Source: Thermoplasmata archaeon | GTDB taxonomy: Archaea; Thermoplasmatota; Thermoplasmata; UBA10834 | DNA: 50,906 nt | NCBI GenBank assembly: GCA_020696395.1 | Contig: JAEHCN010000002.1 | Coordinates: 1 to 50,906 of the forward strand | Direction: 5' to 3' | Shown: in pieces, positions 1 through 50,906 of the stretch | How positions within the stretch are numbered: the stretch's first letter is position 1 | Layout of the letters: each line of letters starts with the position of its first letter | Made by a program: the position numbers and the translations under genes | Notes under the pieces: model-generated | Databases searched by the model: none | Seen by the model: only the letters and a program-made list of their open reading frames with translations | Told to the model about the DNA's origin: nothing

Positions 1-1
1 G

Positions 2-262
2 AATGATCTCTGGCTTTGGGGAGTGATCGCCATTGGAGTAGGGGTGATATTTGTTGCCATAGCCATAGCCAACAAAGAGCCTGCAGAATTCCGCACGCTG
101 AGAACTCGCATTGAGAGGGATTTCTACAGGAAATGCCCCAGCTGTGGCTCATGGAATACGAAATTCGTGCCGACCTGCTCTACATGTGGTGTGATGCTTC
201 CAACACTTTCCGAGTTCCAGAAGACCGAAGTAGCCCCGAGAGATTTCAAAGAGGGACCGTAA
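2..262 (+). CDS. small membrane-anchored zinc-ribbon protein (5' end may lie outside the window)
   Basis: Frame is open from nt 2, with a GTG at 23. A hydrophobic helix (LWLWGVIAIGVGVIFVAIAIA) is followed by CPSC-x10-CSTC. TAA stop at 260-262. Confidence 0.5.
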   Translation, partial: NDLWLWGVIAIGVGVIFVAIAIANKEPAEFRTLRTRIERDFYRKCPSCGSWNTKFVPTCSTCGVMLPTLSEFQKTEVAPRDFKEGP

Positions 263-283
263 GACCGACACTCTGAGGCGAGT

Positions 284-346
284 GAAAAGGCCATAGGGAA
301 AAATGAAAGGGGTTTGCCGAGCCCCCTGATTGACCCCGTCTTTTCG
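284..346 (+). repeat. intergenic repeat element, copy A (15-nt core GAAAAGGCCATAGGG plus ~45 nt homologous to copy B)
   Basis: The core matches the copies at 2146-2165, 2952-2971 and 50297-50316. Downstream, GGTTTGCCGAG...CCCC..CTTTTCG aligns with the reverse complement of 2096-2131. Confidence 0.7.
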
Positions 347-636
347 GGTGACTGGCCTACCGTGACGGACTATCAACGCTGATAATACGTCAAGCATAGC
401 CAGCTAGTTCATTTCGTGGAGGCAATTTCGGGGAATTAGTGCTCGGGGACTGACGAAACGCCTCCAATACCTCAGTTCCAGCATTGTCCTCGCTCTTTCT
501 GATTCTGTCGCCGCTCGGAAGGGCCGCCAATACGGCAAGGATTGAGTAGGATTCTAATAGCACGAATGTAATGACGATTTCGCTGAGGGTCAGGCAGGCA
601 TTTGTTCCTGTCTAGCTCCTCTAGGGGGAAGAAAGG

Positions 637-1803
637 GTGAAAAGGCGTTTCGTCGTTTGCTGCTTCAGTATCATAGCGGCAACTCTTGTGGTTGTGCCCG
701 GAGCGTGTCTCGCGAATCACGCGGGAGGGAAGTGGGCCGTAACAGAATCGTGGACCGTCGCGCTGTACATAAGCGGAGACAACAGCCTCGAACGGTTCTG
801 GGATGACAGCAGCCTCCCCGGATTGTTGAAGTTGCCGGCGAATGACAGGCTCAAGATTGTGGCCTATGTCGATCGGCTGAGCACGGAGGGAACCGAAGTC
901 GTCGAGGTGTCCGGTGACACGTGTGAACTGATCGCAACCCTTCCGGAGATGGACTTCGGAGATGGGAACACGTTCCAGTGGTTCCTGACCGAGATTGCAG
1001 AAGAATATCCATCGGACAAGCTCGCAGTGGTTGCATGGGACCATGGCTACGCATGGAGGTACATCAGTGACGACGTCACCTCTGGGAGCAGGATCACAAT
1101 GCCCGCGCTTGAGGCAGCAATAGTGGATTCAGGAGTCTACATCGACGTGCTAGCTTTCGATGCCTGCAACATGGCCTCGGTGGAGGTGGTCTACCAGATC
1201 TCTCTGACCGAATCTGTGGGAATAGTCGTCGGATCTGAGGAGTCGGTCCCGACAACCGGTTTTCCATATGATTTGATGCTGATGCCCACAGCTATCGACC
1301 CTTCGAGGTCACCTGTCCAGCTCGCGAGCGATATGGTTGCTGGATTCGAGGCGTTTTATGCGCCTCAGACTTGGGCCTCCACGGTGGCGTTGTCTGCGGT
1401 GAGCGTCCCATCGGTGGCAGCCCATGCCAAGACTATCTCTACTTGGTCAAGCTCGATGGTTTCGTGCCTGTCCATGTACGCGAGCAACTACAAGCAGGCT
1501 GTGAGTGAGACCTACTATGCCTGGGCCACGCACTATCATGTGGACATAGCGGACTTCGGGGACACGCTTCTAGCTGACGCCTCCATCACGGACGAGGAAC
1601 TCAGGGCCTCGACGGCGGCGATGGTGGACGCGATGGACGAATCTGTGATTGCCTCCTGGGGAGGACGGGCCGCGGAGGACAGCAGAGGGATGACTCTCTG
1701 GTGGGCCAACGGCGGCGACTGGAAGTCCTATTCGGATGCATATGCGGATGTCGCGTTCGCTACCGATATGGGATGGTGGACGCTGCTTGATGGATACAAC
1801 TAG
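637..1803 (+). CDS. clostripain-like cysteine peptidase (peptidase C11 family), secreted or membrane-anchored
   Basis: 388-aa ORF with GTG start and an N-terminal hydrophobic segment (FVVCCFSIIAATLVVVPGA). His/Cys dyad contexts are typical of C11 (VVAWDHGYAW and VLAFDACNMA). TAG stop. Confidence 0.75.
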   Translation: MKRRFVVCCFSIIAATLVVVPGACLANHAGGKWAVTESWTVALYISGDNSLERFWDDSSLPGLLKLPANDRLKIVAYVDRLSTEGTEVVEVSGDTCELIATLPEMDFGDGNTFQWFLTEIAEEYPSDKLAVVAWDHGYAWRYISDDVTSGSRITMPALEAAIVDSGVYIDVLAFDACNMASVEVVYQISLTESVGIVVGSEESVPTTGFPYDLMLMPTAIDPSRSPVQLASDMVAGFEAFYAPQTWASTVALSAVSVPSVAAHAKTISTWSSSMVSCLSMYASNYKQAVSETYYAWATHYHVDIADFGDTLLADASITDEELRASTAAMVDAMDESVIASWGGRAAEDSRGMTLWWANGGDWKSYSDAYADVAFATDMGWWTLLDGYN

Positions 1804-1992
1804 GAGATCAGCGCGGCGAATTTCTCTGAAGCAGTCCGAGACATAGGTACCACAGCCGGGCTTGTGACCGACAAGCTCAGCCAGTCACTGCATGTTCGGA
1901 TGGCCTTGTCCGTCGAGAGCGCGTCCGTCATGCTCGGACACTCAAACGCCATGGCCACCGAGAGATACTATCCGAGAAGACGACATTCCTAG
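1804..1992 (+). pseudogene. tyrosine recombinase (integrase) C-terminal remnant, no start codon
   Basis: 62-codon open frame beginning directly after the C11 stop, in the same frame: ...AGLVTDKLSQSLHVRMALSVESASVMLGHSNAMATERYY.... The LGHS..(M)T.RY catalytic-Tyr box is typical of phage-type integrases. The H-to-LGH spacing is about 10 residues shorter than in XerA-type enzymes, consistent with decay. Confidence 0.6.
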
Positions 1993-2002
1993 CTACGCTT
2001 AG

Positions 2003-2047
2003 TGGTGGACCGAAGGGGATTTGAACCCCTGACCTCGACTGGCTCGG
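2003..2047 (-). other. tRNA 3'-half fragment (variable loop, T-arm, acceptor 3' strand, encoded CCA); att-like remnant
   Basis: Minus strand reads ...AGTCG AGGTC AGGGG TTCAAAT CCCCT TCGGTCC A CCA. No complementary 5' acceptor strand (GGACCGA or GU variants), D-arm or anticodon arm lies within 160 nt upstream. Confidence 0.65.
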
Positions 2048-2095
2048 CTGAAAAAGGTACATGAACCTTCCAGAAAGGCATCTCGGGAAGGGTAA

Positions 2096-2165
2096 CGAAA
2101 AGGAGGGGTTAATATAGCCCCTCGCCAAACCTCTTCTTTCTTCTCTCCGCCCCTATGGCCTTTTC
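2096..2165 (-). repeat. intergenic repeat element, copy B (20-nt core plus ~50-nt extension homologous to copy A)
   Basis: Plus strand 2146-2165 is TCCGCCCCTATGGCCTTTTC. The minus strand continues with a purine-rich spacer, GGTTTGGCGAG, a GAGGGG/CCCCTC hairpin and CTTTTCG. Confidence 0.7.
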
Positions 2166-2257
2166 GTGCGCTGAATGTGGTACGCAAGTTCTTAGTACGA
2201 ATTCACCCATCCAAACAGGGTGAGTTCGGAACCCTGAGAGGGGAGGTATGGTTGCAG

Positions 2258-2914
2258 ATGACCGGTATGGCGAAGACTCCGGAACTGCGGTCTCGAATTG
2301 GCGCATACAAGGTCGCAATCGTTCTGCTAGTGGCGACCATCATCGTACTGTCAGTTGCTCTCTACTCTGGCTGGTACGAGTCAGACCATGGTGACGGTAC
2401 GACCGATGGAGAGTCTCCTGCTAGACCTTCTCCGGACTCGTTCATCCTGAACGGAACCTCGCTGACGATTACCCCAAACAGTATCATGTGGATTAACACG
2501 AATGAGTCAGATCGAGAAGGCCTTGTCGGATGGGATTGGCATACGCTCCAAGTAGCGGTGGCCACTAATGATAGCTGGGTTGGATGGGCGCTCTATCATG
2601 CAGAGGAGACGCTGTCTCTGGGAACTCCTTCAGTGGCGGATCTTGGAGAAGGCGGGGTCATGGAGGGAAGTGTCCTGAACCTGTCGTTCTCGTTGGTCGT
2701 AGCTGACATCACCGGGAATGGATACTTCGATTTTGGGGACTACTTCATTGCATACACCGAGAACGATTCGCTGCTCGTCCCTGGAACTGAGTGGTTCATC
2801 CACCTCGCCAGTAATCTCGGTTCCGTCTATATGTCCTGGACTTTCAGCATATCCATATCTGAAGATGGGTATGAGGTGCTGGATATTACCCGATACGACT
2901 TTGCACCGTTTTGA
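2258..2914 (+). CDS. hypothetical membrane-anchored extracytoplasmic protein
   Basis: ORF is open from 2177. ATG at 2258 is preceded by GGAGG at 2242-2246. One N-terminal TM helix (VAIVLLVATIIVLSVALYSGW) and no recognisable domain. Flanked by direct copies B and C of the 20-nt motif. Confidence 0.55.
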   Translation: MTGMAKTPELRSRIGAYKVAIVLLVATIIVLSVALYSGWYESDHGDGTTDGESPARPSPDSFILNGTSLTITPNSIMWINTNESDREGLVGWDWHTLQVAVATNDSWVGWALYHAEETLSLGTPSVADLGEGGVMEGSVLNLSFSLVVADITGNGYFDFGDYFIAYTENDSLLVPGTEWFIHLASNLGSVYMSWTFSISISEDGYEVLDITRYDFAPF

Positions 2915-2951
2915 GCAATGGGAGAGCATGAGAATAGGGATGATTCGTCGT

Positions 2952-2971
2952 TCCGCCCCTATGGCCTTTTC
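2952..2971 (-). repeat. intergenic repeat motif, copy C (20-nt core only)
   Basis: Plus strand TCCGCCCCTATGGCCTTTTC is identical to 2146-2165 and lies 38 nt downstream of the 2914 stop. Confidence 0.7.
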
Positions 2972-3060
2972 CACGCTTGACAAACGCTGGTAACACCCCA
3001 GACGGAATGCTGGCACGGCCATAAACCTTTATCAGATGATTCTGGGATACCGAAGACGGC

Positions 3061-3789
3061 ATGCCGCTCTCCGCACAAGACGAACTCCTCAGAGGCATCG
3101 ACCTCAGAGGAATCGTGTTCGACCTGGACGACACGTTGGTCCAGTCTACCGTCGACTATGAGCGCTTCAAGATGCTCATAATCAGGAGAATCGCCTCCAA
3201 GGGCGATGACCCCAGCCAGTACAGCCCGGACGAGGGGATCGTCGGTCTCGTCGACAAATTCGCGGAGCGGATGCGGTCCTGTGGGTGGTCCGAAGCGCAG
3301 GTCACGGCATCCCTGGAGGAGTTCGAGGAGATAATGGACGGCGTGGAGCTTGAGCGGGTTCACGACACAGGCGAGCTCAAGGGGGCCCGAGAGGTGCTCG
3401 AGTATCTGCGGTCGCGTGACATCAGAGTCGGGATCCTCACGAGAGGATGCCAGAAGTACGCAGAGGAGGCCCTCCGCCTCACAGGACTGAGGGAGTTCGT
3501 GCAGGTCATCGAATGCAGGAACACCGGGATGCCCGCGAAACCCAACCCCAGGCCGTACTGGCACCTGGTCGAGCAGCTGGGGCTGAGGCCGGAGCAGACA
3601 ATCTTCGTGGGAGACCACTTCATCGATGCGACATGCGCGGCAAGGGCAGGTGTGCCCTTCGTCGGCGTCCTCACGGGAAGCTTGGACGAACAGACTCTCA
3701 GGGAAGCGGGGAGCGTAGAGGTGTTCGGGAGCGTGTCTGCCATGCTCCCGTGGCTGAAGGGACTGCTCGAAGAGCACGTGCGAGCATAA
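3061..3789 (+). CDS. HAD-superfamily hydrolase (phosphoglycolate phosphatase-like)
   Basis: Motif I is IVFDLDDTLV, motif II GILTRG and motif III/IV K...VGDHFIDATCAARAG. 242 aa. Confidence 0.8.
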   Translation: MPLSAQDELLRGIDLRGIVFDLDDTLVQSTVDYERFKMLIIRRIASKGDDPSQYSPDEGIVGLVDKFAERMRSCGWSEAQVTASLEEFEEIMDGVELERVHDTGELKGAREVLEYLRSRDIRVGILTRGCQKYAEEALRLTGLREFVQVIECRNTGMPAKPNPRPYWHLVEQLGLRPEQTIFVGDHFIDATCAARAGVPFVGVLTGSLDEQTLREAGSVEVFGSVSAMLPWLKGLLEEHVRA

Positions 3790-3834
3790 AAGGGCAATTA
3801 TGAACCGAGAATAGAGAATTATGGACCGAAAAAA

Positions 3835-4413
3835 TCATCGATGTCCAGCGTTCATCAGCCGTATCTCGGCGTCTTGCGAGTCGAGCATCGTCTCCTCCTG
3901 CAGTTCCATCTCCGCGGACTGCGGGACGACGACATCGAGGCTGCGCTCAAGCAGCGCCATCTCCCTCTCGGACAGCGTGCGCGGGTCGATAGGGATGACA
4001 AGGGAGGCGTCGTTTGTCATGACAACGTCTCTAAGCTGATGCATGAACTGAAGCATACGGTCGTACGTGTTCAGGGATACGAGGTATTCCAGGCCATCGA
4101 TGAGCACGACCGCTCTCGGATTGTTCTCAATGAACGACCTCACCTGGCTCATCAATATGCCAATGGCGGTCGGGTTGATCCTGCCGTCCCCGACAAGGTT
4201 CGTGAGCCAGATCACTCTGCTGCTCCCGAGGTTGCGCTCACTCTGCAGCCTCTTCGGCAGCTCACGTGAGACCACCATACCGTGATAGCCCGCCGACAGG
4301 CCCTGTTCGAACATGTCGAAGCTCACTTTGGGACGCCGCTCCTCCACGAGGTAGACGTTACCTGGCTTCAACTCAGGGTTAACGGCGACTGCTGGAGCAT
4401 ACGAGTTGCCCAA
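3835..4413 (-). CDS. stand-alone DUF835 domain protein
   Basis: 192 aa. Pattern GNVYLVEE...GYHGMVVSRELP...VIWLTN...INP...VVLIDGLEYLV..N.YD..L.F...L.D...LSEREMALLER matches the DUF835 family as I remember it and is paralogous to the C-terminus of 33792-35147. Confidence 0.7.
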   Translation of the reverse strand: MGNSYAPAVAVNPELKPGNVYLVEERRPKVSFDMFEQGLSAGYHGMVVSRELPKRLQSERNLGSSRVIWLTNLVGDGRINPTAIGILMSQVRSFIENNPRAVVLIDGLEYLVSLNTYDRMLQFMHQLRDVVMTNDASLVIPIDPRTLSEREMALLERSLDVVVPQSAEMELQEETMLDSQDAEIRLMNAGHR

Positions 4414-4450
4414 CTAAGCATCCCATCCTTGCAGATCTATATGTGCCAAG

Positions 4451-4462
4451 ATTTATATAATA
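4451..4462 (-). promoter_or_regulatory. candidate TATA box for the DUF835 gene
   Basis: ATTTATATAATA in an otherwise GC-rich context, 38-49 nt upstream of the start codon at 4413. Confidence 0.4.
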
Positions 4463-4518
4463 CTGTTGACACGGGCCGCGTCCAGTGCAACCAAAGGGGT
4501 GCCGAGCGATCCTCGGCA

Positions 4519-4782
4519 TCAGAGCCTATCGCAGAATACCCTCAGTCCATCATCGCCGACGGCCCCGAACCTGCACTTCGAGCAGTCATGAACGGTGGCG
4601 GAGGCCCTCATGTCAAAGTAACATGGCGTGGTGAAGAACTTGGTCTCCCCTGCACAGATCACCCTGGACCTGCCATCGATGACGCTGCCTCTGGGACAGC
4701 GCTGACAGTCGGCGGCAGACACCATGCGCGCCTCATACAGGTCGCACCGAATCTGGAACAGCTTGTGGAATTTCGTACTCAT
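4519..4782 (-). CDS. small Cys-rich protein with an internally duplicated C-x12-CxxC-x13-C module
   Basis: 87-aa ORF (ATG to TGA) with eight Cys in two identical spacing patterns. The competing + strand ORF 4282-4818 runs through the A/T-rich promoter and overlaps the DUF835 gene. Confidence 0.5.
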   Translation of the reverse strand: MSTKFHKLFQIRCDLYEARMVSAADCQRCPRGSVIDGRSRVICAGETKFFTTPCYFDMRASATVHDCSKCRFGAVGDDGLRVFCDRL

Positions 4783-5048
4783 GCTCCGACCGAGATGACG
4801 AATCGAGTCCTTCGTTGATATCGGTTTCGTGTCCGCACCGATGGTCAGAAACCGTCGACCCTCGGGCGATTGAGCGATTTGCCGTGACCTGTCAGGTCTC
4901 CCGGCGCCTCTTGGCAGATCGCATCGCTGGAGCCAATGTCACCAACGAGAATCGCTCCGAAAGGTTTTATGAGCAGTAAATCGTTGCGTGGGCGTCGTCG
5001 GGTGCACTCGTTCCCTGCACCAAGCCAGCAGAATGTCGGAGACAGTAG

Positions 5049-7166
5049 ATGCAGGAAATCCCCCATATCGGTACGGACTTGATATTCAAGGAGTTGCTTG
5101 ACGGAGTCTTCATCTGCAAGAAGTCTGGCGAGTTGCTCTATGCCAATCCCGCTTTCAGCAGAAACCTGGGCTATTCTGAGGAGGACATGGCCTCTAAGGA
5201 CATCTGCAAGGACATAGTGGACCGCGAACTCGAGTGGCAGGCGTTGATCTCTCTGATGGAGCAGGGAAGTCCGATAATGGACTACGAGATCAAGGTGAGA
5301 AAGGCCGATAAGACGAGGGCCGTCGCGGCGATATCAGCCACGACCCACAGGGACTCGAAGGGAATGCCCGTCGGCATTGCAGGCGTGATGCGGGACATCT
5401 CGACCAGGAAGGGCGTCGAGAACGACCTACGCGAGAGGGCGTTCAAAACGGACATCGTCAACCGGATCGCGAGGAGCGCCGGGAGGAGCAAGGATATCCC
5501 GGACGTTATTCGCCACCTCGAGGAGGACCTCCGCAAGCTGGTACCGTTCGAGCAGCTGAGCCTCGGGATGACGGAGGAAAAAGGACGGCACGTCGAGGTT
5601 GTCGCCTCTGACCCGGGGAACCCCTCGAGACCTCGGCCCGTGGGGAATGTACCATTCGAAGGAAGCCTAGTGGAGAAGCTCAAATACGGCAAGAGCGCCG
5701 TGGTCGTTGACAAGGATGCGGCCCGCAGACTATTCTCGGAGTTCACCGTGGTGGACAACTCGAAGATGAGCTCGGTCCTGGCCGTCCCGCTCAAGAGCCG
5801 GGGAAGGATGATCGGCTCCCTCAACGTGGCCCACTCGAAGCAGGGAGAGTACAGCTGGGAGAGGGCGGAGGCGCTTCAGGCCGTGGCTGACCACCTCGGA
5901 GGCATGATTGACAACATGGTCCTACTCAGGTCGTTCGAGACGAAGGCGAAGCTGCACGAGATACTTATGGCATCAGGCATCGAGCTTCAGAAGGCGATTA
6001 CGACGGAGCAGATCTACGCTGCGATCGCGTCAGCCATCAAGCAGGTCGTCCCTTACAAGGACCTCTCCTTCTACCTCGTGAACTGGCCTAGCAGACAGAT
6101 ATACGCGGTCTATGCCGTCGGCAGCTACACGGAGGAGACCTTGGCCGCCCCCGCAGGATGGCTCGACGACGGAATCGTCGGCCACGTCGTGAGGACCGGG
6201 AGGGCAGAGTTCGTCGATGACGTGGACATGGACCCCAGGGGAGTAGACATACCCAACATACCCCGATCGCCATCGGATCACAGCTCCATGCTGGCCATCC
6301 CCCTCACCGGAAGCGATGGAGTGCTGGGAGTCCTCGAGCTGTACAGAGAACCAGGAAAGGTATTCTCGATGAGTGATCTGGAGGCGGGCCTGCTTTTCGC
6401 ACAGCAGGCATCCGTTGCACTCGCAAACGCCCAGCTCGTCTCGAGGCTTCATGAGGCCAAGGAGGAGATCGAGATGCTGAACGACCTCATGTTCCATGAC
6501 ATCAACAACTACAATTTCGCGACGCAGAACTACGTCGAGAGCGTCGTGACGGCGAAGAGCGTTCCAAAGGAGAGCGAGGTGCAGCTGAAGAAGGCGCTGA
6601 ACCTGATCAAGCAGAACTCCCAGCTGATCGACAACGTCAAGAAGCTGACCAGGATAGGCATCATGACTCAGGAGGATTTCGAGCCTGTCAACCTCAAGGA
6701 TGTGCTCGTCAAGGTCACATCTGGCATGGCCCATGCATCACCGAGCAAGACGGTCAGCTTCGACCTCAAGCTGCCCGAGAACGATGCGTTCGTGATGGCC
6801 AACGTCCTTATAGAGGAGCTATTCGTGAACATCGTCTCGAACGCGGTCAAGTACGACCCACACAACGACGTCGAGGTGGACGTCGGCTGCACACGGACCC
6901 TTGAAGACGGGGAGACTTGGTGGAGAGTCATGATCGCTGACCGAGGCCAGGGCATACCCGACGACAAGAAGGAACTGCTATTCCAGAAGTATGTCAGACT
7001 GAAGTCTGAGTCCGTAGTCTCCGGGACAGGACTCGGCCTCTCGATAGTCAGGGCTTTGGCGGACAAGTTCAACGGCCGCGTGTGGGTAGAGGACAGGGTG
7101 CCTGGCAAGAGCGAATTGGGCGCCTCATTCTTTGTGGAGATACCGGCGATGAAGCAGCCGAAGTGA
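5049..7166 (+). CDS. sensor histidine kinase (PAS - GAF - GAF - HisKA-like - HATPase_c), cytoplasmic
   Basis: 705 aa. PAS-like N-terminus (GELLYANPAFSRNLGYSEEDM), two GAF-like regions, an H-box (MFHDINNYNF) and ATPase motifs (NAVKYDP, DRGQGIP, GTGLGLSIV). No TM helix. Confidence 0.85.
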   Translation: MQEIPHIGTDLIFKELLDGVFICKKSGELLYANPAFSRNLGYSEEDMASKDICKDIVDRELEWQALISLMEQGSPIMDYEIKVRKADKTRAVAAISATTHRDSKGMPVGIAGVMRDISTRKGVENDLRERAFKTDIVNRIARSAGRSKDIPDVIRHLEEDLRKLVPFEQLSLGMTEEKGRHVEVVASDPGNPSRPRPVGNVPFEGSLVEKLKYGKSAVVVDKDAARRLFSEFTVVDNSKMSSVLAVPLKSRGRMIGSLNVAHSKQGEYSWERAEALQAVADHLGGMIDNMVLLRSFETKAKLHEILMASGIELQKAITTEQIYAAIASAIKQVVPYKDLSFYLVNWPSRQIYAVYAVGSYTEETLAAPAGWLDDGIVGHVVRTGRAEFVDDVDMDPRGVDIPNIPRSPSDHSSMLAIPLTGSDGVLGVLELYREPGKVFSMSDLEAGLLFAQQASVALANAQLVSRLHEAKEEIEMLNDLMFHDINNYNFATQNYVESVVTAKSVPKESEVQLKKALNLIKQNSQLIDNVKKLTRIGIMTQEDFEPVNLKDVLVKVTSGMAHASPSKTVSFDLKLPENDAFVMANVLIEELFVNIVSNAVKYDPHNDVEVDVGCTRTLEDGETWWRVMIADRGQGIPDDKKELLFQKYVRLKSESVVSGTGLGLSIVRALADKFNGRVWVEDRVPGKSELGASFFVEIPAMKQPK

Positions 7167-7205
7167 GGCGAAAGCCTCTTCCGCTCGTATCCCGTTGATT
7201 CATCG

Positions 7206-8453
7206 ATGGGGTCGGGAGATGAAGGAAGAGATCGCCCCTCGGTCTCTCTCGTGAGATGTGCCACGTATGATCCGTCGACAGTCGATGCTTCCGTCCGGAA
7301 GGCCGTGAGCCTCCTGGGCGGGATCTCGAGGTACGTGGCTAGTGGTGACCGTGTTCTCATCAAACCGAACATGCTCGCTGCGCGACGCCCGGAACAGGCC
7401 GTCACGACCCACCCCGAGGTCGTCCGAGTCGCCATCAGACTGGTCCGAGAGGCTGGCGGGACTCCGGTTGTCGGCGACTCGCCTGCAGGGCCATCGACCG
7501 AGAGAATACTGAGGCATCTGGCCAACAAGACGGGGATAGCCGAGGTGTGCGCTCAGGAGGGAGTGCGGTTCGTTCTGTTCCTTGAGCACGCGACCGTGGC
7601 CTACGAGGACGGGAGGGTCGCGAGGACTTTCGACCTCACTAACACTCTGAAGGAGGTCGACTCGGTCATCTCGCTGGCCAAGCTCAAGACCCATTCTTTC
7701 ACCGGATACACCGGGGCTGTCAAGAACCTGTTCGGGCTCGTGCACGGCCTGAGGAAGGCCGAGTACCATCTGCGAATGAAGGACGTGGAGGCGTTCTCGG
7801 AGATGCTGGTGGACCTCGCGGGATGCGTGGGACCGCGACTCACGATCATGGACGCCGTGGTGGGGATGGACGGCGACGGACCCTCCGGGGGGCGGCCGAG
7901 GGAGGTCGGCCTCCTGCTCGCGTCATCAAACCCTCACGCGCTCGATGCCGTCGCCCTCGAGGTCGTCGATGCCAATCCAGAGACCATACATACAGTCCGC
8001 TCAGCCATCGCTAGGGGGCACCTGCCAGAGCAATGCGTCTCGGGGATCGAAATCCTTGGAGAGCCTCTGGACGCGGCACGTATCCACGACTTCAGGATCC
8101 CGCCGAAGGTAAGGAGGTTCGGGGGTGTGCCGGGGATCCTGGGCCGGATCGCTTCGGAGGGCGCCGCCCGGAAACCCGTGTTCGTCGACAGGGCTTGTGT
8201 CCGGTGCGGTAGCTGCGTGGACATCTGCCCGGCATCGGCTCTGAAGGCGTCGGGAGCTGACAAGGGGAAGATCAGAATATCCAGGGATGCCTGTATACGC
8301 TGCTACTGCTGCCTGGAGGTGTGCCCTGAAGACGCGGTCGTTCTGAGGCGTATGCCCATGAGGTCCTGGCTGACGCTAGCCACGGCACCGTGGAGAAGAC
8401 GAAGGGATGGAAAAGATGGGGGCGACGCGCCTCGGTCACTCTGTCCGAGATGA
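7206..8453 (+). CDS. DUF362 domain protein with C-terminal 2x[4Fe-4S] ferredoxin domain
   Basis: VLIKPNML and a DUF362-like core. Two CxxCxxCxxxCP motifs (CVRCGSCVDICP, CIRCYCCLEVCP). Confidence 0.75.
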   Translation: MGSGDEGRDRPSVSLVRCATYDPSTVDASVRKAVSLLGGISRYVASGDRVLIKPNMLAARRPEQAVTTHPEVVRVAIRLVREAGGTPVVGDSPAGPSTERILRHLANKTGIAEVCAQEGVRFVLFLEHATVAYEDGRVARTFDLTNTLKEVDSVISLAKLKTHSFTGYTGAVKNLFGLVHGLRKAEYHLRMKDVEAFSEMLVDLAGCVGPRLTIMDAVVGMDGDGPSGGRPREVGLLLASSNPHALDAVALEVVDANPETIHTVRSAIARGHLPEQCVSGIEILGEPLDAARIHDFRIPPKVRRFGGVPGILGRIASEGAARKPVFVDRACVRCGSCVDICPASALKASGADKGKIRISRDACIRCYCCLEVCPEDAVVLRRMPMRSWLTLATAPWRRRRDGKDGGDAPRSLCPR

Positions 8454-8504
8454 AATAGGAATAATGAAAAGGGTTTATTCGAGTTTCGCCTATCGGTCGA
8501 CGGT

Positions 8505-11500
8505 TCAGCAGGCTTCGGGTCTACGGACCACACCGACCGCCAGCGCCGCAATCGCAATCAGCACCGCGAATGCCATGCCCATCAGGGCCACCATCTCGGC
8601 CACGATAGATGTTGATGCGGACACCGAGGACGGAGCTGAAGCGGCTGCAGGCTCCTCGGCGACCACGCCGATTGCCGACGGTGCGCTTGACGCTGCCACC
8701 ACCTTACCCGGAGTCGCCACATTGAACTCGATCCACGGGGCGCCGTGGTACAGCGTACCGTCGTCACGCACATCGTTCGTGAACTCGTACGGCCCGTTTA
8801 TGGTGAGCACTTTGTCCGCGAACTCCCAGTTCGTGCAGGTGTTTAGGTCGTACCAGCCAAGTGACATATCGCCAGTGTACCGAAGTCCGTCATAGACGCT
8901 CTGGTCGTCGTCCCATACATCGGCCATCGCGTCAGCAGGCACATCGTCAGCGTAGTATCCGACCACATCGTAGTCCGGCAGCTCGATCACCAGCTTGCCG
9001 TACTCCGGCAGGGTGAAGGCCCACGGGCACGCCTCATAATAGATCTCCGACCCGAGGCCCGGGTCTCCCACATTCCAGCTCTGATATGTCAGGTCGAGAT
9101 ACGGGTCGTAGTAGGACATCGGATGCTGCGTCATCGAGCCGATGTAGTCGATCCCTATGGGCTCCCAGACCCATGCGCAGTCGTTGCCGGTCGTCTCGTT
9201 CGCCTTAACGGCGTGCATGCCCCACTGGGCGACCCCGTCCAATTCGAAGTCCACATCGCTCTCGCGATAATCGATGACCACCTTGATGTCTTCCATGTAG
9301 GGCTGGTTGACGGACAGCTCGGTCGCGAGCGTCCACCGGGTCAGCAGGACCTCGTACCCCCACGTCACATGGACGATGTTCAGCGTGACCTCGGAGCCGT
9401 CCGAGGTCATGTCCATCATCGTGATCAGCTCGTCGTAGAAGTACTCGTATCCACAGTAGATGTCGTACACATTGTTCCCCTGGTCATCGATCCAAGCCAT
9501 CCAGTCGGCCTTGTACGAGTCCCGGTTGGCTGCCCACCAGTCGTCAGGGTCGTCCCCCTGCGGCATGCCCATCCACTCCTCCGCCGCCTCACGGTTCATC
9601 GTGACGTTCATCAGGTTCATCGTGATGTAGCCGTCGTTGCTGCTGAGGTAGCCAACATCATAGCTGTCGTCCCAATCGATGTTTGAGCTCCATGTCGGCT
9701 CGAAGTAGTTGGTCCACTCGTCGGTGTTGGCGTACTGGCAGTAGATGTCCATCGAGACCTCGGAGCCCGGTACAGGTCCGGAGTCCACCGTGTACATGAA
9801 CACCGGGTCGTGCACGTTCATGTTCGGCAGGAACACGCCTTCGACATTCCACCTGTACGGAGCGTATATCAGGCCCTGGTCCCTCATACCGTTTGGTTCG
9901 CCACCGCCTTCGGAGTTGTACAAGTAGGTAACGTTCCCGGCATCGGTCGTCAGGAACGCCTCAGTGTTCCACGTGCTGTCCCACCGGATATCCCACCACT
10001 CCTTGGGAGTCTCTCCGAACATGTCGTAGACCTTCCACGTTATGTCCGAAAGGATGGGCTCGATGACCTCCAGCGTCAGGACGGCGGATATCGCCGCGCC
10101 GTTGTCCGTCGCAGTAACGGTCTGCGTACCGAGCTCGTTCAACGACAGGTCGTCGAACTGGTGCACGCCCTCGTCATCGATCGGCTGGAACTCGTATGAG
10201 GCGGGTAGCTGCTCCAGCCCGCTCCCGTCCGAAGTGGCGAACTCCACTGTCCCGGCGTACTCCTCGTACACCTCATCGTACTGGTGGTACGCGGTCACTC
10301 TGACCGAGAACAGTTCGTCCTGCTCGAACGTGTCGTCTCCGCCCACGGTCTCCATAGTGAGGGAGTCCAAATACAACGCCTCTATCACGATATCCTCCTG
10401 CGAGCCATTGATCGTCGGGTCGCCGACCTCCTCCACCGTCACGTTGTACGTGTTCGGGAGGTCGAAGGACACGGCCATCGGGAAGGTCTTCACTCCGTTG
10501 TCCGTGGCCGGGACGAAGGTGTAGTCCGACGGCAGGGTGTCACCGCCGGATGTGGCGTTCGAGTCGAACGTGACCGTGCCGTCGTAGTCCTCGAATACGG
10601 TCCCCATGTTGTCGATCGCGGTCACCGTGACATCCGAGTAGTTGTTCTCCCACATGTCGATGATGCCAGAGACCTCGAAGTGGTCCATGGTGACCTCCGC
10701 AACTACCCACGCCTCCAGGCTACCGGTTATGGACGGGTCGCTCGTGTCGTTGGCCCAGATGGTGTAGTACGTTCCCACGACCGGGGTGGCCACATGGAAC
10801 GTCAAGTCGACATCCACATACTCCGTTCCGAGCGAGAACGGCGTGTCGCTCGGCAGGGTGACATCTCCGGTTCTGTTCGTCTCGAAGGTGACAGTCCCGT
10901 CGTAGTCTAGGCAGGGTCGATCATACTGGTCCATGATGGTGACTATCATCGTCTCGAGTATGTCCACCTCTGCCGGTTCACTCACTCCCGTGAGCACGAA
11001 GTGGTGAGGAACCGCTTCCGGGAGGACATCTGTGGACGCAACGCCATATGCTTCGGAGTCGGCGACATCGCTCACATTGACCTCGAAGGTGCCGTCGGTG
11101 GAGAACGTCACGCTGAACGTCTGCACGCCGTCCATCTCAGAGGTGAACGCGGTGTCGGCTGGGAGCGTCGCACCTGTGTCGTCCGAGGTGAAGTTGACAG
11201 TGCCGACATATCCCGTATACACTTCGTCCCACTGGTTCATGGCGGTCACCGTGACATCCGTCGGCTCCGCTGCAATGACTGGGTCGCCGGAGAACGCGAC
11301 ATCGAATGCTGCAATCGCTGGCCATTCGACCACCTGGATACCACTCACCGTGCCGGTCGCCTCGCTGTCGGAGACATCGGTGACGGTGACGAAGTACGTC
11401 GCCTGATGGGCCTCCGAATCGACCGTGTTGAATGTCACGGTGAACTCGTGCACGCCGGCGTCCGTCGCCGGGACGAACTCGTAGTTGGCAGGCAGGACAG

Positions 11501-13736
11501 CGGTACCGTCGTCCGACTCGAAGGTGACCGTTCCAGCGTAGTCCTCTGCCAGATCTCTGGAGATGCTCGTCACCGCGGTGACCGTGAACGTCGCAGGCTC
11601 GCCGACGGACACCGGACCGGTGGGACCCTCGATATCGAGGTCGTATCCTTCATCTTCGGTTGCACCGACAATCTCGATGAATGGTATGCCGTACGGCAAT
11701 ATCTCGAGGCGATCCCACTCGCTCTCGAGCCATTCGTGGGCAGTCTGATCCTTCGACCAGGTCCACATATCGAACGGGCCCGTGTACGTGATCTGCCTGG
11801 CGTCGGTGTCGATCTCCACGATGTCTGTGTCGCTCGGCATCGGCTCGGCATATCTCACAGTCATTTCGTCGTAGAATTGCCGCGTGTCAGGCCAGAGAGT
11901 TTCGCCTTCGTAGCCTGGCTCATGCTTGAAGAATATCTGGGGGCCAGCGGGCCACTCTATTGTCAGTGTTTCGTTCTCAGTCAGATTCCAGGCGCCTGGA
12001 GAATAGTCGTAAGCCATGTCTTCACCGTACCAGGTGCTTCCCGGTGCCCAGTTGAGGTAGGTGAAGGGTTCGTACAGCTCGAACAAGGATGGCGGGTACG
12101 CGTCGGACGGCGCAGGGACATAATCCTCCATGAGGGCCTCCCAGCACCAGCACGGAGCCGAGTCGGGCGTGTCCTCGTACGCGTACGTAGAATACTGGAC
12201 GGCGGCGTCGGTGTATACGTCGGCCCGCTCAGGCCCGATGGTTGCCTGGAAAGTCATGTCCTCGAAGTACCACTCAGTGGGCATCCACGCTTCGTGCATC
12301 CATCTGGTCATGAGCGCCTCCATGCCCCAGCTGACCGTGTCGAACGTGAGCAGGACATGATCCGCATCAGACTTCTCAGCCTGCATGTCGAAGTACATGA
12401 ACTGAAGGTCCCACTCGTACATGTTGAAGATCGCTAGCCTCTCGGGACCGGCCTCGTGCAGCATCCAGGCCTCCCAGGCGACTGTGACCTCGTCGGCGTT
12501 GTTAGTCCACCAGTCGCTGAAGGTGTCGAACTCGGTGCTCGTGAGCCCGAGGACCGCCTTCGCGGCATCCTCATCCAGAAGTACCGTCCCAGACCATTCG
12601 ACGAACCAACCATCGTACCACGACATCTGTGCAGCGGTACATGTCTCCTCAGCCTCCTCGTACGTTACGTAGTCAATGTGCCAATCGAGGGTGGCTGTTC
12701 CACCCCTGGCGGTCTCGGAGAAGTACGGAAGGAACTCAGGGTTATCGTTCATGTTCACCTCCGGCAAGTTCTCGGCTACCATGTCCATGCGCATGAATGT
12801 GTATACCCAGATGTTGCCGTTTGGAGGGCCTTCCCAGATGTACAGATACGGATACTCGTTGTTGATGATCCACTCGTTGGATCCAATCGCCCTCATCTCG
12901 TACCAGTCGCCGAGCGGGTGGTTGAACATGTCGTCCCAGTAATAATCGACGGACCGGGTGAAGGTCAATCCAACATTCACCATAGCCGTGCCTGATGCCT
13001 CTTCCGTTCCCTTCGTGGCGGTCGCGGTCAAGTTGGCGACACCCTCGACCGACGCCGAGAATGTGACACTGGAACCGGTCGTCGCGCTCAGGGTGTAGTC
13101 GGCTGAGTCCATGCCGGTCACGGTCCAGGCGAGCGACGCGTCTGTTACCGGACCACCAACGGAATCATAAGCGGTCGCGTTGAACGTCCACTCCTCATTC
13201 AGGTCCAGCGACATGGCTGAAGGTACTATGCTGACCGAATCAAGGAAGGGCGGCTCCACGGTGATCGGAGAGTCCACAACGACCGTCTCCCCGTCGTACT
13301 CCGCTTCACAACTCACCGTTCCTGATCCTCCAACATCTCCCGCAGTGAAACGCACGGTAGGTTGTCGAGTCACATCGAACGACCCGAGAGTCGACGGGCT
13401 CACAGACCAAGTCAAGTCTGCATCGCCGGTCACGTTGTCGTTGTCCGACTTGACGATCACAGACAACGATATTGTCGTGCCCGCGCCAATATCAGGAATC
13501 GGATCTGGTGCTATCTCCGCCGAGAGATCCGGCTTGGCTATCACCAAAACATAGAGCGCGCTGCCGATCAACGCGGCAACCACGATTATTGCCACGACAG
13601 TAATCCACATCTTCTTCTTGTCACCCTTCTTCGGCGGCGAAGCCAATTCTGGCTGCGCTGGCTCCGCTGGCTCCGCGGGTGGACCAGAAGCATTCTCCAC
13701 TACAGCTGACTCGCTAGAATCTACGTTCTCTGACAC
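8505..13736 (-). CDS. giant acidic cell-surface protein (Ig-like repeats plus duplicated Trp-rich module, C-terminal TM anchor)
   Basis: 1743-aa uninterrupted ORF. It has an N-terminal TM/signal helix, Big_2-like domains, five to six Y.GTV.F.S.D...LP..Y.F repeats, two homologous ~440-aa W/Y/D/E-rich modules, a Ser/Ala linker, a TM helix and an RRPEAC tail. Confidence 0.85.
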   Translation of the reverse strand: MSENVDSSESAVVENASGPPAEPAEPAQPELASPPKKGDKKKMWITVVAIIVVAALIGSALYVLVIAKPDLSAEIAPDPIPDIGAGTTISLSVIVKSDNDNVTGDADLTWSVSPSTLGSFDVTRQPTVRFTAGDVGGSGTVSCEAEYDGETVVVDSPITVEPPFLDSVSIVPSAMSLDLNEEWTFNATAYDSVGGPVTDASLAWTVTGMDSADYTLSATTGSSVTFSASVEGVANLTATATKGTEEASGTAMVNVGLTFTRSVDYYWDDMFNHPLGDWYEMRAIGSNEWIINNEYPYLYIWEGPPNGNIWVYTFMRMDMVAENLPEVNMNDNPEFLPYFSETARGGTATLDWHIDYVTYEEAEETCTAAQMSWYDGWFVEWSGTVLLDEDAAKAVLGLTSTEFDTFSDWWTNNADEVTVAWEAWMLHEAGPERLAIFNMYEWDLQFMYFDMQAEKSDADHVLLTFDTVSWGMEALMTRWMHEAWMPTEWYFEDMTFQATIGPERADVYTDAAVQYSTYAYEDTPDSAPCWCWEALMEDYVPAPSDAYPPSLFELYEPFTYLNWAPGSTWYGEDMAYDYSPGAWNLTENETLTIEWPAGPQIFFKHEPGYEGETLWPDTRQFYDEMTVRYAEPMPSDTDIVEIDTDARQITYTGPFDMWTWSKDQTAHEWLESEWDRLEILPYGIPFIEIVGATEDEGYDLDIEGPTGPVSVGEPATFTVTAVTSISRDLAEDYAGTVTFESDDGTAVLPANYEFVPATDAGVHEFTVTFNTVDSEAHQATYFVTVTDVSDSEATGTVSGIQVVEWPAIAAFDVAFSGDPVIAAEPTDVTVTAMNQWDEVYTGYVGTVNFTSDDTGATLPADTAFTSEMDGVQTFSVTFSTDGTFEVNVSDVADSEAYGVASTDVLPEAVPHHFVLTGVSEPAEVDILETMIVTIMDQYDRPCLDYDGTVTFETNRTGDVTLPSDTPFSLGTEYVDVDLTFHVATPVVGTYYTIWANDTSDPSITGSLEAWVVAEVTMDHFEVSGIIDMWENNYSDVTVTAIDNMGTVFEDYDGTVTFDSNATSGGDTLPSDYTFVPATDNGVKTFPMAVSFDLPNTYNVTVEEVGDPTINGSQEDIVIEALYLDSLTMETVGGDDTFEQDELFSVRVTAYHQYDEVYEEYAGTVEFATSDGSGLEQLPASYEFQPIDDEGVHQFDDLSLNELGTQTVTATDNGAAISAVLTLEVIEPILSDITWKVYDMFGETPKEWWDIRWDSTWNTEAFLTTDAGNVTYLYNSEGGGEPNGMRDQGLIYAPYRWNVEGVFLPNMNVHDPVFMYTVDSGPVPGSEVSMDIYCQYANTDEWTNYFEPTWSSNIDWDDSYDVGYLSSNDGYITMNLMNVTMNREAAEEWMGMPQGDDPDDWWAANRDSYKADWMAWIDDQGNNVYDIYCGYEYFYDELITMMDMTSDGSEVTLNIVHVTWGYEVLLTRWTLATELSVNQPYMEDIKVVIDYRESDVDFELDGVAQWGMHAVKANETTGNDCAWVWEPIGIDYIGSMTQHPMSYYDPYLDLTYQSWNVGDPGLGSEIYYEACPWAFTLPEYGKLVIELPDYDVVGYYADDVPADAMADVWDDDQSVYDGLRYTGDMSLGWYDLNTCTNWEFADKVLTINGPYEFTNDVRDDGTLYHGAPWIEFNVATPGKVVAASSAPSAIGVVAEEPAAASAPSSVSASTSIVAEMVALMGMAFAVLIAIAALAVGVVRRPEAC

Positions 13737-13796
13737 GGTTATTTCCCCCTACACACAGAGGCTCGATTAGCAAACAGTCGAGGTAAGTGCAATTCC

Positions 13797-13806
13797 TCTA
13801 TAAATA
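13797..13806 (-). promoter_or_regulatory. candidate TATA box for the giant surface-protein gene
   Basis: Minus strand reads TATTTATAGA, 61-70 nt upstream of the start at 13736. Confidence 0.3.
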
Positions 13807-14463
13807 TGCTGTCTCATCCGGGTCGTGTAAAGAGGGGAACGGCCCTGCGTTTTTCGAACTTCTTCCAGCTGGAGGGCGGTTTCTCCGAGACAAAGTCGAA
13901 ATCGAAGTTCCAAGATTGATTGCGATTCTCCAAAGAAAGATAGCGCGCGTTCCATAGACCAGATGGAGTCTCGCCTGATCGACGGGGACGAAGTTCAGCG
14001 GGACGAACCACGCTAGGGAAATGGAGGAACAGGATAACGGTCTCAACAGGGCGACCAGGAGTCATCACGTACCGCCTCATCAGGCATCTTGAACCGAGCG
14101 GATTTCGCCGTTTGCGTTTGCCCATTCTTTCGGGAGACGAGAGTCGCCAAATAAGCCGCGCGGTTTCCACCGCCTCTAATTCAACCTGACATGAAAGAGG
14201 CGCGAGTCCTTCCGAATTTCTTCTGACAATGGCCCCCAATATTCGAACGATGTGCCAATACGACACTCATTGTCGCAATATTCATATACCAAAGAGCTTA
14301 TTCAATGGGCTGGCTTACCCGAGAAGGCGCGATTTGGAGGCGCCAAGTACGGCGGTTCGGAGCGTGCTGGAACGGGTGCTGGGGGGCCGTCATGGGACGG
14401 CTCGTAGAGAGCTCGGAAATGGGAGCCGGGCCTGGAAGGAAAGAGAGTGCGGGGGATTGAAAA

Positions 14464-16416
14464 TTGAGTATTGAGAGATTAAGAGTTCTCAGAATCTGTG
14501 CCTCGGTCGTGATTGCGGTTGCCATTGCGATACCTATAGCAGCCGTGACGGACACAATCATCGGAAAGGCGGAGGCTGCGCCCGAAGGAGGAACCCTCCG
14601 AATGGGGTACATGCAGAAGGTCGACAGCCTGAACCCGAATGTTGGTTTGGTCGACGCAGCGTACGTCTTCTACGGGTTGGTATACGATACGATACAGTGT
14701 GTCGACGCGGACCTGAACATAGTAGGCAACCTTGTTCTGAATTCAACCGTGGATGAGACTTACATGCCTTACGGATCGGCCTGGCTGATGGACATAACTC
14801 AACACGCTACCTGGCATGACGGCGAGCCGGTGAAGGTCGAGGACGTCGTGTTCACCGTCAACACCATGGCGGACAACTTCTTGCAGATGTGGGCATATCA
14901 GCCATACGCCTACTACATGGACGGCGCGGAGAAAGTCGACGAGGACACTCTGAGGGTGTACTTCTACGACAGAGGCTCCCTGGAGCAGGAGCCAATGTCC
15001 GCCGCATACGCGAGGATGATATGCATACCGGTCTTCCCGAAGCATGTTGTTGACAAAATGACCATCGGAGACTTCGGGTTCAACTGGATCGGAGCGACCG
15101 AGGGTCAAGATCCACCTCTTGTCGGATCAGGGCCGTTCATGGCAACGGAGAACATCATCGAAGAGTTCACGGTGGGAGACAAGATAACGCTTGTCAAGAA
15201 CCCCAACTATCACTGGAAGCAGGAAAAAGGTCTGGAACTCCAGTTCGATAGACTTGAGATGCGGTTCTTCAACGACGCTTATGCTATGGCTCTGGCCCTT
15301 GAGACGGGAGAACTCGACATCGCCCAGTTCCCGCCTTCGGAGTACCTCGCGATCAAGGATAAGGTAGCGAGCGGTGAGCTCAAGGACATCGAGACCTACG
15401 ACGGACCCAAGTGTACTCAGTACTGGACGGAAGTCGCGATCTGCATGGGCACAGGCGGAGAGAACCCGTCGAGGCTCGACCCGGTCATAAGGCAGGCGAT
15501 GGCTCATGCCACTGACAAGACCTACATCGTGAACAACCACTACCTGGGCCTTGCGGATGAGGGATCGACGCTCATACCTCCTGTCAATGAGCAATGGCAC
15601 TATGAGCCGACGGCAGACGAGCTCTACGAATTCGACCTGGATCTCGCCAACGCGCTGCTCGAGGACGCCGGATACAGACACATAGATGGTTCGGGAGTGC
15701 GGGCGGCGACGGCAGACAGCTACGCGGTACAGGCAAGCCTCGTCCCAGAAGGGACCAAGCTGTCGTACGAAATGGCGATAAGACAGGAGTATCCGGAGGA
15801 GCGGCAGATAGCCATGTTCCTCAAGGAGCAGTGGGGCGAGATCGGCATCGAGATCGTCTATGACATCATGACCGAGGCCGCCCTTGGCAATCTGGTGTAC
15901 ACGTATGAATACGACACGATGATGTGGTACTGGAGCGCGGACGTGGATCCGATGTACCAGCTGTTCTGTCAGACCAAAGCCTCCTTTGGCGGCTGGAACG
16001 ACAACATGTACTCCACGCCGACGTATGAAGAGAACTTCAGGGCCCAAGTCATGGAGTTCGACGTGGAGAAGAGGGAGGAGTACGTGGACAACTGCCAGAG
16101 GGTGCACTACCTCGATGCATACTACCTCATCCTGGCATATGTGTACCAGACCTACGCTTGGAGAACGGACAACTTCATCGGCTGGGGCGACTGGGATGCC
16201 CATCCAGGTCTGAGCGCGGACAATTTCTGGTCCGGAGCTCCGCTCTACTTCGAGCTGGAGTACATAGGCGGACCCGCAATCGAGATCCCGTGGCTGGCGA
16301 TCGGTGTTGGCATGGCGGTCATAGTCGCAGCAGCGGTTGCCGCCGTCGTTCTGAAGAAAAAAGGCGGCAAGAAGAAGAAACCGGAGAAAGAGAAATCGAG
16401 CCCGCTTGGAGAGTAG
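14464..16416 (+). CDS. ABC transporter substrate-binding protein, family 5 (Opp/Dpp/Nik type), C-terminally TM-anchored
   Basis: 650 aa with TTG start, a signal-like N-terminus and family-5 SBP-like blocks (KVDSLNPNV, LVKNPNYHW). A C-terminal TM helix is followed by a Lys-rich tail (VLKKKGGKKKKPEKEK). Confidence 0.8.
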   Translation: MSIERLRVLRICASVVIAVAIAIPIAAVTDTIIGKAEAAPEGGTLRMGYMQKVDSLNPNVGLVDAAYVFYGLVYDTIQCVDADLNIVGNLVLNSTVDETYMPYGSAWLMDITQHATWHDGEPVKVEDVVFTVNTMADNFLQMWAYQPYAYYMDGAEKVDEDTLRVYFYDRGSLEQEPMSAAYARMICIPVFPKHVVDKMTIGDFGFNWIGATEGQDPPLVGSGPFMATENIIEEFTVGDKITLVKNPNYHWKQEKGLELQFDRLEMRFFNDAYAMALALETGELDIAQFPPSEYLAIKDKVASGELKDIETYDGPKCTQYWTEVAICMGTGGENPSRLDPVIRQAMAHATDKTYIVNNHYLGLADEGSTLIPPVNEQWHYEPTADELYEFDLDLANALLEDAGYRHIDGSGVRAATADSYAVQASLVPEGTKLSYEMAIRQEYPEERQIAMFLKEQWGEIGIEIVYDIMTEAALGNLVYTYEYDTMMWYWSADVDPMYQLFCQTKASFGGWNDNMYSTPTYEENFRAQVMEFDVEKREEYVDNCQRVHYLDAYYLILAYVYQTYAWRTDNFIGWGDWDAHPGLSADNFWSGAPLYFELEYIGGPAIEIPWLAIGVGMAVIVAAAVAAVVLKKKGGKKKKPEKEKSSPLGE

Positions 16417-16442
16417 ACCAAATCGTGCGAAACCCCTTATAT

Positions 16443-16487
16443 CCTGATTTCAGCCAAAGGGATGAAAGGCGAACGATAGAAATCAGG
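16443..16487 (+). promoter_or_regulatory. intercistronic stem-loop between the SBP and permease genes
   Basis: Perfect 9-bp inverted repeat CCTGATTTC (16443-16451) / GAAATCAGG (16479-16487) with a 27-nt loop. Confidence 0.4.
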
Positions 16488-16599
16488 GACGGTCAGGAGG
16501 CCCCTGCTCGGCGCAGCGACGAGGGCTGACATGCGGGGGACCGCGCGATGGGACCACAACGCAGGGGAACGCCTTTGGAAGGCACGCAGAACGAAACGC

Positions 16600-17625
16600 A
16601 TGAACCGAAGCAAGGTGAATGGCTTGGTGAGCACGAGGGCATACATCGCCAGGAAGCTAGTCTACGTATTCATCACGTTGATAGTGATAATCTCGTTCAA
16701 CTTCTTCCTGTTCAGAGTCATGCCCGGAGACCCCGCTGCAGTCTTGGTGCCGAAGGGCTGCACCCCGGAGCTCCGAGCGTACTTGTTCGAGATGCTTGGC
16801 CTAGACAAGCCGCTTCACGAGCAGTACGTTCTCTATCTGAAGCAGGCGCTAACGGGCGAGTGGGGCATTTCTACGGGGGTACGCAAATGGGTTCCGGTCA
16901 CGGATGTCATGGGCCCGGCCCTTATGAACACGGTCATTCTCCTCGGAACCGGGACGGTTCTTGCGATAATCCTGGGCGTCTCCTTGGGCAAGTTCGTTGC
17001 CTGGAGGAGAGGCACGGCAGTGGACGCGATAGGCATGAGCGCCGCGCTGGTCTTCTACTCGATGCCGACGTTCCTGTTCGCGCTCTTCCTTCTGATGATC
17101 TTCGCGGGCTACCTCAAATGGTTCCCTATTTGGGGTTCTGAGGGATGGCTGCCGGGGGTCGGGGGCTCGGCTAACCTGGACGAACTCGGTTTAGGCGCCC
17201 GGTTAATCAGCAGGCTGTATCACCTGGTACTGCCGCTCACTGCGTTCACGCTCGAAATCATGGCGGAGTTCGCCCTGATCATGAGAAACTCCCTTACGGA
17301 TGTCCTCACGGAGGACTACATAACCACGGCGCGTGCGAAGGGGCTGTCGAACAAGCAGATTCTCAACGACCACGCGATGCGCAACGCGCTCCTGCCAGTC
17401 GTGACCGTCATGGCAATAAGCATCGGGTGGGTGCTGGGCGGCACGATAATGGTGGAGATGGTGTTCTCCTACGATGGACTGGGTCTCATGACTTGGGACG
17501 CGGTCCTTGCACAGGATTACGCGCTTCTCCAGGCGCTCTTCCTACTCATGGCCATCGCGGTTCTTGTCGCCAACCTAATCGCAGACATGGTCTACGTCTA
17601 CCTCGACCCGAGGGTGAAGGTTTGA
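16600..17625 (+). CDS. ABC transporter permease (OppB/DppB type)
   Basis: Typical N-terminus (YIARKLVYVFITLIVIISFNFFLFRVMPGDP) and multiple TM helices. ATG at 16600 is preferred over the ORF-track start at 16531. Confidence 0.85.
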   Translation: MNRSKVNGLVSTRAYIARKLVYVFITLIVIISFNFFLFRVMPGDPAAVLVPKGCTPELRAYLFEMLGLDKPLHEQYVLYLKQALTGEWGISTGVRKWVPVTDVMGPALMNTVILLGTGTVLAIILGVSLGKFVAWRRGTAVDAIGMSAALVFYSMPTFLFALFLLMIFAGYLKWFPIWGSEGWLPGVGGSANLDELGLGARLISRLYHLVLPLTAFTLEIMAEFALIMRNSLTDVLTEDYITTARAKGLSNKQILNDHAMRNALLPVVTVMAISIGWVLGGTIMVEMVFSYDGLGLMTWDAVLAQDYALLQALFLLMAIAVLVANLIADMVYVYLDPRVKV

Positions 17626-17635
17626 GAGTGAACAG

Positions 17636-19414
17636 ATGAGTGCCCGACACAAGTCGATACAACCGGGAATGGCCTCCAAGGCCGTATGGAGAGGTCGAGC
17701 TGCGGCCCTCATTCCACTGGGCATGATCCTGCTGGCCTGCCTCTTCGTCTTCGCGGGGACAACCTGCAGCCTATACAGCCCCGAGCAGGAGGATGCACGC
17801 AGAGCCTCCGCGCTCTCGCTTCAGGACGCGGTCAGCCCATTGGCGGATGCAGGGTTGTACGACGACGTTCTGGCAGGAGTCATCGTGGAGCTGGACGGGT
17901 CTGGATCCACGGACAATGTTGCGGTAGTGAACTACACCTGGACGATAGAGGACGGGACGACTCCTGTCGTGCTCGAAGGAGAAGTCGTCGAGCTTGTGCT
18001 CTTGGAGCCTGGCACTTACACCATAACGCTCAACGTCTCGGACGCCGAGGGCAACTGGGACACGGACAGCACGCCCATCACGGTCAGAGCAGACACGGAA
18101 CCTCCGATTCCGAGCGGTGTGCCCAGAAAAGTCGTGGTCGGGACACTGGTGGATTTCGACGCTTCCTCGTCAGTGGACAACGCACGTATAGTCAATTACT
18201 CGTGGATATTCGTATATGGCGACGAGGAGGTCGTGTTATATGGCGTATCGCCTTCATTCTGGTTCAACAGGTCGGGGCTGTACGATGTCAACTTGACGGT
18301 AACGGACGCCTCCGGTCTCTTCGGGAGCGTGGTCGTGACCGTTGATGTGTACTCGAACCCCACCTGGTTGTCGGAAAACTGGCTGAAGCTCCTTGTCACC
18401 ATTCTGACCATAGGCGGGGCAACTTATTACCTGGTCAGCAAGATTAAGCGGGACCACGCCCTGCTCACACCCTCCGACGCGGAGAAACTGCGGCTTAAAC
18501 TGAAGGGGGCCAGGAAGACTTGGAAGATATTCCGGTCGAACAGGATCGGTTTCAGCGGTTTCCTGGTCCTGATAGTGTTCATTGTGGTGGGCGTGTTCGC
18601 CCCTTGGTTCTCCACTGTGAAGGACCCCAACCTGTACGACAACCACGAGCCCAACATTCCCGGGGTCGATGGCGCTTGGATCCAGAGGAATCCGTTGTCA
18701 CCGTCGCTCTCGCCCTCGGAGTATCTCGGCGTAGTGCATCCGCTCGGCACTGACTACATCGGGCAGGATGTCTGGAGCATGACAGTGTATGGGACAAGAG
18801 CATCCCTCATCGTCGGCTTGGTGGCGACGGCCATTTCAGCGTTGCTCGGAGCGGGCATTGGGCTGGGTGCAGGTTACTTCGGGAAAGCGACGGACGAAGT
18901 CCTGATGAGGGTGACCGATTTCTTCCTGGTCCTTCCCTGGTTCCCGCTCATGATCGTCATGATGGCGATCCTCGGAAGGGAGTTCGTGTGGATCATCGTG
19001 GTCATTGGCATAACGAGCTGGCCGTCCACTGCGAGGATCGTCAGGTCGCAGGTGCTCACCGTCAAGGAGAGGCAGTTCATCGAACGGGCAAGGGCAGTCG
19101 GCGCAGGGGACGCTCACATCATATCGAAGCACATAATGCCGAACGTGATGCCGCTCATCTTCGCCAACACGGTTCTGTTGATCTCGCTGGCGATATTCTC
19201 CGAATCCTTCCTGGACTTCTTCGGACTGGGAGACCCCACGGTCATAAGCTGGGGGACGATGCTGGAGGGGGCCTACAAATACGGCGCGTTCTATCAGGGG
19301 TCGTGGTGGACCATCGTCCCGCCTGGGCTGGCGATATTGATGATGGTGCTGTCGTTCTCACTTGTTGGATACGCACTCGACGATGTGTTCAACCCGAAGC
19401 TGAGGAAGAGGTGA
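17636..19414 (+). CDS. ABC transporter permease (OppC/DppC type) fused to an N-terminal TM - PKD - PKD - TM module
   Basis: 592 aa. Two PKD-like domains (LDGSGSTDNVAVVNYTWTIEDG...ITLNVSDAEGN and FDASSSVDNARIVNYSWIF...VNLTVTDASG) sit between two TM helices. The canonical OppC core follows (HPLGTDYIGQDVWSMTVYG...). Confidence 0.8.
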   Translation: MSARHKSIQPGMASKAVWRGRAAALIPLGMILLACLFVFAGTTCSLYSPEQEDARRASALSLQDAVSPLADAGLYDDVLAGVIVELDGSGSTDNVAVVNYTWTIEDGTTPVVLEGEVVELVLLEPGTYTITLNVSDAEGNWDTDSTPITVRADTEPPIPSGVPRKVVVGTLVDFDASSSVDNARIVNYSWIFVYGDEEVVLYGVSPSFWFNRSGLYDVNLTVTDASGLFGSVVVTVDVYSNPTWLSENWLKLLVTILTIGGATYYLVSKIKRDHALLTPSDAEKLRLKLKGARKTWKIFRSNRIGFSGFLVLIVFIVVGVFAPWFSTVKDPNLYDNHEPNIPGVDGAWIQRNPLSPSLSPSEYLGVVHPLGTDYIGQDVWSMTVYGTRASLIVGLVATAISALLGAGIGLGAGYFGKATDEVLMRVTDFFLVLPWFPLMIVMMAILGREFVWIIVVIGITSWPSTARIVRSQVLTVKERQFIERARAVGAGDAHIISKHIMPNVMPLIFANTVLLISLAIFSESFLDFFGLGDPTVISWGTMLEGAYKYGAFYQGSWWTIVPPGLAILMMVLSFSLVGYALDDVFNPKLRKR

Positions 19415-19529
19415 GCGGCACTTCACTTCTGCCGAGACTATATCTGCACAGCGCGTGCTCTCGAAGCATGTGAGGAACAAAAGAAGAAGATATGAAGATG
19501 TTTCGGAGCTCCAGTGGTCCCGGGAAACC

Positions 19530-20414
19530 TCACTGCTTCGCTGCCAGCTCCGCCTGCCACTTCCTGTAGTAGGTCAGGTAGCCCATCGCGAACTTGTCCT
19601 CGCCCCAGAAGAGCTTCGAGGCCTTGAGTGCGAACATCATGTCCGCATCGTTCGGGTTGCCGATGAAGCAGCTCATGCCTTCACCAGCGCACATTAGCAT
19701 GAAGGTGGCATTCAGCTTCGGCCTCGCGGGAAGTCCGAACGAGGCGTTGCTCAATCCCAGCGTGGTGTTCACACCGTACTTCTCGGTCACCGTTCTGATC
19801 GTGTCAAGGGTCGCCATCGCACCGCTGTCGGATGTCCCGCATGCCAGCGCGACGCAGTCGATGATGAGGTTCTTGCGGTCCATGCCGGCCTTCTCGGCGC
19901 GCTCGATTATCCTGCCGGCAATCTCGACCCTCTTCTCCGTGGTCGCGGGGATCCCGGCGTCGTCGATGACCAGACCGACCAACGCCGCATCGTACTCTGC
20001 GGCCAGCGGTATCACGACATCCATCCTCTTCTCCTCTCCGGTGGTGGAGTTGATCCCAGGTCTCCCCTTCACCGTCTTCAGAGCCTCAGCGAGGACTGCC
20101 GGGTCGGAAGTGTCGATCCACAAGGGTACGTCGACCGCATCCTGGACGATCCTGAGGGCTTCGAGCATGGCGTGCTTCTCGTCGATACCTGGAACGCCCA
20201 CGTTGATATCCAGTATGTCCGCTCCGGCCTCAACCTGCTTCTTCGCCTCGCCAGCGAGAACCTCGAACTCGCCGGCCTTCAACTTCTCGATCAGAGCTTT
20301 CCTGTTTGTCGGATTGATCCTCTCTCCGACAATCACGGGGGTGTTGGTCGCCCCGATCTTCACTGTCCTCTCAGTCCCCTTGAGCTCGATGACCGGTACC
20401 TTTGCGCGTGGCAT
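19530..20414 (-). CDS. pterin-binding methyltransferase (methylcorrinoid:tetrahydrofolate methyltransferase-like, MtgA/MeTr/AcsE family)
   Basis: 294 aa. VIVGERINPTNRK, ADILDINVG and a TIM-barrel pterin-binding pattern. Confidence 0.75.
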   Translation of the reverse strand: MPRAKVPVIELKGTERTVKIGATNTPVIVGERINPTNRKALIEKLKAGEFEVLAGEAKKQVEAGADILDINVGVPGIDEKHAMLEALRIVQDAVDVPLWIDTSDPAVLAEALKTVKGRPGINSTTGEEKRMDVVIPLAAEYDAALVGLVIDDAGIPATTEKRVEIAGRIIERAEKAGMDRKNLIIDCVALACGTSDSGAMATLDTIRTVTEKYGVNTTLGLSNASFGLPARPKLNATFMLMCAGEGMSCFIGNPNDADMMFALKASKLFWGEDKFAMGYLTYYRKWQAELAAKQ

Positions 20415-20643
20415 GTTTCATCCTCCCTCAGCCGGGACATCGCCTCGCCCCAGAAAAAGGTTTCGACGACATGCCAGGCCACACATCGGACGTCTCACGA
20501 TGGCCGGCGACCACCTGTCCTGTGGAGGTTGGCTGCGAAGCTTCCGGGTGCGCAGACAGTCAGGACCGCACACGCGGTGAACGGCTTCCAACGGAAACTG
20601 TCATCAAGTAATAAGGCAATCCACCCATGCAGGGTTCGATGAG

Positions 20644-21741
20644 ATGAATCTAAAGCACCCGAGGCCATTCAGATCGCTCTTCAGGTTCTCGAAGCAGTTC
20701 ATGCGGAAATCGGGTTCCCCGCCAGGCACTCTCGTCTACACGGGAGACAAGAAGGTCGATAAGACCCGGATCTCAGTGATGGAGTACAGCGACGCCGAGT
20801 TCTTCGAGAGGGAGGTCGAGGACGTCAGCACCTGCTTCCCTTTGAAGGAGAAACCCACGGTAACATGGCTGAACATCAACGGCCTCCATGATATCCACAC
20901 AATGGAGACCATCGGAAACGCCTTCGGCATACATCCTCTCGTCCTCGAGGACATACTCAACGTCGACCAGAGGCCGAAGTTCGAGGATTTCGAGGACTAC
21001 ATCTTCATCGTTCTCAAAGTGGCCTACCTCGACGAGACGAGGAACGACCTCCAGATGGAACAGATAAGCCTCATAGTGACGCGGAACTGCGTGATAACGT
21101 TCCAGGAGACGGAGGGCGACGTGTTCGAGGGCATCAGGGAGCGCGTCCGCAGCTACAAGGGGCGCACCAGACGCATGGGGGTGGACTACCTTGCGTACGT
21201 CCTCATAGACGCGATCGTCGACAGCTACTTCGTGATACTGGACAGACTTGGGGAACGCACGGAGACGCTGGAGGACGAGCTGGTGGCGAAGCCAGACCCG
21301 GAGACGCTCCAGACGATATATCGTCTCAAAAGGGATATGATATTCCTCCGGAGGGCGGTCTGGCCCCTGCGTGAGGCGATCGGCGCCCTCGGGAGGGACA
21401 CCAGTCCGCTTTTGCAGGAGAGCACCCAGGTGTACCTGAAGGATGTCTACGACCACACCATACAAGTGATCGACACGGTCGAGTCGTTGAGAGACATGGT
21501 CACGGGTATGCTGGACATTTATCTGTCGAGCGTCAGCAACAAGATGAACGAGATCATGAAGGTGCTGACGATCATAGCCACGATATTCATCCCGCTGACC
21601 TTCCTCGCAGGAGTCTACGGGATGAACTTCAGGTACATGCCCGAGCTGGAGTCCCACATCGCCTATCCTCTGCTACTGATTGGCATGACTTGCGTGGCCG
21701 CTCTGATGCTCGTCTACTTCAGGATCAAACGCTGGCTGTGA
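20644..21741 (+). CDS. corA: CorA-family divalent cation (Mg2+/Co2+) transporter
   Basis: 365 aa. YGMNF signature (GVYGMNFRYMPE) before the last TM helix, with two C-terminal TMs. Confidence 0.9.
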   Translation: MNLKHPRPFRSLFRFSKQFMRKSGSPPGTLVYTGDKKVDKTRISVMEYSDAEFFEREVEDVSTCFPLKEKPTVTWLNINGLHDIHTMETIGNAFGIHPLVLEDILNVDQRPKFEDFEDYIFIVLKVAYLDETRNDLQMEQISLIVTRNCVITFQETEGDVFEGIRERVRSYKGRTRRMGVDYLAYVLIDAIVDSYFVILDRLGERTETLEDELVAKPDPETLQTIYRLKRDMIFLRRAVWPLREAIGALGRDTSPLLQESTQVYLKDVYDHTIQVIDTVESLRDMVTGMLDIYLSSVSNKMNEIMKVLTIIATIFIPLTFLAGVYGMNFRYMPELESHIAYPLLLIGMTCVAALMLVYFRIKRWL

Positions 21742-21937
21742 GTCGCGGACAGCTGCTGCGGGACAACCTTCGTCACGGCCGTGTTGGCAACGAATCCCGG
21801 CGAACACCTCCAGTCGTCTGTATGGCACGCGCGAAAACGTACAGAAACATTAATTAGGCAACTGCGTATGCCGTCTCAATTCGGATGGAAGTCCAGGGTC
21901 TTCGCGACTGATTGGCCTTTCTTCCGAGCCAACGCCC

Positions 21938-21958
21938 CCCGGAGACACCGTTTCCGGG
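21938..21958 (+). promoter_or_regulatory. stem-loop in the 5' leader of the corrinoid-protein gene
   Basis: CCCGGA-n9-TCCGGG, 22-42 nt upstream of the ATG at 21980. Confidence 0.25.
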
Positions 21959-21979
21959 AAGGCAAGGGGGTATACACCA

Positions 21980-22612
21980 ATGGAAGAAATCGTGACACAG
22001 TTGAAAAACGCTGTGATAAACTACGAGATGGAGACCATCGCCGATCTCGCCAAGAAGGCTGTCGATCAGGGCGTTGATCCGCTAGTCGCCATCGACAAGG
22101 GATTGGCGGAAGGAATTAAGACAGTGGGCGAGAGATTCGGAAAGGGAGAGATCTTCCTGCCCGAGCTCGTCATGGGCGCAGAGGCCATGAAGGCTGCGCT
22201 GGCCGTACTTGAGCCTGCGGTGCCAGCGGGACAGCACAGGGAGACGGCCGGAAAGGTGCTCATCGGGACTGTCCAGGACGACATCCACGAGATCGGAAAG
22301 AACCTCGTCTCGACAATGCTAGCATCGAACGGATTCGAAGTTGTGGACCTTGGCGTCAACGTCCCTGCCCAGGACTTCCTGAAGAAGGCGGGAGAGGTCA
22401 AGGCGAACATCGTCGCGATGTCCGCACTTATGACGACGACCATGCCGAGGATGGCAGAGGTCATCGCTCCGCTCAAGAAGGACAACCCATCCGTGAAGAC
22501 CATCATCGGAGGCGCACCAGTCACGGACGTGTACGCCAAGGAGATCGGCTCCGAGGGGTACAGCGGCGACGCGTCTGGAGCCGTCGACGTGGCGAAGAAG
22601 CTCCTTGGGTGA
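21980..22612 (+). CDS. cobalamin-binding corrinoid protein (MttC/MtbC/MtgC type)
   Basis: 210 aa. N-terminal helical cap and a Rossmann B12 domain with DxHxxG (QDDIHEIGKN). The stop overlaps the next start. Confidence 0.9.
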   Translation: MEEIVTQLKNAVINYEMETIADLAKKAVDQGVDPLVAIDKGLAEGIKTVGERFGKGEIFLPELVMGAEAMKAALAVLEPAVPAGQHRETAGKVLIGTVQDDIHEIGKNLVSTMLASNGFEVVDLGVNVPAQDFLKKAGEVKANIVAMSALMTTTMPRMAEVIAPLKKDNPSVKTIIGGAPVTDVYAKEIGSEGYSGDASGAVDVAKKLLG

Positions 22613-24087
22613 GTGCAATGTCATACGGCATCGTGCGCGGGACGCGCTTCCAGATTCTGAGCAAGGATGACCTTGACAGGATCCACTGGGGCACACTGCA
22701 CATCCTCGAGAAGGTCGGTGTACAGGTCGACAGCCCCACATGCAGGAAGCTCTTGAAGGAAAACGGCTGCGAAGTCGATGAGGAGGCAAGGTCGGCCAAG
22801 ATACCTTCCCACCTCGTCATGGAAGCTCTCAGCAAGAAGAAGTCCACGATTACCCTCGCTGCAAGGGACCCAAAATATGACGCGAGACTCGACCTGAATC
22901 ACAGCTACATGTGCGCGAACGGTAATGGCGCTGTGGCGGTGGACTTCGAGACGGGTGAGAGGAGGAACTCGACGAAGCAGGACCTGGTCGACTCCACGAA
23001 GATATGCGACGCCCTGCCGAACGTGCACGTCCACTGGCCGATGGTCAGCTCGACCGACGTGCCAGCGTCTGTCGTGCACCTGCACGACCTTGAGGCCTCT
23101 CTGAACAACACGGGGAAGCACGTCATGTACGAAACGGGCGTGACTCTCGAGGACGCCAAGAACCTAACGGCCATGGGTTACGCGGCGGCTGGGGGCGAGA
23201 AGGAGTACCGCAGGAGGCCGATCACATCGTGTCTCCAGTGCACCTACGCGCCCCTGCAGCACGACGCGGGCGTCATGGACGCCAGCCTGGAGTTCGCCAA
23301 GAACGGCGTGCCACTGGTGTTCTTCACCATGCCACAGCCCGGCGCGACCGGCCCAGCGTCGCTGGTCGGTTCGATGGTCGTGGGCAACGCCGAGGTTCTG
23401 AGCGCACTCGTGATGACCCAGCTCGCGTCTCCGGGTGCGTCCGTGATATACGGACTCGGCATCGCTCCGCTCGACATGAAGACCACCGTCAGGGCGGGCG
23501 GCAGTCCAGAACATGCGATATGCTCGGCGATGGGCACGGAGATGGCACACTACTACGGCATGCCGTCGTGCGTGGGCGTCTCCGGGACCGCGAAGGAACC
23601 AGGCATACAGGCCGCCATGGATACCTACACCGGCTGTGTCGGTCCCCTGCTTGCTGGCGCCGACCTCATGTGCGGCATAGGCTTGCTAGAGGACTCCAGC
23701 TGCCTCCACCTCGAGCAGGTCGTGATCGACAATGAGATTGTCGGGGCCATTGCAAGGCTGATCCGTGGCGAGTGGGCGGACGACGACACGCTTGCGCTGG
23801 ATGTCATCGAGAAGGTCGGGATCGGCAAGAACTACCTTGCCCAGAAACACACGATGAAGTACCTCCGGACGGACCACTTCATGCCGACGCTTGTCGACAG
23901 ACGCTCAGAGGACGCCTGGTCGACGACCGGGAAGAAGACCATGAGAGACTCCGCCAGGGAGAAGGTCAAGGAGATACTGGCTACTCACAAGGTACCGGGG
24001 CTCCCAGACGGCGCGAACAGAGACCTCGCAGCGATCATAGAGAAGGCGAAGAAGCCCTTGTGGGGCGGCGAGTCGAAGGTCCACTAG
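22609..24087 (+). CDS. MttB-superfamily methyltransferase, pyrrolysine-free (quaternary amine:corrinoid methyltransferase candidate), paralogue 1
   Basis: 492-aa uninterrupted ORF with GTG at 22609 or ATG at 22618. MttB-like blocks: PQPGATGP, RAGGSPEH, GIGLLED, VIDNEI. No in-frame TAG. Confidence 0.8.
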   Translation: MSAMSYGIVRGTRFQILSKDDLDRIHWGTLHILEKVGVQVDSPTCRKLLKENGCEVDEEARSAKIPSHLVMEALSKKKSTITLAARDPKYDARLDLNHSYMCANGNGAVAVDFETGERRNSTKQDLVDSTKICDALPNVHVHWPMVSSTDVPASVVHLHDLEASLNNTGKHVMYETGVTLEDAKNLTAMGYAAAGGEKEYRRRPITSCLQCTYAPLQHDAGVMDASLEFAKNGVPLVFFTMPQPGATGPASLVGSMVVGNAEVLSALVMTQLASPGASVIYGLGIAPLDMKTTVRAGGSPEHAICSAMGTEMAHYYGMPSCVGVSGTAKEPGIQAAMDTYTGCVGPLLAGADLMCGIGLLEDSSCLHLEQVVIDNEIVGAIARLIRGEWADDDTLALDVIEKVGIGKNYLAQKHTMKYLRTDHFMPTLVDRRSEDAWSTTGKKTMRDSAREKVKEILATHKVPGLPDGANRDLAAIIEKAKKPLWGGESKVH

Positions 24088-24226
24088 GCTATGCAGTGTA
24101 CAAACCTGAAACCGGGGCCAGGCGAGGAAGTCGTCCTGGCTCCGAGCAATTGTATTTCTATCGCACGCGGCCCGCCGAAGAGGCTTGGCCGCGCGGGCTG
24201 GCAGGACGAACCAGAAGGGATTCAGA

Positions 24227-25669
24227 ATGGCTAACTCCATACCGATAAGGTGCAAGCGGCAGGTACTGGACTCCGAGGGCGTGCAGCGGATCAGATACGC
24301 CGCGCTCGAGATCCTCGAGCGAACGGGTGTCGCCGTTATGAGTAAAAAAGCGCAGAAACTCCTCCGTGACGCAGGATGCGATTTTGACGAGAAAAGTTCA
24401 ATTGTGAGATTCCCTCCGAGCCTCGTCGAGGGCCTCGCCCGTAAGAACAAGCGGAGCGTGACATTCTTCGGGCGGACCCCGAGGCATGACGCGAGGCTCG
24501 ACGGCGAGCACGTCCATGTGTGCAGCGATGGGAACGGCACGATGGCAATGGACTTCGAGACGAGGGAGCGACGCGTATCCAGGAAGGAGGATGTCGGGAA
24601 GGCTGCATTCGTATCGGACGCGCTGAAGGGGCACGGAGTGAACTGGCCCAGCGTGACCTCTCAGGACGTCCCCATGGGGACCAGGCACATACACGACCTC
24701 CAGGCATCCCTGGAGAACACTGAGAAGCACATCACACTGGCCACCAACACGACCTATTGGGAGGTCGAGGACGTGCTGGCACTCGGCGCGGCGGCTGCAG
24801 GAGGAATCGATGAGTTCGAGAAACGACCGTTCCTGTCGTCAATCCACACGAGTTCGTCACCGCTTCAAATCGACGCGGACGGCATCGACGCCGGGTTCGT
24901 CGCAGCGGACGGCGGGATGCCCATCTGCTTCTATGTCATGCCAGGTCCGGGCGCCACCGGTCCGGTCACCCTTGCTGGCTCAGTAGCCGTCGCCGTCGCC
25001 GAGGCCCTGGCAGGCAACACGATAATCCAGCTGCACAGGCCGGGAACGGCCTTCGTGTTCGCATGCGGGATGGCGGTACTGGACATGAAGGCGTCCACCC
25101 GGGCCGGAGGAGGGCCTGAGCACGGGTTGACATCCGCAGCTTACACGCAGATGGCGCACCACTTCGGATTCCCCGCTCTTTCCGGAGGTTTCGTGACCAC
25201 CTCCAAGGAACCGGACGAGCAGGCGGCCTACGAGAAGTTCGCCAGTGCGGTGACCCCGATACTCGCAGGCACGGACATGCTCGCCGGGATCGGGCTACTC
25301 GAAGACTGCAGGACGATATGGCTGGAGCAGATGGTTATCGACGACGAGATCTCGAGGATCATAGGCAGGATGGCTCAGGGAATCGAAGTCTCAGACGACA
25401 GCCTCGCGCTCGATGTGATCAACAGCGTGGGCCCGGGTAAGGACTTCCTCGGGCAACGACACACCATGGAACGCTTCAGGAAGGAGCATTTCATGCCTGT
25501 GATATCGGACCGCTCCTCATGGGATTCGTGGACGGCAGGGGGTTCGAAATCCACGCTCACCAGAGCTGGTGACGAGGTGCGGAGGATACTTAAGGAGCAC
25601 ACCGTCGAACCGGTGAGGGACGAGATGGGCGAGGTCGCAGCTTCACTGATCAAGAAGAGAGCCAAGTGA
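24227..25669 (+). CDS. MttB-superfamily methyltransferase, pyrrolysine-free, paralogue 2
   Basis: 480 aa from the ATG at 24227 (ORF open from 24185). It has the same conserved blocks (PGPGATGP, RAGGGPEH, GIGLLED, VIDDEI). No in-frame TAG. Confidence 0.8.
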   Translation: MANSIPIRCKRQVLDSEGVQRIRYAALEILERTGVAVMSKKAQKLLRDAGCDFDEKSSIVRFPPSLVEGLARKNKRSVTFFGRTPRHDARLDGEHVHVCSDGNGTMAMDFETRERRVSRKEDVGKAAFVSDALKGHGVNWPSVTSQDVPMGTRHIHDLQASLENTEKHITLATNTTYWEVEDVLALGAAAAGGIDEFEKRPFLSSIHTSSSPLQIDADGIDAGFVAADGGMPICFYVMPGPGATGPVTLAGSVAVAVAEALAGNTIIQLHRPGTAFVFACGMAVLDMKASTRAGGGPEHGLTSAAYTQMAHHFGFPALSGGFVTTSKEPDEQAAYEKFASAVTPILAGTDMLAGIGLLEDCRTIWLEQMVIDDEISRIIGRMAQGIEVSDDSLALDVINSVGPGKDFLGQRHTMERFRKEHFMPVISDRSSWDSWTAGGSKSTLTRAGDEVRRILKEHTVEPVRDEMGEVAASLIKKRAK

Positions 25670-25686
25670 CGGCCTCTTCGGCCGTC

Positions 25687-26124
25687 TCATTCCTTGACGG
25701 TCGAGAACGACGCGCATGTCAGCGTCCTCGCGACTCCCTCGACGTCCCTGAGCCTGTCGACCACTAGGTTCCCAATCTCCTCCATGCTGGAGCCTCTGAC
25801 TTTCAAGAGGATGTCGTACTCCCCTGACACAAGGTGTACCTCGAATATCCCGGGGATATCGGCGATTTCCTCGGCGGTCTCACGCTGGGACCGTCCTTCA
25901 GCGTGATCGAACTGGGCGAGTATGAACGCGGTCACACCGATGCCTAGCTGGGAGTAGTCCGGGACCGCCGTGTATCGCCTGATGACCCCTCTCGTCTCCA
26001 TGCGTGCGATCCGGTCGTGTACAGTCGCTCGTGGTATGTCCAAGGCTTTGGCGATCGCCTTCGTCGTCTTGCGAGAGTCTTTGGTGAGTTCCTCCAGGAT
26101 CGATCTGTCCTTCTCGTCCAACAT
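25687..26124 (-). CDS. Lrp/AsnC family transcriptional regulator
   Basis: 145 aa. N-terminal HTH (DRSILEELTKDSRKTTKAIAKALDIPRATVHDRIARME) and a C-terminal RAM/ACT-like domain. Confidence 0.9.
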   Translation of the reverse strand: MLDEKDRSILEELTKDSRKTTKAIAKALDIPRATVHDRIARMETRGVIRRYTAVPDYSQLGIGVTAFILAQFDHAEGRSQRETAEEIADIPGIFEVHLVSGEYDILLKVRGSSMEEIGNLVVDRLRDVEGVARTLTCASFSTVKE

Positions 26125-26197
26125 ATATCGTCAATATGACGGAATTAATATATCAATATTGCCATTATCCGGATTGTATCCGTGTTTTCTGCAGATA
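26125..26197. promoter_or_regulatory. A/T-rich divergent promoter/operator region (Lrp gene versus AsnA-like gene)
   Basis: 73-nt spacer with a direct repeat TCAATAT (26131-26137 and 26153-26159), each preceded by ATAT, and TTAATATAT TATA-like sequence. Confidence 0.4.
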
Positions 26198-27163
26198 ATG
26201 CCAAATAGAAGGCCGACGTATCGGCTTTCCGACGGAATGACCATGCAACAGACGATCGCGCGCCTCAAGGACGCGAAGATGACTCACATCCTCAGGATAC
26301 AGAGCGCAGCCCTCAAGGCGACCCACGACTACATGTACGACAGCGGTGTGGTCCAGGGAATGCCCGTTATCCTCTCGCCGGAGACGGACCCGCTGAATCA
26401 CCCCCACTTCGACGCCTCCGTGGACTACTACGGCCAGAGGCTCCATCTCACGAAGAGCATGATACTCCACAAGCAGCTCTCCCTGCTCAACGGGGGCTTC
26501 GACAAGATATACGTCATGTCTCCGAACGTCCGGCTCGAACAGGGCGAGCTTGGGCAGACCGGCAGGCATCTGTTCGAGTTCACCCAGGTCGACATAGAGC
26601 TCAAGGAGAAGACGAAGGGGGATTTCATCAGCCTCGTGGACGGCATGATAGAGAGGGTTTTCGCCTTCGTGACGAGGGAGTGCGCGGCAGACCTCGACGC
26701 GCTCGGCAGGAAGCTCACGGTACCGTCCCTCCCGCTCAGAGTGTACGAGTCGGAGGAGTTGAGAGCGGAGTATGGCGAGGACTTCGAGGCTATGGCCTCC
26801 ATGCGGGAGGAAGACCCCTTCTGGGTACTCAACTTCCCCCGTGAGTTCTACGACAGAGAGGACAAGCGAACGAGAGGATACTTTCACAACTACGACGTCT
26901 TCTGGCCCGAGGGCTACGGAGAGGCCCTCTCCGGTGGTGAGAGGGAATGGGAACACGACGAGATAGTCCGCAAGATGCGGGAGCGCAACACGCCCGTGGA
27001 CGCGTTCAAGACATACCTCGATGTGGCGAGACAGGGACTCATACCAAGGACAGTCGGAGGCGGCCTAGGAATAGAGAGGATGGTTAGGTTCCTCACTGGG
27101 CAGGGGCACGTGAGAGATGTGACACTGTTTCCCAGAGTTCCAGGCGAGAGGATAGGTTTCTGA
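26198..27163 (+). CDS. archaeal asparagine synthetase A-like protein (class II AspRS/AsnRS catalytic-core paralogue without anticodon-binding domain)
   Basis: Class II motifs are present: motif 2-like MSPNVRLE...GRHLFEFTQVD and motif 3 GGGLGIERMVRFLTG. There is no OB-fold N-domain. ATG at 26198 avoids overlap with the Lrp gene. Confidence 0.7.
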   Translation: MPNRRPTYRLSDGMTMQQTIARLKDAKMTHILRIQSAALKATHDYMYDSGVVQGMPVILSPETDPLNHPHFDASVDYYGQRLHLTKSMILHKQLSLLNGGFDKIYVMSPNVRLEQGELGQTGRHLFEFTQVDIELKEKTKGDFISLVDGMIERVFAFVTRECAADLDALGRKLTVPSLPLRVYESEELRAEYGEDFEAMASMREEDPFWVLNFPREFYDREDKRTRGYFHNYDVFWPEGYGEALSGGEREWEHDEIVRKMRERNTPVDAFKTYLDVARQGLIPRTVGGGLGIERMVRFLTGQGHVRDVTLFPRVPGERIGF

Positions 27164-27195
27164 GCGAGACAGCCCGTCGCGATGCCATCCAGTGC

Positions 27196-28104
27196 CTATG
27201 ATATCGACTCGACCCTCGCGCCACCGCCTGGCGTTGTGACGAAGGACTTCGACTCCAATCCCGTCGCACTCCTGAACGCGCGGGTCATCGCCAACCTTAT
27301 CCTCCCGGCGTCACGTTCCGCAAGTGCGAACATGGCTGGGCCGGATCCCGCGAGGGAGATGCCGAGGGCGCCCGCCTCGAGCCCGCTCTCGCGCACCACA
27401 TCGAAGCCGGGCACGAGCTTCTTCCTGTACGGGACAGAAAGGCGATCATCCAGGTATGACCCGACCGCCCGCGCATCACGTCTCATCATCGCGTGCACCA
27501 TTCCAGATGCAAAGGAGAGGTTCCGGACCGCGTCGTCGATCGCGACCTTCTTCGGCAGGACCGCTCTGGCATCCCGTGTCTTCACCGAGATGTCCGGCAT
27601 CAGGACGACGACCTGCAATTCGGGCGGCTTGATTGCGATAATCTTCCTCGCTTCAGCGTCGGCGACCACCGTGAATCCCCCGTAGAGAGCCGCTGCCACG
27701 TTGTCGTAGTGTCTCACACCGGAGACCAGCTCCTCGCCCATGGCCGCGGCCTCGAGTATCACTTCCTTGTCCTTCACGCCAAGAATAGCGGCCATCGCGA
27801 GTGCTCCTCCGACAGACGACGCAGCGCTGCTCCCTATGCCGCTTCCTGGTTTCATTCCCTTCTTGACGGTCATGGTGAAGCCCTGCTTCCCGTTGTCGCA
27901 GAGCTCGGCCAGCCTCATGGCTGCGTACGAGGACGTGTTCTCCTCCGAGGCGGTGGGGACTTCGTACTTGCCGGTCACTCTTAGGGCGACACTGCCCTTC
28001 CCGGTCCGCCTGATGGATATCCTGTCGATCGGGGAGGCCAGACAGAGTCCGAACGAGTCGAAGCCCGGGCCGAAGTTGGCGATCGTGGCAGGCGAGGTGA
28101 CCAT
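27196..28104 (-). CDS. thrB: homoserine kinase
   Basis: MVTSPATIANFGPGFD N-terminus and GHMP motif PGSGIGSSAASSVG. The ORF is open to 28173, with alternative ATGs at 28122 and 28173. Confidence 0.9.
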   Translation of the reverse strand: MVTSPATIANFGPGFDSFGLCLASPIDRISIRRTGKGSVALRVTGKYEVPTASEENTSSYAAMRLAELCDNGKQGFTMTVKKGMKPGSGIGSSAASSVGGALAMAAILGVKDKEVILEAAAMGEELVSGVRHYDNVAAALYGGFTVVADAEARKIIAIKPPELQVVVLMPDISVKTRDARAVLPKKVAIDDAVRNLSFASGMVHAMMRRDARAVGSYLDDRLSVPYRKKLVPGFDVVRESGLEAGALGISLAGSGPAMFALAERDAGRIRLAMTRAFRSATGLESKSFVTTPGGGARVESIS

Positions 28105-28247
28105 TGCCTTATCAGATCTCATCGAAGATACCTGATCGACTGAGATGCTGTGATGGCATATTAAACCACACACAGAGGCTCACGGACGCGGCTGGGAACT
28201 GGCCGTTTGCGGCATCCGCAAAGACCCATGCCAGGAGCTGCGAAGGG

Positions 28248-28255
28248 CTTATATG
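28248..28255 (+). promoter_or_regulatory. candidate TATA box for thrC operon
   Basis: CTTATATG, 45-52 nt upstream of the thrC ATG at 28300. Confidence 0.3.
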
Positions 28256-28299
28256 TCGCACAACCATAGCAGGCGCGGATTCCGCGGGGAAAGGTCGTC

Positions 28300-29535
28300 A
28301 TGGTCTCCTACGAGATAAGATGCATCGAATGTGGACAGGTACACGAGACGGATAGGCCTGCCTATGCATGCTCCTCGTGCGGTGACCTTCTGGAAGCCGT
28401 AATCGACGAAGACGAGGCGGCTCAACTGCTCGAAGAGAACGAATACGACAGCCGGCCGCTGTCGGTCTGGAGATACCGTGAGGCCATCCCAGTCGAGGAG
28501 GAGACGCGCGTGGTCTCCCTGATGGAAGGGGGAACCCCCCTCATCCGGTGTAGGCGGCTGGAGGAGGAGCTCGGGGTGAAGAACCTCTGGATCAAGTTCG
28601 AGGGCACCAACCCGACTGGCTCCTTCAAGGACAGGGGCATGACCGTCGGAGTGACGAAGGCCCTGGAGCTCGGCATGAAGGTCGTGACGTGCGCCTCGAC
28701 CGGGAACACGTCGGCGTCCCTCGCCGCGTATGCAGCACTCGCGGACCTTGACTGCGTGGTATTGATACCCGAAGGGAAGATCGCTCTCGGGAAGCTGGCC
28801 CAGGCGATGATGCACGGAGCGGACGTGCTGGCCATAAAGGGCAACTTCGACCAGGCAATGGACCTGGTCATGAGGGCGTCCGATGACCTCGGCATGTATG
28901 TCCTCAACTCGGTCAACCCGTTCAGGATAGAAGGGCAGAAGACCGCAGCCTACGAGATCTGCGACCAGCTCGGGGGCACGACCCCCGAGGTCCTGTACAT
29001 CCCGGTCGGAAACGGGGGCAACTCCTCAGCATACTGGAAGGGGTTCAAGGAGTACGACACGATGGACATGGTCTCCGGCTGCCCGTCCATAAGGGGTGTG
29101 CAGGCGGATGGAGCAGCGCCGATAGCTGCGATGTTCGAGGAAAACAGCACGGAGCTGACGCCCGTGGAGACGCCGGACACCGTCGCCACAGCCATCCGGA
29201 TAGGCAACCCTGCGAACTGGACCAAGACGGTGAGGGCGCTCAGGGAATCGGGCGGGGCCGCGTTCTCCGTCCCCGATGAGGAGATACTCGAAGCGCAGAA
29301 GTTCATGGCGCGTCTAGAGGGCATATTCCCTGAACCTGCCGGAGCCGCTGCGCTCGCGGGCCTGATGAGAGACCTCGAGGAGGACCTCGTCGACCGGTCG
29401 TCGCTCATAGTCTGCGTCTCGACGGGACACGGCCTCAAAGACCCGGATACCGCCATATCCCAGAGCGTGAGACCCAGGGCGATAGACCCGACGATGGAGG
29501 CGCTCTCCAGAGTACTCGGAGGTCCGAAGGAATGA
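28300..29535 (+). CDS. thrC: threonine synthase
   Basis: N-terminal zinc ribbon (CIECG...CSSCG) and PLP-lysine motif FEGTNPTGSFKDRGM. 411 aa. Confidence 0.92.
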   Translation: MVSYEIRCIECGQVHETDRPAYACSSCGDLLEAVIDEDEAAQLLEENEYDSRPLSVWRYREAIPVEEETRVVSLMEGGTPLIRCRRLEEELGVKNLWIKFEGTNPTGSFKDRGMTVGVTKALELGMKVVTCASTGNTSASLAAYAALADLDCVVLIPEGKIALGKLAQAMMHGADVLAIKGNFDQAMDLVMRASDDLGMYVLNSVNPFRIEGQKTAAYEICDQLGGTTPEVLYIPVGNGGNSSAYWKGFKEYDTMDMVSGCPSIRGVQADGAAPIAAMFEENSTELTPVETPDTVATAIRIGNPANWTKTVRALRESGGAAFSVPDEEILEAQKFMARLEGIFPEPAGAAALAGLMRDLEEDLVDRSSLIVCVSTGHGLKDPDTAISQSVRPRAIDPTMEALSRVLGGPKE

Positions 29536-30548
29536 GGGTCGTACTTATCGGCTTCGGCGTCGTCTCGCGCAGCTTCGCGGAGATAATCCATACCCAAGCG
29601 AGCGGCCTCACCAGGGATTACGGCCTGCGTCCCAGGGTGGTGGGCATCGTCGACAGCAGGGGGGCCGCGACCTCCGCAGACGGCATCGACATCCAGACGG
29701 CCCTGAAGTCGAAGGAGGCGACAGGTACGCTCGAGGAGCTGGGGCCGAACATCTACACGGAGGGCAAGGGCGCCCTCGACGTCATAAGGGAGGTCGACTG
29801 CGAAGTCGTCGTCGAGGCGACCCCCAGCGAGTTGACGACGGGAGAGCCTGGGCTGAGCCATGTCCGCACCGCGATGAAGGAGGGCAGACATGTCATCTGC
29901 GTGAACAAGGGCCCTCTGGCGCTCGCCATGCCGGCATTGATGGAGCTGGCCAACCACAACGACATCAAGTTCAAGTTCAGTGGCACGGTAGGAGGGGGGA
30001 CACCGGTCCTCGACCTCGCCAAGAAGTGCCTCGAGGGATGCACCATAAACTCGATCAAGGGTATCCTCAACGGGACATGCAACTACATACTCACCAAGAT
30101 GACCTCGGAGGGCGTCGAGATGAAGGACGCGCTCGCGGAGGCTCAGAGGCTCGGATACGCGGAGGCGGATCCCACGGCGGACGTGGACGGCTTCGACAGC
30201 GCGTGCAAGCTCGTGATCACTTCGAACTACGTGTTGGGCACGTCCCTGTCGGTCAAGGATGTGGACATAACGGGTATCACCGGCGTGACGAAAGAGGACA
30301 TCGCAGCTGCTGAGGCGGACGCGAAGGCCATGAAGCTGATAGGCTTCGTCGGAGACAGGGCCAGGGTGGCCCCTGAGCTGGTGCCTGTCACGCACCCGCT
30401 AAACGTATCAGGAACTTTCAACGCCATCACATTCGATACGGATCCCGCAGGAGAGATAACGCTGGTCGGCAAGGGGGCGGGCGGCAGGGAGACGGCGAGC
30501 TCCGTACTGCGCGACCTGATCGAGATCAGGAAGGATTTCACAAGATAG
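29532..30548 (+). CDS. hom: homoserine dehydrogenase
   Basis: MRVVLIGFGVVS Rossmann N-terminus and a homoserine-DH catalytic domain (GILNGTCNYILTKM). The ATGA overlap with the thrC stop suggests translational coupling. Confidence 0.9.
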   Translation: MRVVLIGFGVVSRSFAEIIHTQASGLTRDYGLRPRVVGIVDSRGAATSADGIDIQTALKSKEATGTLEELGPNIYTEGKGALDVIREVDCEVVVEATPSELTTGEPGLSHVRTAMKEGRHVICVNKGPLALAMPALMELANHNDIKFKFSGTVGGGTPVLDLAKKCLEGCTINSIKGILNGTCNYILTKMTSEGVEMKDALAEAQRLGYAEADPTADVDGFDSACKLVITSNYVLGTSLSVKDVDITGITGVTKEDIAAAEADAKAMKLIGFVGDRARVAPELVPVTHPLNVSGTFNAITFDTDPAGEITLVGKGAGGRETASSVLRDLIEIRKDFTR

Positions 30549-30581
30549 AGAGGCGATGTCTGAGGACCCAGGTGCTGGACA

Positions 30582-31991
30582 ATGAAGATAGTCATGAAAT
30601 TCGGCGGTGTGAGCGTGGCTGACGGCGAGAGCATGAGGAACGTCGGCAAGATAGTCGAGAGATTCCGAGCCGAAGGAAACGATGTCGTCGTAGTGACATC
30701 TGCCATGTTCAACGTGACGAACTCCCTCCTGGACGCCGCCACAAGAGCGGGGAAGGGGCAGAGGGAGCACGTCCTCAAGTTCGTCGAGGACACAAGGGCG
30801 AGGCACATCCAAAGCGCGAGGACTGCGATGAGCGACAAGAATGTGCTCGAAAGGACGATCCAGGCCGTCGAGTCCAAGTGCGATGATCTGAAGAACATTC
30901 TACTCGGTATCGCCCACATCGGAGAGCTCACGCCCAGGTCAAAGGACTTCGTCGTCGGGTTCGGCGAGAGATTCTCCGCGCCGATACTCCAGGGGGTCCT
31001 TGAGGACCAGGGGATGAAGGCGAAGGCCTTGACCGGAGGGGAGGCCGGGATAATCACGGACGACCACTTCGGCTGGGCTGAGCCGCTGATGAATGTGACG
31101 ACCCTCGAGGTACGGCAGGTGATAGACCCGCTCGTCGAGAAGGGAGTCGTTCCGGTCGTGGGCGGGTTCATCGCCGCCACGCAGGACGGCACACACACGA
31201 CCCTCGGACGAGGAGGCTCGGACTTCACTGCGTCCATCATAGGCGCGGCGATACGGGCCGACGAGGTATGGGTCTGGAAGGATGTCGAGGGGCTCATGAC
31301 CGCGAACCCGGCGATTGTGAAGGACGCGCGCATGATTGACAGGATCTCCTTCTCCGAGGCGATGGAGCTCGCGCACTTCGGCGCCCAGGTGATACACCCG
31401 AAGGCCCTGGAGAGCGCTGGTAGGTTCCAGCTGCCGTTCCGAGTCAAGAGCTTGTCGAACGCAGACGGCCCCGGGACACTCATAGTGAAGGAGGTCAAGG
31501 TGAAGGACGGCAACGTCGTGAAGGCGATAACGAACATCGACGATGTCGACCTCATCACGGTCAGCGGCGCGAGCATGGTGGGCACCCCGCGGCTGGCCGC
31601 GAGAGTGCTGGAGATCCTCACGGACGAGGACATCGACGTGCTGATGATATCGCAGAGCTCCTCCGAGGAGAGCATCACCCTCGCCATACCGAAGACCGAC
31701 GGTTCCAAGGCCCAGAACGCCCTCGAACTATCCCTTCTGGGGTCCAAGCAGGTGCGGGAGGTGTCTATCGAGGCCGGCCTGAGCATCCTGGCCGTCGTCG
31801 GAGCCGGGATGAGGGGCACGCCTGGGGTGGCCGCTCGCGTGTTCGGGACGATGGCAGCCAACGATGTCAACATACGTGCGATAGCCCAGGGATCATCCGA
31901 GCTGAACATATCGTTCATAATCCGAAAGCAGGACGCGCCGAAGGCGATAACCGCCCTTCACGCAGACTTCAAGCTGGGAGAGTGCGCCTGA
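30582..31991 (+). CDS. lysC: aspartate kinase (with two ACT domains)
   Basis: MKIVMKFGGVSV, GRGGSDFTAS and C-terminal ACT repeats. 469 aa. Confidence 0.92.
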   Translation: MKIVMKFGGVSVADGESMRNVGKIVERFRAEGNDVVVVTSAMFNVTNSLLDAATRAGKGQREHVLKFVEDTRARHIQSARTAMSDKNVLERTIQAVESKCDDLKNILLGIAHIGELTPRSKDFVVGFGERFSAPILQGVLEDQGMKAKALTGGEAGIITDDHFGWAEPLMNVTTLEVRQVIDPLVEKGVVPVVGGFIAATQDGTHTTLGRGGSDFTASIIGAAIRADEVWVWKDVEGLMTANPAIVKDARMIDRISFSEAMELAHFGAQVIHPKALESAGRFQLPFRVKSLSNADGPGTLIVKEVKVKDGNVVKAITNIDDVDLITVSGASMVGTPRLAARVLEILTDEDIDVLMISQSSSEESITLAIPKTDGSKAQNALELSLLGSKQVREVSIEAGLSILAVVGAGMRGTPGVAARVFGTMAANDVNIRAIAQGSSELNISFIIRKQDAPKAITALHADFKLGECA

Positions 31992-33671
31992 ATGGCGAAA
32001 GGCAGGCCGATCCTCAGGAGCGAGGCGATGAAGAAAGGCGAGTCCAGGGCGGCCGCACGCGGCCTTCTCCGGGCGACCGGTTTCGAGGATGATGACTTCG
32101 ACAGGCCGCTCATCGCAGTCGCCAACTCGTTCAACACGATCGTACCAGGGCACATCCACATGGGCCCGCTCGTCGCGGAGGTCAAGCGCGGGATAGAGGA
32201 TGCGGGCGGAAAGGCGTTCGAGTTCGGAATCCCCGGGATATGCGACGGGATCGCCATGGGACTTCCTGGCATGAGGTACTCGCTGCCGTCGCGTGAGATC
32301 GTGGCCGACGCCACAGAGGCGATGGTGGAGGCGCATGTCGCAGATGGCTGGGTCGGCGTCACGAACTGCGACAAGATAACTCCTGGCATGCTGATGGCGT
32401 GCGGCAGGATGGACGTCCCCTCGGTCATGCTCACGGCAGGCCCCATGATGCCGGGTGAATACAAGGGGCGAAGGCTCGACGTCATATCGATATTCGAGGC
32501 GGTCGGGGAGCTCGCCGCGGGACGCATAGACGATGACGATTTCAGAGAGATAGAGAGACGGGCGTGTCCAGGTGCGGGCTCGTGCGCCGGACTGTTCACT
32601 GCGAACACGATGGCATGCATGACGGAGGCGCTCGGGCTGAGCGTCCCGGGCTGCGCGACCAGCCACGCCCTGACGGAGACGAAGAGGGAGATGGCGTACG
32701 AGACCGGTAAGCTGGCAGTCGAACTGGTCCGTAAGGGCACTCGGCCGAGGGACATCGTCGACGAGAAGAGCTTCGAGAACGCCGTGAGGGTCGACAACGC
32801 GATCGGCGGCTCGACCAATACATGCCTCCACCTCATCGCGATAGCCAAGGAGTTCGGGGTCGCCCTCGACCTGGATGTGTTCGACAAGGTCTCGCGGGTG
32901 ACGAAGCACATAGTGGCCCTGCGGCCGGGTGGAGAGCATTTCATGATAGACCTTGACGAAGCGGGAGGCATACCTGGCGTCCTGCACGTACTGATGCCCG
33001 CGTTGCACGACGCGAAAACCGTGACGGGCAAGAGCATACTGCGGATCGCCGAGGAGGCGAAGGTCGCGGAGAGCAACGTGATAAGGAGCCTGGACAACGC
33101 CTACCACGAGGAGGGAGGCATCGCGGCGCTCAGAGGAAGCCTCGCAGAAGAAGGATGCGTCGTCAAGCAGTCGGCTGTGGTCGCATCCATGCGACGTTTC
33201 GAGGGGCCTGCAAGAGCGTTCGACTCCGAGGACGATGCGACGAAGGCGATGCTGGCGGGAGAGATAATGAAAGGCGACGCAGTGGTCATAAGGTATCAAG
33301 GTCCGAAGGGCGCTCCGGGGATGCCGGAGATGCTCGGACCGACGTCGATCCTCACGGGCCTCGGCCTGGGCGAATCGGTCGCGCTCGTCACGGACGGACG
33401 TTTCTCGGGTGGCACGAGAGGCCTCTGCGTCGGCCACGTCTCCCCTGAGGCGTACGTCGGCGGGGCGCTGGCAGCTCTGCGGGACGGGGACATCATAAGG
33501 ATCGACCTCGACGCAAGAGACATCGACGTCCTGATATCCGAGAGGGAGATCAAGGCGAGGCTGAAGGAGCGGAGGATGCCGGAGCAGAAGGTCGGCGGGT
33601 ACTTGCGGAGATACAGGGACCAGGTGTCGTCAGCCAGCCTCGGGGCCGTGCTGCAGACCAGCAGCAGATGA
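31992..33671 (+). CDS. ilvD: dihydroxy-acid dehydratase
   Basis: IlvD/Edd blocks [27 protein letters not shown] and GRFSGGTRG. The start abuts the lysC stop. Confidence 0.92.
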
Positions 33672-33791
33672 ACCGCGCCAGAGAAGGGTTTGCGCGAGAG
33701 TCGTTAGAGAGGAACTTCTAAGCTGCAGCAAGTAAAGTACTTGGACGTGGGATTCGTTCCACCTCTGAGGGTGATTGGGGAGTGTTGATTC

Positions 33792-35147
33792 GTGATCGAT
33801 CTTGAGCACTTGATCGTGACTGGCGCCCCGAGGTTTATCGGATTGGCACTCATCGCCTACTCGCTCTTCCTCATTTACCGTGTCAGAGTGCGATTCTTCG
33901 CGGTCATCAGAGGCCTGGTCGTCGTATCCTTCGTCATCACGATCATGCTCCTATGGATATTCGAGACGGCCTGGTTGCTTACCGGAGGCGAGGACCGTGT
34001 CCACGACCCGATCATCGGAATATGCTTTGTGGTCGTGACATCCTGGCTGTCGGTCTGGGCCGTGGCTGTCACGACGAGATATCGAACACAGTTCACCACG
34101 TCGGCGTTCAGGGAGTGGATGGCCGCCAAGCCTGTCAACTTGGTGACCGTCTGGGGAGCGACGGGGCTTCTGGTGCTCGTCATGGGGATGGTCATCGGCC
34201 CTGTCGGAGAGAAAGACCTCGGGGCGGATGGCTGGTTCCTGGCAGTCGTCCTCGGATACCTCCTCACATCCATCGCCCTCGATGTGGCCATGCCGATTTC
34301 CGCCAAGAGGAGAGGGAACCTCAGAAGGCTAAACCACAAGGAGAGGCTGGGCTTGGCTCTGCTGGTAGGCTCATGGATCGGAATTCCATCCTTAGAGTAC
34401 TTCTTCCACCTGTACTACAGGCACGCCGGAGACGTGATCTACGACTACGCTTACTCGTGGATGATGTTCGCGATGTTCGTCTTCCTCCTGAAATCGGTCA
34501 CGACCCGCAGCTTCAGCGCGCTGGTCGTCGACGCCGAGGTAGAAATGACGGAGCGTGGCGGGTTCAGGTCGTACGACATACCCCGAGGGGTTTACCTATA
34601 CGAGGACGAAGACAGCAGGTCAGCGACCGACCTGTTCGCCGAACTGGTCACCCTGCCCCTCCGGCCCGATGTCGCGATACCGGAGAAGGATAGCGGTACA
34701 TCGGACACCCTCGCGTTCCTCATACCGAAAGGGCTGATGGTGACGAGAGTCTTCCCGGAGCGCATAAGGGAGGAGTATCACCTCAAGGTTACCCCCATAA
34801 TCTGGCTGACTGAGTCTACTGGCGACAGGAGGATCCCTCCCACGAGCATCGCGCTCCTGACGGACGCGCTGATCCGGTTCATGGAAGGCAACCCGAACAG
34901 CATAGTCCTCGTCGACGGTGTGGAGTACCTGCTCACGTTCAACGACTTCAACAGGGTGCTCAGATCGTTGGACGCGCTCAACGAGACGACATGGATAACC
35001 CGGTCCAGACTGATAATCTCGGTCAACCCCGAGGCCTTCGACTCCCAACAGATCGCGATGCTCGAGCGGGATCGGATAGTCATCGTTGGAGGGGAAGGGC
35101 TCGAGGAACTGAAGAATTCATCTCGGAAGCTCGCCCGGCAGCAGTAG
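33792..35147 (+). CDS. multi-pass membrane protein with C-terminal DUF835 domain
   Basis: 451 aa with GTG start and about 7-8 TM helices. The C-terminus reads RGVYLYEDE...GLMVTRVFP...IIWLTES...IPP...IVLVDGVEYLL.FNDFN.VL..L..L.E...FDSQQIAMLER, paralogous to 3835-4413. Confidence 0.7.
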   Translation: MIDLEHLIVTGAPRFIGLALIAYSLFLIYRVRVRFFAVIRGLVVVSFVITIMLLWIFETAWLLTGGEDRVHDPIIGICFVVVTSWLSVWAVAVTTRYRTQFTTSAFREWMAAKPVNLVTVWGATGLLVLVMGMVIGPVGEKDLGADGWFLAVVLGYLLTSIALDVAMPISAKRRGNLRRLNHKERLGLALLVGSWIGIPSLEYFFHLYYRHAGDVIYDYAYSWMMFAMFVFLLKSVTTRSFSALVVDAEVEMTERGGFRSYDIPRGVYLYEDEDSRSATDLFAELVTLPLRPDVAIPEKDSGTSDTLAFLIPKGLMVTRVFPERIREEYHLKVTPIIWLTESTGDRRIPPTSIALLTDALIRFMEGNPNSIVLVDGVEYLLTFNDFNRVLRSLDALNETTWITRSRLIISVNPEAFDSQQIAMLERDRIVIVGGEGLEELKNSSRKLARQQ

Positions 35148-35162
35148 TGGGAGGCGCCCATC

Positions 35163-36125
35163 CTACCCGTCGTTCTCCATCCATCCGCTCGCCTTCTTGT
35201 ATGAGCCGAGGACTTTCACGAACGCACCAGACTTGAGAAGGCCGCCGACCGCTGCGTGGCAGCCCGGGTCATCCATGCTCCCGTCGAAATCCGCGTAGAA
35301 CACGTAGACCCAAGCCTTGTTCCTGCGGGGCCGAGACTCCAGTTTGGTGAGATTGATGCCCCTCGAAGCCAGCTCGCCCATGGCCCTGTGCAAGGCTCCA
35401 GGGACATTCTTCGTCGCGAACACGATGGACGTCTTGTCCGCGTCCGGGACGGGCGCGGGGTTCTTCTCGAGCACGAAGAAACGTGTGTAGTTGAAAGTCT
35501 CACTCTGGATGTCCTCCTTGAGAATCTCCAGGCCGTACACGCTCGCTGCGCGTCTACTGGCTATCGCCGCCTGATCGAGGCGCTTGGACTCGGAGACGGC
35601 CCTGGCACTGCCGGCAGTGTCGTAGGTCGGAATCACGTGCCAGTCAGGGCGGCTCTGGAGGAACTTGCGGCACTGTCCGAGCGCCTGGGGATGGCTCAAG
35701 ACCTCCTTGATCGATGCGAGGTCCGCGCCCGGGCTCACCATGAGGCAGTGCTTCACAGGCACTATCACCTCTCCAGATACTGTCAGGTCGTGGTCGAGGA
35801 GAAGGTCGTTCACCTGGGTCACGCTGCCCTCCAAGGAGTTCTCGACGGGGACGATGGCATGCGTGGCGGTATCCTGCTCAACGGCCTCGAAAGTCGTCTT
35901 GAAGTCAGGATGCGGTTCCGTGCGCACGTCGTTCCTGAAGTATCTGAAGCAAGCATCCTCGGAATACGCCCCTCTCTCGCCCTGGAAGGCCACTACCAGA
36001 TTATCTCTCTCCAATGTAATCGCTCGGCGTACATCTACGTGCCTATTTCTACCCTTCCCAAGAGAAATCGGGACCAGCAGCACGGGACGATGTACAGAAC
36101 TGTCCAGCAGATTGGGGCGTTCCAT
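35163..36125 (-). CDS. pheA: prephenate dehydratase (PDT plus ACT domain)
   Basis: VVAFQGERGAYSE, TRF and ESRP motifs. The 37-aa N-terminal extension is atypical, so a TTG at 36014 is a plausible true start. Confidence 0.85.
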   Translation of the reverse strand: MERPNLLDSSVHRPVLLVPISLGKGRNRHVDVRRAITLERDNLVVAFQGERGAYSEDACFRYFRNDVRTEPHPDFKTTFEAVEQDTATHAIVPVENSLEGSVTQVNDLLLDHDLTVSGEVIVPVKHCLMVSPGADLASIKEVLSHPQALGQCRKFLQSRPDWHVIPTYDTAGSARAVSESKRLDQAAIASRRAASVYGLEILKEDIQSETFNYTRFFVLEKNPAPVPDADKTSIVFATKNVPGALHRAMGELASRGINLTKLESRPRRNKAWVYVFYADFDGSMDDPGCHAAVGGLLKSGAFVKVLGSYKKASGWMENDG

Positions 36126-36317
36126 GAATATTCATCCGCAAAGATTTATACTGGTTTAGGCCATCCCCGACTTGGTCATCCCTCAAGGGATTGGCCGCAC
36201 CGCATTGGAGAGAGGAAGAATGGCACACGGATCCACAGGTCTGCTGTTTCTGCTGCCCTTGGGGCTTATTCTTCTAGCCTGAGTGCTGTGCATTGCTGAA
36301 TTCTGGGGAGTGTTCCG

Positions 36318-37958
36318 ATGTCGACACAAACTCCGAGTGGGAGTGCTGGACAAATAGGTGATGGCGGCTTCAAGATCCCCGACACGGGGGTCTTTGTTAG
36401 TGAATACAATAAGAAGATTCTCGAGGCCACGAGGATGCCCAAGAGGGTCAAGATACTCGATACGACCCTCAGGGACGGCGAGCAGACGCCCAATGTGGCT
36501 CTGTCGTTAGACGACAAGCTGAAGATCGCGCAGGCGCTGGACGAGCTCGGGGTGGACATCATAGAGGCCGGCTTCCCCATCAACTCCGAGGGAGAGGCAG
36601 AGGCAGTGAAGAAGATCGCCGGCGCGGGCCTGCGGAGCGAGATATGCGCCCTGTGCAGGGCGAACAAGGTGGACATCGACGCCGCGATCGCGGGAGATGT
36701 GGATTCGGTCCACATATTCCTCGCGACTTCCGAGGTGCATCTCGAGAAGAAGCTCAAGATATCGAAGGAGGAGGCCGTCCGGAAGGCCGTCGAGGCGGTC
36801 CAGTACGCCAAGGAGCACGGGCTCATAGCGGAGTTCAGCTGTGAGGACGCGACGCGGACTAGCCTTGAGTTCCTCGACGAGGTCCACAGCAGCATCGAGA
36901 GCGCCGGCGTCGACAGGATAGACATACCGGACACCGTCGGCGTCATGACCCCAGCGGCCATGATGCAGTTCGTCTCCGAGATCAGGAAGAAGACCAAGGT
37001 ACCCCTCGCAGTCCACTGCCACGACGACTTCGGGTTGTCTGTCGCCAACTCGCTCGCGGGAGTGCGCGGAGGCGCCGGAGAGGTCCATGTGACCATGAAC
37101 GGCCTGGGCGAGCGGGCGGGCAACGCGGCCCTCGAAGAGGTCGTCATGGCTCTCCAGGCATTCTACGGCATCTCCACGTCGGTCAACACGCGCAAGCTGG
37201 CCTTCGTGTCGAGGCTGGTCTCACAGCTCACCGGGGTCCAAGTACAGCCGAACAAGGCCATCGTCGGCGAGAACGCGTTCTCGCACGAGGCAGGGATACA
37301 TGTCCATGGCATACTCAGCGAATCCTCCACGTACGAGCCGATGCGACCGGAGATAGTCGGGAAGGAGCGGAGCATAGTCATGGGCAAGCACTCGGGCGCC
37401 CATGCGGTCGAGAGCAGGCTGAAGGAGTACGGCCTCTCGCTGGAGAAAGAGCAGCTCAAAGAGCTCGTCAAGAAGGTGAAGAAGTACGCGGAATCAGGCA
37501 AGAGGCTGGACGACGCCGAGCTCTTCGCCTTGGCGTACGACATCCTCGGCCAGGAGACCGAGCCGGTCATCAAGCTGGAGGAGTTCACCGTGTTCACAGG
37601 CCTCAACTTCACGCCGACCGCCACGGTCGTGATGAACATCGACGGAGAAGTCAGGCGGGCGTCCGAGACGGGCGTGGGACCGATCGACGCAAGCCTCGCC
37701 GCGATGAGGAGCGTGGTCTCTAAGAACATCGTGCTCAAGCAATACAGACTCGAGGCCATAACGGGCGGGTCGAACGCGCTCTGCGAGGTCACCGTCAAGC
37801 TCGGCGACTCCGAGAACACTGGCTTGATCTCCCTCGGGAGGAGCGTGGGATCGGACATCGTGACGACCAGCGTGGACGCGACCGTAGAAGCGTTGAACAG
37901 GCTCTGGGTCTGCAAGCTGAGTGCTGGCGGCAAGGACAACCGTAGAAAGGCTTACTGA
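36318..37958 (+). CDS. 2-isopropylmalate synthase / (R)-citramalate synthase family
   Basis: KILDTTLRDGEQTPNV, an HMGL-like barrel (HCHDDFGL) and a C-terminal LeuA-dimer regulatory domain. The alternative ATG at 36435 (MPKRVKILD) is more typical. LeuA cannot be separated from CimA by eye. Confidence 0.85.
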   Translation: MSTQTPSGSAGQIGDGGFKIPDTGVFVSEYNKKILEATRMPKRVKILDTTLRDGEQTPNVALSLDDKLKIAQALDELGVDIIEAGFPINSEGEAEAVKKIAGAGLRSEICALCRANKVDIDAAIAGDVDSVHIFLATSEVHLEKKLKISKEEAVRKAVEAVQYAKEHGLIAEFSCEDATRTSLEFLDEVHSSIESAGVDRIDIPDTVGVMTPAAMMQFVSEIRKKTKVPLAVHCHDDFGLSVANSLAGVRGGAGEVHVTMNGLGERAGNAALEEVVMALQAFYGISTSVNTRKLAFVSRLVSQLTGVQVQPNKAIVGENAFSHEAGIHVHGILSESSTYEPMRPEIVGKERSIVMGKHSGAHAVESRLKEYGLSLEKEQLKELVKKVKKYAESGKRLDDAELFALAYDILGQETEPVIKLEEFTVFTGLNFTPTATVVMNIDGEVRRASETGVGPIDASLAAMRSVVSKNIVLKQYRLEAITGGSNALCEVTVKLGDSENTGLISLGRSVGSDIVTTSVDATVEALNRLWVCKLSAGGKDNRRKAY

Positions 37959-38001
37959 TACGTGAACCGTTTCAGGGCTGAAGCATAGAGTGTGAGTTCA
38001 G

Positions 38002-39255
38002 ATGGGCAAGACCATTGCGGAGAAGATACTCTCGGGCAAATCCGGAAAGGACCTCGAGGCCGGAGACATCACGGAGGCGGAGGTCGATTATGTCATGGTC
38101 AACGACGTCACCGGACCTGCGGCCTTCGACGAGTTCGAAAGGCTCTGCACACCGTTGCTGAGGGACAAGGTGGTCCTGATACCCGACCACTACGTACCCA
38201 ACAAGGACGTGGCGTCGGCCAAACAGGCGAAGAAGATGAGGGATTTCGCCATGAAACACGAGGTGACGAACTACTTCGAGGTCGGCTCTGGAGGAGTGTG
38301 CCACCAGGTAATGATCGAGCAGGGGTTCGCCGCGCCTGGAAGGCTGATAGTCGGCGCGGACTCGCACACGTGCTCATACGGCGCGCTCGGCGCGTTCTCC
38401 ACGGGTATAGGCAGTACCGAGGCTGCGACCGTGTTCGCGAGGGGGGTCCTGTGGCTCAAAGTACCAGATTCGATGAGACTCTCGGTCCACGGCGACCTTA
38501 ACCCGTTCGTCATGGGCAAAGACATCATCCTCACGATAATCGGAGACATCGGAGTGGAGGGCGCTCTGTACCGATCCATGGAAGTGGCCGGTGAGACGGT
38601 TTCGTCCCTTTCTCTATCAGACAGGATAACCATCGCCAACATGGGCATAGAGGCAGGAGCGAAGGCGTGCATCACCCCGCCCGACAAGACGGTGGAAGAC
38701 TATCTCTCGGGAAGGGTCCGAGGGGATTACGGACACGTGCTGGCGGATGACGATGCGAGCTACGTGGAATCCAGGGAGTACGATGCCTCGGAGATCGTAC
38801 CAGTCGTCGCCAAGCCTCACCTACCGAGCAATGTGGCACCGGCAGGCGAGGTGGGCGTGGAGATCGACCAGGCATACCTCGGGTCGTGCACCAACGGGAG
38901 GATAGAGGACCTTAGGGCCGCCGCTCGGATCATAAAGGGTAGGAAGGTGCTCAGAGGAGTCCGGATGATCGTGGTCCCTGCGACGAACAATGTGCTGGAA
39001 CAGGCCATCGACGAAGGGTTGGTCAAGATCTTCATGGATGCTGGGGCGTTCATCTCAGGGCCGACCTGCGGGGCCTGCCTGGGAGGATACATGGGCGTCC
39101 TCGCCCCCGGCGAGAGATGTGTCAGCAGCACGAACCGCAACTTCGTGGGCCGCATGGGCGACAAGGACTCAGAGGTCTATCTCGCCAATCCAGCGGTGGT
39201 CGCGGCGAGCGCGGTGGCCGGGAGGATAGTCGACCCGTCGGAGGTGATGGGATGA
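38002..39255 (+). CDS. leuC: 3-isopropylmalate dehydratase large subunit (archaeal-type aconitase-family)
   Basis: 417 aa. VMVNDVTGP, GADSHTC and CTNGR Fe-S ligand motifs. Confidence 0.9.
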   Translation: MGKTIAEKILSGKSGKDLEAGDITEAEVDYVMVNDVTGPAAFDEFERLCTPLLRDKVVLIPDHYVPNKDVASAKQAKKMRDFAMKHEVTNYFEVGSGGVCHQVMIEQGFAAPGRLIVGADSHTCSYGALGAFSTGIGSTEAATVFARGVLWLKVPDSMRLSVHGDLNPFVMGKDIILTIIGDIGVEGALYRSMEVAGETVSSLSLSDRITIANMGIEAGAKACITPPDKTVEDYLSGRVRGDYGHVLADDDASYVESREYDASEIVPVVAKPHLPSNVAPAGEVGVEIDQAYLGSCTNGRIEDLRAAARIIKGRKVLRGVRMIVVPATNNVLEQAIDEGLVKIFMDAGAFISGPTCGACLGGYMGVLAPGERCVSSTNRNFVGRMGDKDSEVYLANPAVVAASAVAGRIVDPSEVMG

Positions 39256-39749
39256 CCGAAACCACGGAAGGCCGAATCTGGCGCTTCGGAGACAACGTGG
39301 ACACCGACCAGATAATCCCGGCGGAGTACCTCGTCACGATGGACAACTCCGAGCTGGCAAGGCACGCGTTCGCGAAGGTGCGTCCAGGGATGGCCGAAAA
39401 GATGATGCAGGGCGATGTCGTTGTCGCCGGCAGGAACTTCGGCTGCGGTTCCAGCCGGGAGCACGCCCCCAGGGCGCTTCTCGGAGCAGGTGTTTCCTGC
39501 GTCGTCGCTGAGTCCTTCGCTCGCATATTCTTCCGAAATGCGATCAACATCGGGCTCCCGGTGATCGAGGCATCCGTCGAGGCGGCCGAGGGTGAGACGA
39601 TATCAGTCAATCTCGAATCTGGTAGGATCGTCGTCGGATCGAACGGGAAGCAGTACCAGTTCAAGAGCTACCCAGCGTTCATCACGATGCTCGTCAAGAA
39701 GGGTGGACTCATGCCGTACACGAAGGAGATGCTGCAGTGTCGAAAATAG
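39252..39749 (+). CDS. leuD: 3-isopropylmalate dehydratase small subunit
   Basis: MTETTEGRIWRFGDNVDTDQIIP and GRNFGCGSSREHA. The ATGA overlap with the leuC stop supports this start. The ORF-track start at 39117 lies inside leuC. Confidence 0.9.
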   Translation: MTETTEGRIWRFGDNVDTDQIIPAEYLVTMDNSELARHAFAKVRPGMAEKMMQGDVVVAGRNFGCGSSREHAPRALLGAGVSCVVAESFARIFFRNAINIGLPVIEASVEAAEGETISVNLESGRIVVGSNGKQYQFKSYPAFITMLVKKGGLMPYTKEMLQCRK

Positions 39750-40864
39750 CGGTGATACCGGGGGACGGGATAGGTCCTGAGGTCACGAGAGAGGCGCTTC
39801 GGGTCCTCGACGAGGTCGCTCGGGGCGACTCCATCTCGCTCGAGTTCGAAGAGTTTCCGCTAGGTGCGGCGCATTACCTGGAGACCGAGGAGGTGCTGCC
39901 GGACGAGACGCTCGAGCGTCTGGAGGAGAAGGACGCGGTGCTGCTGGGGGCGCTCGGAGACCCGCGTGTCAAGCCTGGAGTGCTCGAGAAGGGCATCCTG
40001 CTGCGTCTCAGATTCCACTTCGACCAGTTCGTAAACCTGAGGCCGGTCAAGCTGTATGACGGCATACCGTCCGCGTTGTCCGGAGACAGGCGCGGCGTCA
40101 ACATGTGGTTCGTCAGGGAGAACACGGAGGATTTCTACGTCGGCCTGGGGGGAAGGGTCACCCGGGGCGCGTCCAGGAGCGACCTCGTCCTCAAGAGGAA
40201 GGCATACGAGGCCAAGTTCGACATCGGGATAGACCTCAAGGACGAGGAGGAGATGGCGTATCAGATCGGGGTCATCACGAGAGGCGGCGCGCGACGGGTG
40301 CTGGATTACGCGTTCGGCCTCGCGAAATCGAAGGACCTTGACTTAGTGACGTCGGTTGACAAGGCGAATGTGTTGACGGAGATGTACGGCCTCTGGAGGG
40401 AGGAGGTCGCCGAGGCTTCGGCGCGTCACGGCGTGCCGAGCGAGTTCCAGTACGTCGATGCCGTCGCGCTTCATATGATAAGGAACCCGGAAAGATTCAA
40501 GCTCCTCGTGACGCCGAACCTGTTCGGAGACATCCTTACGGACCTGGGAGCCGCCCTTCAGGGCGGGCTCGGGTTCGCGCCATCGGGCAACATCAACCCT
40601 GATGGTGTCAGCATGTTCGAGCCGGTCCACGGCTCTGCACCTGACATAGCGGGCCTGGGGCTCGCCAACCCGGTGGGCGCCATCCTGTCGTCCGCACTGA
40701 TGCTCGATACGCTCGGACATAGCGATGCGGCAGCAAAGGTCGAGGAGGCCGTGCAGGATGTGCTACGCGATGGAGAGCATGGTACGCCGGACATCGGCGG
40801 GACCACATCCACATCGAAGATGGGGGATGCGGTCGTCGAGAGGTTGGCGGGAACGAGTCGTTGA
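39737..40864 (+). CDS. leuB: 3-isopropylmalate dehydrogenase
   Basis: MSKIAVIPGDGIGPEV, NLFGDILTDL and GSAPDIAG. Overlaps the leuD end by 13 nt. Confidence 0.9.
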   Translation: MSKIAVIPGDGIGPEVTREALRVLDEVARGDSISLEFEEFPLGAAHYLETEEVLPDETLERLEEKDAVLLGALGDPRVKPGVLEKGILLRLRFHFDQFVNLRPVKLYDGIPSALSGDRRGVNMWFVRENTEDFYVGLGGRVTRGASRSDLVLKRKAYEAKFDIGIDLKDEEEMAYQIGVITRGGARRVLDYAFGLAKSKDLDLVTSVDKANVLTEMYGLWREEVAEASARHGVPSEFQYVDAVALHMIRNPERFKLLVTPNLFGDILTDLGAALQGGLGFAPSGNINPDGVSMFEPVHGSAPDIAGLGLANPVGAILSSALMLDTLGHSDAAAKVEEAVQDVLRDGEHGTPDIGGTTSTSKMGDAVVERLAGTSR

Positions 40865-40898
40865 AATATGGGGAAGGAAATCGGAGAGTGGGGATAAG

Positions 40899-42077
40899 AT
40901 GAAAGCGTTGGTTATAGGAGCATCTGGACAGATTGGAGCAATGACAGTAAGGGACCTCGTCGACTACTACAAGGCCGACGTGGTCGCCGCCGACCTGAAC
41001 CTGGCTAAGGTGAAGAATGTCGCCAAGTCGACGAACCCGAACAGGGTGACGCCGGTCCGTTTGGATGCCTCCGACGAGAGAGCGTTGTCAAAGGCTTTGA
41101 AGAATGTTGACGTCGTACTCAACTCAGCGTGGTACGAGCTGAACATGATGATCATGCCGGCTGCGATCAAAGCGGGCGTGCACTACACGGACCTCGGGGG
41201 ATTCTACGACATCACCCTCAAGCAGCTCAAGCTGAACAAGAAGGCAAAGGATGCTGGAATCACGTGCGTGCTCGGCATAGGCAGCACACCAGGAGTGACG
41301 AACGTTTGCGGCGCCGCCGGAGCGAACAAGCTCGATTCGGTCGACGCCATATCCATATACTGCACATGGGGGACCAAGAAGAAGGCGACGGAGGCGGGAA
41401 TGCCCGGATATTCCATAAGGACGGTCATCGACGAGATGACCCAGGAGCCGGGCATTGTGGATAAGGGCAAGAAGATGAAGGTGCCCATCATGTCCGGGGA
41501 GACCTCGGTCGTCATGCCCGAGCCCGCGGGTAAGGTCACGGCGTACTACATCAAGCACTCCGAGCCCGCGACGATGGCAGACTACATCGGCAAAGGGACG
41601 AAGCACGTGAGCTTCAGGATAGGGTTCCCGGAAGTCGATTTCGCCTCATTCAAGACGCTGGCCGAGCTGGGCTTCGGCAGCGAGAAGAAGCTCGATGTCG
41701 GCGGGTGCAAGTGCTCGCCGAAGGATTACATCACCGCGATGTACACAGACGCTGTCTCAAGCGCAAGGCGTTCGAGCGATGTGGTGGACGAGTTCGACTA
41801 TCTCAGGACGGATGTGACCGGCAAGAAGGACGGCCTCCCGGCGATGTGCACGCTGTTCGTGCGCACCTGGAACGACCGGAAGACCGGGCTGTCATCGGGG
41901 AGGGACACTTCGGTCCCGCCATCTATAACGGCGGATTGGCTCACGAAAGGCAAAATCAAGGAGACGGGGGTGCTTCCTCCCGAGGCGTGCCTGGACCCGG
42001 AGCCCTTCTTCAAGGAGCTGGGGAAGCGGAAGATACTCGTCGACGAGGAGCTGCAGGTGTCCTCGAAGTTCTACTAG
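40899..42077 (+). CDS. saccharopine dehydrogenase-like NAD(P)-binding oxidoreductase
   Basis: MKALVIGASGQIGAMTVRDLV Rossmann N-terminus and a Sacchrp_dh-like layout. The ORF-track start at 40725 overlaps leuB. Confidence 0.65.
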   Translation: MKALVIGASGQIGAMTVRDLVDYYKADVVAADLNLAKVKNVAKSTNPNRVTPVRLDASDERALSKALKNVDVVLNSAWYELNMMIMPAAIKAGVHYTDLGGFYDITLKQLKLNKKAKDAGITCVLGIGSTPGVTNVCGAAGANKLDSVDAISIYCTWGTKKKATEAGMPGYSIRTVIDEMTQEPGIVDKGKKMKVPIMSGETSVVMPEPAGKVTAYYIKHSEPATMADYIGKGTKHVSFRIGFPEVDFASFKTLAELGFGSEKKLDVGGCKCSPKDYITAMYTDAVSSARRSSDVVDEFDYLRTDVTGKKDGLPAMCTLFVRTWNDRKTGLSSGRDTSVPPSITADWLTKGKIKETGVLPPEACLDPEPFFKELGKRKILVDEELQVSSKFY

Positions 42078-42289
42078 GCGGACATGGTAGGCGACTCGAA
42101 CGCGCCATCCGCGAACACGTCCGGCGCTAGAGTTCAGAGCAAAGTCCCACCCACGGTGCTGCGAGCGGCATGCTACGGGAGAGGCAAACGAGCGCCGATG
42201 TAACGTCGTACGTGGTGAGTGGTGATTTGCGCATAGTTATAAGTAGGGATAAGCCGATTTGAACCAAATCAGAGCATAGAGGTGATGGG

Positions 42290-43738
42290 ATGTCGCAGCA
42301 AGTTGTTCCTCTGTCGAATGAGAAGTCTATCGAGATCGGCGAGTTTCTGACAAACAACGTGTCGAGGGCGGTAGTGTTCGCACTGCTCCACAAACAGCCT
42401 TTGACGAGACGCGAGATAGAGAGAAGCCCACTGACGGACTCCATGAGAAGGTTGTCCTTGAGCGCCCAGACGAGGAAGCTCAAGGACAAGAGCCAGATCC
42501 AGATGCGGACACTTCTCTCGAAGGGTGTCGACTGCGGGGCCTTGGTGACGGTCAACTCCAAGAGGCAGAACTACTACTTCCTCAACTCCGACCTGAGGAT
42601 CGAGCCCGCGCCCATACGAGGCTCGATCGACGATGAGGAGGACGTCTCGCTCAAGGTGCACCTCGACCGCTCGTTCGCCCACTCGCCCGGGCAGGCGCTC
42701 CTCCCGTCGTGGGGGACGGCGGCAGACCATACAGTCCTTCCTGTACCGTTCATCGACACACCGAAATCACTCGTACTGTGGATGAGCTGGCTGACCACCA
42801 AGACGAGGAGACAGATCCTGGACTACATCAGTCACAACGGGGCGGTGACGAGGCCGAAGCTGAGGTCGGACCTCGGTTTCTGGGCCGACAGGATAGTCGC
42901 CAAGGAGGGACTGCCAGCTGGTGTCCTGGAGAAGATCGACGGTCGCATCCGCTATCAGTTCTCCACGTTCTCCTTCAGCAAGTTGAAAGTCAGGGAGGAA
43001 GGGGACGGTGACAAGAAACGCTCATGGACCGCATTCCCGCCGTCCTTCTGGCTGACGAGGACCTATGAGCCGATTCGCTGCGTGACCGGTGCTTCGAAGT
43101 TCATAGGCGATGGGAAGCCAGACGTGACACCGATGGCGGTGTTGGAGGAGCTCGCCAAGGAGAACCCCACCATCGTCGACAGGAACCGCAAGGAGTTCCT
43201 CGAAGTCAACTTTCTCGAGCGGATGAGCTTCTATGCCGAGTATCATTCTGGAGGAGACCCAGCCGTCAAGATATCTGCAGATGCGCTAGTCCCCGAGAAG
43301 GTGGCATTCAACTCGCCCGACCATCCGCTCGTGTGGATATCCACGACCGACGAGGAGGACGCCGGAGCCAGGATGGATTTCAAGCAGGAGGCCGCTCTGA
43401 TGCTGCGCTCCAAGAAGACCCTGGACGAGCAGATGAGGTATCTCGAGTCCATGCTGGAGAAGCTGGCGACAGACAGAATAGGCGCACGGCTGGAGGAGCA
43501 CGAGAAGCTTCTCGCGAAGGGTCTGGACAAGCTCAGAGCCAAATCGTTCAGCCTCGGCCCGGACTCCATCTCCGCTGTGGCGAACCTTGAGGTGGACAGG
43601 GAATCAATACAGCTGGAGAAGGAACACTTCGAGAAGTTCATGGAGATACTCATCCCCGGCTCGGTCAAGCGGAAGAAGAAGGCAGCGCCGGCTGTCGACG
43701 ACTCCAGGGGCGGGGACGATACAGATACGAAGGGATGA
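42290..43738 (+). CDS. hypothetical protein with two putative winged-helix regions, a coiled-coil region and a Lys-rich tail
   Basis: 482 aa. wHTH-like segments (VVFALLHKQPLTRREIERS and TRRQILDYISHNGAVTRPKLRSDLG). The C-terminal heptad-like region ends in SVKRKKKAAP. No family recognised. Confidence 0.5.
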   Translation: MSQQVVPLSNEKSIEIGEFLTNNVSRAVVFALLHKQPLTRREIERSPLTDSMRRLSLSAQTRKLKDKSQIQMRTLLSKGVDCGALVTVNSKRQNYYFLNSDLRIEPAPIRGSIDDEEDVSLKVHLDRSFAHSPGQALLPSWGTAADHTVLPVPFIDTPKSLVLWMSWLTTKTRRQILDYISHNGAVTRPKLRSDLGFWADRIVAKEGLPAGVLEKIDGRIRYQFSTFSFSKLKVREEGDGDKKRSWTAFPPSFWLTRTYEPIRCVTGASKFIGDGKPDVTPMAVLEELAKENPTIVDRNRKEFLEVNFLERMSFYAEYHSGGDPAVKISADALVPEKVAFNSPDHPLVWISTTDEEDAGARMDFKQEAALMLRSKKTLDEQMRYLESMLEKLATDRIGARLEEHEKLLAKGLDKLRAKSFSLGPDSISAVANLEVDRESIQLEKEHFEKFMEILIPGSVKRKKKAAPAVDDSRGGDDTDTKG

Positions 43739-43801
43739 ACCAAGAGTTTTCCGGAGGTCAGATGGAAGAACTCGCTGACCTCCGCATCCGCACCGTGAAG
43801 C

Positions 43802-44293
43802 TCACTTGGGGAACTTCACGTCTAGGCGGATTCCTTCCTGCGCCTCAAGCTTGTCGAGGTCCGACCTGCTGACCGCGATCTCGCGTGGATGTAGGTTCGA
43901 GTCCGACTCGATCTGCATCTTCGCCTCGTGGTCCCTGTGCCGCAGCATCACATGTTCCCCGGACTTCGCGCCCTGCCTCCTCAGCAGGTCCTCGTGTATC
44001 CGGACCATGCCCGACTTCAGGTCTGATGACGTCTTTGTCCTCAACATCTTGGTCGAAAGATACGCTCCAGACAACGAAGTGCTCTCCTTTCGGAGCTCGT
44101 CTGCTACCCGCCGCCTCAGCTCTTCCGAGGAGACATCTCCCTTCGGCTCGACCTCCTGCGCGACTCTCTTCGCAACCTCGGGAGAGGCACCTGCTCTTTG
44201 GACCGACTTCTCGAGCTTCTGCCTGTCGAACTCCTCAGATTCTCCGGAGCGCTTTCTCACCTTCGCCAATTCCTCACCTCCCACGATAGTCAT
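43802..44293 (-). CDS. ATP-cone domain protein with a small C-terminal beta-barrel-like domain
   Basis: VRKRSGESEEFDRQKLEKSVQRAG is a typical ATP-cone start. The C-terminal ~65 aa (MVRIHEDLLRRQGAKSGEHVMLR...IAVSRSDLDKLEAQEGIRLDVK) looks like a CDC48-N/AbrB-type swapped barrel. Confidence 0.65.
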   Translation of the reverse strand: MTIVGGEELAKVRKRSGESEEFDRQKLEKSVQRAGASPEVAKRVAQEVEPKGDVSSEELRRRVADELRKESTSLSGAYLSTKMLRTKTSSDLKSGMVRIHEDLLRRQGAKSGEHVMLRHRDHEAKMQIESDSNLHPREIAVSRSDLDKLEAQEGIRLDVKFPK

Positions 44294-44333
44294 GTCGGCT
44301 CGTGGCTGATAGTTCTTTCGGCGAGAGCCAGAC

Positions 44334-44342
44334 TTTTTAATA
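44334..44342 (-). promoter_or_regulatory. candidate TATA box for the ATP-cone gene
   Basis: Minus strand reads TATTAAAAA, 41-49 nt upstream of the start at 44293. Confidence 0.3.
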
Positions 44343-44419
44343 CTGCATTTATGAATAAAATGATGAGCTTAAGCTGGGAATTACGTTCGTTAAGTGTCCT
44401 GCGTCATGCGACCCGCGCA

Positions 44420-45256
44420 TCAGCCAAGCGACTTGCATGGCAGACAGTACGCGTCGATCACTGTATCCCATCCCGACTGCTCGGCGAAGTCCAGACCGAC
44501 GGTGCCGTAGGCTCTCAGGAGAGTGTCCCACTAAGCAGCATAGATACCATGCCCCGGAGGGGCGAACACAGACAGGCCGTTCATCCTGTCGCGCAGCCTC
44601 GCGCTCGCCCAACTGTGCTCGATGGCATCACAGGTGGATTGAATGACTTCGTTGCACGCGTCGATATCGACTATATCGAACCTCTTCCCCGTCTCAGAAT
44701 ACGACGAATCCAACGCGCTTCCGAGGCCGTCTACGGGCATCCAAGGACGGTTGGGTTCGCCCTCGTCGACACAAAGACCCATGTAGCCCAGTCCCTGGCT
44801 AAGCAGCATCAGCATGTACCTGTCAGATTCAAGGGCCGGATCCGTCAGGGTGTACGTCATGAAATCGCTCAGGACGTCGGGAGACGACGAGTTGGCCTCC
44901 TCCGAGTAGCGGTTGATTTCCGTCCATCCCTCCTCCGTCAAAGTGCTCAGGTTCGCAGGGAGGGACGAACGGTCTATGAAGACGCTCAAGGCAACATCCT
45001 CGCGGTTCCGCAACGATTGCATCCAGATGCTGATGAACGTGTCCGTGTCAGGATCGAGATTGTTGTCGCCAGCCCAATATATCGCGATCGTCCAGTCCCT
45101 GATGCCATCGACGGGTGTAGCGGCTTACACGGTCTCCAACCGCGCATCCTCAGAAGTGCTTGCGGAACGCATCCCCGAAGAGAACTCATCGGACCTCCAA
45201 TCACACTTGCCACCGAGTATTCCGCCTAGTCCGGAGGAGAGCAGCACCGCCGTCAC
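44420..45256 (-). pseudogene. degraded clostripain-like (C11) peptidase paralogue with two in-frame stops and an internal deletion
   Basis: A single frame reads GTG(45256)-TAVLLSSGLGGILGG...ETV-TAA(45125-45127)-AATPVDGIRDWTIAIYWAGDNNLD...FDIVDIDACN...GIYAA-TAG(44531-44533)-WDTLLRAYGTVGLDFAEQSGWDTVIDAY...-TGA(44420-44422). It aligns with N-terminal, Cys-motif and C-terminal blocks of 637-1803, but about 150 aa of the middle is missing. Confidence 0.7.
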
Positions 45257-45454
45257 CGCTTAGAATGGACAGGCACCTGAGAGCCTCAGCATTCAATCCC
45301 CCCGACGGGAGCCTCAGCCTGAGACCACAGGCCCCCTGAGGGACATAGGTTCCAGACAGATCATCCTTGCGCTCGTGACTGATGCTAGCACGTTGCCCAC
45401 CCAGGCGTAGTACACCCGAACGATTAATGTAAGGAAGTGTGCGTTCAGTGTCCA

Positions 45455-46579
45455 ATGTTCCCCAACAGGGTGGCGTCGCTCCAGTTCTCCGGGATACGAA
45501 AGCTGTTCGAGGCAGCGCCTCCAGGGGCGATCAACCTCGGCCTGGGCGAGCCGGATATGCAGCCCCCGAAGGAGATGATCGAGGCGTTCAAGGACGCCCT
45601 GGACCGCGGGATGAACAAGTACGGTCCTAGCGCGGGGATTCCGGAGCTGAGGAAGGCGATAGCTGAGAACCTCAAGAGCTACAGAAGGGACGTCCTGGTC
45701 GAGAACATCATCATAACTGCCGGAGCGACGGAAGGCATGAGGATCGCTTGCGATACCATCCTCGGAAAAGGGGACGAAGCGCTGATCCCGAACCCGGGCT
45801 TCATCATATACGGTCCGGACGTGACCCTTGCAGGCGGAACGCCTGTCGAATACTCGCTCAGCCAGGAGAACAGCTTCTGGCCGGATCCGGACGAGATCCA
45901 GGAACTCGTGACTCCGAACACCAAGGCGATCGTGATTAACAGTCCGTCGAACCCGACAGGGGCCGTGTTCCCCGAGCACGTCGTCAAGGCGATCTGCGAC
46001 ATCGCGTCCGATAGGGATCTGTACATCCTGTCGGACGAGGTGTACCACAGCTTCGTCTACGAAGGCAAACACGTGTCCTTCGCACGCTTCCACGACGACA
46101 CGATAATAGTCAACTCGTTCTCCAAATCCCTCGCGACCACGGGATGGAGGATAGGATACGTCGCGACGTCCAAGGAGATCGTCGAGCAGCTGGCGAAGGT
46201 GCAGTACTACACGCTAGCCTGCCCGCCTACGGCCACCCAGCATGCGGTTCTCGCAGGGATGAAGATACGCAAGAGGTTCAGGGAGAGCATGCTGTCTGAA
46301 TTCAGGACGAGGCGAGACCTGATGATGAGGAAGCTGTCCGAGATCCCGTCGTTCCGGACGCCGCCTGTTGACGGCGCGTTCTATGTTTTCCCCAGATACT
46401 CACAGGAAACATCCTCGGACGAGTTCGCGCAGAGGTTGCTCAAGGCGGGCGTCATATGCGCTCCAGGGTCTGCGTTCGGCACGCGCGGAGAGGGACACCT
46501 GAGATTCTCGTACGCCAACTCGCAGGAGAACATCGAGAGGGGGCTGGAGATAGTGTCCGAGGTGGCGGAGACACTGTGA
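45455..46579 (+). CDS. class I/II pyridoxal-phosphate aminotransferase (aspartate aminotransferase-like)
   Basis: NLGLGEPD, NSPSNPTG and PLP-lysine motif SFSKSLATTGWRIGY. The ATG at 45455 is preferred to the GTG at 45437. Confidence 0.88.
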   Translation: MFPNRVASLQFSGIRKLFEAAPPGAINLGLGEPDMQPPKEMIEAFKDALDRGMNKYGPSAGIPELRKAIAENLKSYRRDVLVENIIITAGATEGMRIACDTILGKGDEALIPNPGFIIYGPDVTLAGGTPVEYSLSQENSFWPDPDEIQELVTPNTKAIVINSPSNPTGAVFPEHVVKAICDIASDRDLYILSDEVYHSFVYEGKHVSFARFHDDTIIVNSFSKSLATTGWRIGYVATSKEIVEQLAKVQYYTLACPPTATQHAVLAGMKIRKRFRESMLSEFRTRRDLMMRKLSEIPSFRTPPVDGAFYVFPRYSQETSSDEFAQRLLKAGVICAPGSAFGTRGEGHLRFSYANSQENIERGLEIVSEVAETL

Positions 46580-46600
46580 GCCAGCACTCGATACCAGCAG

Positions 46601-46610
46601 ATTTATATTA
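46601..46610 (+). promoter_or_regulatory. candidate TATA box for the flippase gene
   Basis: ATTTATATTA, 22-31 nt upstream of the ATG at 46632. This implies a short or absent leader. Confidence 0.4.
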
Positions 46611-46631
46611 CGCTCATTATCTTTAGGATGC

Positions 46632-48227
46632 ATGCCTGGGCAGGCGGCCGGAGGGGAAGACCATCCGAAGCGACTCATGGGCCCGAAGGCAGCTCTCTCA
46701 GTCACCAACAACGTCCTCGGTGCGCTCCTTAGCACGGCCGCCCTGATATTCATAGCGAAGAACATGGGAGCCGATGTCCTCGGCATACTCGGCTTCGGCG
46801 TTGCAGTCATCGGGGCGCTCAGCTTCCTCTCGGACTTCGGGGTCGGCTCGGTCCATATCCGCCAGATGAACTCCAGTGAGGACAAAAGCAAATGCATCGG
46901 AGCGTACGCCGTCATCCGGCTCATCCTCCTGGGCGTATTCTCGGTCGCAACGCTGATCCTGATAGAGTCCTGGAAGGACGGAACCGCAGGCGGTATGATG
47001 CCCAGCGGGGAGGCGCTCATTCCAACGGTGACGGACACGATGTACGTGTTCCTAGTGTACTACGTCCTGCTCGGGATCAGCCAGATCGCCACCCACACCT
47101 TCGACGCCATCGGCGCGCACGCCAAGGTACACGTGCCTTCGATCCTGGAACTCGTCGTCCGAGTCTCGTTCGTGATATACATAGCGCTATCGCCTTTGGG
47201 CGCGAGCACGAACGGGCCGGCGTTCCTCGCGTCAGCATATGCTGCTGGCATAATCGCGTCTATGATACTCGTGGCGCTCCTGATGAGACCCTACAGAATC
47301 TCCATGCCCGACAAGGAGACTTTGTGGAGGTACGTCACATCCCTTGCGCCCGTCTTCCTCGTGTCCGTAATCATCATAATCGACCTATATCTCGACAAGG
47401 CGGTCGTCGGCTACTTCTGGGGCGAGCACGAGCTGGGACTGTACTTCGGCGCACAGAGGATGGCGGTCTTCGTCGGGGTGTTCTCGTTATCGGTTGCCAC
47501 GCTCATCCTCCCATCCGTCACGACCTACTTCGTCCGAAAGGATGTCTCGGCCAGCTGGGACGTCGTGAACCAGGCTGAGAGATACGTCTCCCTGATAGTC
47601 ATACCCACTGCGGCGTTCTACCTCGTGTACGGCTCGGATATCCTGAGGGTGTTCCTCTCCGAGGAGTTCGTCGTCGCCGTGAGAAGCATGGACATGCTGG
47701 TCATGGCAAGCGCGGTCGTCGCGCTGGTAATACCACTTCGCTCCGTTCTCGCAGGGCTGGGAAGGCCCGTAACGCTGTTCCTGATCGGCCTTGCCGGCGT
47801 ACTGCTGCAGCTTGCCCTTCTTCTCATCCTCGTGCCCGACAACCTGTTCGGGGCCGAGATGTTCGGCCTGAAGAGGCAGGGCGCCGCTGGTGCCCTTCTA
47901 ATCTGCTCGATATACTACTTCTTCGTCCTCAGGTACATGGCCTGGAAGGTCGGCAGGATGCATCCTCACTCACGCTCCTTCAAGCACTTACTCAGCGCGA
48001 TAACGATGATCGGCGCGATGTACGTCTTGGATTGGGCTCTGATACCCACCATAGACTGGCTGGCCCTCATGCTGCTGGCCGTCGTGGGCGTGTTCGCGTA
48101 CGCGCTCTCCTCGTACTTCATGGGAGAGCTCGAGGCCTCGGACTACAGGTACTTCAAGACGATGCTGAACCCCCAGGATACGATGGAATACGTGGTCAAC
48201 GAGCTGGTAGGCAAGCGTGGGCAGTGA
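46632..48227 (+). CDS. oligosaccharide/polysaccharide flippase (MOP superfamily, Wzx-like)
   Basis: 531 aa with about 12-14 TM helices and the N-terminal pattern typical of polysaccharide-biosynthesis flippases. Confidence 0.7.
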   Translation: MPGQAAGGEDHPKRLMGPKAALSVTNNVLGALLSTAALIFIAKNMGADVLGILGFGVAVIGALSFLSDFGVGSVHIRQMNSSEDKSKCIGAYAVIRLILLGVFSVATLILIESWKDGTAGGMMPSGEALIPTVTDTMYVFLVYYVLLGISQIATHTFDAIGAHAKVHVPSILELVVRVSFVIYIALSPLGASTNGPAFLASAYAAGIIASMILVALLMRPYRISMPDKETLWRYVTSLAPVFLVSVIIIIDLYLDKAVVGYFWGEHELGLYFGAQRMAVFVGVFSLSVATLILPSVTTYFVRKDVSASWDVVNQAERYVSLIVIPTAAFYLVYGSDILRVFLSEEFVVAVRSMDMLVMASAVVALVIPLRSVLAGLGRPVTLFLIGLAGVLLQLALLLILVPDNLFGAEMFGLKRQGAAGALLICSIYYFFVLRYMAWKVGRMHPHSRSFKHLLSAITMIGAMYVLDWALIPTIDWLALMLLAVVGVFAYALSSYFMGELEASDYRYFKTMLNPQDTMEYVVNELVGKRGQ

Positions 48228-48240
48228 TCAGGCCAATTCG

Positions 48241-48250
48241 CTTTATAGCA
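48241..48250 (+). promoter_or_regulatory. candidate TATA box for the HutI-like gene
   Basis: CTTTATAGCA lies 36-45 nt upstream of the TTG start at 48286. A GGGAGGGAGGA Shine-Dalgarno-like run sits in between. Confidence 0.35.
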
Positions 48251-48285
48251 TATGAACGGAATTACGGCTGGGAGGGAGGACGACG

Positions 48286-49551
48286 TTGTCTGAGGAACTA
48301 TTCGTGGTCCACGCGTCAGAGCTGCTCACGATGCGAGGGCCCTGCAGGCCGAGAATCAAGGGAGAGATGTCCGACCTCGGCACCATCAGAGACGGCGCCG
48401 TGTACATCCGCGACGGGCTCATCGAGGCGGTAGGCGAGAGTTCCGACATCCTCCGCGACAACAGTGCGCACGGAGTCGACGTGATCGACGCATCCGGAAA
48501 GACCGTCATGCCTGGATTCGTCGACCCACACACGCATCTTGTGTTCGCCGGCTCGCGAGAGTTCGAGCTCGAGATGAAGCTCAAGCGCATGAGCTACATC
48601 GACATCCTGAGAGAAGGCGGTGGCATCCTCAGGACCATGAGGGACACCAGAGCGGCTTCACCAGACGACCTTTTCAGACAGTCGGAACAGCGACTCAGAA
48701 CGATGCTGCAGCACGGCTCGACGACCGTCGAGGGAAAATCGGGCTACGGCCTCGACAGGAAGACCGAGTTCAAGATTCTCGAGACGATGAGGAAACTCGA
48801 CGAGGCCTGCGAGGCCGATATCGTCCCCACATACATGGGAGCGCATGCAGTCCCGCCGGAGTTCACCGACGGCGCGGACGAGTACGTCCAGTTCATCATC
48901 GACGAGGTGCTGCTGGACCTTCCAGGGTCCGGTCTAGCCAGGTTCTGCGATGTCTTCTGCGAGAAGGGAGTGTTCACGGTCGCACAATCGAGGAAGGTGC
49001 TGCTCGCGGCGAAGGCTCTTGGGCTCGGGTTGAAGGTGCACGCCGACGAGTTCGAGCGCACAGGAGGGGCGGAGCTGGCGGCGGAAGTGGGGGCCGTGTC
49101 CGCAGACCATCTCGCGAGACCTTCGGACGACGGAATAATGGCGATGGCGAGGAAACAGGTGGTGGGCGTGCTCCTGCCCGGCACTACGTTCTCGTCCATG
49201 CTCGACGATTACGCGGAAGCCAGAAGGCTCATAGAACTGGGTGTCCCCGTCGCGCTCGCAACAGACCTCAACCCTAACTGCTGGAATCCGTCGATGCAGT
49301 TCACCATAACCCTGGCCTGCTACAACATGAAGATGTCCCCGGCAGAAGCGCTTGTCGCTTCAACGATAAACGCCGCGGCTGCCGTTGGGCTAGAGAAATC
49401 CGTCGGATCGCTCGAGCCGGGGAAGAAGGCGGACATTCTCATGATGGATGTCCCGAGCCACGCTCACATACCCTATCAGATGGGCGTCAATCTCTGCGAA
49501 GTCGTCCTCAAGGACGGGCGACCGGTCTTCTCGAGAGATGGGACGCGATGA
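48286..49551 (+). CDS. hutI: imidazolonepropionase-like amidohydrolase
   Basis: MPGFVDPHTHLVFAGSREFE, GGGILRT, EGKSGYGL and HADE metal-ligand blocks match HutI. TTG start. Confidence 0.8.
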   Translation: MSEELFVVHASELLTMRGPCRPRIKGEMSDLGTIRDGAVYIRDGLIEAVGESSDILRDNSAHGVDVIDASGKTVMPGFVDPHTHLVFAGSREFELEMKLKRMSYIDILREGGGILRTMRDTRAASPDDLFRQSEQRLRTMLQHGSTTVEGKSGYGLDRKTEFKILETMRKLDEACEADIVPTYMGAHAVPPEFTDGADEYVQFIIDEVLLDLPGSGLARFCDVFCEKGVFTVAQSRKVLLAAKALGLGLKVHADEFERTGGAELAAEVGAVSADHLARPSDDGIMAMARKQVVGVLLPGTTFSSMLDDYAEARRLIELGVPVALATDLNPNCWNPSMQFTITLACYNMKMSPAEALVASTINAAAAVGLEKSVGSLEPGKKADILMMDVPSHAHIPYQMGVNLCEVVLKDGRPVFSRDGTR

Positions 49552-49560
49552 ACGGACCCA

Positions 49561-49992
49561 CTAGACCCTCAGAATGACTATGCCGAGCACTACGGTGCCT
49601 ATCCCGACCCACTCCTGGAAGGTCATATTCTCCCGCAAGAACACTAGCGCCAACAGGGTCGTGAAGACCGCATTGGATGTTGCAATCGCGGCTGTGGCGC
49701 CTGTAGACATCTCGCCGTGGGACAAGGCAAAAGCGAACGTGAGCAATCCGACGCCGAGGAAGAGCCCGGCGGCGATTGGGAAGAGCAGCTTGGAGTCCAA
49801 GTTGATTGTCTCGCCCTTGAGAAGCAGATACGCGGACAGCGCTACCCCAAGGACACCCATGGTGACCCACATGACCGCTGTGAATAGTGTCGGGTCGATT
49901 CCCTCGTTCTTCTCGCCGTAGCTTATCAGAAAATTCGTCGCTCCCCAAAGCAGGAAAGTGCACACTGCGAACAGCAATGCGGATGTCAACAT
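49561..49992 (-). CDS. single-EamA-domain (half-size DMT superfamily) membrane protein
   Basis: 143 aa from the ATG at 49992, with about 5 TM helices (LFAVCTFLLWGATNFL...VVLGIVILRV). The ORF is open to 50076, but a TATA-like box at 50028-50040 supports the shorter form. Confidence 0.6.
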   Translation of the reverse strand: MLTSALLFAVCTFLLWGATNFLISYGEKNEGIDPTLFTAVMWVTMGVLGVALSAYLLLKGETINLDSKLLFPIAAGLFLGVGLLTFAFALSHGEMSTGATAAIATSNAVFTTLLALVFLRENMTFQEWVGIGTVVLGIVILRV

Positions 49993-50027
49993 GGTCCTTC
50001 GCTCCACGAGACGGCGTAGAAGTGGTC

Positions 50028-50040
50028 CTAATAAATAGAT
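50028..50040 (-). promoter_or_regulatory. candidate TATA box for the EamA-like gene
   Basis: Minus strand reads ATCTATTTATTAG, 36-48 nt upstream of the ATG at 49992. Confidence 0.35.
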
Positions 50041-50188
50041 TTGCTCGACCCAGAGTAGACGACGGGCGACTGCCATCGAGAGGACACAACTACGGTGTGG
50101 TCACGCATCTACACCTCTCACGGAGATTCTCGCGTGTTTGAAAACTTCTGAACCTCAGCTCTCGCCGCCTTGCCGAAAGTGTTCATAT

Positions 50189-50259
50189 CTAACTCCGAGT
50201 TAGGTGTTTCAGTCAGGTGTTTCATTCGAGTTAGATGTCGCATGAATCGCACGTGCGAT
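50189..50259. repeat. cluster of short direct repeats and palindromes in an intergenic region
   Basis: Hairpin CTAACT-CCG-AGTTAG at 50189-50203. AGGTGTTTCA occurs twice (50202-50211, 50215-50224) and CGAGTTAG twice (50196-50203, 50227-50234). Perfect 14-bp palindrome ATCGCACGTGCGAT at 50246-50259. Confidence 0.6.
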
Positions 50260-50296
50260 GCACGAAACCGTGTTCAAACAGGAACTCATACCGTCA

Positions 50297-50316
50297 GAAA
50301 AGGCCATAGTGGCGGA
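50297..50316 (+). repeat. intergenic repeat motif, copy D (GAAAAGGCCATAGTGGCGGA)
   Basis: 19/20 identity to the reverse complement of 2146-2165 and 2952-2971. Confidence 0.65.
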
Positions 50317-50467
50317 AGGCAAAATAGGCAGGCATCCACTCAGGCTTGAAACATCGATTCTTGGCGCATCTCAACAGACAATCTGTCTCCGATGGTTCAT
50401 CAATTGAGGAGCCCACTCCTCATGATACTGCTCCGTAACCGACAAATGGGTACTCGACTGGCCTGCC

Positions 50468-50906
50468 CTACTTCATAGTAATTACAACCTTTCCTCTTGC
50501 GCGATTTGTCCCCACGTAGTCTATGGCTTCAGGGATCTCAGGGAAAGTGTACGTCCTATCAATAACAGGCTTGAGCTTCCCGGTTTCGAGCATTTCTTTC
50601 AGAGTGACGAAGTCCTCATGACTCGGCCTAGTCATGAATGGACGACCCACACTGCGCATGAATATCGACAGTAAAGCCGCCTTCATCACATAACTCATCC
50701 CACCATGACCGCTGTTTGGCAACACTACGCCCCCCTTTGCCAGAGCACGCCTGTAAGCTGAGAACGATTGGTTGGCGACATTGTCGAGAATCAGATCGTA
50801 CCGATTACCACTTCTTGTGAAATCCTCATTGGTATAATCCACCACATGGTCTGCGCCGAGCGCGCGGACCATTTCGACGTTCCTCGAACTGCATACCCCA
50901 GTGACT
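50468..50906 (-). CDS. zinc-type (MDR family) alcohol dehydrogenase / quinone oxidoreductase, C-terminal part (5' end beyond window)
   Basis: RALGADHVVDY... KPVIDRTYTFPEIPEAIDYVGTNRARGKVVI is a typical MDR C-terminus. The frame stays open to the window edge. Confidence 0.75.
   Translation of the reverse strand, partial: VTGVCSSRNVEMVRALGADHVVDYTNEDFTRSGNRYDLILDNVANQSFSAYRRALAKGGVVLPNSGHGGMSYVMKAALLSIFMRSVGRPFMTRPSHEDFVTLKEMLETGKLKPVIDRTYTFPEIPEAIDYVGTNRARGKVVITMK

Follow-up and report, generated by a model that had tools for sequence, protein, structure and literature searches.

Integrons are the textbook bacterial device for stockpiling and shuffling accessory genes, and their attC sites are imperfect inverted repeats of 57-141 nt (R''-L''...L'-R'), folded as single strands and conserved in structure while variable in sequence. 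tRNA-anchored islands grow by tandem accretion through tyrosine integrases that target tRNA 3' ends. The classical sites of tyrosine and serine recombinases (dif, lox and res type) consist of inverted arms around a crossover region of 2-8 bp, those of the pdif/dif kind being 28 bp long with inverted arms in an 11-6-11 layout and alternating in orientation around modules. Integron cassette arrays, including CALINs (attC clusters without an integrase), have been reported in archaeal MAGs, the archaeal reports so far being of canonical bacterial-type attC arrays only (PMC9668308). The arrays considered here, from a sediment clade of Thermoplasmata, work like an integron but lack the traits that define one. 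Their cassettes are bounded by a 20-nt motif, GAAAAGGCCATAGGGGCGGA, to which we give an even chance of being a polar recombination site at the cassette boundary, functionally akin to attC or attI, yet unstructured and asymmetric. Neither the sequence nor its complement occurs in any paper found, and no description of it came to light under Thermoplasmata/UBA10834, archaeal integrons or cassette arrays.

The motif was noticed in a window of 50,906 nt, the whole stretch of Thermoplasmata DNA that was analysed, which holds the following features.

284..303, + strand: motif copy A, decayed (16/20), with an 11-nt core, AAAGGCCATAG, at 286-296
285..393, + strand: 'A-type' module after copy A, a purine-rich stretch, GGGGTTTGCCGAG..., to CTGATTGACCCCG
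637..1803, + strand: clostripain-family (C11) peptidase gene (Pfam PF03415, E 2e-37), between copies A and B
1804..1989, + strand: putative integrase relic as read from the sequence, 62 codons, ending ...LGHSNAMATERYY
1989..2145, - strand: 'B-type' module beside copy B, with hairpins GAGGGG/CCCCTC (with a T-run) and CCCTTCC/GGAAGG, then a tRNA 3' fragment
~2003-2047, - strand: the tRNA 3' fragment (T-arm, acceptor strand, CCA)
2146..2165, - strand: motif copy B, exact GAAAAGGCCATAGGGGCGGA; downstream cassette boundary, read in motif orientation
2166..2951, no strand assigned: cassette body, one gene; with motifs B and C the cassette is 2146-2971
2258-2914, + strand: cassette gene, 218 aa, one TM segment, no Pfam family; reversed relative to the motif
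2952..2971, - strand: motif copy C, exact GAAAAGGCCATAGGGGCGGA; upstream boundary of the 218-aa gene cassette and direct repeat of B
50297..50316, + strand: motif copy D, 1 mismatch to GAAAAGGCCATAGGGGCGGA; isolated, and pointing against the genes on both sides of it

That a motif of about 20 nt recurs here, as an earlier note on this DNA had claimed, is borne out by two exact copies, one with a single mismatch and one decayed, where 0 are expected by chance (100 shuffles); beyond A-D the window has no copy with four or fewer mismatches. Its extended consensus is yyyyyTGA-GAAAAGGCCATAGGGGCGGA-AnGnCA. All four copies lie outside the gene calls of the present analysis, in keeping with the intergenic placement first proposed: A between an ORF that stops at 262 and the start of C11 at 637, B between the tRNA fragment and the 2258-2914 gene, C between 2914 and 3061, and D between 50076 and 50468. 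Likewise, B and C do stand as direct repeats on either side of the single gene 2258-2914, and the GAGGGG/CCCCTC hairpin does adjoin copy B. Copy A, on comparison with full copies such as that in L022, looks like a full motif with its following module that has undergone an apparent 7-nt deletion (GCGGAGG), and the upstream flank of copy D, GTTCAAACAGGAAC, resembles the trailer from tRNA-Leu to the first motif in L028, L079 and L108.

The likeness seen earlier between A and B, a common purine-rich spacer with GGTTTG(C/G)CGAG and CTTTTCG, is present, but it is weak and its elements are parts of two different modules, each conserved more widely. The A-type module, whose opposite strand has a hairpin and then a T-rich run, is 87% identical to L087 6499-6621 and was also aligned with L011, L022 and L069; the B-type module is 82-89% identical in L044, L052, L072 and L084, and in L023 it adjoins an intact tyrosine integrase of 348 aa. 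With its tRNA fragment, the B-type module is probably the attachment-site region of a decayed integrative element that targeted a tRNA. By ARAGORN the window has no complete tRNA, and the relic has no Pfam match at its 62-codon length, so that it is identified as an integrase only by its C-terminal tyrosine-recombinase motif. That A and B bracket the C11 gene is true of the assembly as given, but the join of 1-370 to C11 lacks independent support; since Logan contigs of the same samples carry a different left flank from position 368, the bracketing may be a mis-join or a strain variant at a repeated module. C11 paralogues stand at array edges elsewhere, three of them in L038 and others in L007 and L020.

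Far from being restricted to four sites, the circumstance in which the earlier note was prepared to abandon its proposal, the motif recurs base for base in 18 genomes or more. A scan of archaeal MAGs, one genome per species, gave 245 copies with two or fewer mismatches in 18 Thermoplasmata genomes. In some 680 kb of tiles from 18 Thermoplasmata genomes, chosen for carrying the motif, there are 148 exact copies and 99 with one or two mismatches, where about 2 copies at four or fewer mismatches would be expected by chance. Bacterial matches in the scan fell inside long ORFs, look like chance or coding matches and were left out of the counts; IMG/VR gave 0 viral matches. Conservation reaches no further than about 3-9 nt on the upstream side of the 20-mer and about 6 nt on the downstream side, for a total of some 23-30 nt, with mismatches spread evenly along the motif and an even constraint over about 18 nt. 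As the motif is identical where core DNA is only ~70-76% identical, either purifying selection or continual exchange must maintain it.

Alignment of the motif flanks found the downstream sequences unrelated between copies, folding of 160-nt windows for 140 copies showed neither excess structure (mean z -0.30 against shuffles, 8% below -2) nor preferential pairing of the motif, and the window and 18 dense loci gave no Rfam match at gathering score; with these results the suggestion that the motif is the 5' end of a small RNA finds no support. They bear equally on whether the copies are pieces of an RNA gene already described, such as 5S rRNA at its 5' end (GGCCATAGCGG...), or are similar by chance. 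One stretch, GGCCATAG, does presumably resemble the 5' strand of archaeal 5S rRNA, but around copy B there are only tRNA-like scraps at E up to 10, the chance expectation is 0 and the sequences after the motif are mutually unrelated, which makes this explanation hardly credible. The MITE-like end that the earlier note allowed for is not upheld either: MITEs are discrete elements with terminal inverted repeats and target-site duplications, and here conservation is limited to the ~23-30 nt with no terminal inverted repeats, inverted partner or larger common element. Might the motif be some other selfish short repeat, a MITE- or REP-like insertion or the target or end of a transposon not identified, with no host function? 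High copy number, intergenic position, clustering in variable islands and the decay of some copies would suit it, but there is no hairpin or conserved element past ~30 nt, strict polarity and tRNA anchoring are unlike scattered insertions, and the top 25 of 80 cassette Pfam families include no transposase; we regard it as very improbable. DUS of Neisseria, USS of Pasteurellaceae and REP/BIME elements are also short, exact, abundant, mainly intergenic and common to related species, but DUS and USS occur genome-wide, often in inverted pairs and with no local polarity, and REPs are palindromic, form stem-loops and are associated with RAYTs, whereas the copies here are clustered in islands, strictly direct and not palindromic, the motif not being self-complementary.

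The copies form arrays, many per genome, with a median spacing of 534 nt (5-95%: 239-1796; ~240-1800 nt overall) and with genes in most of the spacers, unlike CRISPR arrays, whose repeats of 24-48 nt alternate with regular non-coding spacers of 25-70 nt. A cassette is usually one small accessory gene, in either orientation, flanked by direct-repeat motifs, and the cargo comprises zinc-ribbon membrane proteins, GNAT, glyoxalase, EamA, DUFs and many unknowns. Gene calls were made with an in-house codon-usage log-likelihood caller trained on long ORFs, not from curated annotation; it replaced a longest-ORF caller that was too noisy in GC-rich DNA. Among neighbouring copies less than 3 kb apart, 147 of 148 pairs are co-oriented, against 64% for adjacent genes (p ~3e-27), while the genes inside cassettes are mixed, 80 co-oriented with the motif and 37 reversed (~30%), with well-scoring reversed genes and operons among those between co-oriented motifs. 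A link of this polarity to replication was ruled out since the arrays on complete chromosomes change orientation within tens of kb.

The arrays have these traits in common with integrons: tandem, short, mostly single-gene and mostly co-oriented cassettes, a polar boundary repeat, accessory cargo of the same sort (GNAT, glyoxalase, unknowns), most arrays without an adjacent integrase, and mobile cassettes whose order varies from genome to genome. They differ in that the motif is only ~23-30 nt long, has neither structure nor symmetry, is conserved at the level of sequence and is without a GTT/AAC core; the motif-bearing tiles yielded no IntI-type integrase, no attI and no Pc, and there are many tRNA-anchored arrays per genome.

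Arrays begin just behind tRNA genes, 8-100 nt downstream. For 15 of 24 tRNA genes a co-oriented motif lies no more than 1.5 kb downstream (at 8-136 nt in nine cases), none of the 24 has one upstream, and seven tRNA species have the motif behind their T-rich terminators. It is not itself tRNA sequence, and it stands behind a T-rich spacer past the tRNA end, so differing from the att sites of tRNA-targeting integrases, in which the repeat is the 3' part of the target tRNA. tRNA-like T-arm and acceptor fragments precede ~10% of copies (~85-90% are without a tRNA fragment), and they often come from a tRNA other than the adjacent gene. tRNA-anchored accretion islands are similar in that the array starts after a tRNA, that some ends carry integrases or integrase relics with tRNA 3' fragments (1804-2145 in the window) and that the repeats are direct; they are unlike in that the repeat here is no tRNA fragment, the same motif lies behind seven tRNA species, and the units are single small genes without an integrase of their own.

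Processing of RNA by tRNA punctuation or at CRISPR repeats suggests another reading, namely that long precursors started from the tRNA side are cleaved, or translationally activated, at each sense copy. Array copies strictly on one strand and co-oriented with the upstream tRNA, a motif at every gene boundary and the tRNA-like fragments ahead of some copies would accord with this. But there is no conserved secondary structure or Rfam family, T-rich terminators intervene between the tRNA and the first copy, reversed cassettes would be antisense within the precursor, and homology breakpoints located at the motif would go unexplained; the idea is very improbable.

These breakpoints are among the grounds for preferring recombination. 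The ends of inter-genome blastn matches cluster at the motif (89 starts at -10..+4, 48 ends at +10..+24), no such match covers more than two motifs, and alignments among genomes and among metagenome contigs place the homology edges at the motif base by base. Cassette order varies between species, and one cassette is ~90-92% identical in three genomes whose syntenic core DNA is only ~72-76% identical. JGI contig L117 carries the cassette of the window, 2146-2971, at 99.6% identity between two unrelated flanks, the homology starting exactly at 2971 and ending exactly at 2146, and the L117-type junction is also present in run X2 of the window's own study. The same cassette is absent (depth 0) from strains with ~97-99% identical flanks in runs X4, X5 and X6, the Logan contigs of which break exactly at 2951. 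Where cassettes are gained, lost or moved the breakpoints fall in the motif or at it, one and the same cassette stands in unrelated flanks across genomes and even within one community, and near-related strains differ by whole cassettes. Of the origins that the earlier note had listed, a recombination end is accordingly the best supported, homology edges lying exactly at the motif and its copies being nearly all direct repeats. Neither a precise empty-site allele nor an excised circle turned up, and the junction of motif C with the HAD-gene flank had 0 matches among JGI metagenome contigs. Joints 2165->2951 in read layouts, which might have passed for deletions, were rejected as artefacts of the 20-nt repeat since their shorter side (≤23 nt) holds only the ~20-nt motif; the collinear pairs L004/L063, L061/L078 and L025/L088 showed replacement of whole islands, not clean single-cassette indels.

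As a boundary element of gene-cassette arrays in this sediment clade, the motif would on the preferred reading be selected as a site of directional, site-specific recombination, at which a circular or linear cassette with one motif copy recombines with a chromosomal copy. Direct repeats would then arise automatically, and the motif would correspond in function to integron attC/attI, or to the att sites of islands that accrete in tandem.

Does the motif instead serve expression? A general core promoter was set aside because the window's other genes use ordinary TTTATA boxes. Compared with archaeal core promoters, which have an AT-rich TATA box ~26 nt upstream of the transcription start and a purine-rich BRE on its 5' side, the motif gives a mixed picture: it is not itself rich in AT, weak TATA-like elements come after it, and start codons lie 26-55 nt downstream. 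The main rival is that the motif is primarily the expression signal of the cassettes, an extended promoter or upstream element recognized by a lineage-specific reader (a TFB/TBP paralogue or an activator), or an insulator at gene boundaries. Shuffling would then be a by-product of homologous or microhomology recombination at the 23 bp that alone are common to all cassettes, and array polarity would be inherited since double-crossover replacement preserves orientation. This we consider rather unlikely. The transcription-factor or processing site raised by the earlier note is a live rival. In about half of 89 cases the start codon of a co-oriented gene lies 26-55 nt beyond the motif end, a sharp peak in the spacing; weak TATA-like elements (GGCATAC, CCTTAAGCC) stand 3-12 nt past the motif, and an SD-like GAGGGG precedes the ATG of many genes. 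Canonical TATA boxes (at least 7/8 matches) accompany 0% of genes with a co-oriented upstream motif, and AT-rich octamers 22%, against 33-41% in other genes and 53% in reversed cassette genes. About 70-80% of cassette genes are co-oriented with the motif, whose asymmetry and even constraint over ~18 nt are like those of single-factor promoters (T7 class), and its position behind the terminators of seven tRNA species fits an expression signal as easily.

Against this, a gene-linked signal predicts many divergent or convergent motif pairs, as 36% of neighbouring genes are opposed, and 1 in 148 was observed; for the ~30% of cassette genes that are reversed the upstream motif faces their 3' ends at 12-30 nt; for ~38% of copies no co-oriented ORF that is plausible lies within 130 nt; tRNA genes never have the motif upstream; ordinary TTTATA boxes serve elsewhere in the same genomes; and identity of 20/20 across genera exceeds what is typical of factor-binding sites. 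The 23-bp promoters of the T7 class and the yeast mitochondrial nonanucleotide promoters are comparable in being asymmetric, ~20-23 nt, nearly invariant, intergenic, co-oriented along a segment and at a short fixed distance from genes, and the ..ATAGGG.. of the motif has what we take to be a resemblance to the T7 promoter; here, by contrast, ~30% of enclosed genes run the other way and many copies are not followed by a gene, and we know of no dedicated polymerase or factor in the lineage. The two functions could coincide. As co-oriented cassettes are TATA-poor and start 26-55 nt after the motif, a recombination site or its immediate 3' flank may also supply or pass on transcription, as Pc does in integrons.

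If recombination is the function, which enzyme would act? The motif is not of classical tyrosine or serine recombinase design, having no dyad symmetry (halves match 4/11 and 1/9) and no spacer-like tolerant centre. Searches of the motif-bearing tiles by regex and tblastn gave no recombinase consistently linked to arrays, integrases appearing only in L023 and L030. That of L030, which lies next to an array start, was rejected as a dedicated integrase, being a conserved 216-aa Xer-like core gene in fixed synteny, and two other complete genomes have it without the motif beside it. The candidates near arrays are the L023-type tyrosine integrase, the small serine recombinase beside it and the 216-aa Xer-like recombinase. 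The last recalls the pdif modules of Acinetobacter plasmids and Xer-exploiting elements (IMEX), where small modules lie between copies of one short site in varied contexts and a housekeeping recombinase acts in trans, although the site here is asymmetric and always direct. More boldly, and tentatively since we lean against it while granting it a sizeable chance, the arrays may represent a new cassette-capture system, tRNA-anchored, that inserts and excises genes and trades them across species at a 23-nt double-strand site, unstructured and asymmetric, by machinery unlike integron integrases. Its enzyme might be nucleic-acid-guided, or monomeric or heteromeric, and its site might serve at the same time to signal the expression of each cassette.

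Whatever the mechanism, an abundant clade of sediment archaea shows an integron-like genome logic built on a different, tRNA-anchored type of site. Should the motif be a promoter instead, it would stand out among archaeal promoter elements for its length and invariance, implying a transcription factor dedicated to accessory genes. Should it be a true recombination target, it would point to an unrecognised pair of recombinase and site and to a path by which genes move horizontally in uncultivated archaea, and the 20-mer would be a handle on the accessory gene pool in any metagenome.

The 20-mer GAAAAGGCCATAGGGGCGGA occurs exactly at 2146-2165 (-) and 2952-2971 (-), copies B and C, and with one mismatch at 50297-50316 (+), copy D; as two exact copies and one with a single mismatch are present and shuffles of the window yield none, the recurring motif proposed in an earlier note is real. 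Its 11-nt core is also found at 286-296 (+), within copy A (284-303), which agrees with the motif at 16 of 20 positions and, judged against full copies such as that in L022 (handles of this form denote tiles or contigs from other genomes or metagenomes), reads as a full motif and following module from which 7 nt (GCGGAGG) would have been lost. The gene calls place each of the four copies between genes, as had been supposed. With as many as 6 mismatches allowed, the 50.9-kb window yielded no further credible copy, and neither a tRNA gene nor an Rfam family was found there.

When one genome per prokaryotic species was scanned with the query GAAAAGGCCATAGNGGCGGA, at least 113 8-kb tiles with matches were returned. 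About 90 of the listed tiles derive from at least 18 Thermoplasmata MAGs of marine, estuarine, mud and soil origin, and three chromosomes deposited as complete (CP070732.1, CP070736.1 and CP070748.1) are among the motif-bearing Thermoplasmata; the motif is thus carried by at least 18 genomes of this group and is not confined to the four sites of the window, whereas confinement to these sites is what the earlier note had named as counting against it. The archaeal tiles hold at least 148 exact copies, at least 66 with one mismatch and at least 33 with two, the chance expectation being about 2 copies at up to 4 mismatches. Some 20 bacterial tiles, in which the matches lie inside long ORFs, were left out of these counts: in several unrelated bacteria (L015, L032, L076, L008, L035, L017, L002) GCC/CCC precedes the 20-mer and the sequence after it reads as a membrane-protein gene on the reverse strand, and such matches look like a conserved coding motif, a chance resemblance unrelated to the archaeal element. 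Two short contigs labelled Candidatus Thorarchaeota FT1_004 (L027 and L029, JAEOUG01) carry the motif with Thermoplasmata-like tRNA-Gly/tRNA-Ala fragments, and are probably mis-binned rather than evidence of the motif in Asgard archaea.

A position matrix built on 162 distinct copies lengthens the conserved core slightly, to yyyyyTGA-core-AnGnCA, outside which the sequence is unrelated from copy to copy; mismatches are evenly distributed over the core, with relaxation only at positions 19-20. No dyad symmetry of the motif and no excess folding around it (mean z -0.30, n=140) were found; 18 dense tiles gave no match to Rfam, and the motif had none in IMG/VR.

The copies cluster, CP070732.1 having at least 43 in only 72 kb of tiles, grouped into a few islands, and in dense tiles, with genes called by a codon-usage caller trained on these genomes, a motif stands at nearly every gene boundary (21 copies in 13 kb in CP070732.1, about 20 in 12 kb in CP070736.1). 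Such a run is here termed an array, and the DNA between two motif copies a cassette. Runs of 100 N border or break arrays in chromosomes deposited as complete (L006/L080, at ~167.6 and 170.4 kb of CP070732.1; L058; L096/L031; L021; L036; L038 7330-7430), which suggests that the arrays broke these assemblies and hence that motif copy numbers there are underestimates. What stands out most is polarity: where neighboring copies lie within 3 kb of each other they are co-directional in 147 of 148 cases, as against only 64% of adjacent genes. Inside cassettes 80 genes are co-oriented with the motif and 37 reversed, the reversed set including well-scoring genes and a three-gene operon between co-oriented motifs. 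The median distance between motifs is 534 nt, and among 147 inter-motif units 81 contain one called gene, 16 contain more and 50 have no gene of at least 45 aa, though several of these 'empty' units contain small ORFs. Co-oriented genes have their start codon 26-55 nt past the motif, genes upstream of a motif have their stop codon 0-45 nt ahead of it, and the stop codon of reversed genes is 12-30 nt from its 3' end. The cargo comprises double-zinc-ribbon membrane proteins (DZR, 12 of 117), DUFs, GNAT, glyoxalase, EamA, ACT and AsnC-type regulators. Many cassette proteins start with MKCPxCG... and are made up of a single or double zinc ribbon and then a TM helix (examples are L087 4999->5066, L073, L037 4254 and L031 1839), a plan to which the partial ORF at window 2-262 also conforms. 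After the motif two kinds of leader recur, cGGGCATACG..GGTCGAGGGGAATGGCATG and GAGAAGCCCTTAAGCC..GGCGATTC. Paralogues of a Clostripain-family (C11) peptidase recur at array edges, and flank the sole polarity switches, L038 2541 (-)/4246 (+) and window copies A (+)/B (-).

C11 peptidase paralogues at array edges
window 637-1803
L038 2683-3840, 5462-6619 and 1-225
L007 2316-3567
L020 5866-7035

At their heads the arrays adjoin tRNA genes. The archaeal tiles contain 24 tRNA genes: 15 have a co-oriented motif downstream within 1.5 kb, nine of them at 8-136 nt, two have a downstream copy in the opposite orientation, and none of the 24 has a motif upstream. Seven tRNA identities are represented at array heads, a short T-rich spacer setting the tRNA end apart from the first motif. 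Array size at the tRNA-Gly locus varies, with a single copy in CP070732.1 and eight or more in DATKWQ. A tRNA 3' fragment comes before about one internal copy in ten, and often does not derive from the tRNA at the array head, as with tRNA-Ala ends behind tRNA-Pro in L078. The tRNA-Ala 3' end (GGGTTCAAATCCCACAGGGTCCACCA), about 8 nt and the motif form a recurrent unit at loci headed by other tRNAs (L010, L029, L078 at ~1140-1185, L087, L089, and L050 2341-2365), and tRNA-Gly fragments show like behavior in L016, L018 and L027. The tRNA fragments seem to travel with cassettes.

All-against-all blastn between genomes gave 89 match ends at -10 to +4 of the motif with homology extending downstream, and 48 at +10 to +24 with homology upstream. 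Seventy-four matches contained one whole motif, 18 contained two and none more, so cassette order is not conserved; non-array DNA is syntenic between genomes across kilobases. In L030 successive cassettes have their closest relatives in different genomes, with motifs bounding each match, and one cassette is ~90-92% identical in three genomes whose syntenic core DNA is ~72-76% identical, relatedness in the alignment being lost at the first base before the upstream and after the downstream motif. The window offers the clearest case: 2146-2971, exactly motif B, a 218-aa gene and motif C, recurs at 99.6% identity in L117, a JGI metagenome contig whose two flanks, with a GNAT-like gene to one side and a cassette for a small membrane protein to the other, are unrelated to those of the window. 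As the L117-type junction is also present in sequencing run X2, from the same study as the window, the cassette exists in two contexts within one community. In three further sediment runs (X4, X5, X6) the cassette flanks are ~97-99% identical, depth over the cassette is zero and contigs begin exactly at 2951. No contig across a precise empty site of the window cassette was recovered, and 'joints' 2165->2951, considered as such evidence, are artefacts to which the repeat gives rise.

Exchanged DNA has its boundaries within the motif, the motifs are direct repeats and genes inside cassettes are free in orientation, as from site-directed insertion and excision. On these grounds we favor the motif being a polar recombination site, a functional analogue of integron attC/attI, and set the chances of this at about even. 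Its weakness is real: the site is asymmetric and unstructured, and no recombinase linked to the arrays was found in the motif-bearing tiles. Candidate enzymes are the L023-type tyrosine integrase, a small serine recombinase encoded beside it, ~2.5 kb or less from a motif copy, and a 216-aa Xer-like recombinase.

Recombinase loci
L023 3691-4296 (-), small serine recombinase, 202 aa, N-terminus MKCAIYARVSK..., beside a tyrosine integrase
L030 1334-2846, 216-aa recombinase locus
L118 8849-10651, 216-aa recombinase locus
L120 9010-10651, 216-aa recombinase locus

The 216-aa tyrosine recombinase beside the L030 array consists of a catalytic domain only; identity over its more than 120 protein clusters is 73-94%, and its synteny is fixed (thermosome ... 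recombinase-RFC). Considered as the arrays' dedicated enzyme, it was rejected as a conserved core gene, with two other genomes lacking the motif there. Ahead of it lies an AT-rich stretch of ~1 kb, devoid of genes, with a conserved inverted repeat, TTGCCCCTnnnAGGGGCAA, and the locus may be of Xer/dif type or a replication origin.

The main rival is that the motif is an expression element, which the 26-55-nt distance to start codons and the weak TATA-like boxes directly past the motif support. A shortage of canonical TATA boxes in co-oriented cassettes also speaks for it (none with at least 7/8 matches); AT-rich octamers, found in 53% of the reversed cassette genes and in 33-41% of other genes, occur in only 22% of them. 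Such a shortage is equally compatible with promoterless cassettes of the integron type. A gene-linked promoter or terminator, which should flip with its gene, is hard to reconcile with motif boundaries, direct repeats and free gene orientation together. We consider an expression element rather unlikely; it and a recombination site are not exclusive. Less likely than either are, in descending order, an RNA punctuation signal and a selfish repeat, both improbable, and a fragment of rRNA, which is scarcely credible.

A longer element common to copies A and B had also been described. Their purine-rich spacers are indeed common, but the sequences are two separate modules. The B-type module takes up the ~155 nt that follow copy B on the - strand (2145-1989), recurs in four other genomes at 82-89% identity and has, in order, a hairpin (with one compensatory change) and T-run, a second hairpin, and a tRNA T-arm/acceptor strand/CCA.

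B-type modules, ~125-150 nt
window 1989-2145 (-)
L044 3853-3996
L052 2687-2825
L072 7861-7987
L084 7236-7373
L023 2498-2624

In L023 it adjoins an intact 348-aa tyrosine integrase and then the small serine recombinase; in the window the integrase is reduced to a 62-codon relic. We read the B-type module as the probable att region of a decayed tRNA-targeting integrative element and not as part of the motif. Its alignment (78% mean column identity, long invariant runs) is better conserved than neighboring coding DNA, which makes an att/arm region and an unrecognized RNA both possible readings; in the predicted fold two hairpins are enclosed by a long-range helix, GGUUUGGU/GCCGAGCC, with only one compensatory pair. 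The A-type module (285-393) after copy A has an 87% identical counterpart in L087 and relatives in L011, L022 and L069. In both modules the opposite strand of the purine-rich spacer after the motif has a hairpin and T-rich stretches, a predicted terminator-like structure for units transcribed towards the motif.

That A and B bracket the C11 gene holds in the window contig, but Logan contigs assembled from the same samples disagree on the A side: 371-2032 continues into another left flank with a deleted motif, TGAGAAAATGGGGGCGGA, while window 6-385 is on a separate contig.

Alternative left flank, replacing window 1-367
L114 1-1255 / L115 1-820, 308-aa gene on the other strand, and TGAGAAAATGGGGGCGGA

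The breakpoint is within the repeated module, and the adjacency of copy A and C11 is therefore either a strain variant or a mis-join (chimeric MAG contig) there.

Arrays of the window's type behave like integrons and CALINs, from which they differ in that no attC hairpin and, in the motif-bearing tiles screened, no IntI, attI or Pc was found. They differ from tRNA-island accretion in that the repeat is not a tRNA fragment, and from pdif modules, the sites of which have inverted arms and alternating orientation; they are distinct from CRISPR, REP elements, MITEs and DNA uptake sequences, and the motif, with its lack of symmetry and structure, does not resemble known recombinase sites. Neither the 20-mer nor a description of the motif was found in the searchable literature. 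That the arrays constitute a distinct recombination system is a tentative proposition, to which we give somewhat less than even chances; we rate them as belonging with cassette arrays, a known kind, as a variant for which the searchable literature offered no description.

Follow-up and report, generated by a model that had tools for sequence, protein, structure and literature searches.

A gene cluster that probably moves methyl groups from a methylated compound to tetrahydrofolate in non-methanogenic Thermoplasmata

Genes and control elements of the locus

The analysed DNA (the window, i.e., the whole stretch of 50,906 nucleotides) derives from a Thermoplasmata archaeon of the order UBA10834 (Ca. 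Gimiplasmatales), which bore out the archaeal origin that an earlier note on this DNA had regarded as apparent. The cluster under study is surrounded by an amino-acid biosynthesis block of the aspartate family and branched-chain pathways (asnA-like, thrB, thrC, hom, ask, ilvD and leuABCD) and includes the following features:

19530..20414, minus strand: MT2 candidate, a standalone pterin-binding methyl-H4F:corrinoid protein methyltransferase of the MeTr/O-demethylase MT-II type, 294 aa (profiles and structure matches)
20450..20466, minus strand: conserved promoter-like element CGAAACCTTTTTCTGGG (unchanged across 12 aligned upstream regions)
20644..21741, plus strand: CorA Mg2+/Co2+ channel (TIGR00383, 321.9 bits, cut-off 200.75)
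21844..21872, plus strand: archaeal BRE/TATA-like promoter GAAAC(A/C)TTAATTAGG and, after it, the conserved element GCGTATGCC (18 upstream sequences)
21877..21979, plus strand: structured 5' leader of the operon (covariance model)
21980..22612, plus strand: corrinoid (B12) carrier protein, the cognate methyl carrier, 210 aa (PF02607 and PF02310)
22618..24087, plus strand: MttB1, a pyrrolysine-free MttB-superfamily substrate:corrinoid methyltransferase (MT1), 489 aa, stop codon TAG (PF06253, TIGR02369)
24113..24144, plus strand: conserved intergenic hairpin (MttB1/MttB2), GC-rich and with a T-rich tract after it (folding)
24227..25669, plus strand: MttB2, a second pyrrolysine-free MttB-superfamily MT1, 480 aa (PF06253, TIGR02369)
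25687..26124, minus strand: Lrp/AsnC-family transcription regulator (PF01037 and an HTH_AsnC-type domain)

The four genes that had been read as a methyl-transfer module were all real and uninterrupted, far over chance, and their family scores were well over the thresholds. They are clustered as described, with the correction that the pterin gene is divergent, separated from the operon by CorA and predicted to have a promoter of its own. Two start codons were also revised. The GTG at 22609, which would overlap the stop of the corrinoid gene, was replaced by ATG 22618, located 5 nt past the TGA, as the most likely start of MttB1, in agreement with entry P0001 and the orthologues; for MttB2, ATG 24227 is more likely than TTG 24185.

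The promoter GAAAC(A/C)TTAATTAGG and the element GCGTATGCC were invariant or nearly so in 18 distinct upstream sequences, and occurred once per locus, each time ahead of the corrinoid gene. The leader that follows them consists of the hairpins P1 (21880-21928) and P2 (21937-21958) and the Shine-Dalgarno sequence GGGGG (21966-21970). Its covariance model (R1) found one copy per locus and none elsewhere, 95.4% of cells were paired, and compensatory changes were present in 11 of the 21 pairs. The covariation score was 0.305, compared to at most 0.157 in slid controls, and the leader had no match in Rfam. CGAAACCTTTTTCTGGG, some 40-50 nt ahead of the start codon of MT2, is a putative promoter element of this gene; the alignment of upstream regions revealed no operator motif common to the MT2 and operon promoters. 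A hairpin between MttB1 and MttB2 was formed in all 15 lineages folded, with differing sequences, and is a candidate terminator, attenuator or stabiliser.

Family assignment of the carrier and the methyltransferases

The B12-binding protein with a DxHxxG motif proposed at 21980-22612 was confirmed as a cognate corrinoid protein of the MttC/MtbC/MtgC/MtqC type by a B12-binding_2 cap (PF02607, 76.9 bits) and a Rossmann B12-binding domain (PF02310, 90.5 bits), with DIHEIG (DxHxxG), SAL (SxL) and GG in its translation. It fits no one equivalog, scoring 199 bits against TIGR02370 (cut-off 215.3) and staying below the cut-offs for MtgC (196 versus 310), MtbC (185 versus 350) and MtaC (at most 128 versus at least 420).

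Both ORFs of about 490 aa belong to the MttB superfamily (PF06253/COG5598, cut-off 25), as had been claimed; MttB1 scored 315.3 bits over model positions 29-497 and MttB2 303.7 bits over positions 30-495, i.e., about 470 of the 500 positions each. MttB1 aligned over its full length with solved MttB (7xcl, E 1.1e-80) and with solved MtgB, and its structure matches included 2qne (E 7e-61). M. barkeri MttB was the closer of the two relatives, with 275 bits compared to 210 bits for MtgB. The best curated match of both proteins was TIGR02369, with 460 bits (MttB1) and 414 bits (MttB2), under the cut-off of 525. The two share 44% identity with each other and at most 45% with any other 50%-identity cluster. 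Each formed its own clade with 100% bootstrap, apart from MtgB, and both fell outside the pyrrolysine clade (97% bootstrap). The proposed phylogenetic comparison thus separated them from pyrrolysine MttB and MtgB, and they are Thermoplasmata-specific paralogues.

Neither gene contains an in-frame TAG; the column of Pyl334 is occupied by Ser325 in MttB1 and Val337 in MttB2, and that of MttB Tyr364 by Cys355 and Ala367, respectively. TAG is an ordinary terminator in 10 of the 33 window genes. Trimethylamine methyltransferase MttB proper was rejected on the lack of UAG-encoded pyrrolysine, the TIGR02369 score and the loss of Tyr364. Compared to the MttB-MttC-MtbA systems of Methanosarcina and Methanomassiliicoccales, the MT1 fold and family are the same, Gly110 and Met249 of MttB are kept and a cognate corrinoid protein with DxHxxG is present, whereas Thr111, like Tyr364, is not kept; the acceptor here would be a pterin instead of CoM.

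An identity as MtgB was also rejected, as the residues with which D. hafniense MtgB binds glycine betaine (Y97, R312, H348 and F356) are all replaced in both proteins. In MttB1, the corresponding positions are G105 or N106 (depending on the alignment), C321, a gap or Cys355, and S363; in MttB2, they are G, L332, a gap or Ala367, and C375. Among 120 MttB1 orthologues, G105, N106, M241, C321 and S325 were invariant, C355 was found in 119 and S363 in 117. The MttB2 pocket columns L332, V337, A367 and C375 were likewise invariant, and unlike those of MttB1. R312 of MtgB is reportedly retained by MtcB, MtpB, MthB and MtyB.

The 294-aa protein encoded at 19530-20414 was recognised by Pfam Pterin_bind (PF00809, 93.8 bits, cut-off 25.5), as expected from the earlier note, and by NCBIfam NF005719 (methyl-H4F:corrinoid/Fe-S protein methyltransferase, 270.5 bits, cut-off 259). 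Its closest solved relatives were 4o0q/4o1e/4o1f (E 1.6e-35), deposited with bound methyl-H4F and H4F, and MeTr (2yci and 2e7f), with E values ranging to 1.8e-28. The pterin-binding motifs IDTS, INST, IDC and GLSNxSFG aligned with 4o0q and 2yci. A TIM barrel over the curated cut-off, with these motifs kept, placed the protein in the MeTr/MT-II family, from whose described members it differs in that its gene adjoins neither CODH/ACS nor a UroD-type MT1. The model for AcsE of CODH/ACS was missed (NF040758, 129 bits versus 370), and no CODH/ACS genes were detected in the window.

Of the former description as MeTr/AcsE/MtgA-like, the MeTr part therefore stood and the MtgA part did not. The model of the MtrH family, which includes MtgA, scored 19.9 bits (cut-off 287), and solved MtgA (6SK4) was absent from the PDB matches even at E<=10. 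NCBI names the orthologues dihydropteroate synthase (DHPS), and public annotations also include MetH. The DHPS model reached only 22.2 bits (TIGR01496, cut-off 162.6), and a MetH fragment was rejected since the orthologues stand alone, with lengths of about 290-330 aa.

Conserved gene order and sister loci

The gene order MT2, CorA (where present), corrinoid protein, MttB1, MttB2 and Lrp is kept across the order UBA10834, in more than 20 loci with 73-94% MttB1 identity, despite insertion or deletion of CorA. Only some loci of the lineage have CorA inserted there (present in L005-L011 and L027; absent from L003, L004, L013-L017 and L092-L097). MT2 adjoins the operon in every orthologous locus, and the MttB2 orthologue always adjoins that of MttB1. 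The Lrp gene is convergent with MttB2 across a gap of 17 nt and keeps this position in all the orthologous loci; it may regulate the operon, judging from its location. Conservation is just as strong for the ABC-transporter and threonine genes, and synteny in the order extends through the entire 20-kb surroundings, so the adjacency of MT2 within a single order may reflect general synteny.

Two further loci bear on this point. In L024, from a sister lineage within Thermoplasmata, a contiguous block comprises genes for MTHFR, a MeTr-type paralogue of the 294-aa protein (38% identity; 286 bits against a cut-off of 259) and another two MttB-like proteins, with the paralogue in the middle. The block adjoins an MttB1 orthologue and a MetE-like gene (NF002119, 129 bits, cut-off 258). 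The placement of a pterin methyltransferase beside MTHFR and MttB-like genes provides an independent tie of these enzymes to folate. In L101, a corrinoid protein-MttB pair is accompanied by MFS transporters, with no pterin methyltransferase nearby.

Among the plausible genes of the window there were none of the URO-D/MtaA/MtbA type, and no Mcr or Pyl genes, consistent with the earlier statement that a CoM methyltransferase was missing from the 51-kb window. The same stretch yielded no alternative MT2 (URO-D/MtaA or MtrH type), no homocysteine-binding or MetE-type gene, no MtgE-like gene and no tRNA. The three outcomes named beforehand as fatal to the methyl-transfer reading, namely ORFs outside the MttB family, a DHPS or MetH fragment as the pterin protein, and a CoM methyltransferase with Mcr adjoining the cluster, were not found in the window. 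The module had also been called complete. The MT1 enzymes, the carrier and the pterin methyltransferase are in place, but the term is too strong because the window genes include no RamA/RamQ-type ATP-dependent reductive activase.

Possible routes of the methyl group

The arrangement supports the substrate:corrinoid:pterin chain that had been suggested, and we estimate a probability of roughly 0.6 that a methyl group passes from a methylated compound via MttB1/MttB2 and the corrinoid protein to the 294-aa MT2 and on to H4F. While the family of each part, the intact cofactor and pterin motifs, the lack of pyrrolysine and the conserved linkage were observed, we infer which class of substrate is used, which way the methyl group flows and that MT2 serves the 210-aa carrier. 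MttB1 and MttB2 would act as MT1 enzymes with two specificities or as a pair, and each would bind a methylated 'onium' compound, for which a quaternary amine without the carboxylate that MtgB recognises is the most probable candidate. One methyl group would be offered to the Co(I) form of the carrier, and the resulting methyl-Co(III) protein would be demethylated by the divergently encoded MeTr-type MT2 to give 5-methyl-tetrahydrofolate. The latter could enter the folate C1 pool for Wood-Ljungdahl acetyl-CoA synthesis, oxidation or biosynthesis, and carrier oxidised to Co(II) would be rescued by a RamA-type activase encoded elsewhere.

A methanogenic trimethylamine:CoM system, with MttB, MttC and MtbA feeding Mcr, is effectively refuted. 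TIGR02369 as the top curated match and the closer resemblance of MttB1 to M. barkeri MttB than to MtgB would fit such a system, but both proteins stay under the equivalog cut-off, lack UAG/pyrrolysine, carry Cys or Ala for Tyr364 and branch outside the pyrrolysine clade. In addition, genes of the window often end in TAG, MtbA/MtaA and Mcr are missing from it, and published accounts describe the lineage as devoid of mcr and pylBCDS. It is also improbable, to a lesser degree, that the pterin methyltransferase is a mere syntenic neighbour and that the corrinoid protein-MttB1-MttB2 operon delivers its methyl group to a different acceptor enzyme encoded elsewhere or serves a purpose other than catabolism. 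The divergent orientation and separate promoter of the pterin gene, the synteny of the 20-kb neighbourhood, the L101 arrangement and the separate clusters of the E. limosum MT1, carrier and MT2 genes are in line with that idea. It is opposed by the adjacency of MT2 and the operon, which outlasts gain or loss of CorA, by the recurrence of a paralogous pterin methyltransferase beside MttB-like genes and MTHFR in L024, and by the lack of a URO-D/MtaA or MtrH-type MT2 in the window and in reports on the lineage.

Somewhat more weight was given to a reading, still unlikely, in which the 294-aa enzyme mainly uses methyl-H4F to methylate the corrinoid protein. It would then supply either the first part of a split methionine synthase or AcsE of CODH/ACS, with the MttB proteins as alternative donors to the same carrier, as in R. 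pomeroyi MtgBCD(E). [quoted passage not shown] The MetE-like gene of L024 stands beside the MttB1 orthologue and the MTHFR-pterin methyltransferase genes, and acsA-E are reported in the order, where the 'acsE' call could be the 294-aa gene. Against this second use as AcsE or in methionine synthesis, the window holds no homocysteine-binding or MetE-type gene, the curated AcsE model was far from reached, and the L024 MetE-like protein scored at half of its own cut-off. Such dual or reverse use would extend, and not exclude, transfer from the methylated compound to H4F.

Transfer to H4F agrees with the non-methanogenic methylotrophy already proposed for this lineage in MAG surveys, and the idea is not new. 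[quoted passage not shown] A bolder combination, which we regard as less likely than not, would have MttB1 and MttB2 work only as a pair, possibly heteromeric, in demethylating a donor outside the superfamily's six known substrates, an onium compound without the acidic group recognised by the conserved Arg of MtgB/MtcB/MtpB/MtyB/MthB. It would also make the neighbour misannotated as DHPS the 'missing' MT2, and place the operon under control of its structured 5' leader. If this were true, Gimiplasmatales would be true archaeal methylotrophic acetogens.

The trio of a non-pyrrolysine MT1, a small corrinoid protein and a methyl-corrinoid:H4F MT2 leading to the Wood-Ljungdahl pathway is shared with E. 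limosum (MtcB/MtpB/MtyB/MthB, MtqC, MtqA and RamQ), where this logic was reconstituted in vitro, and with D. hafniense MtgB/MtgC/MtgA. Several MT1 paralogues per organism are found in those systems as well as here, whereas the present host is an archaeon, with no Ram activase nearby. In R. pomeroyi (PNAS 2025), the three-part logic was backed genetically for the same pfam06253 MT1, corrinoid protein and standalone pterin-binding MT2 (MtgB/MtgC/MtgD, with MtgE), and the MT2 gene adjoins metF2, an MTHFR paralogue, as in L024. That system belongs to an aerobic alphaproteobacterium, acts on glycine betaine and has a dual role with methionine synthesis that was shown genetically. Genome-based proposals for Gimiplasmatales/UBA10834, RBG-16-68-12, Brockarchaeota and Asgard Atabeya-/Freyarchaeia, which cover the same lineage and genes, reported non-pyrrolysine mttB and corrinoid genes and an H4F branch with no MtaA; here, a MeTr-type gene publicly labelled DHPS or MetH adjoins the operon.

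Gene content and conservation of the methyl-transfer cluster

A six-frame ORF list contained uninterrupted reading frames for the four genes that the earlier note had assigned to a corrinoid methyl-transfer module, and profile searches backed each of its family assignments. The start codons differed from those proposed there. Based on the sequence and its orthologues, MttB1 starts at ATG 22618, 5 nt past the corrinoid stop, and MttB2 at ATG 24227. Profile search additionally identified a CorA gene, unmentioned in that note, between the divergent pterin gene and the operon.

19530-20414 (-): 294-aa pterin methyltransferase, candidate second methyltransferase (MT2)
20644-21741: CorA Mg/Co channel
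21980-22612 (+): 210-aa corrinoid carrier (CorrP)
22609-24087 (+): ORF of MttB1, a first methyltransferase (MT1) of the MttB superfamily
24185-25669 (+): ORF of MttB2, the second MT1
Convergent with MttB2: Lrp/AsnC regulator

The 210-aa protein comprised a B12-binding_2 cap and a B12-binding domain according to the profile search. A Pfam scan of the plausible genes in the 51-kb window did not reveal any URO-D/MtaA/MtbA-type methyltransferase, Mcr, pyrrolysine (Pyl) gene or RamA-type activase, and neither tRNAs nor Rfam matches were found in the window. The stop codons of 33 confident window genes were TGA (22), TAG (10) and TAA (1), with MttB1 ending in TAG; the use of TAG as an ordinary stop fits the lack of pyrrolysine decoding reported for the lineage.

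The scan of species-representative genomes yielded 25 Thermoplasmata loci at 67-94% identity, including that of isolate UBA10834, whose name is also that of the GTDB order UBA10834, equated with Ca. Gimiplasmatales in a 2024 paper. For both MttB1 and the pterin protein, the nearest homologues all came from Thermoplasmata MAGs. Closed MAG chromosomes bearing the cluster are CP070732, CP070736 and CP070748. As mapped by tblastn, the order pterin methyltransferase (-), [CorA], CorrP-MttB1-MttB2, Lrp (-), asnA-like, thrB, thrC, hom and ask was kept at every locus long enough to judge. The whole neighbourhood is syntenic, and adjacency within the order is therefore, on its own, weak evidence. The CorA gene was present in the window, L005-L011 and L027, and absent from the closest relatives (L003, L004) as well as from L013-L017 and L092-L097, a pattern that points to recent gain or loss beside cobalt-dependent enzymes.

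Neither Pfam nor the PDB sequences gave a match for the 1743-aa ORF at 8505-13736 (-), and homologues of approximately 38% identity held the same position in three other loci (L015-L017). A peptide/opine-type ABC importer (14464-19414), adjoining the MT2 gene, consisted of a family-5 solute-binding protein and two permeases, without adjacent ATPase genes; its OppC-like permease carried two N-terminal PKD domains.

The pterin methyltransferase and its probable links to folate

The 294-aa protein scored 93.8 bits against Pterin_bind and passed the NCBIfam model for methyl-tetrahydrofolate (methyl-H4F):corrinoid/iron-sulfur protein methyltransferases (270.5 bits, cut-off 259). It stayed under the cut-offs for AcsE (129 bits versus 370), DHPS (22 versus 162.6) and the MtrH family (19.9 versus 287). 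The best solved relatives were 4o0q, 4o1e and 4o1f (E 1.6e-35), of which 4o1e and 4o1f contain bound methyl-H4F and H4F; the MeTr enzymes of C. hydrogenoformans and M. thermoacetica and the MetH folate modules were also among the best. The IDTS, INST, IDC and GLSNxSFG motif regions aligned with those of the solved relatives. The earlier description of this protein as MtgA-like was imprecise, as the solved MtgA (6SK4) was unmatched even at E<=10, and the label should read MeTr/MT-II-like.

The named orthologues of this protein (P0123, P0126, P0129 and others) were entered as 'dihydropteroate synthase' at NCBI and as 'MetH' at JGI. The DHPS naming of MeTr-type orthologues is likely a systematic mis-annotation, which hides MT2 in metabolic reconstructions. 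In a 2024 reconstruction, the second methyltransferase of Ca. Gimiplasmatales was called lacking or undescribed, probably because of the DHPS/MetH names.

Independent evidence that, in these archaea, MttB-family enzymes and pterin methyltransferases function together with folate came from L024, a locus of a different, RBG-16-like Thermoplasmata lineage, and it weighs more than adjacency within the order. There, an MttB1 orthologue (70% identity) lay beside a contiguous set of genes encoding a MetE-like protein, MTHFR, a MeTr-type paralogue (38% identical; 286 bits versus the cut-off of 259) and two more, divergent MttB-like proteins (31-34% identity to MttB1). This array spanned positions 4159-10758 of L024 and was also seen in L021. 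At L101 (1-3968), from another Thermoplasmata lineage, CorrP and the MttB pair were preceded by two divergent MFS transporters, which may import the substrate, and no pterin methyltransferase was found nearby.

The best-supported reading of the cluster is the canonical relay, in which an MT1 would methylate the Co(I) carrier to CH3-Co(III) and MT2 would pass the methyl group on to give methyl-H4F. The same MT1-carrier-MT2 relay runs the E. limosum and D. hafniense systems as well as MtgBCD of R. pomeroyi, where MT2 is likewise a standalone pterin-binding protein and adjoins an MTHFR paralogue. The main rival has MT2 and the carrier working backwards as well, to supply methionine or acetyl-CoA synthesis; this rival does not exclude the relay. 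The methanogenic reading of the cluster was rejected.

Family position and active-site residues of MttB1 and MttB2

Both proteins of approximately 490 aa covered the MTTB profile almost entirely (315 and 304 bits), and they were 44% identical to each other. A neighbour-joining tree of 53 sequences was built, among them Pyl-containing MttB from Methanosarcina, Methanomethylophilaceae, Desulfobacterales and Anaerovoracaceae, the D. hafniense MtgB and non-Pyl homologues of Bathyarchaeia and bacteria, leaving out MtcB, MtpB, MtyB and MthB. The MttB1 orthologues, the MttB2 orthologues and the MttB2-like partners of other Thermoplasmata each formed a group with 100% bootstrap support, and the three were united at 100%, separate from the Pyl clade (97%). 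When 1.84 billion cluster representatives were searched exhaustively with HMMER, the MttB1 clade fell into a single 50%-identity cluster, the next-best cluster being 45% identical. As 1490 clusters matched MttB1 at E<1e-30, it is one uncharacterised branch among very many in the superfamily. In a Methanomethylophilaceae MAG (L081, 9405-13240), a Pyl-containing mttB was followed by a TAG-free paralogue in which Thr occupies the Pyl column and Phe replaces Tyr364; this paralogue fell within the Pyl clade, grouping with its neighbour at 100% bootstrap.

The MttB1-type and MttB2-type genes were always paired across lineages, in reversed order in some of them. This constancy points either to two specificities or to a heteromer; the latter is conceivable because, in solved MttB-family dimers, each subunit completes the active-site rim of its partner (MtgB paper).

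The published active-site residues of MttB and MtgB were read off in alignments with both proteins.

Active-site residues of MttB and MtgB and their counterparts
Pyl334 (MttB): Ser325 in MttB1; Val337 in MttB2
Tyr364 (MttB): Cys355 in MttB1; Ala367 in MttB2
Gly110 and Met249 (MttB): kept in MttB1 and MttB2
Y97 (MtgB): G105 or N106 in MttB1, depending on the alignment; G in MttB2
R312 (MtgB): C321 in MttB1; L332 in MttB2
H348 (MtgB): gap or Cys355 in MttB1; gap or Ala367 in MttB2
F356 (MtgB): S363 in MttB1; C375 in MttB2

R312 is common to MtcB, MtpB, MthB and MtyB and would there hold the substrate's acidic group (MtgB paper); its absence from MttB1 and MttB2 disfavours a betaine-like substrate. 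Since non-Pyl members are unable to activate a neutral amine, published chemistry makes a donor that is already cationic, such as a quaternary amine or a sulfonium compound, the most likely one. The MttB1 pocket residues G105, N106, M241, C321 and S325 were found in all 120 orthologues, C355 in 119 and S363 in 117; these positions, whose columns vary widely across related clusters, are read as a putative specificity signature. C211 was also kept in 120/120 orthologues. A metal site, suggested by the conservation of C211, C321 and C355, was considered and dropped, as the pocket columns were hypervariable over 147 related clusters and Cys was not rare there. Chloromethane or haloalkane use was dropped as well, CdmB belonging to the UroD superfamily and not to the MttB superfamily.

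Non-Pyl mttB and corrinoid genes, with no MtaA, mcr or pyl genes, have been described in UBA10834 and RBG-16 MAGs, for which methylotrophy not linked to methane was suggested (Zinke et al.). Methylotrophic acetogenesis via H4F was proposed for Ca. Gimiplasmatales (Slate River paper), and similar ideas have been put forward for Asgard archaea and Brockarchaeota. The cluster is a correctly recognised system that was already described at the annotation level. The present analysis contributes four points, none categorically new: a candidate MT2, residue tests that exclude MtgB-like and MttB-like chemistry, the paralogue structure and a conserved leader.

In sediments and soils, methylated amines and related compounds rank among the chief precursors of methane. 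Non-methanogenic Thermoplasmata, which are abundant, may send those methyl groups into folate and not into methane; if so, methylotrophic methanogens would face competition from them, and carbon would be diverted to acetate and biomass. The MT2 'missing' from published reconstructions has an obvious candidate beside the operon, under the wrong name 'dihydropteroate synthase', and both MT1s show defined invariant pocket signatures unlike those of every characterised member. The gain is small but concrete, as the proteins worth expressing are few and substrates can be screened on a rational basis.

Promoter, leader and intergenic elements of the operon

Three elements of the operon were located by position.

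21844-21858: BRE/TATA-like element GAAAC[A/C]TTAATTAGG, upstream of the corrinoid gene, invariant
21880-21928 and 21937-21958: first (P1) and second leader hairpin
24113-24144: GC-rich hairpin followed by a T-rich tract, directly 3' of the MttB1 stop

A conserved GCGTATGCC lay downstream of the BRE/TATA-like element, before the corrinoid gene. The leader of this gene, approximately 100 nt long, formed two hairpins in every lineage, and a Shine-Dalgarno sequence was present within the 21844-21979 region. A covariance model derived from 11 sequences found exactly one leader copy per locus, always at the same position, divergent lineages included. In the alignment, 95.4% of the cells paired, compensatory changes occurred in 11 of the 21 pairs and the covariation score was 0.305 (<=0.157 for slid controls), statistics biased in favour of the structure to which the alignment was fitted. 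The leader had no Rfam match at the gathering or permissive threshold, apart from a meaningless MIR160 at E 1.1. Few archaeal mRNAs have structured leaders. As the sequence of the P1 interior was unconserved, a ligand-binding aptamer is unlikely, and an element for stability or for the control of translation is the more plausible reading.

In some single-sequence folds, GUAUGCC paired with the Shine-Dalgarno region as an outer helix, which L006, L007 and L014 did not keep, and GCGTATGCC was therefore treated as a DNA-level element. Its role as a shared operator was rejected, the 17 matches observed in the window (10 expected) being no more than chance, and no match was found in the MT2 upstream region. 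The MT2 gene had a conserved promoter-like element of its own, with no motif common to it and the operon promoter. A search of metagenome contigs with the promoter pattern returned nine AT-rich chance matches and no relative. The hairpin between the two MT1 genes was kept, with differing sequences, in all 15 lineages folded, and it may act as an attenuator, a terminator or a 3' stabiliser.
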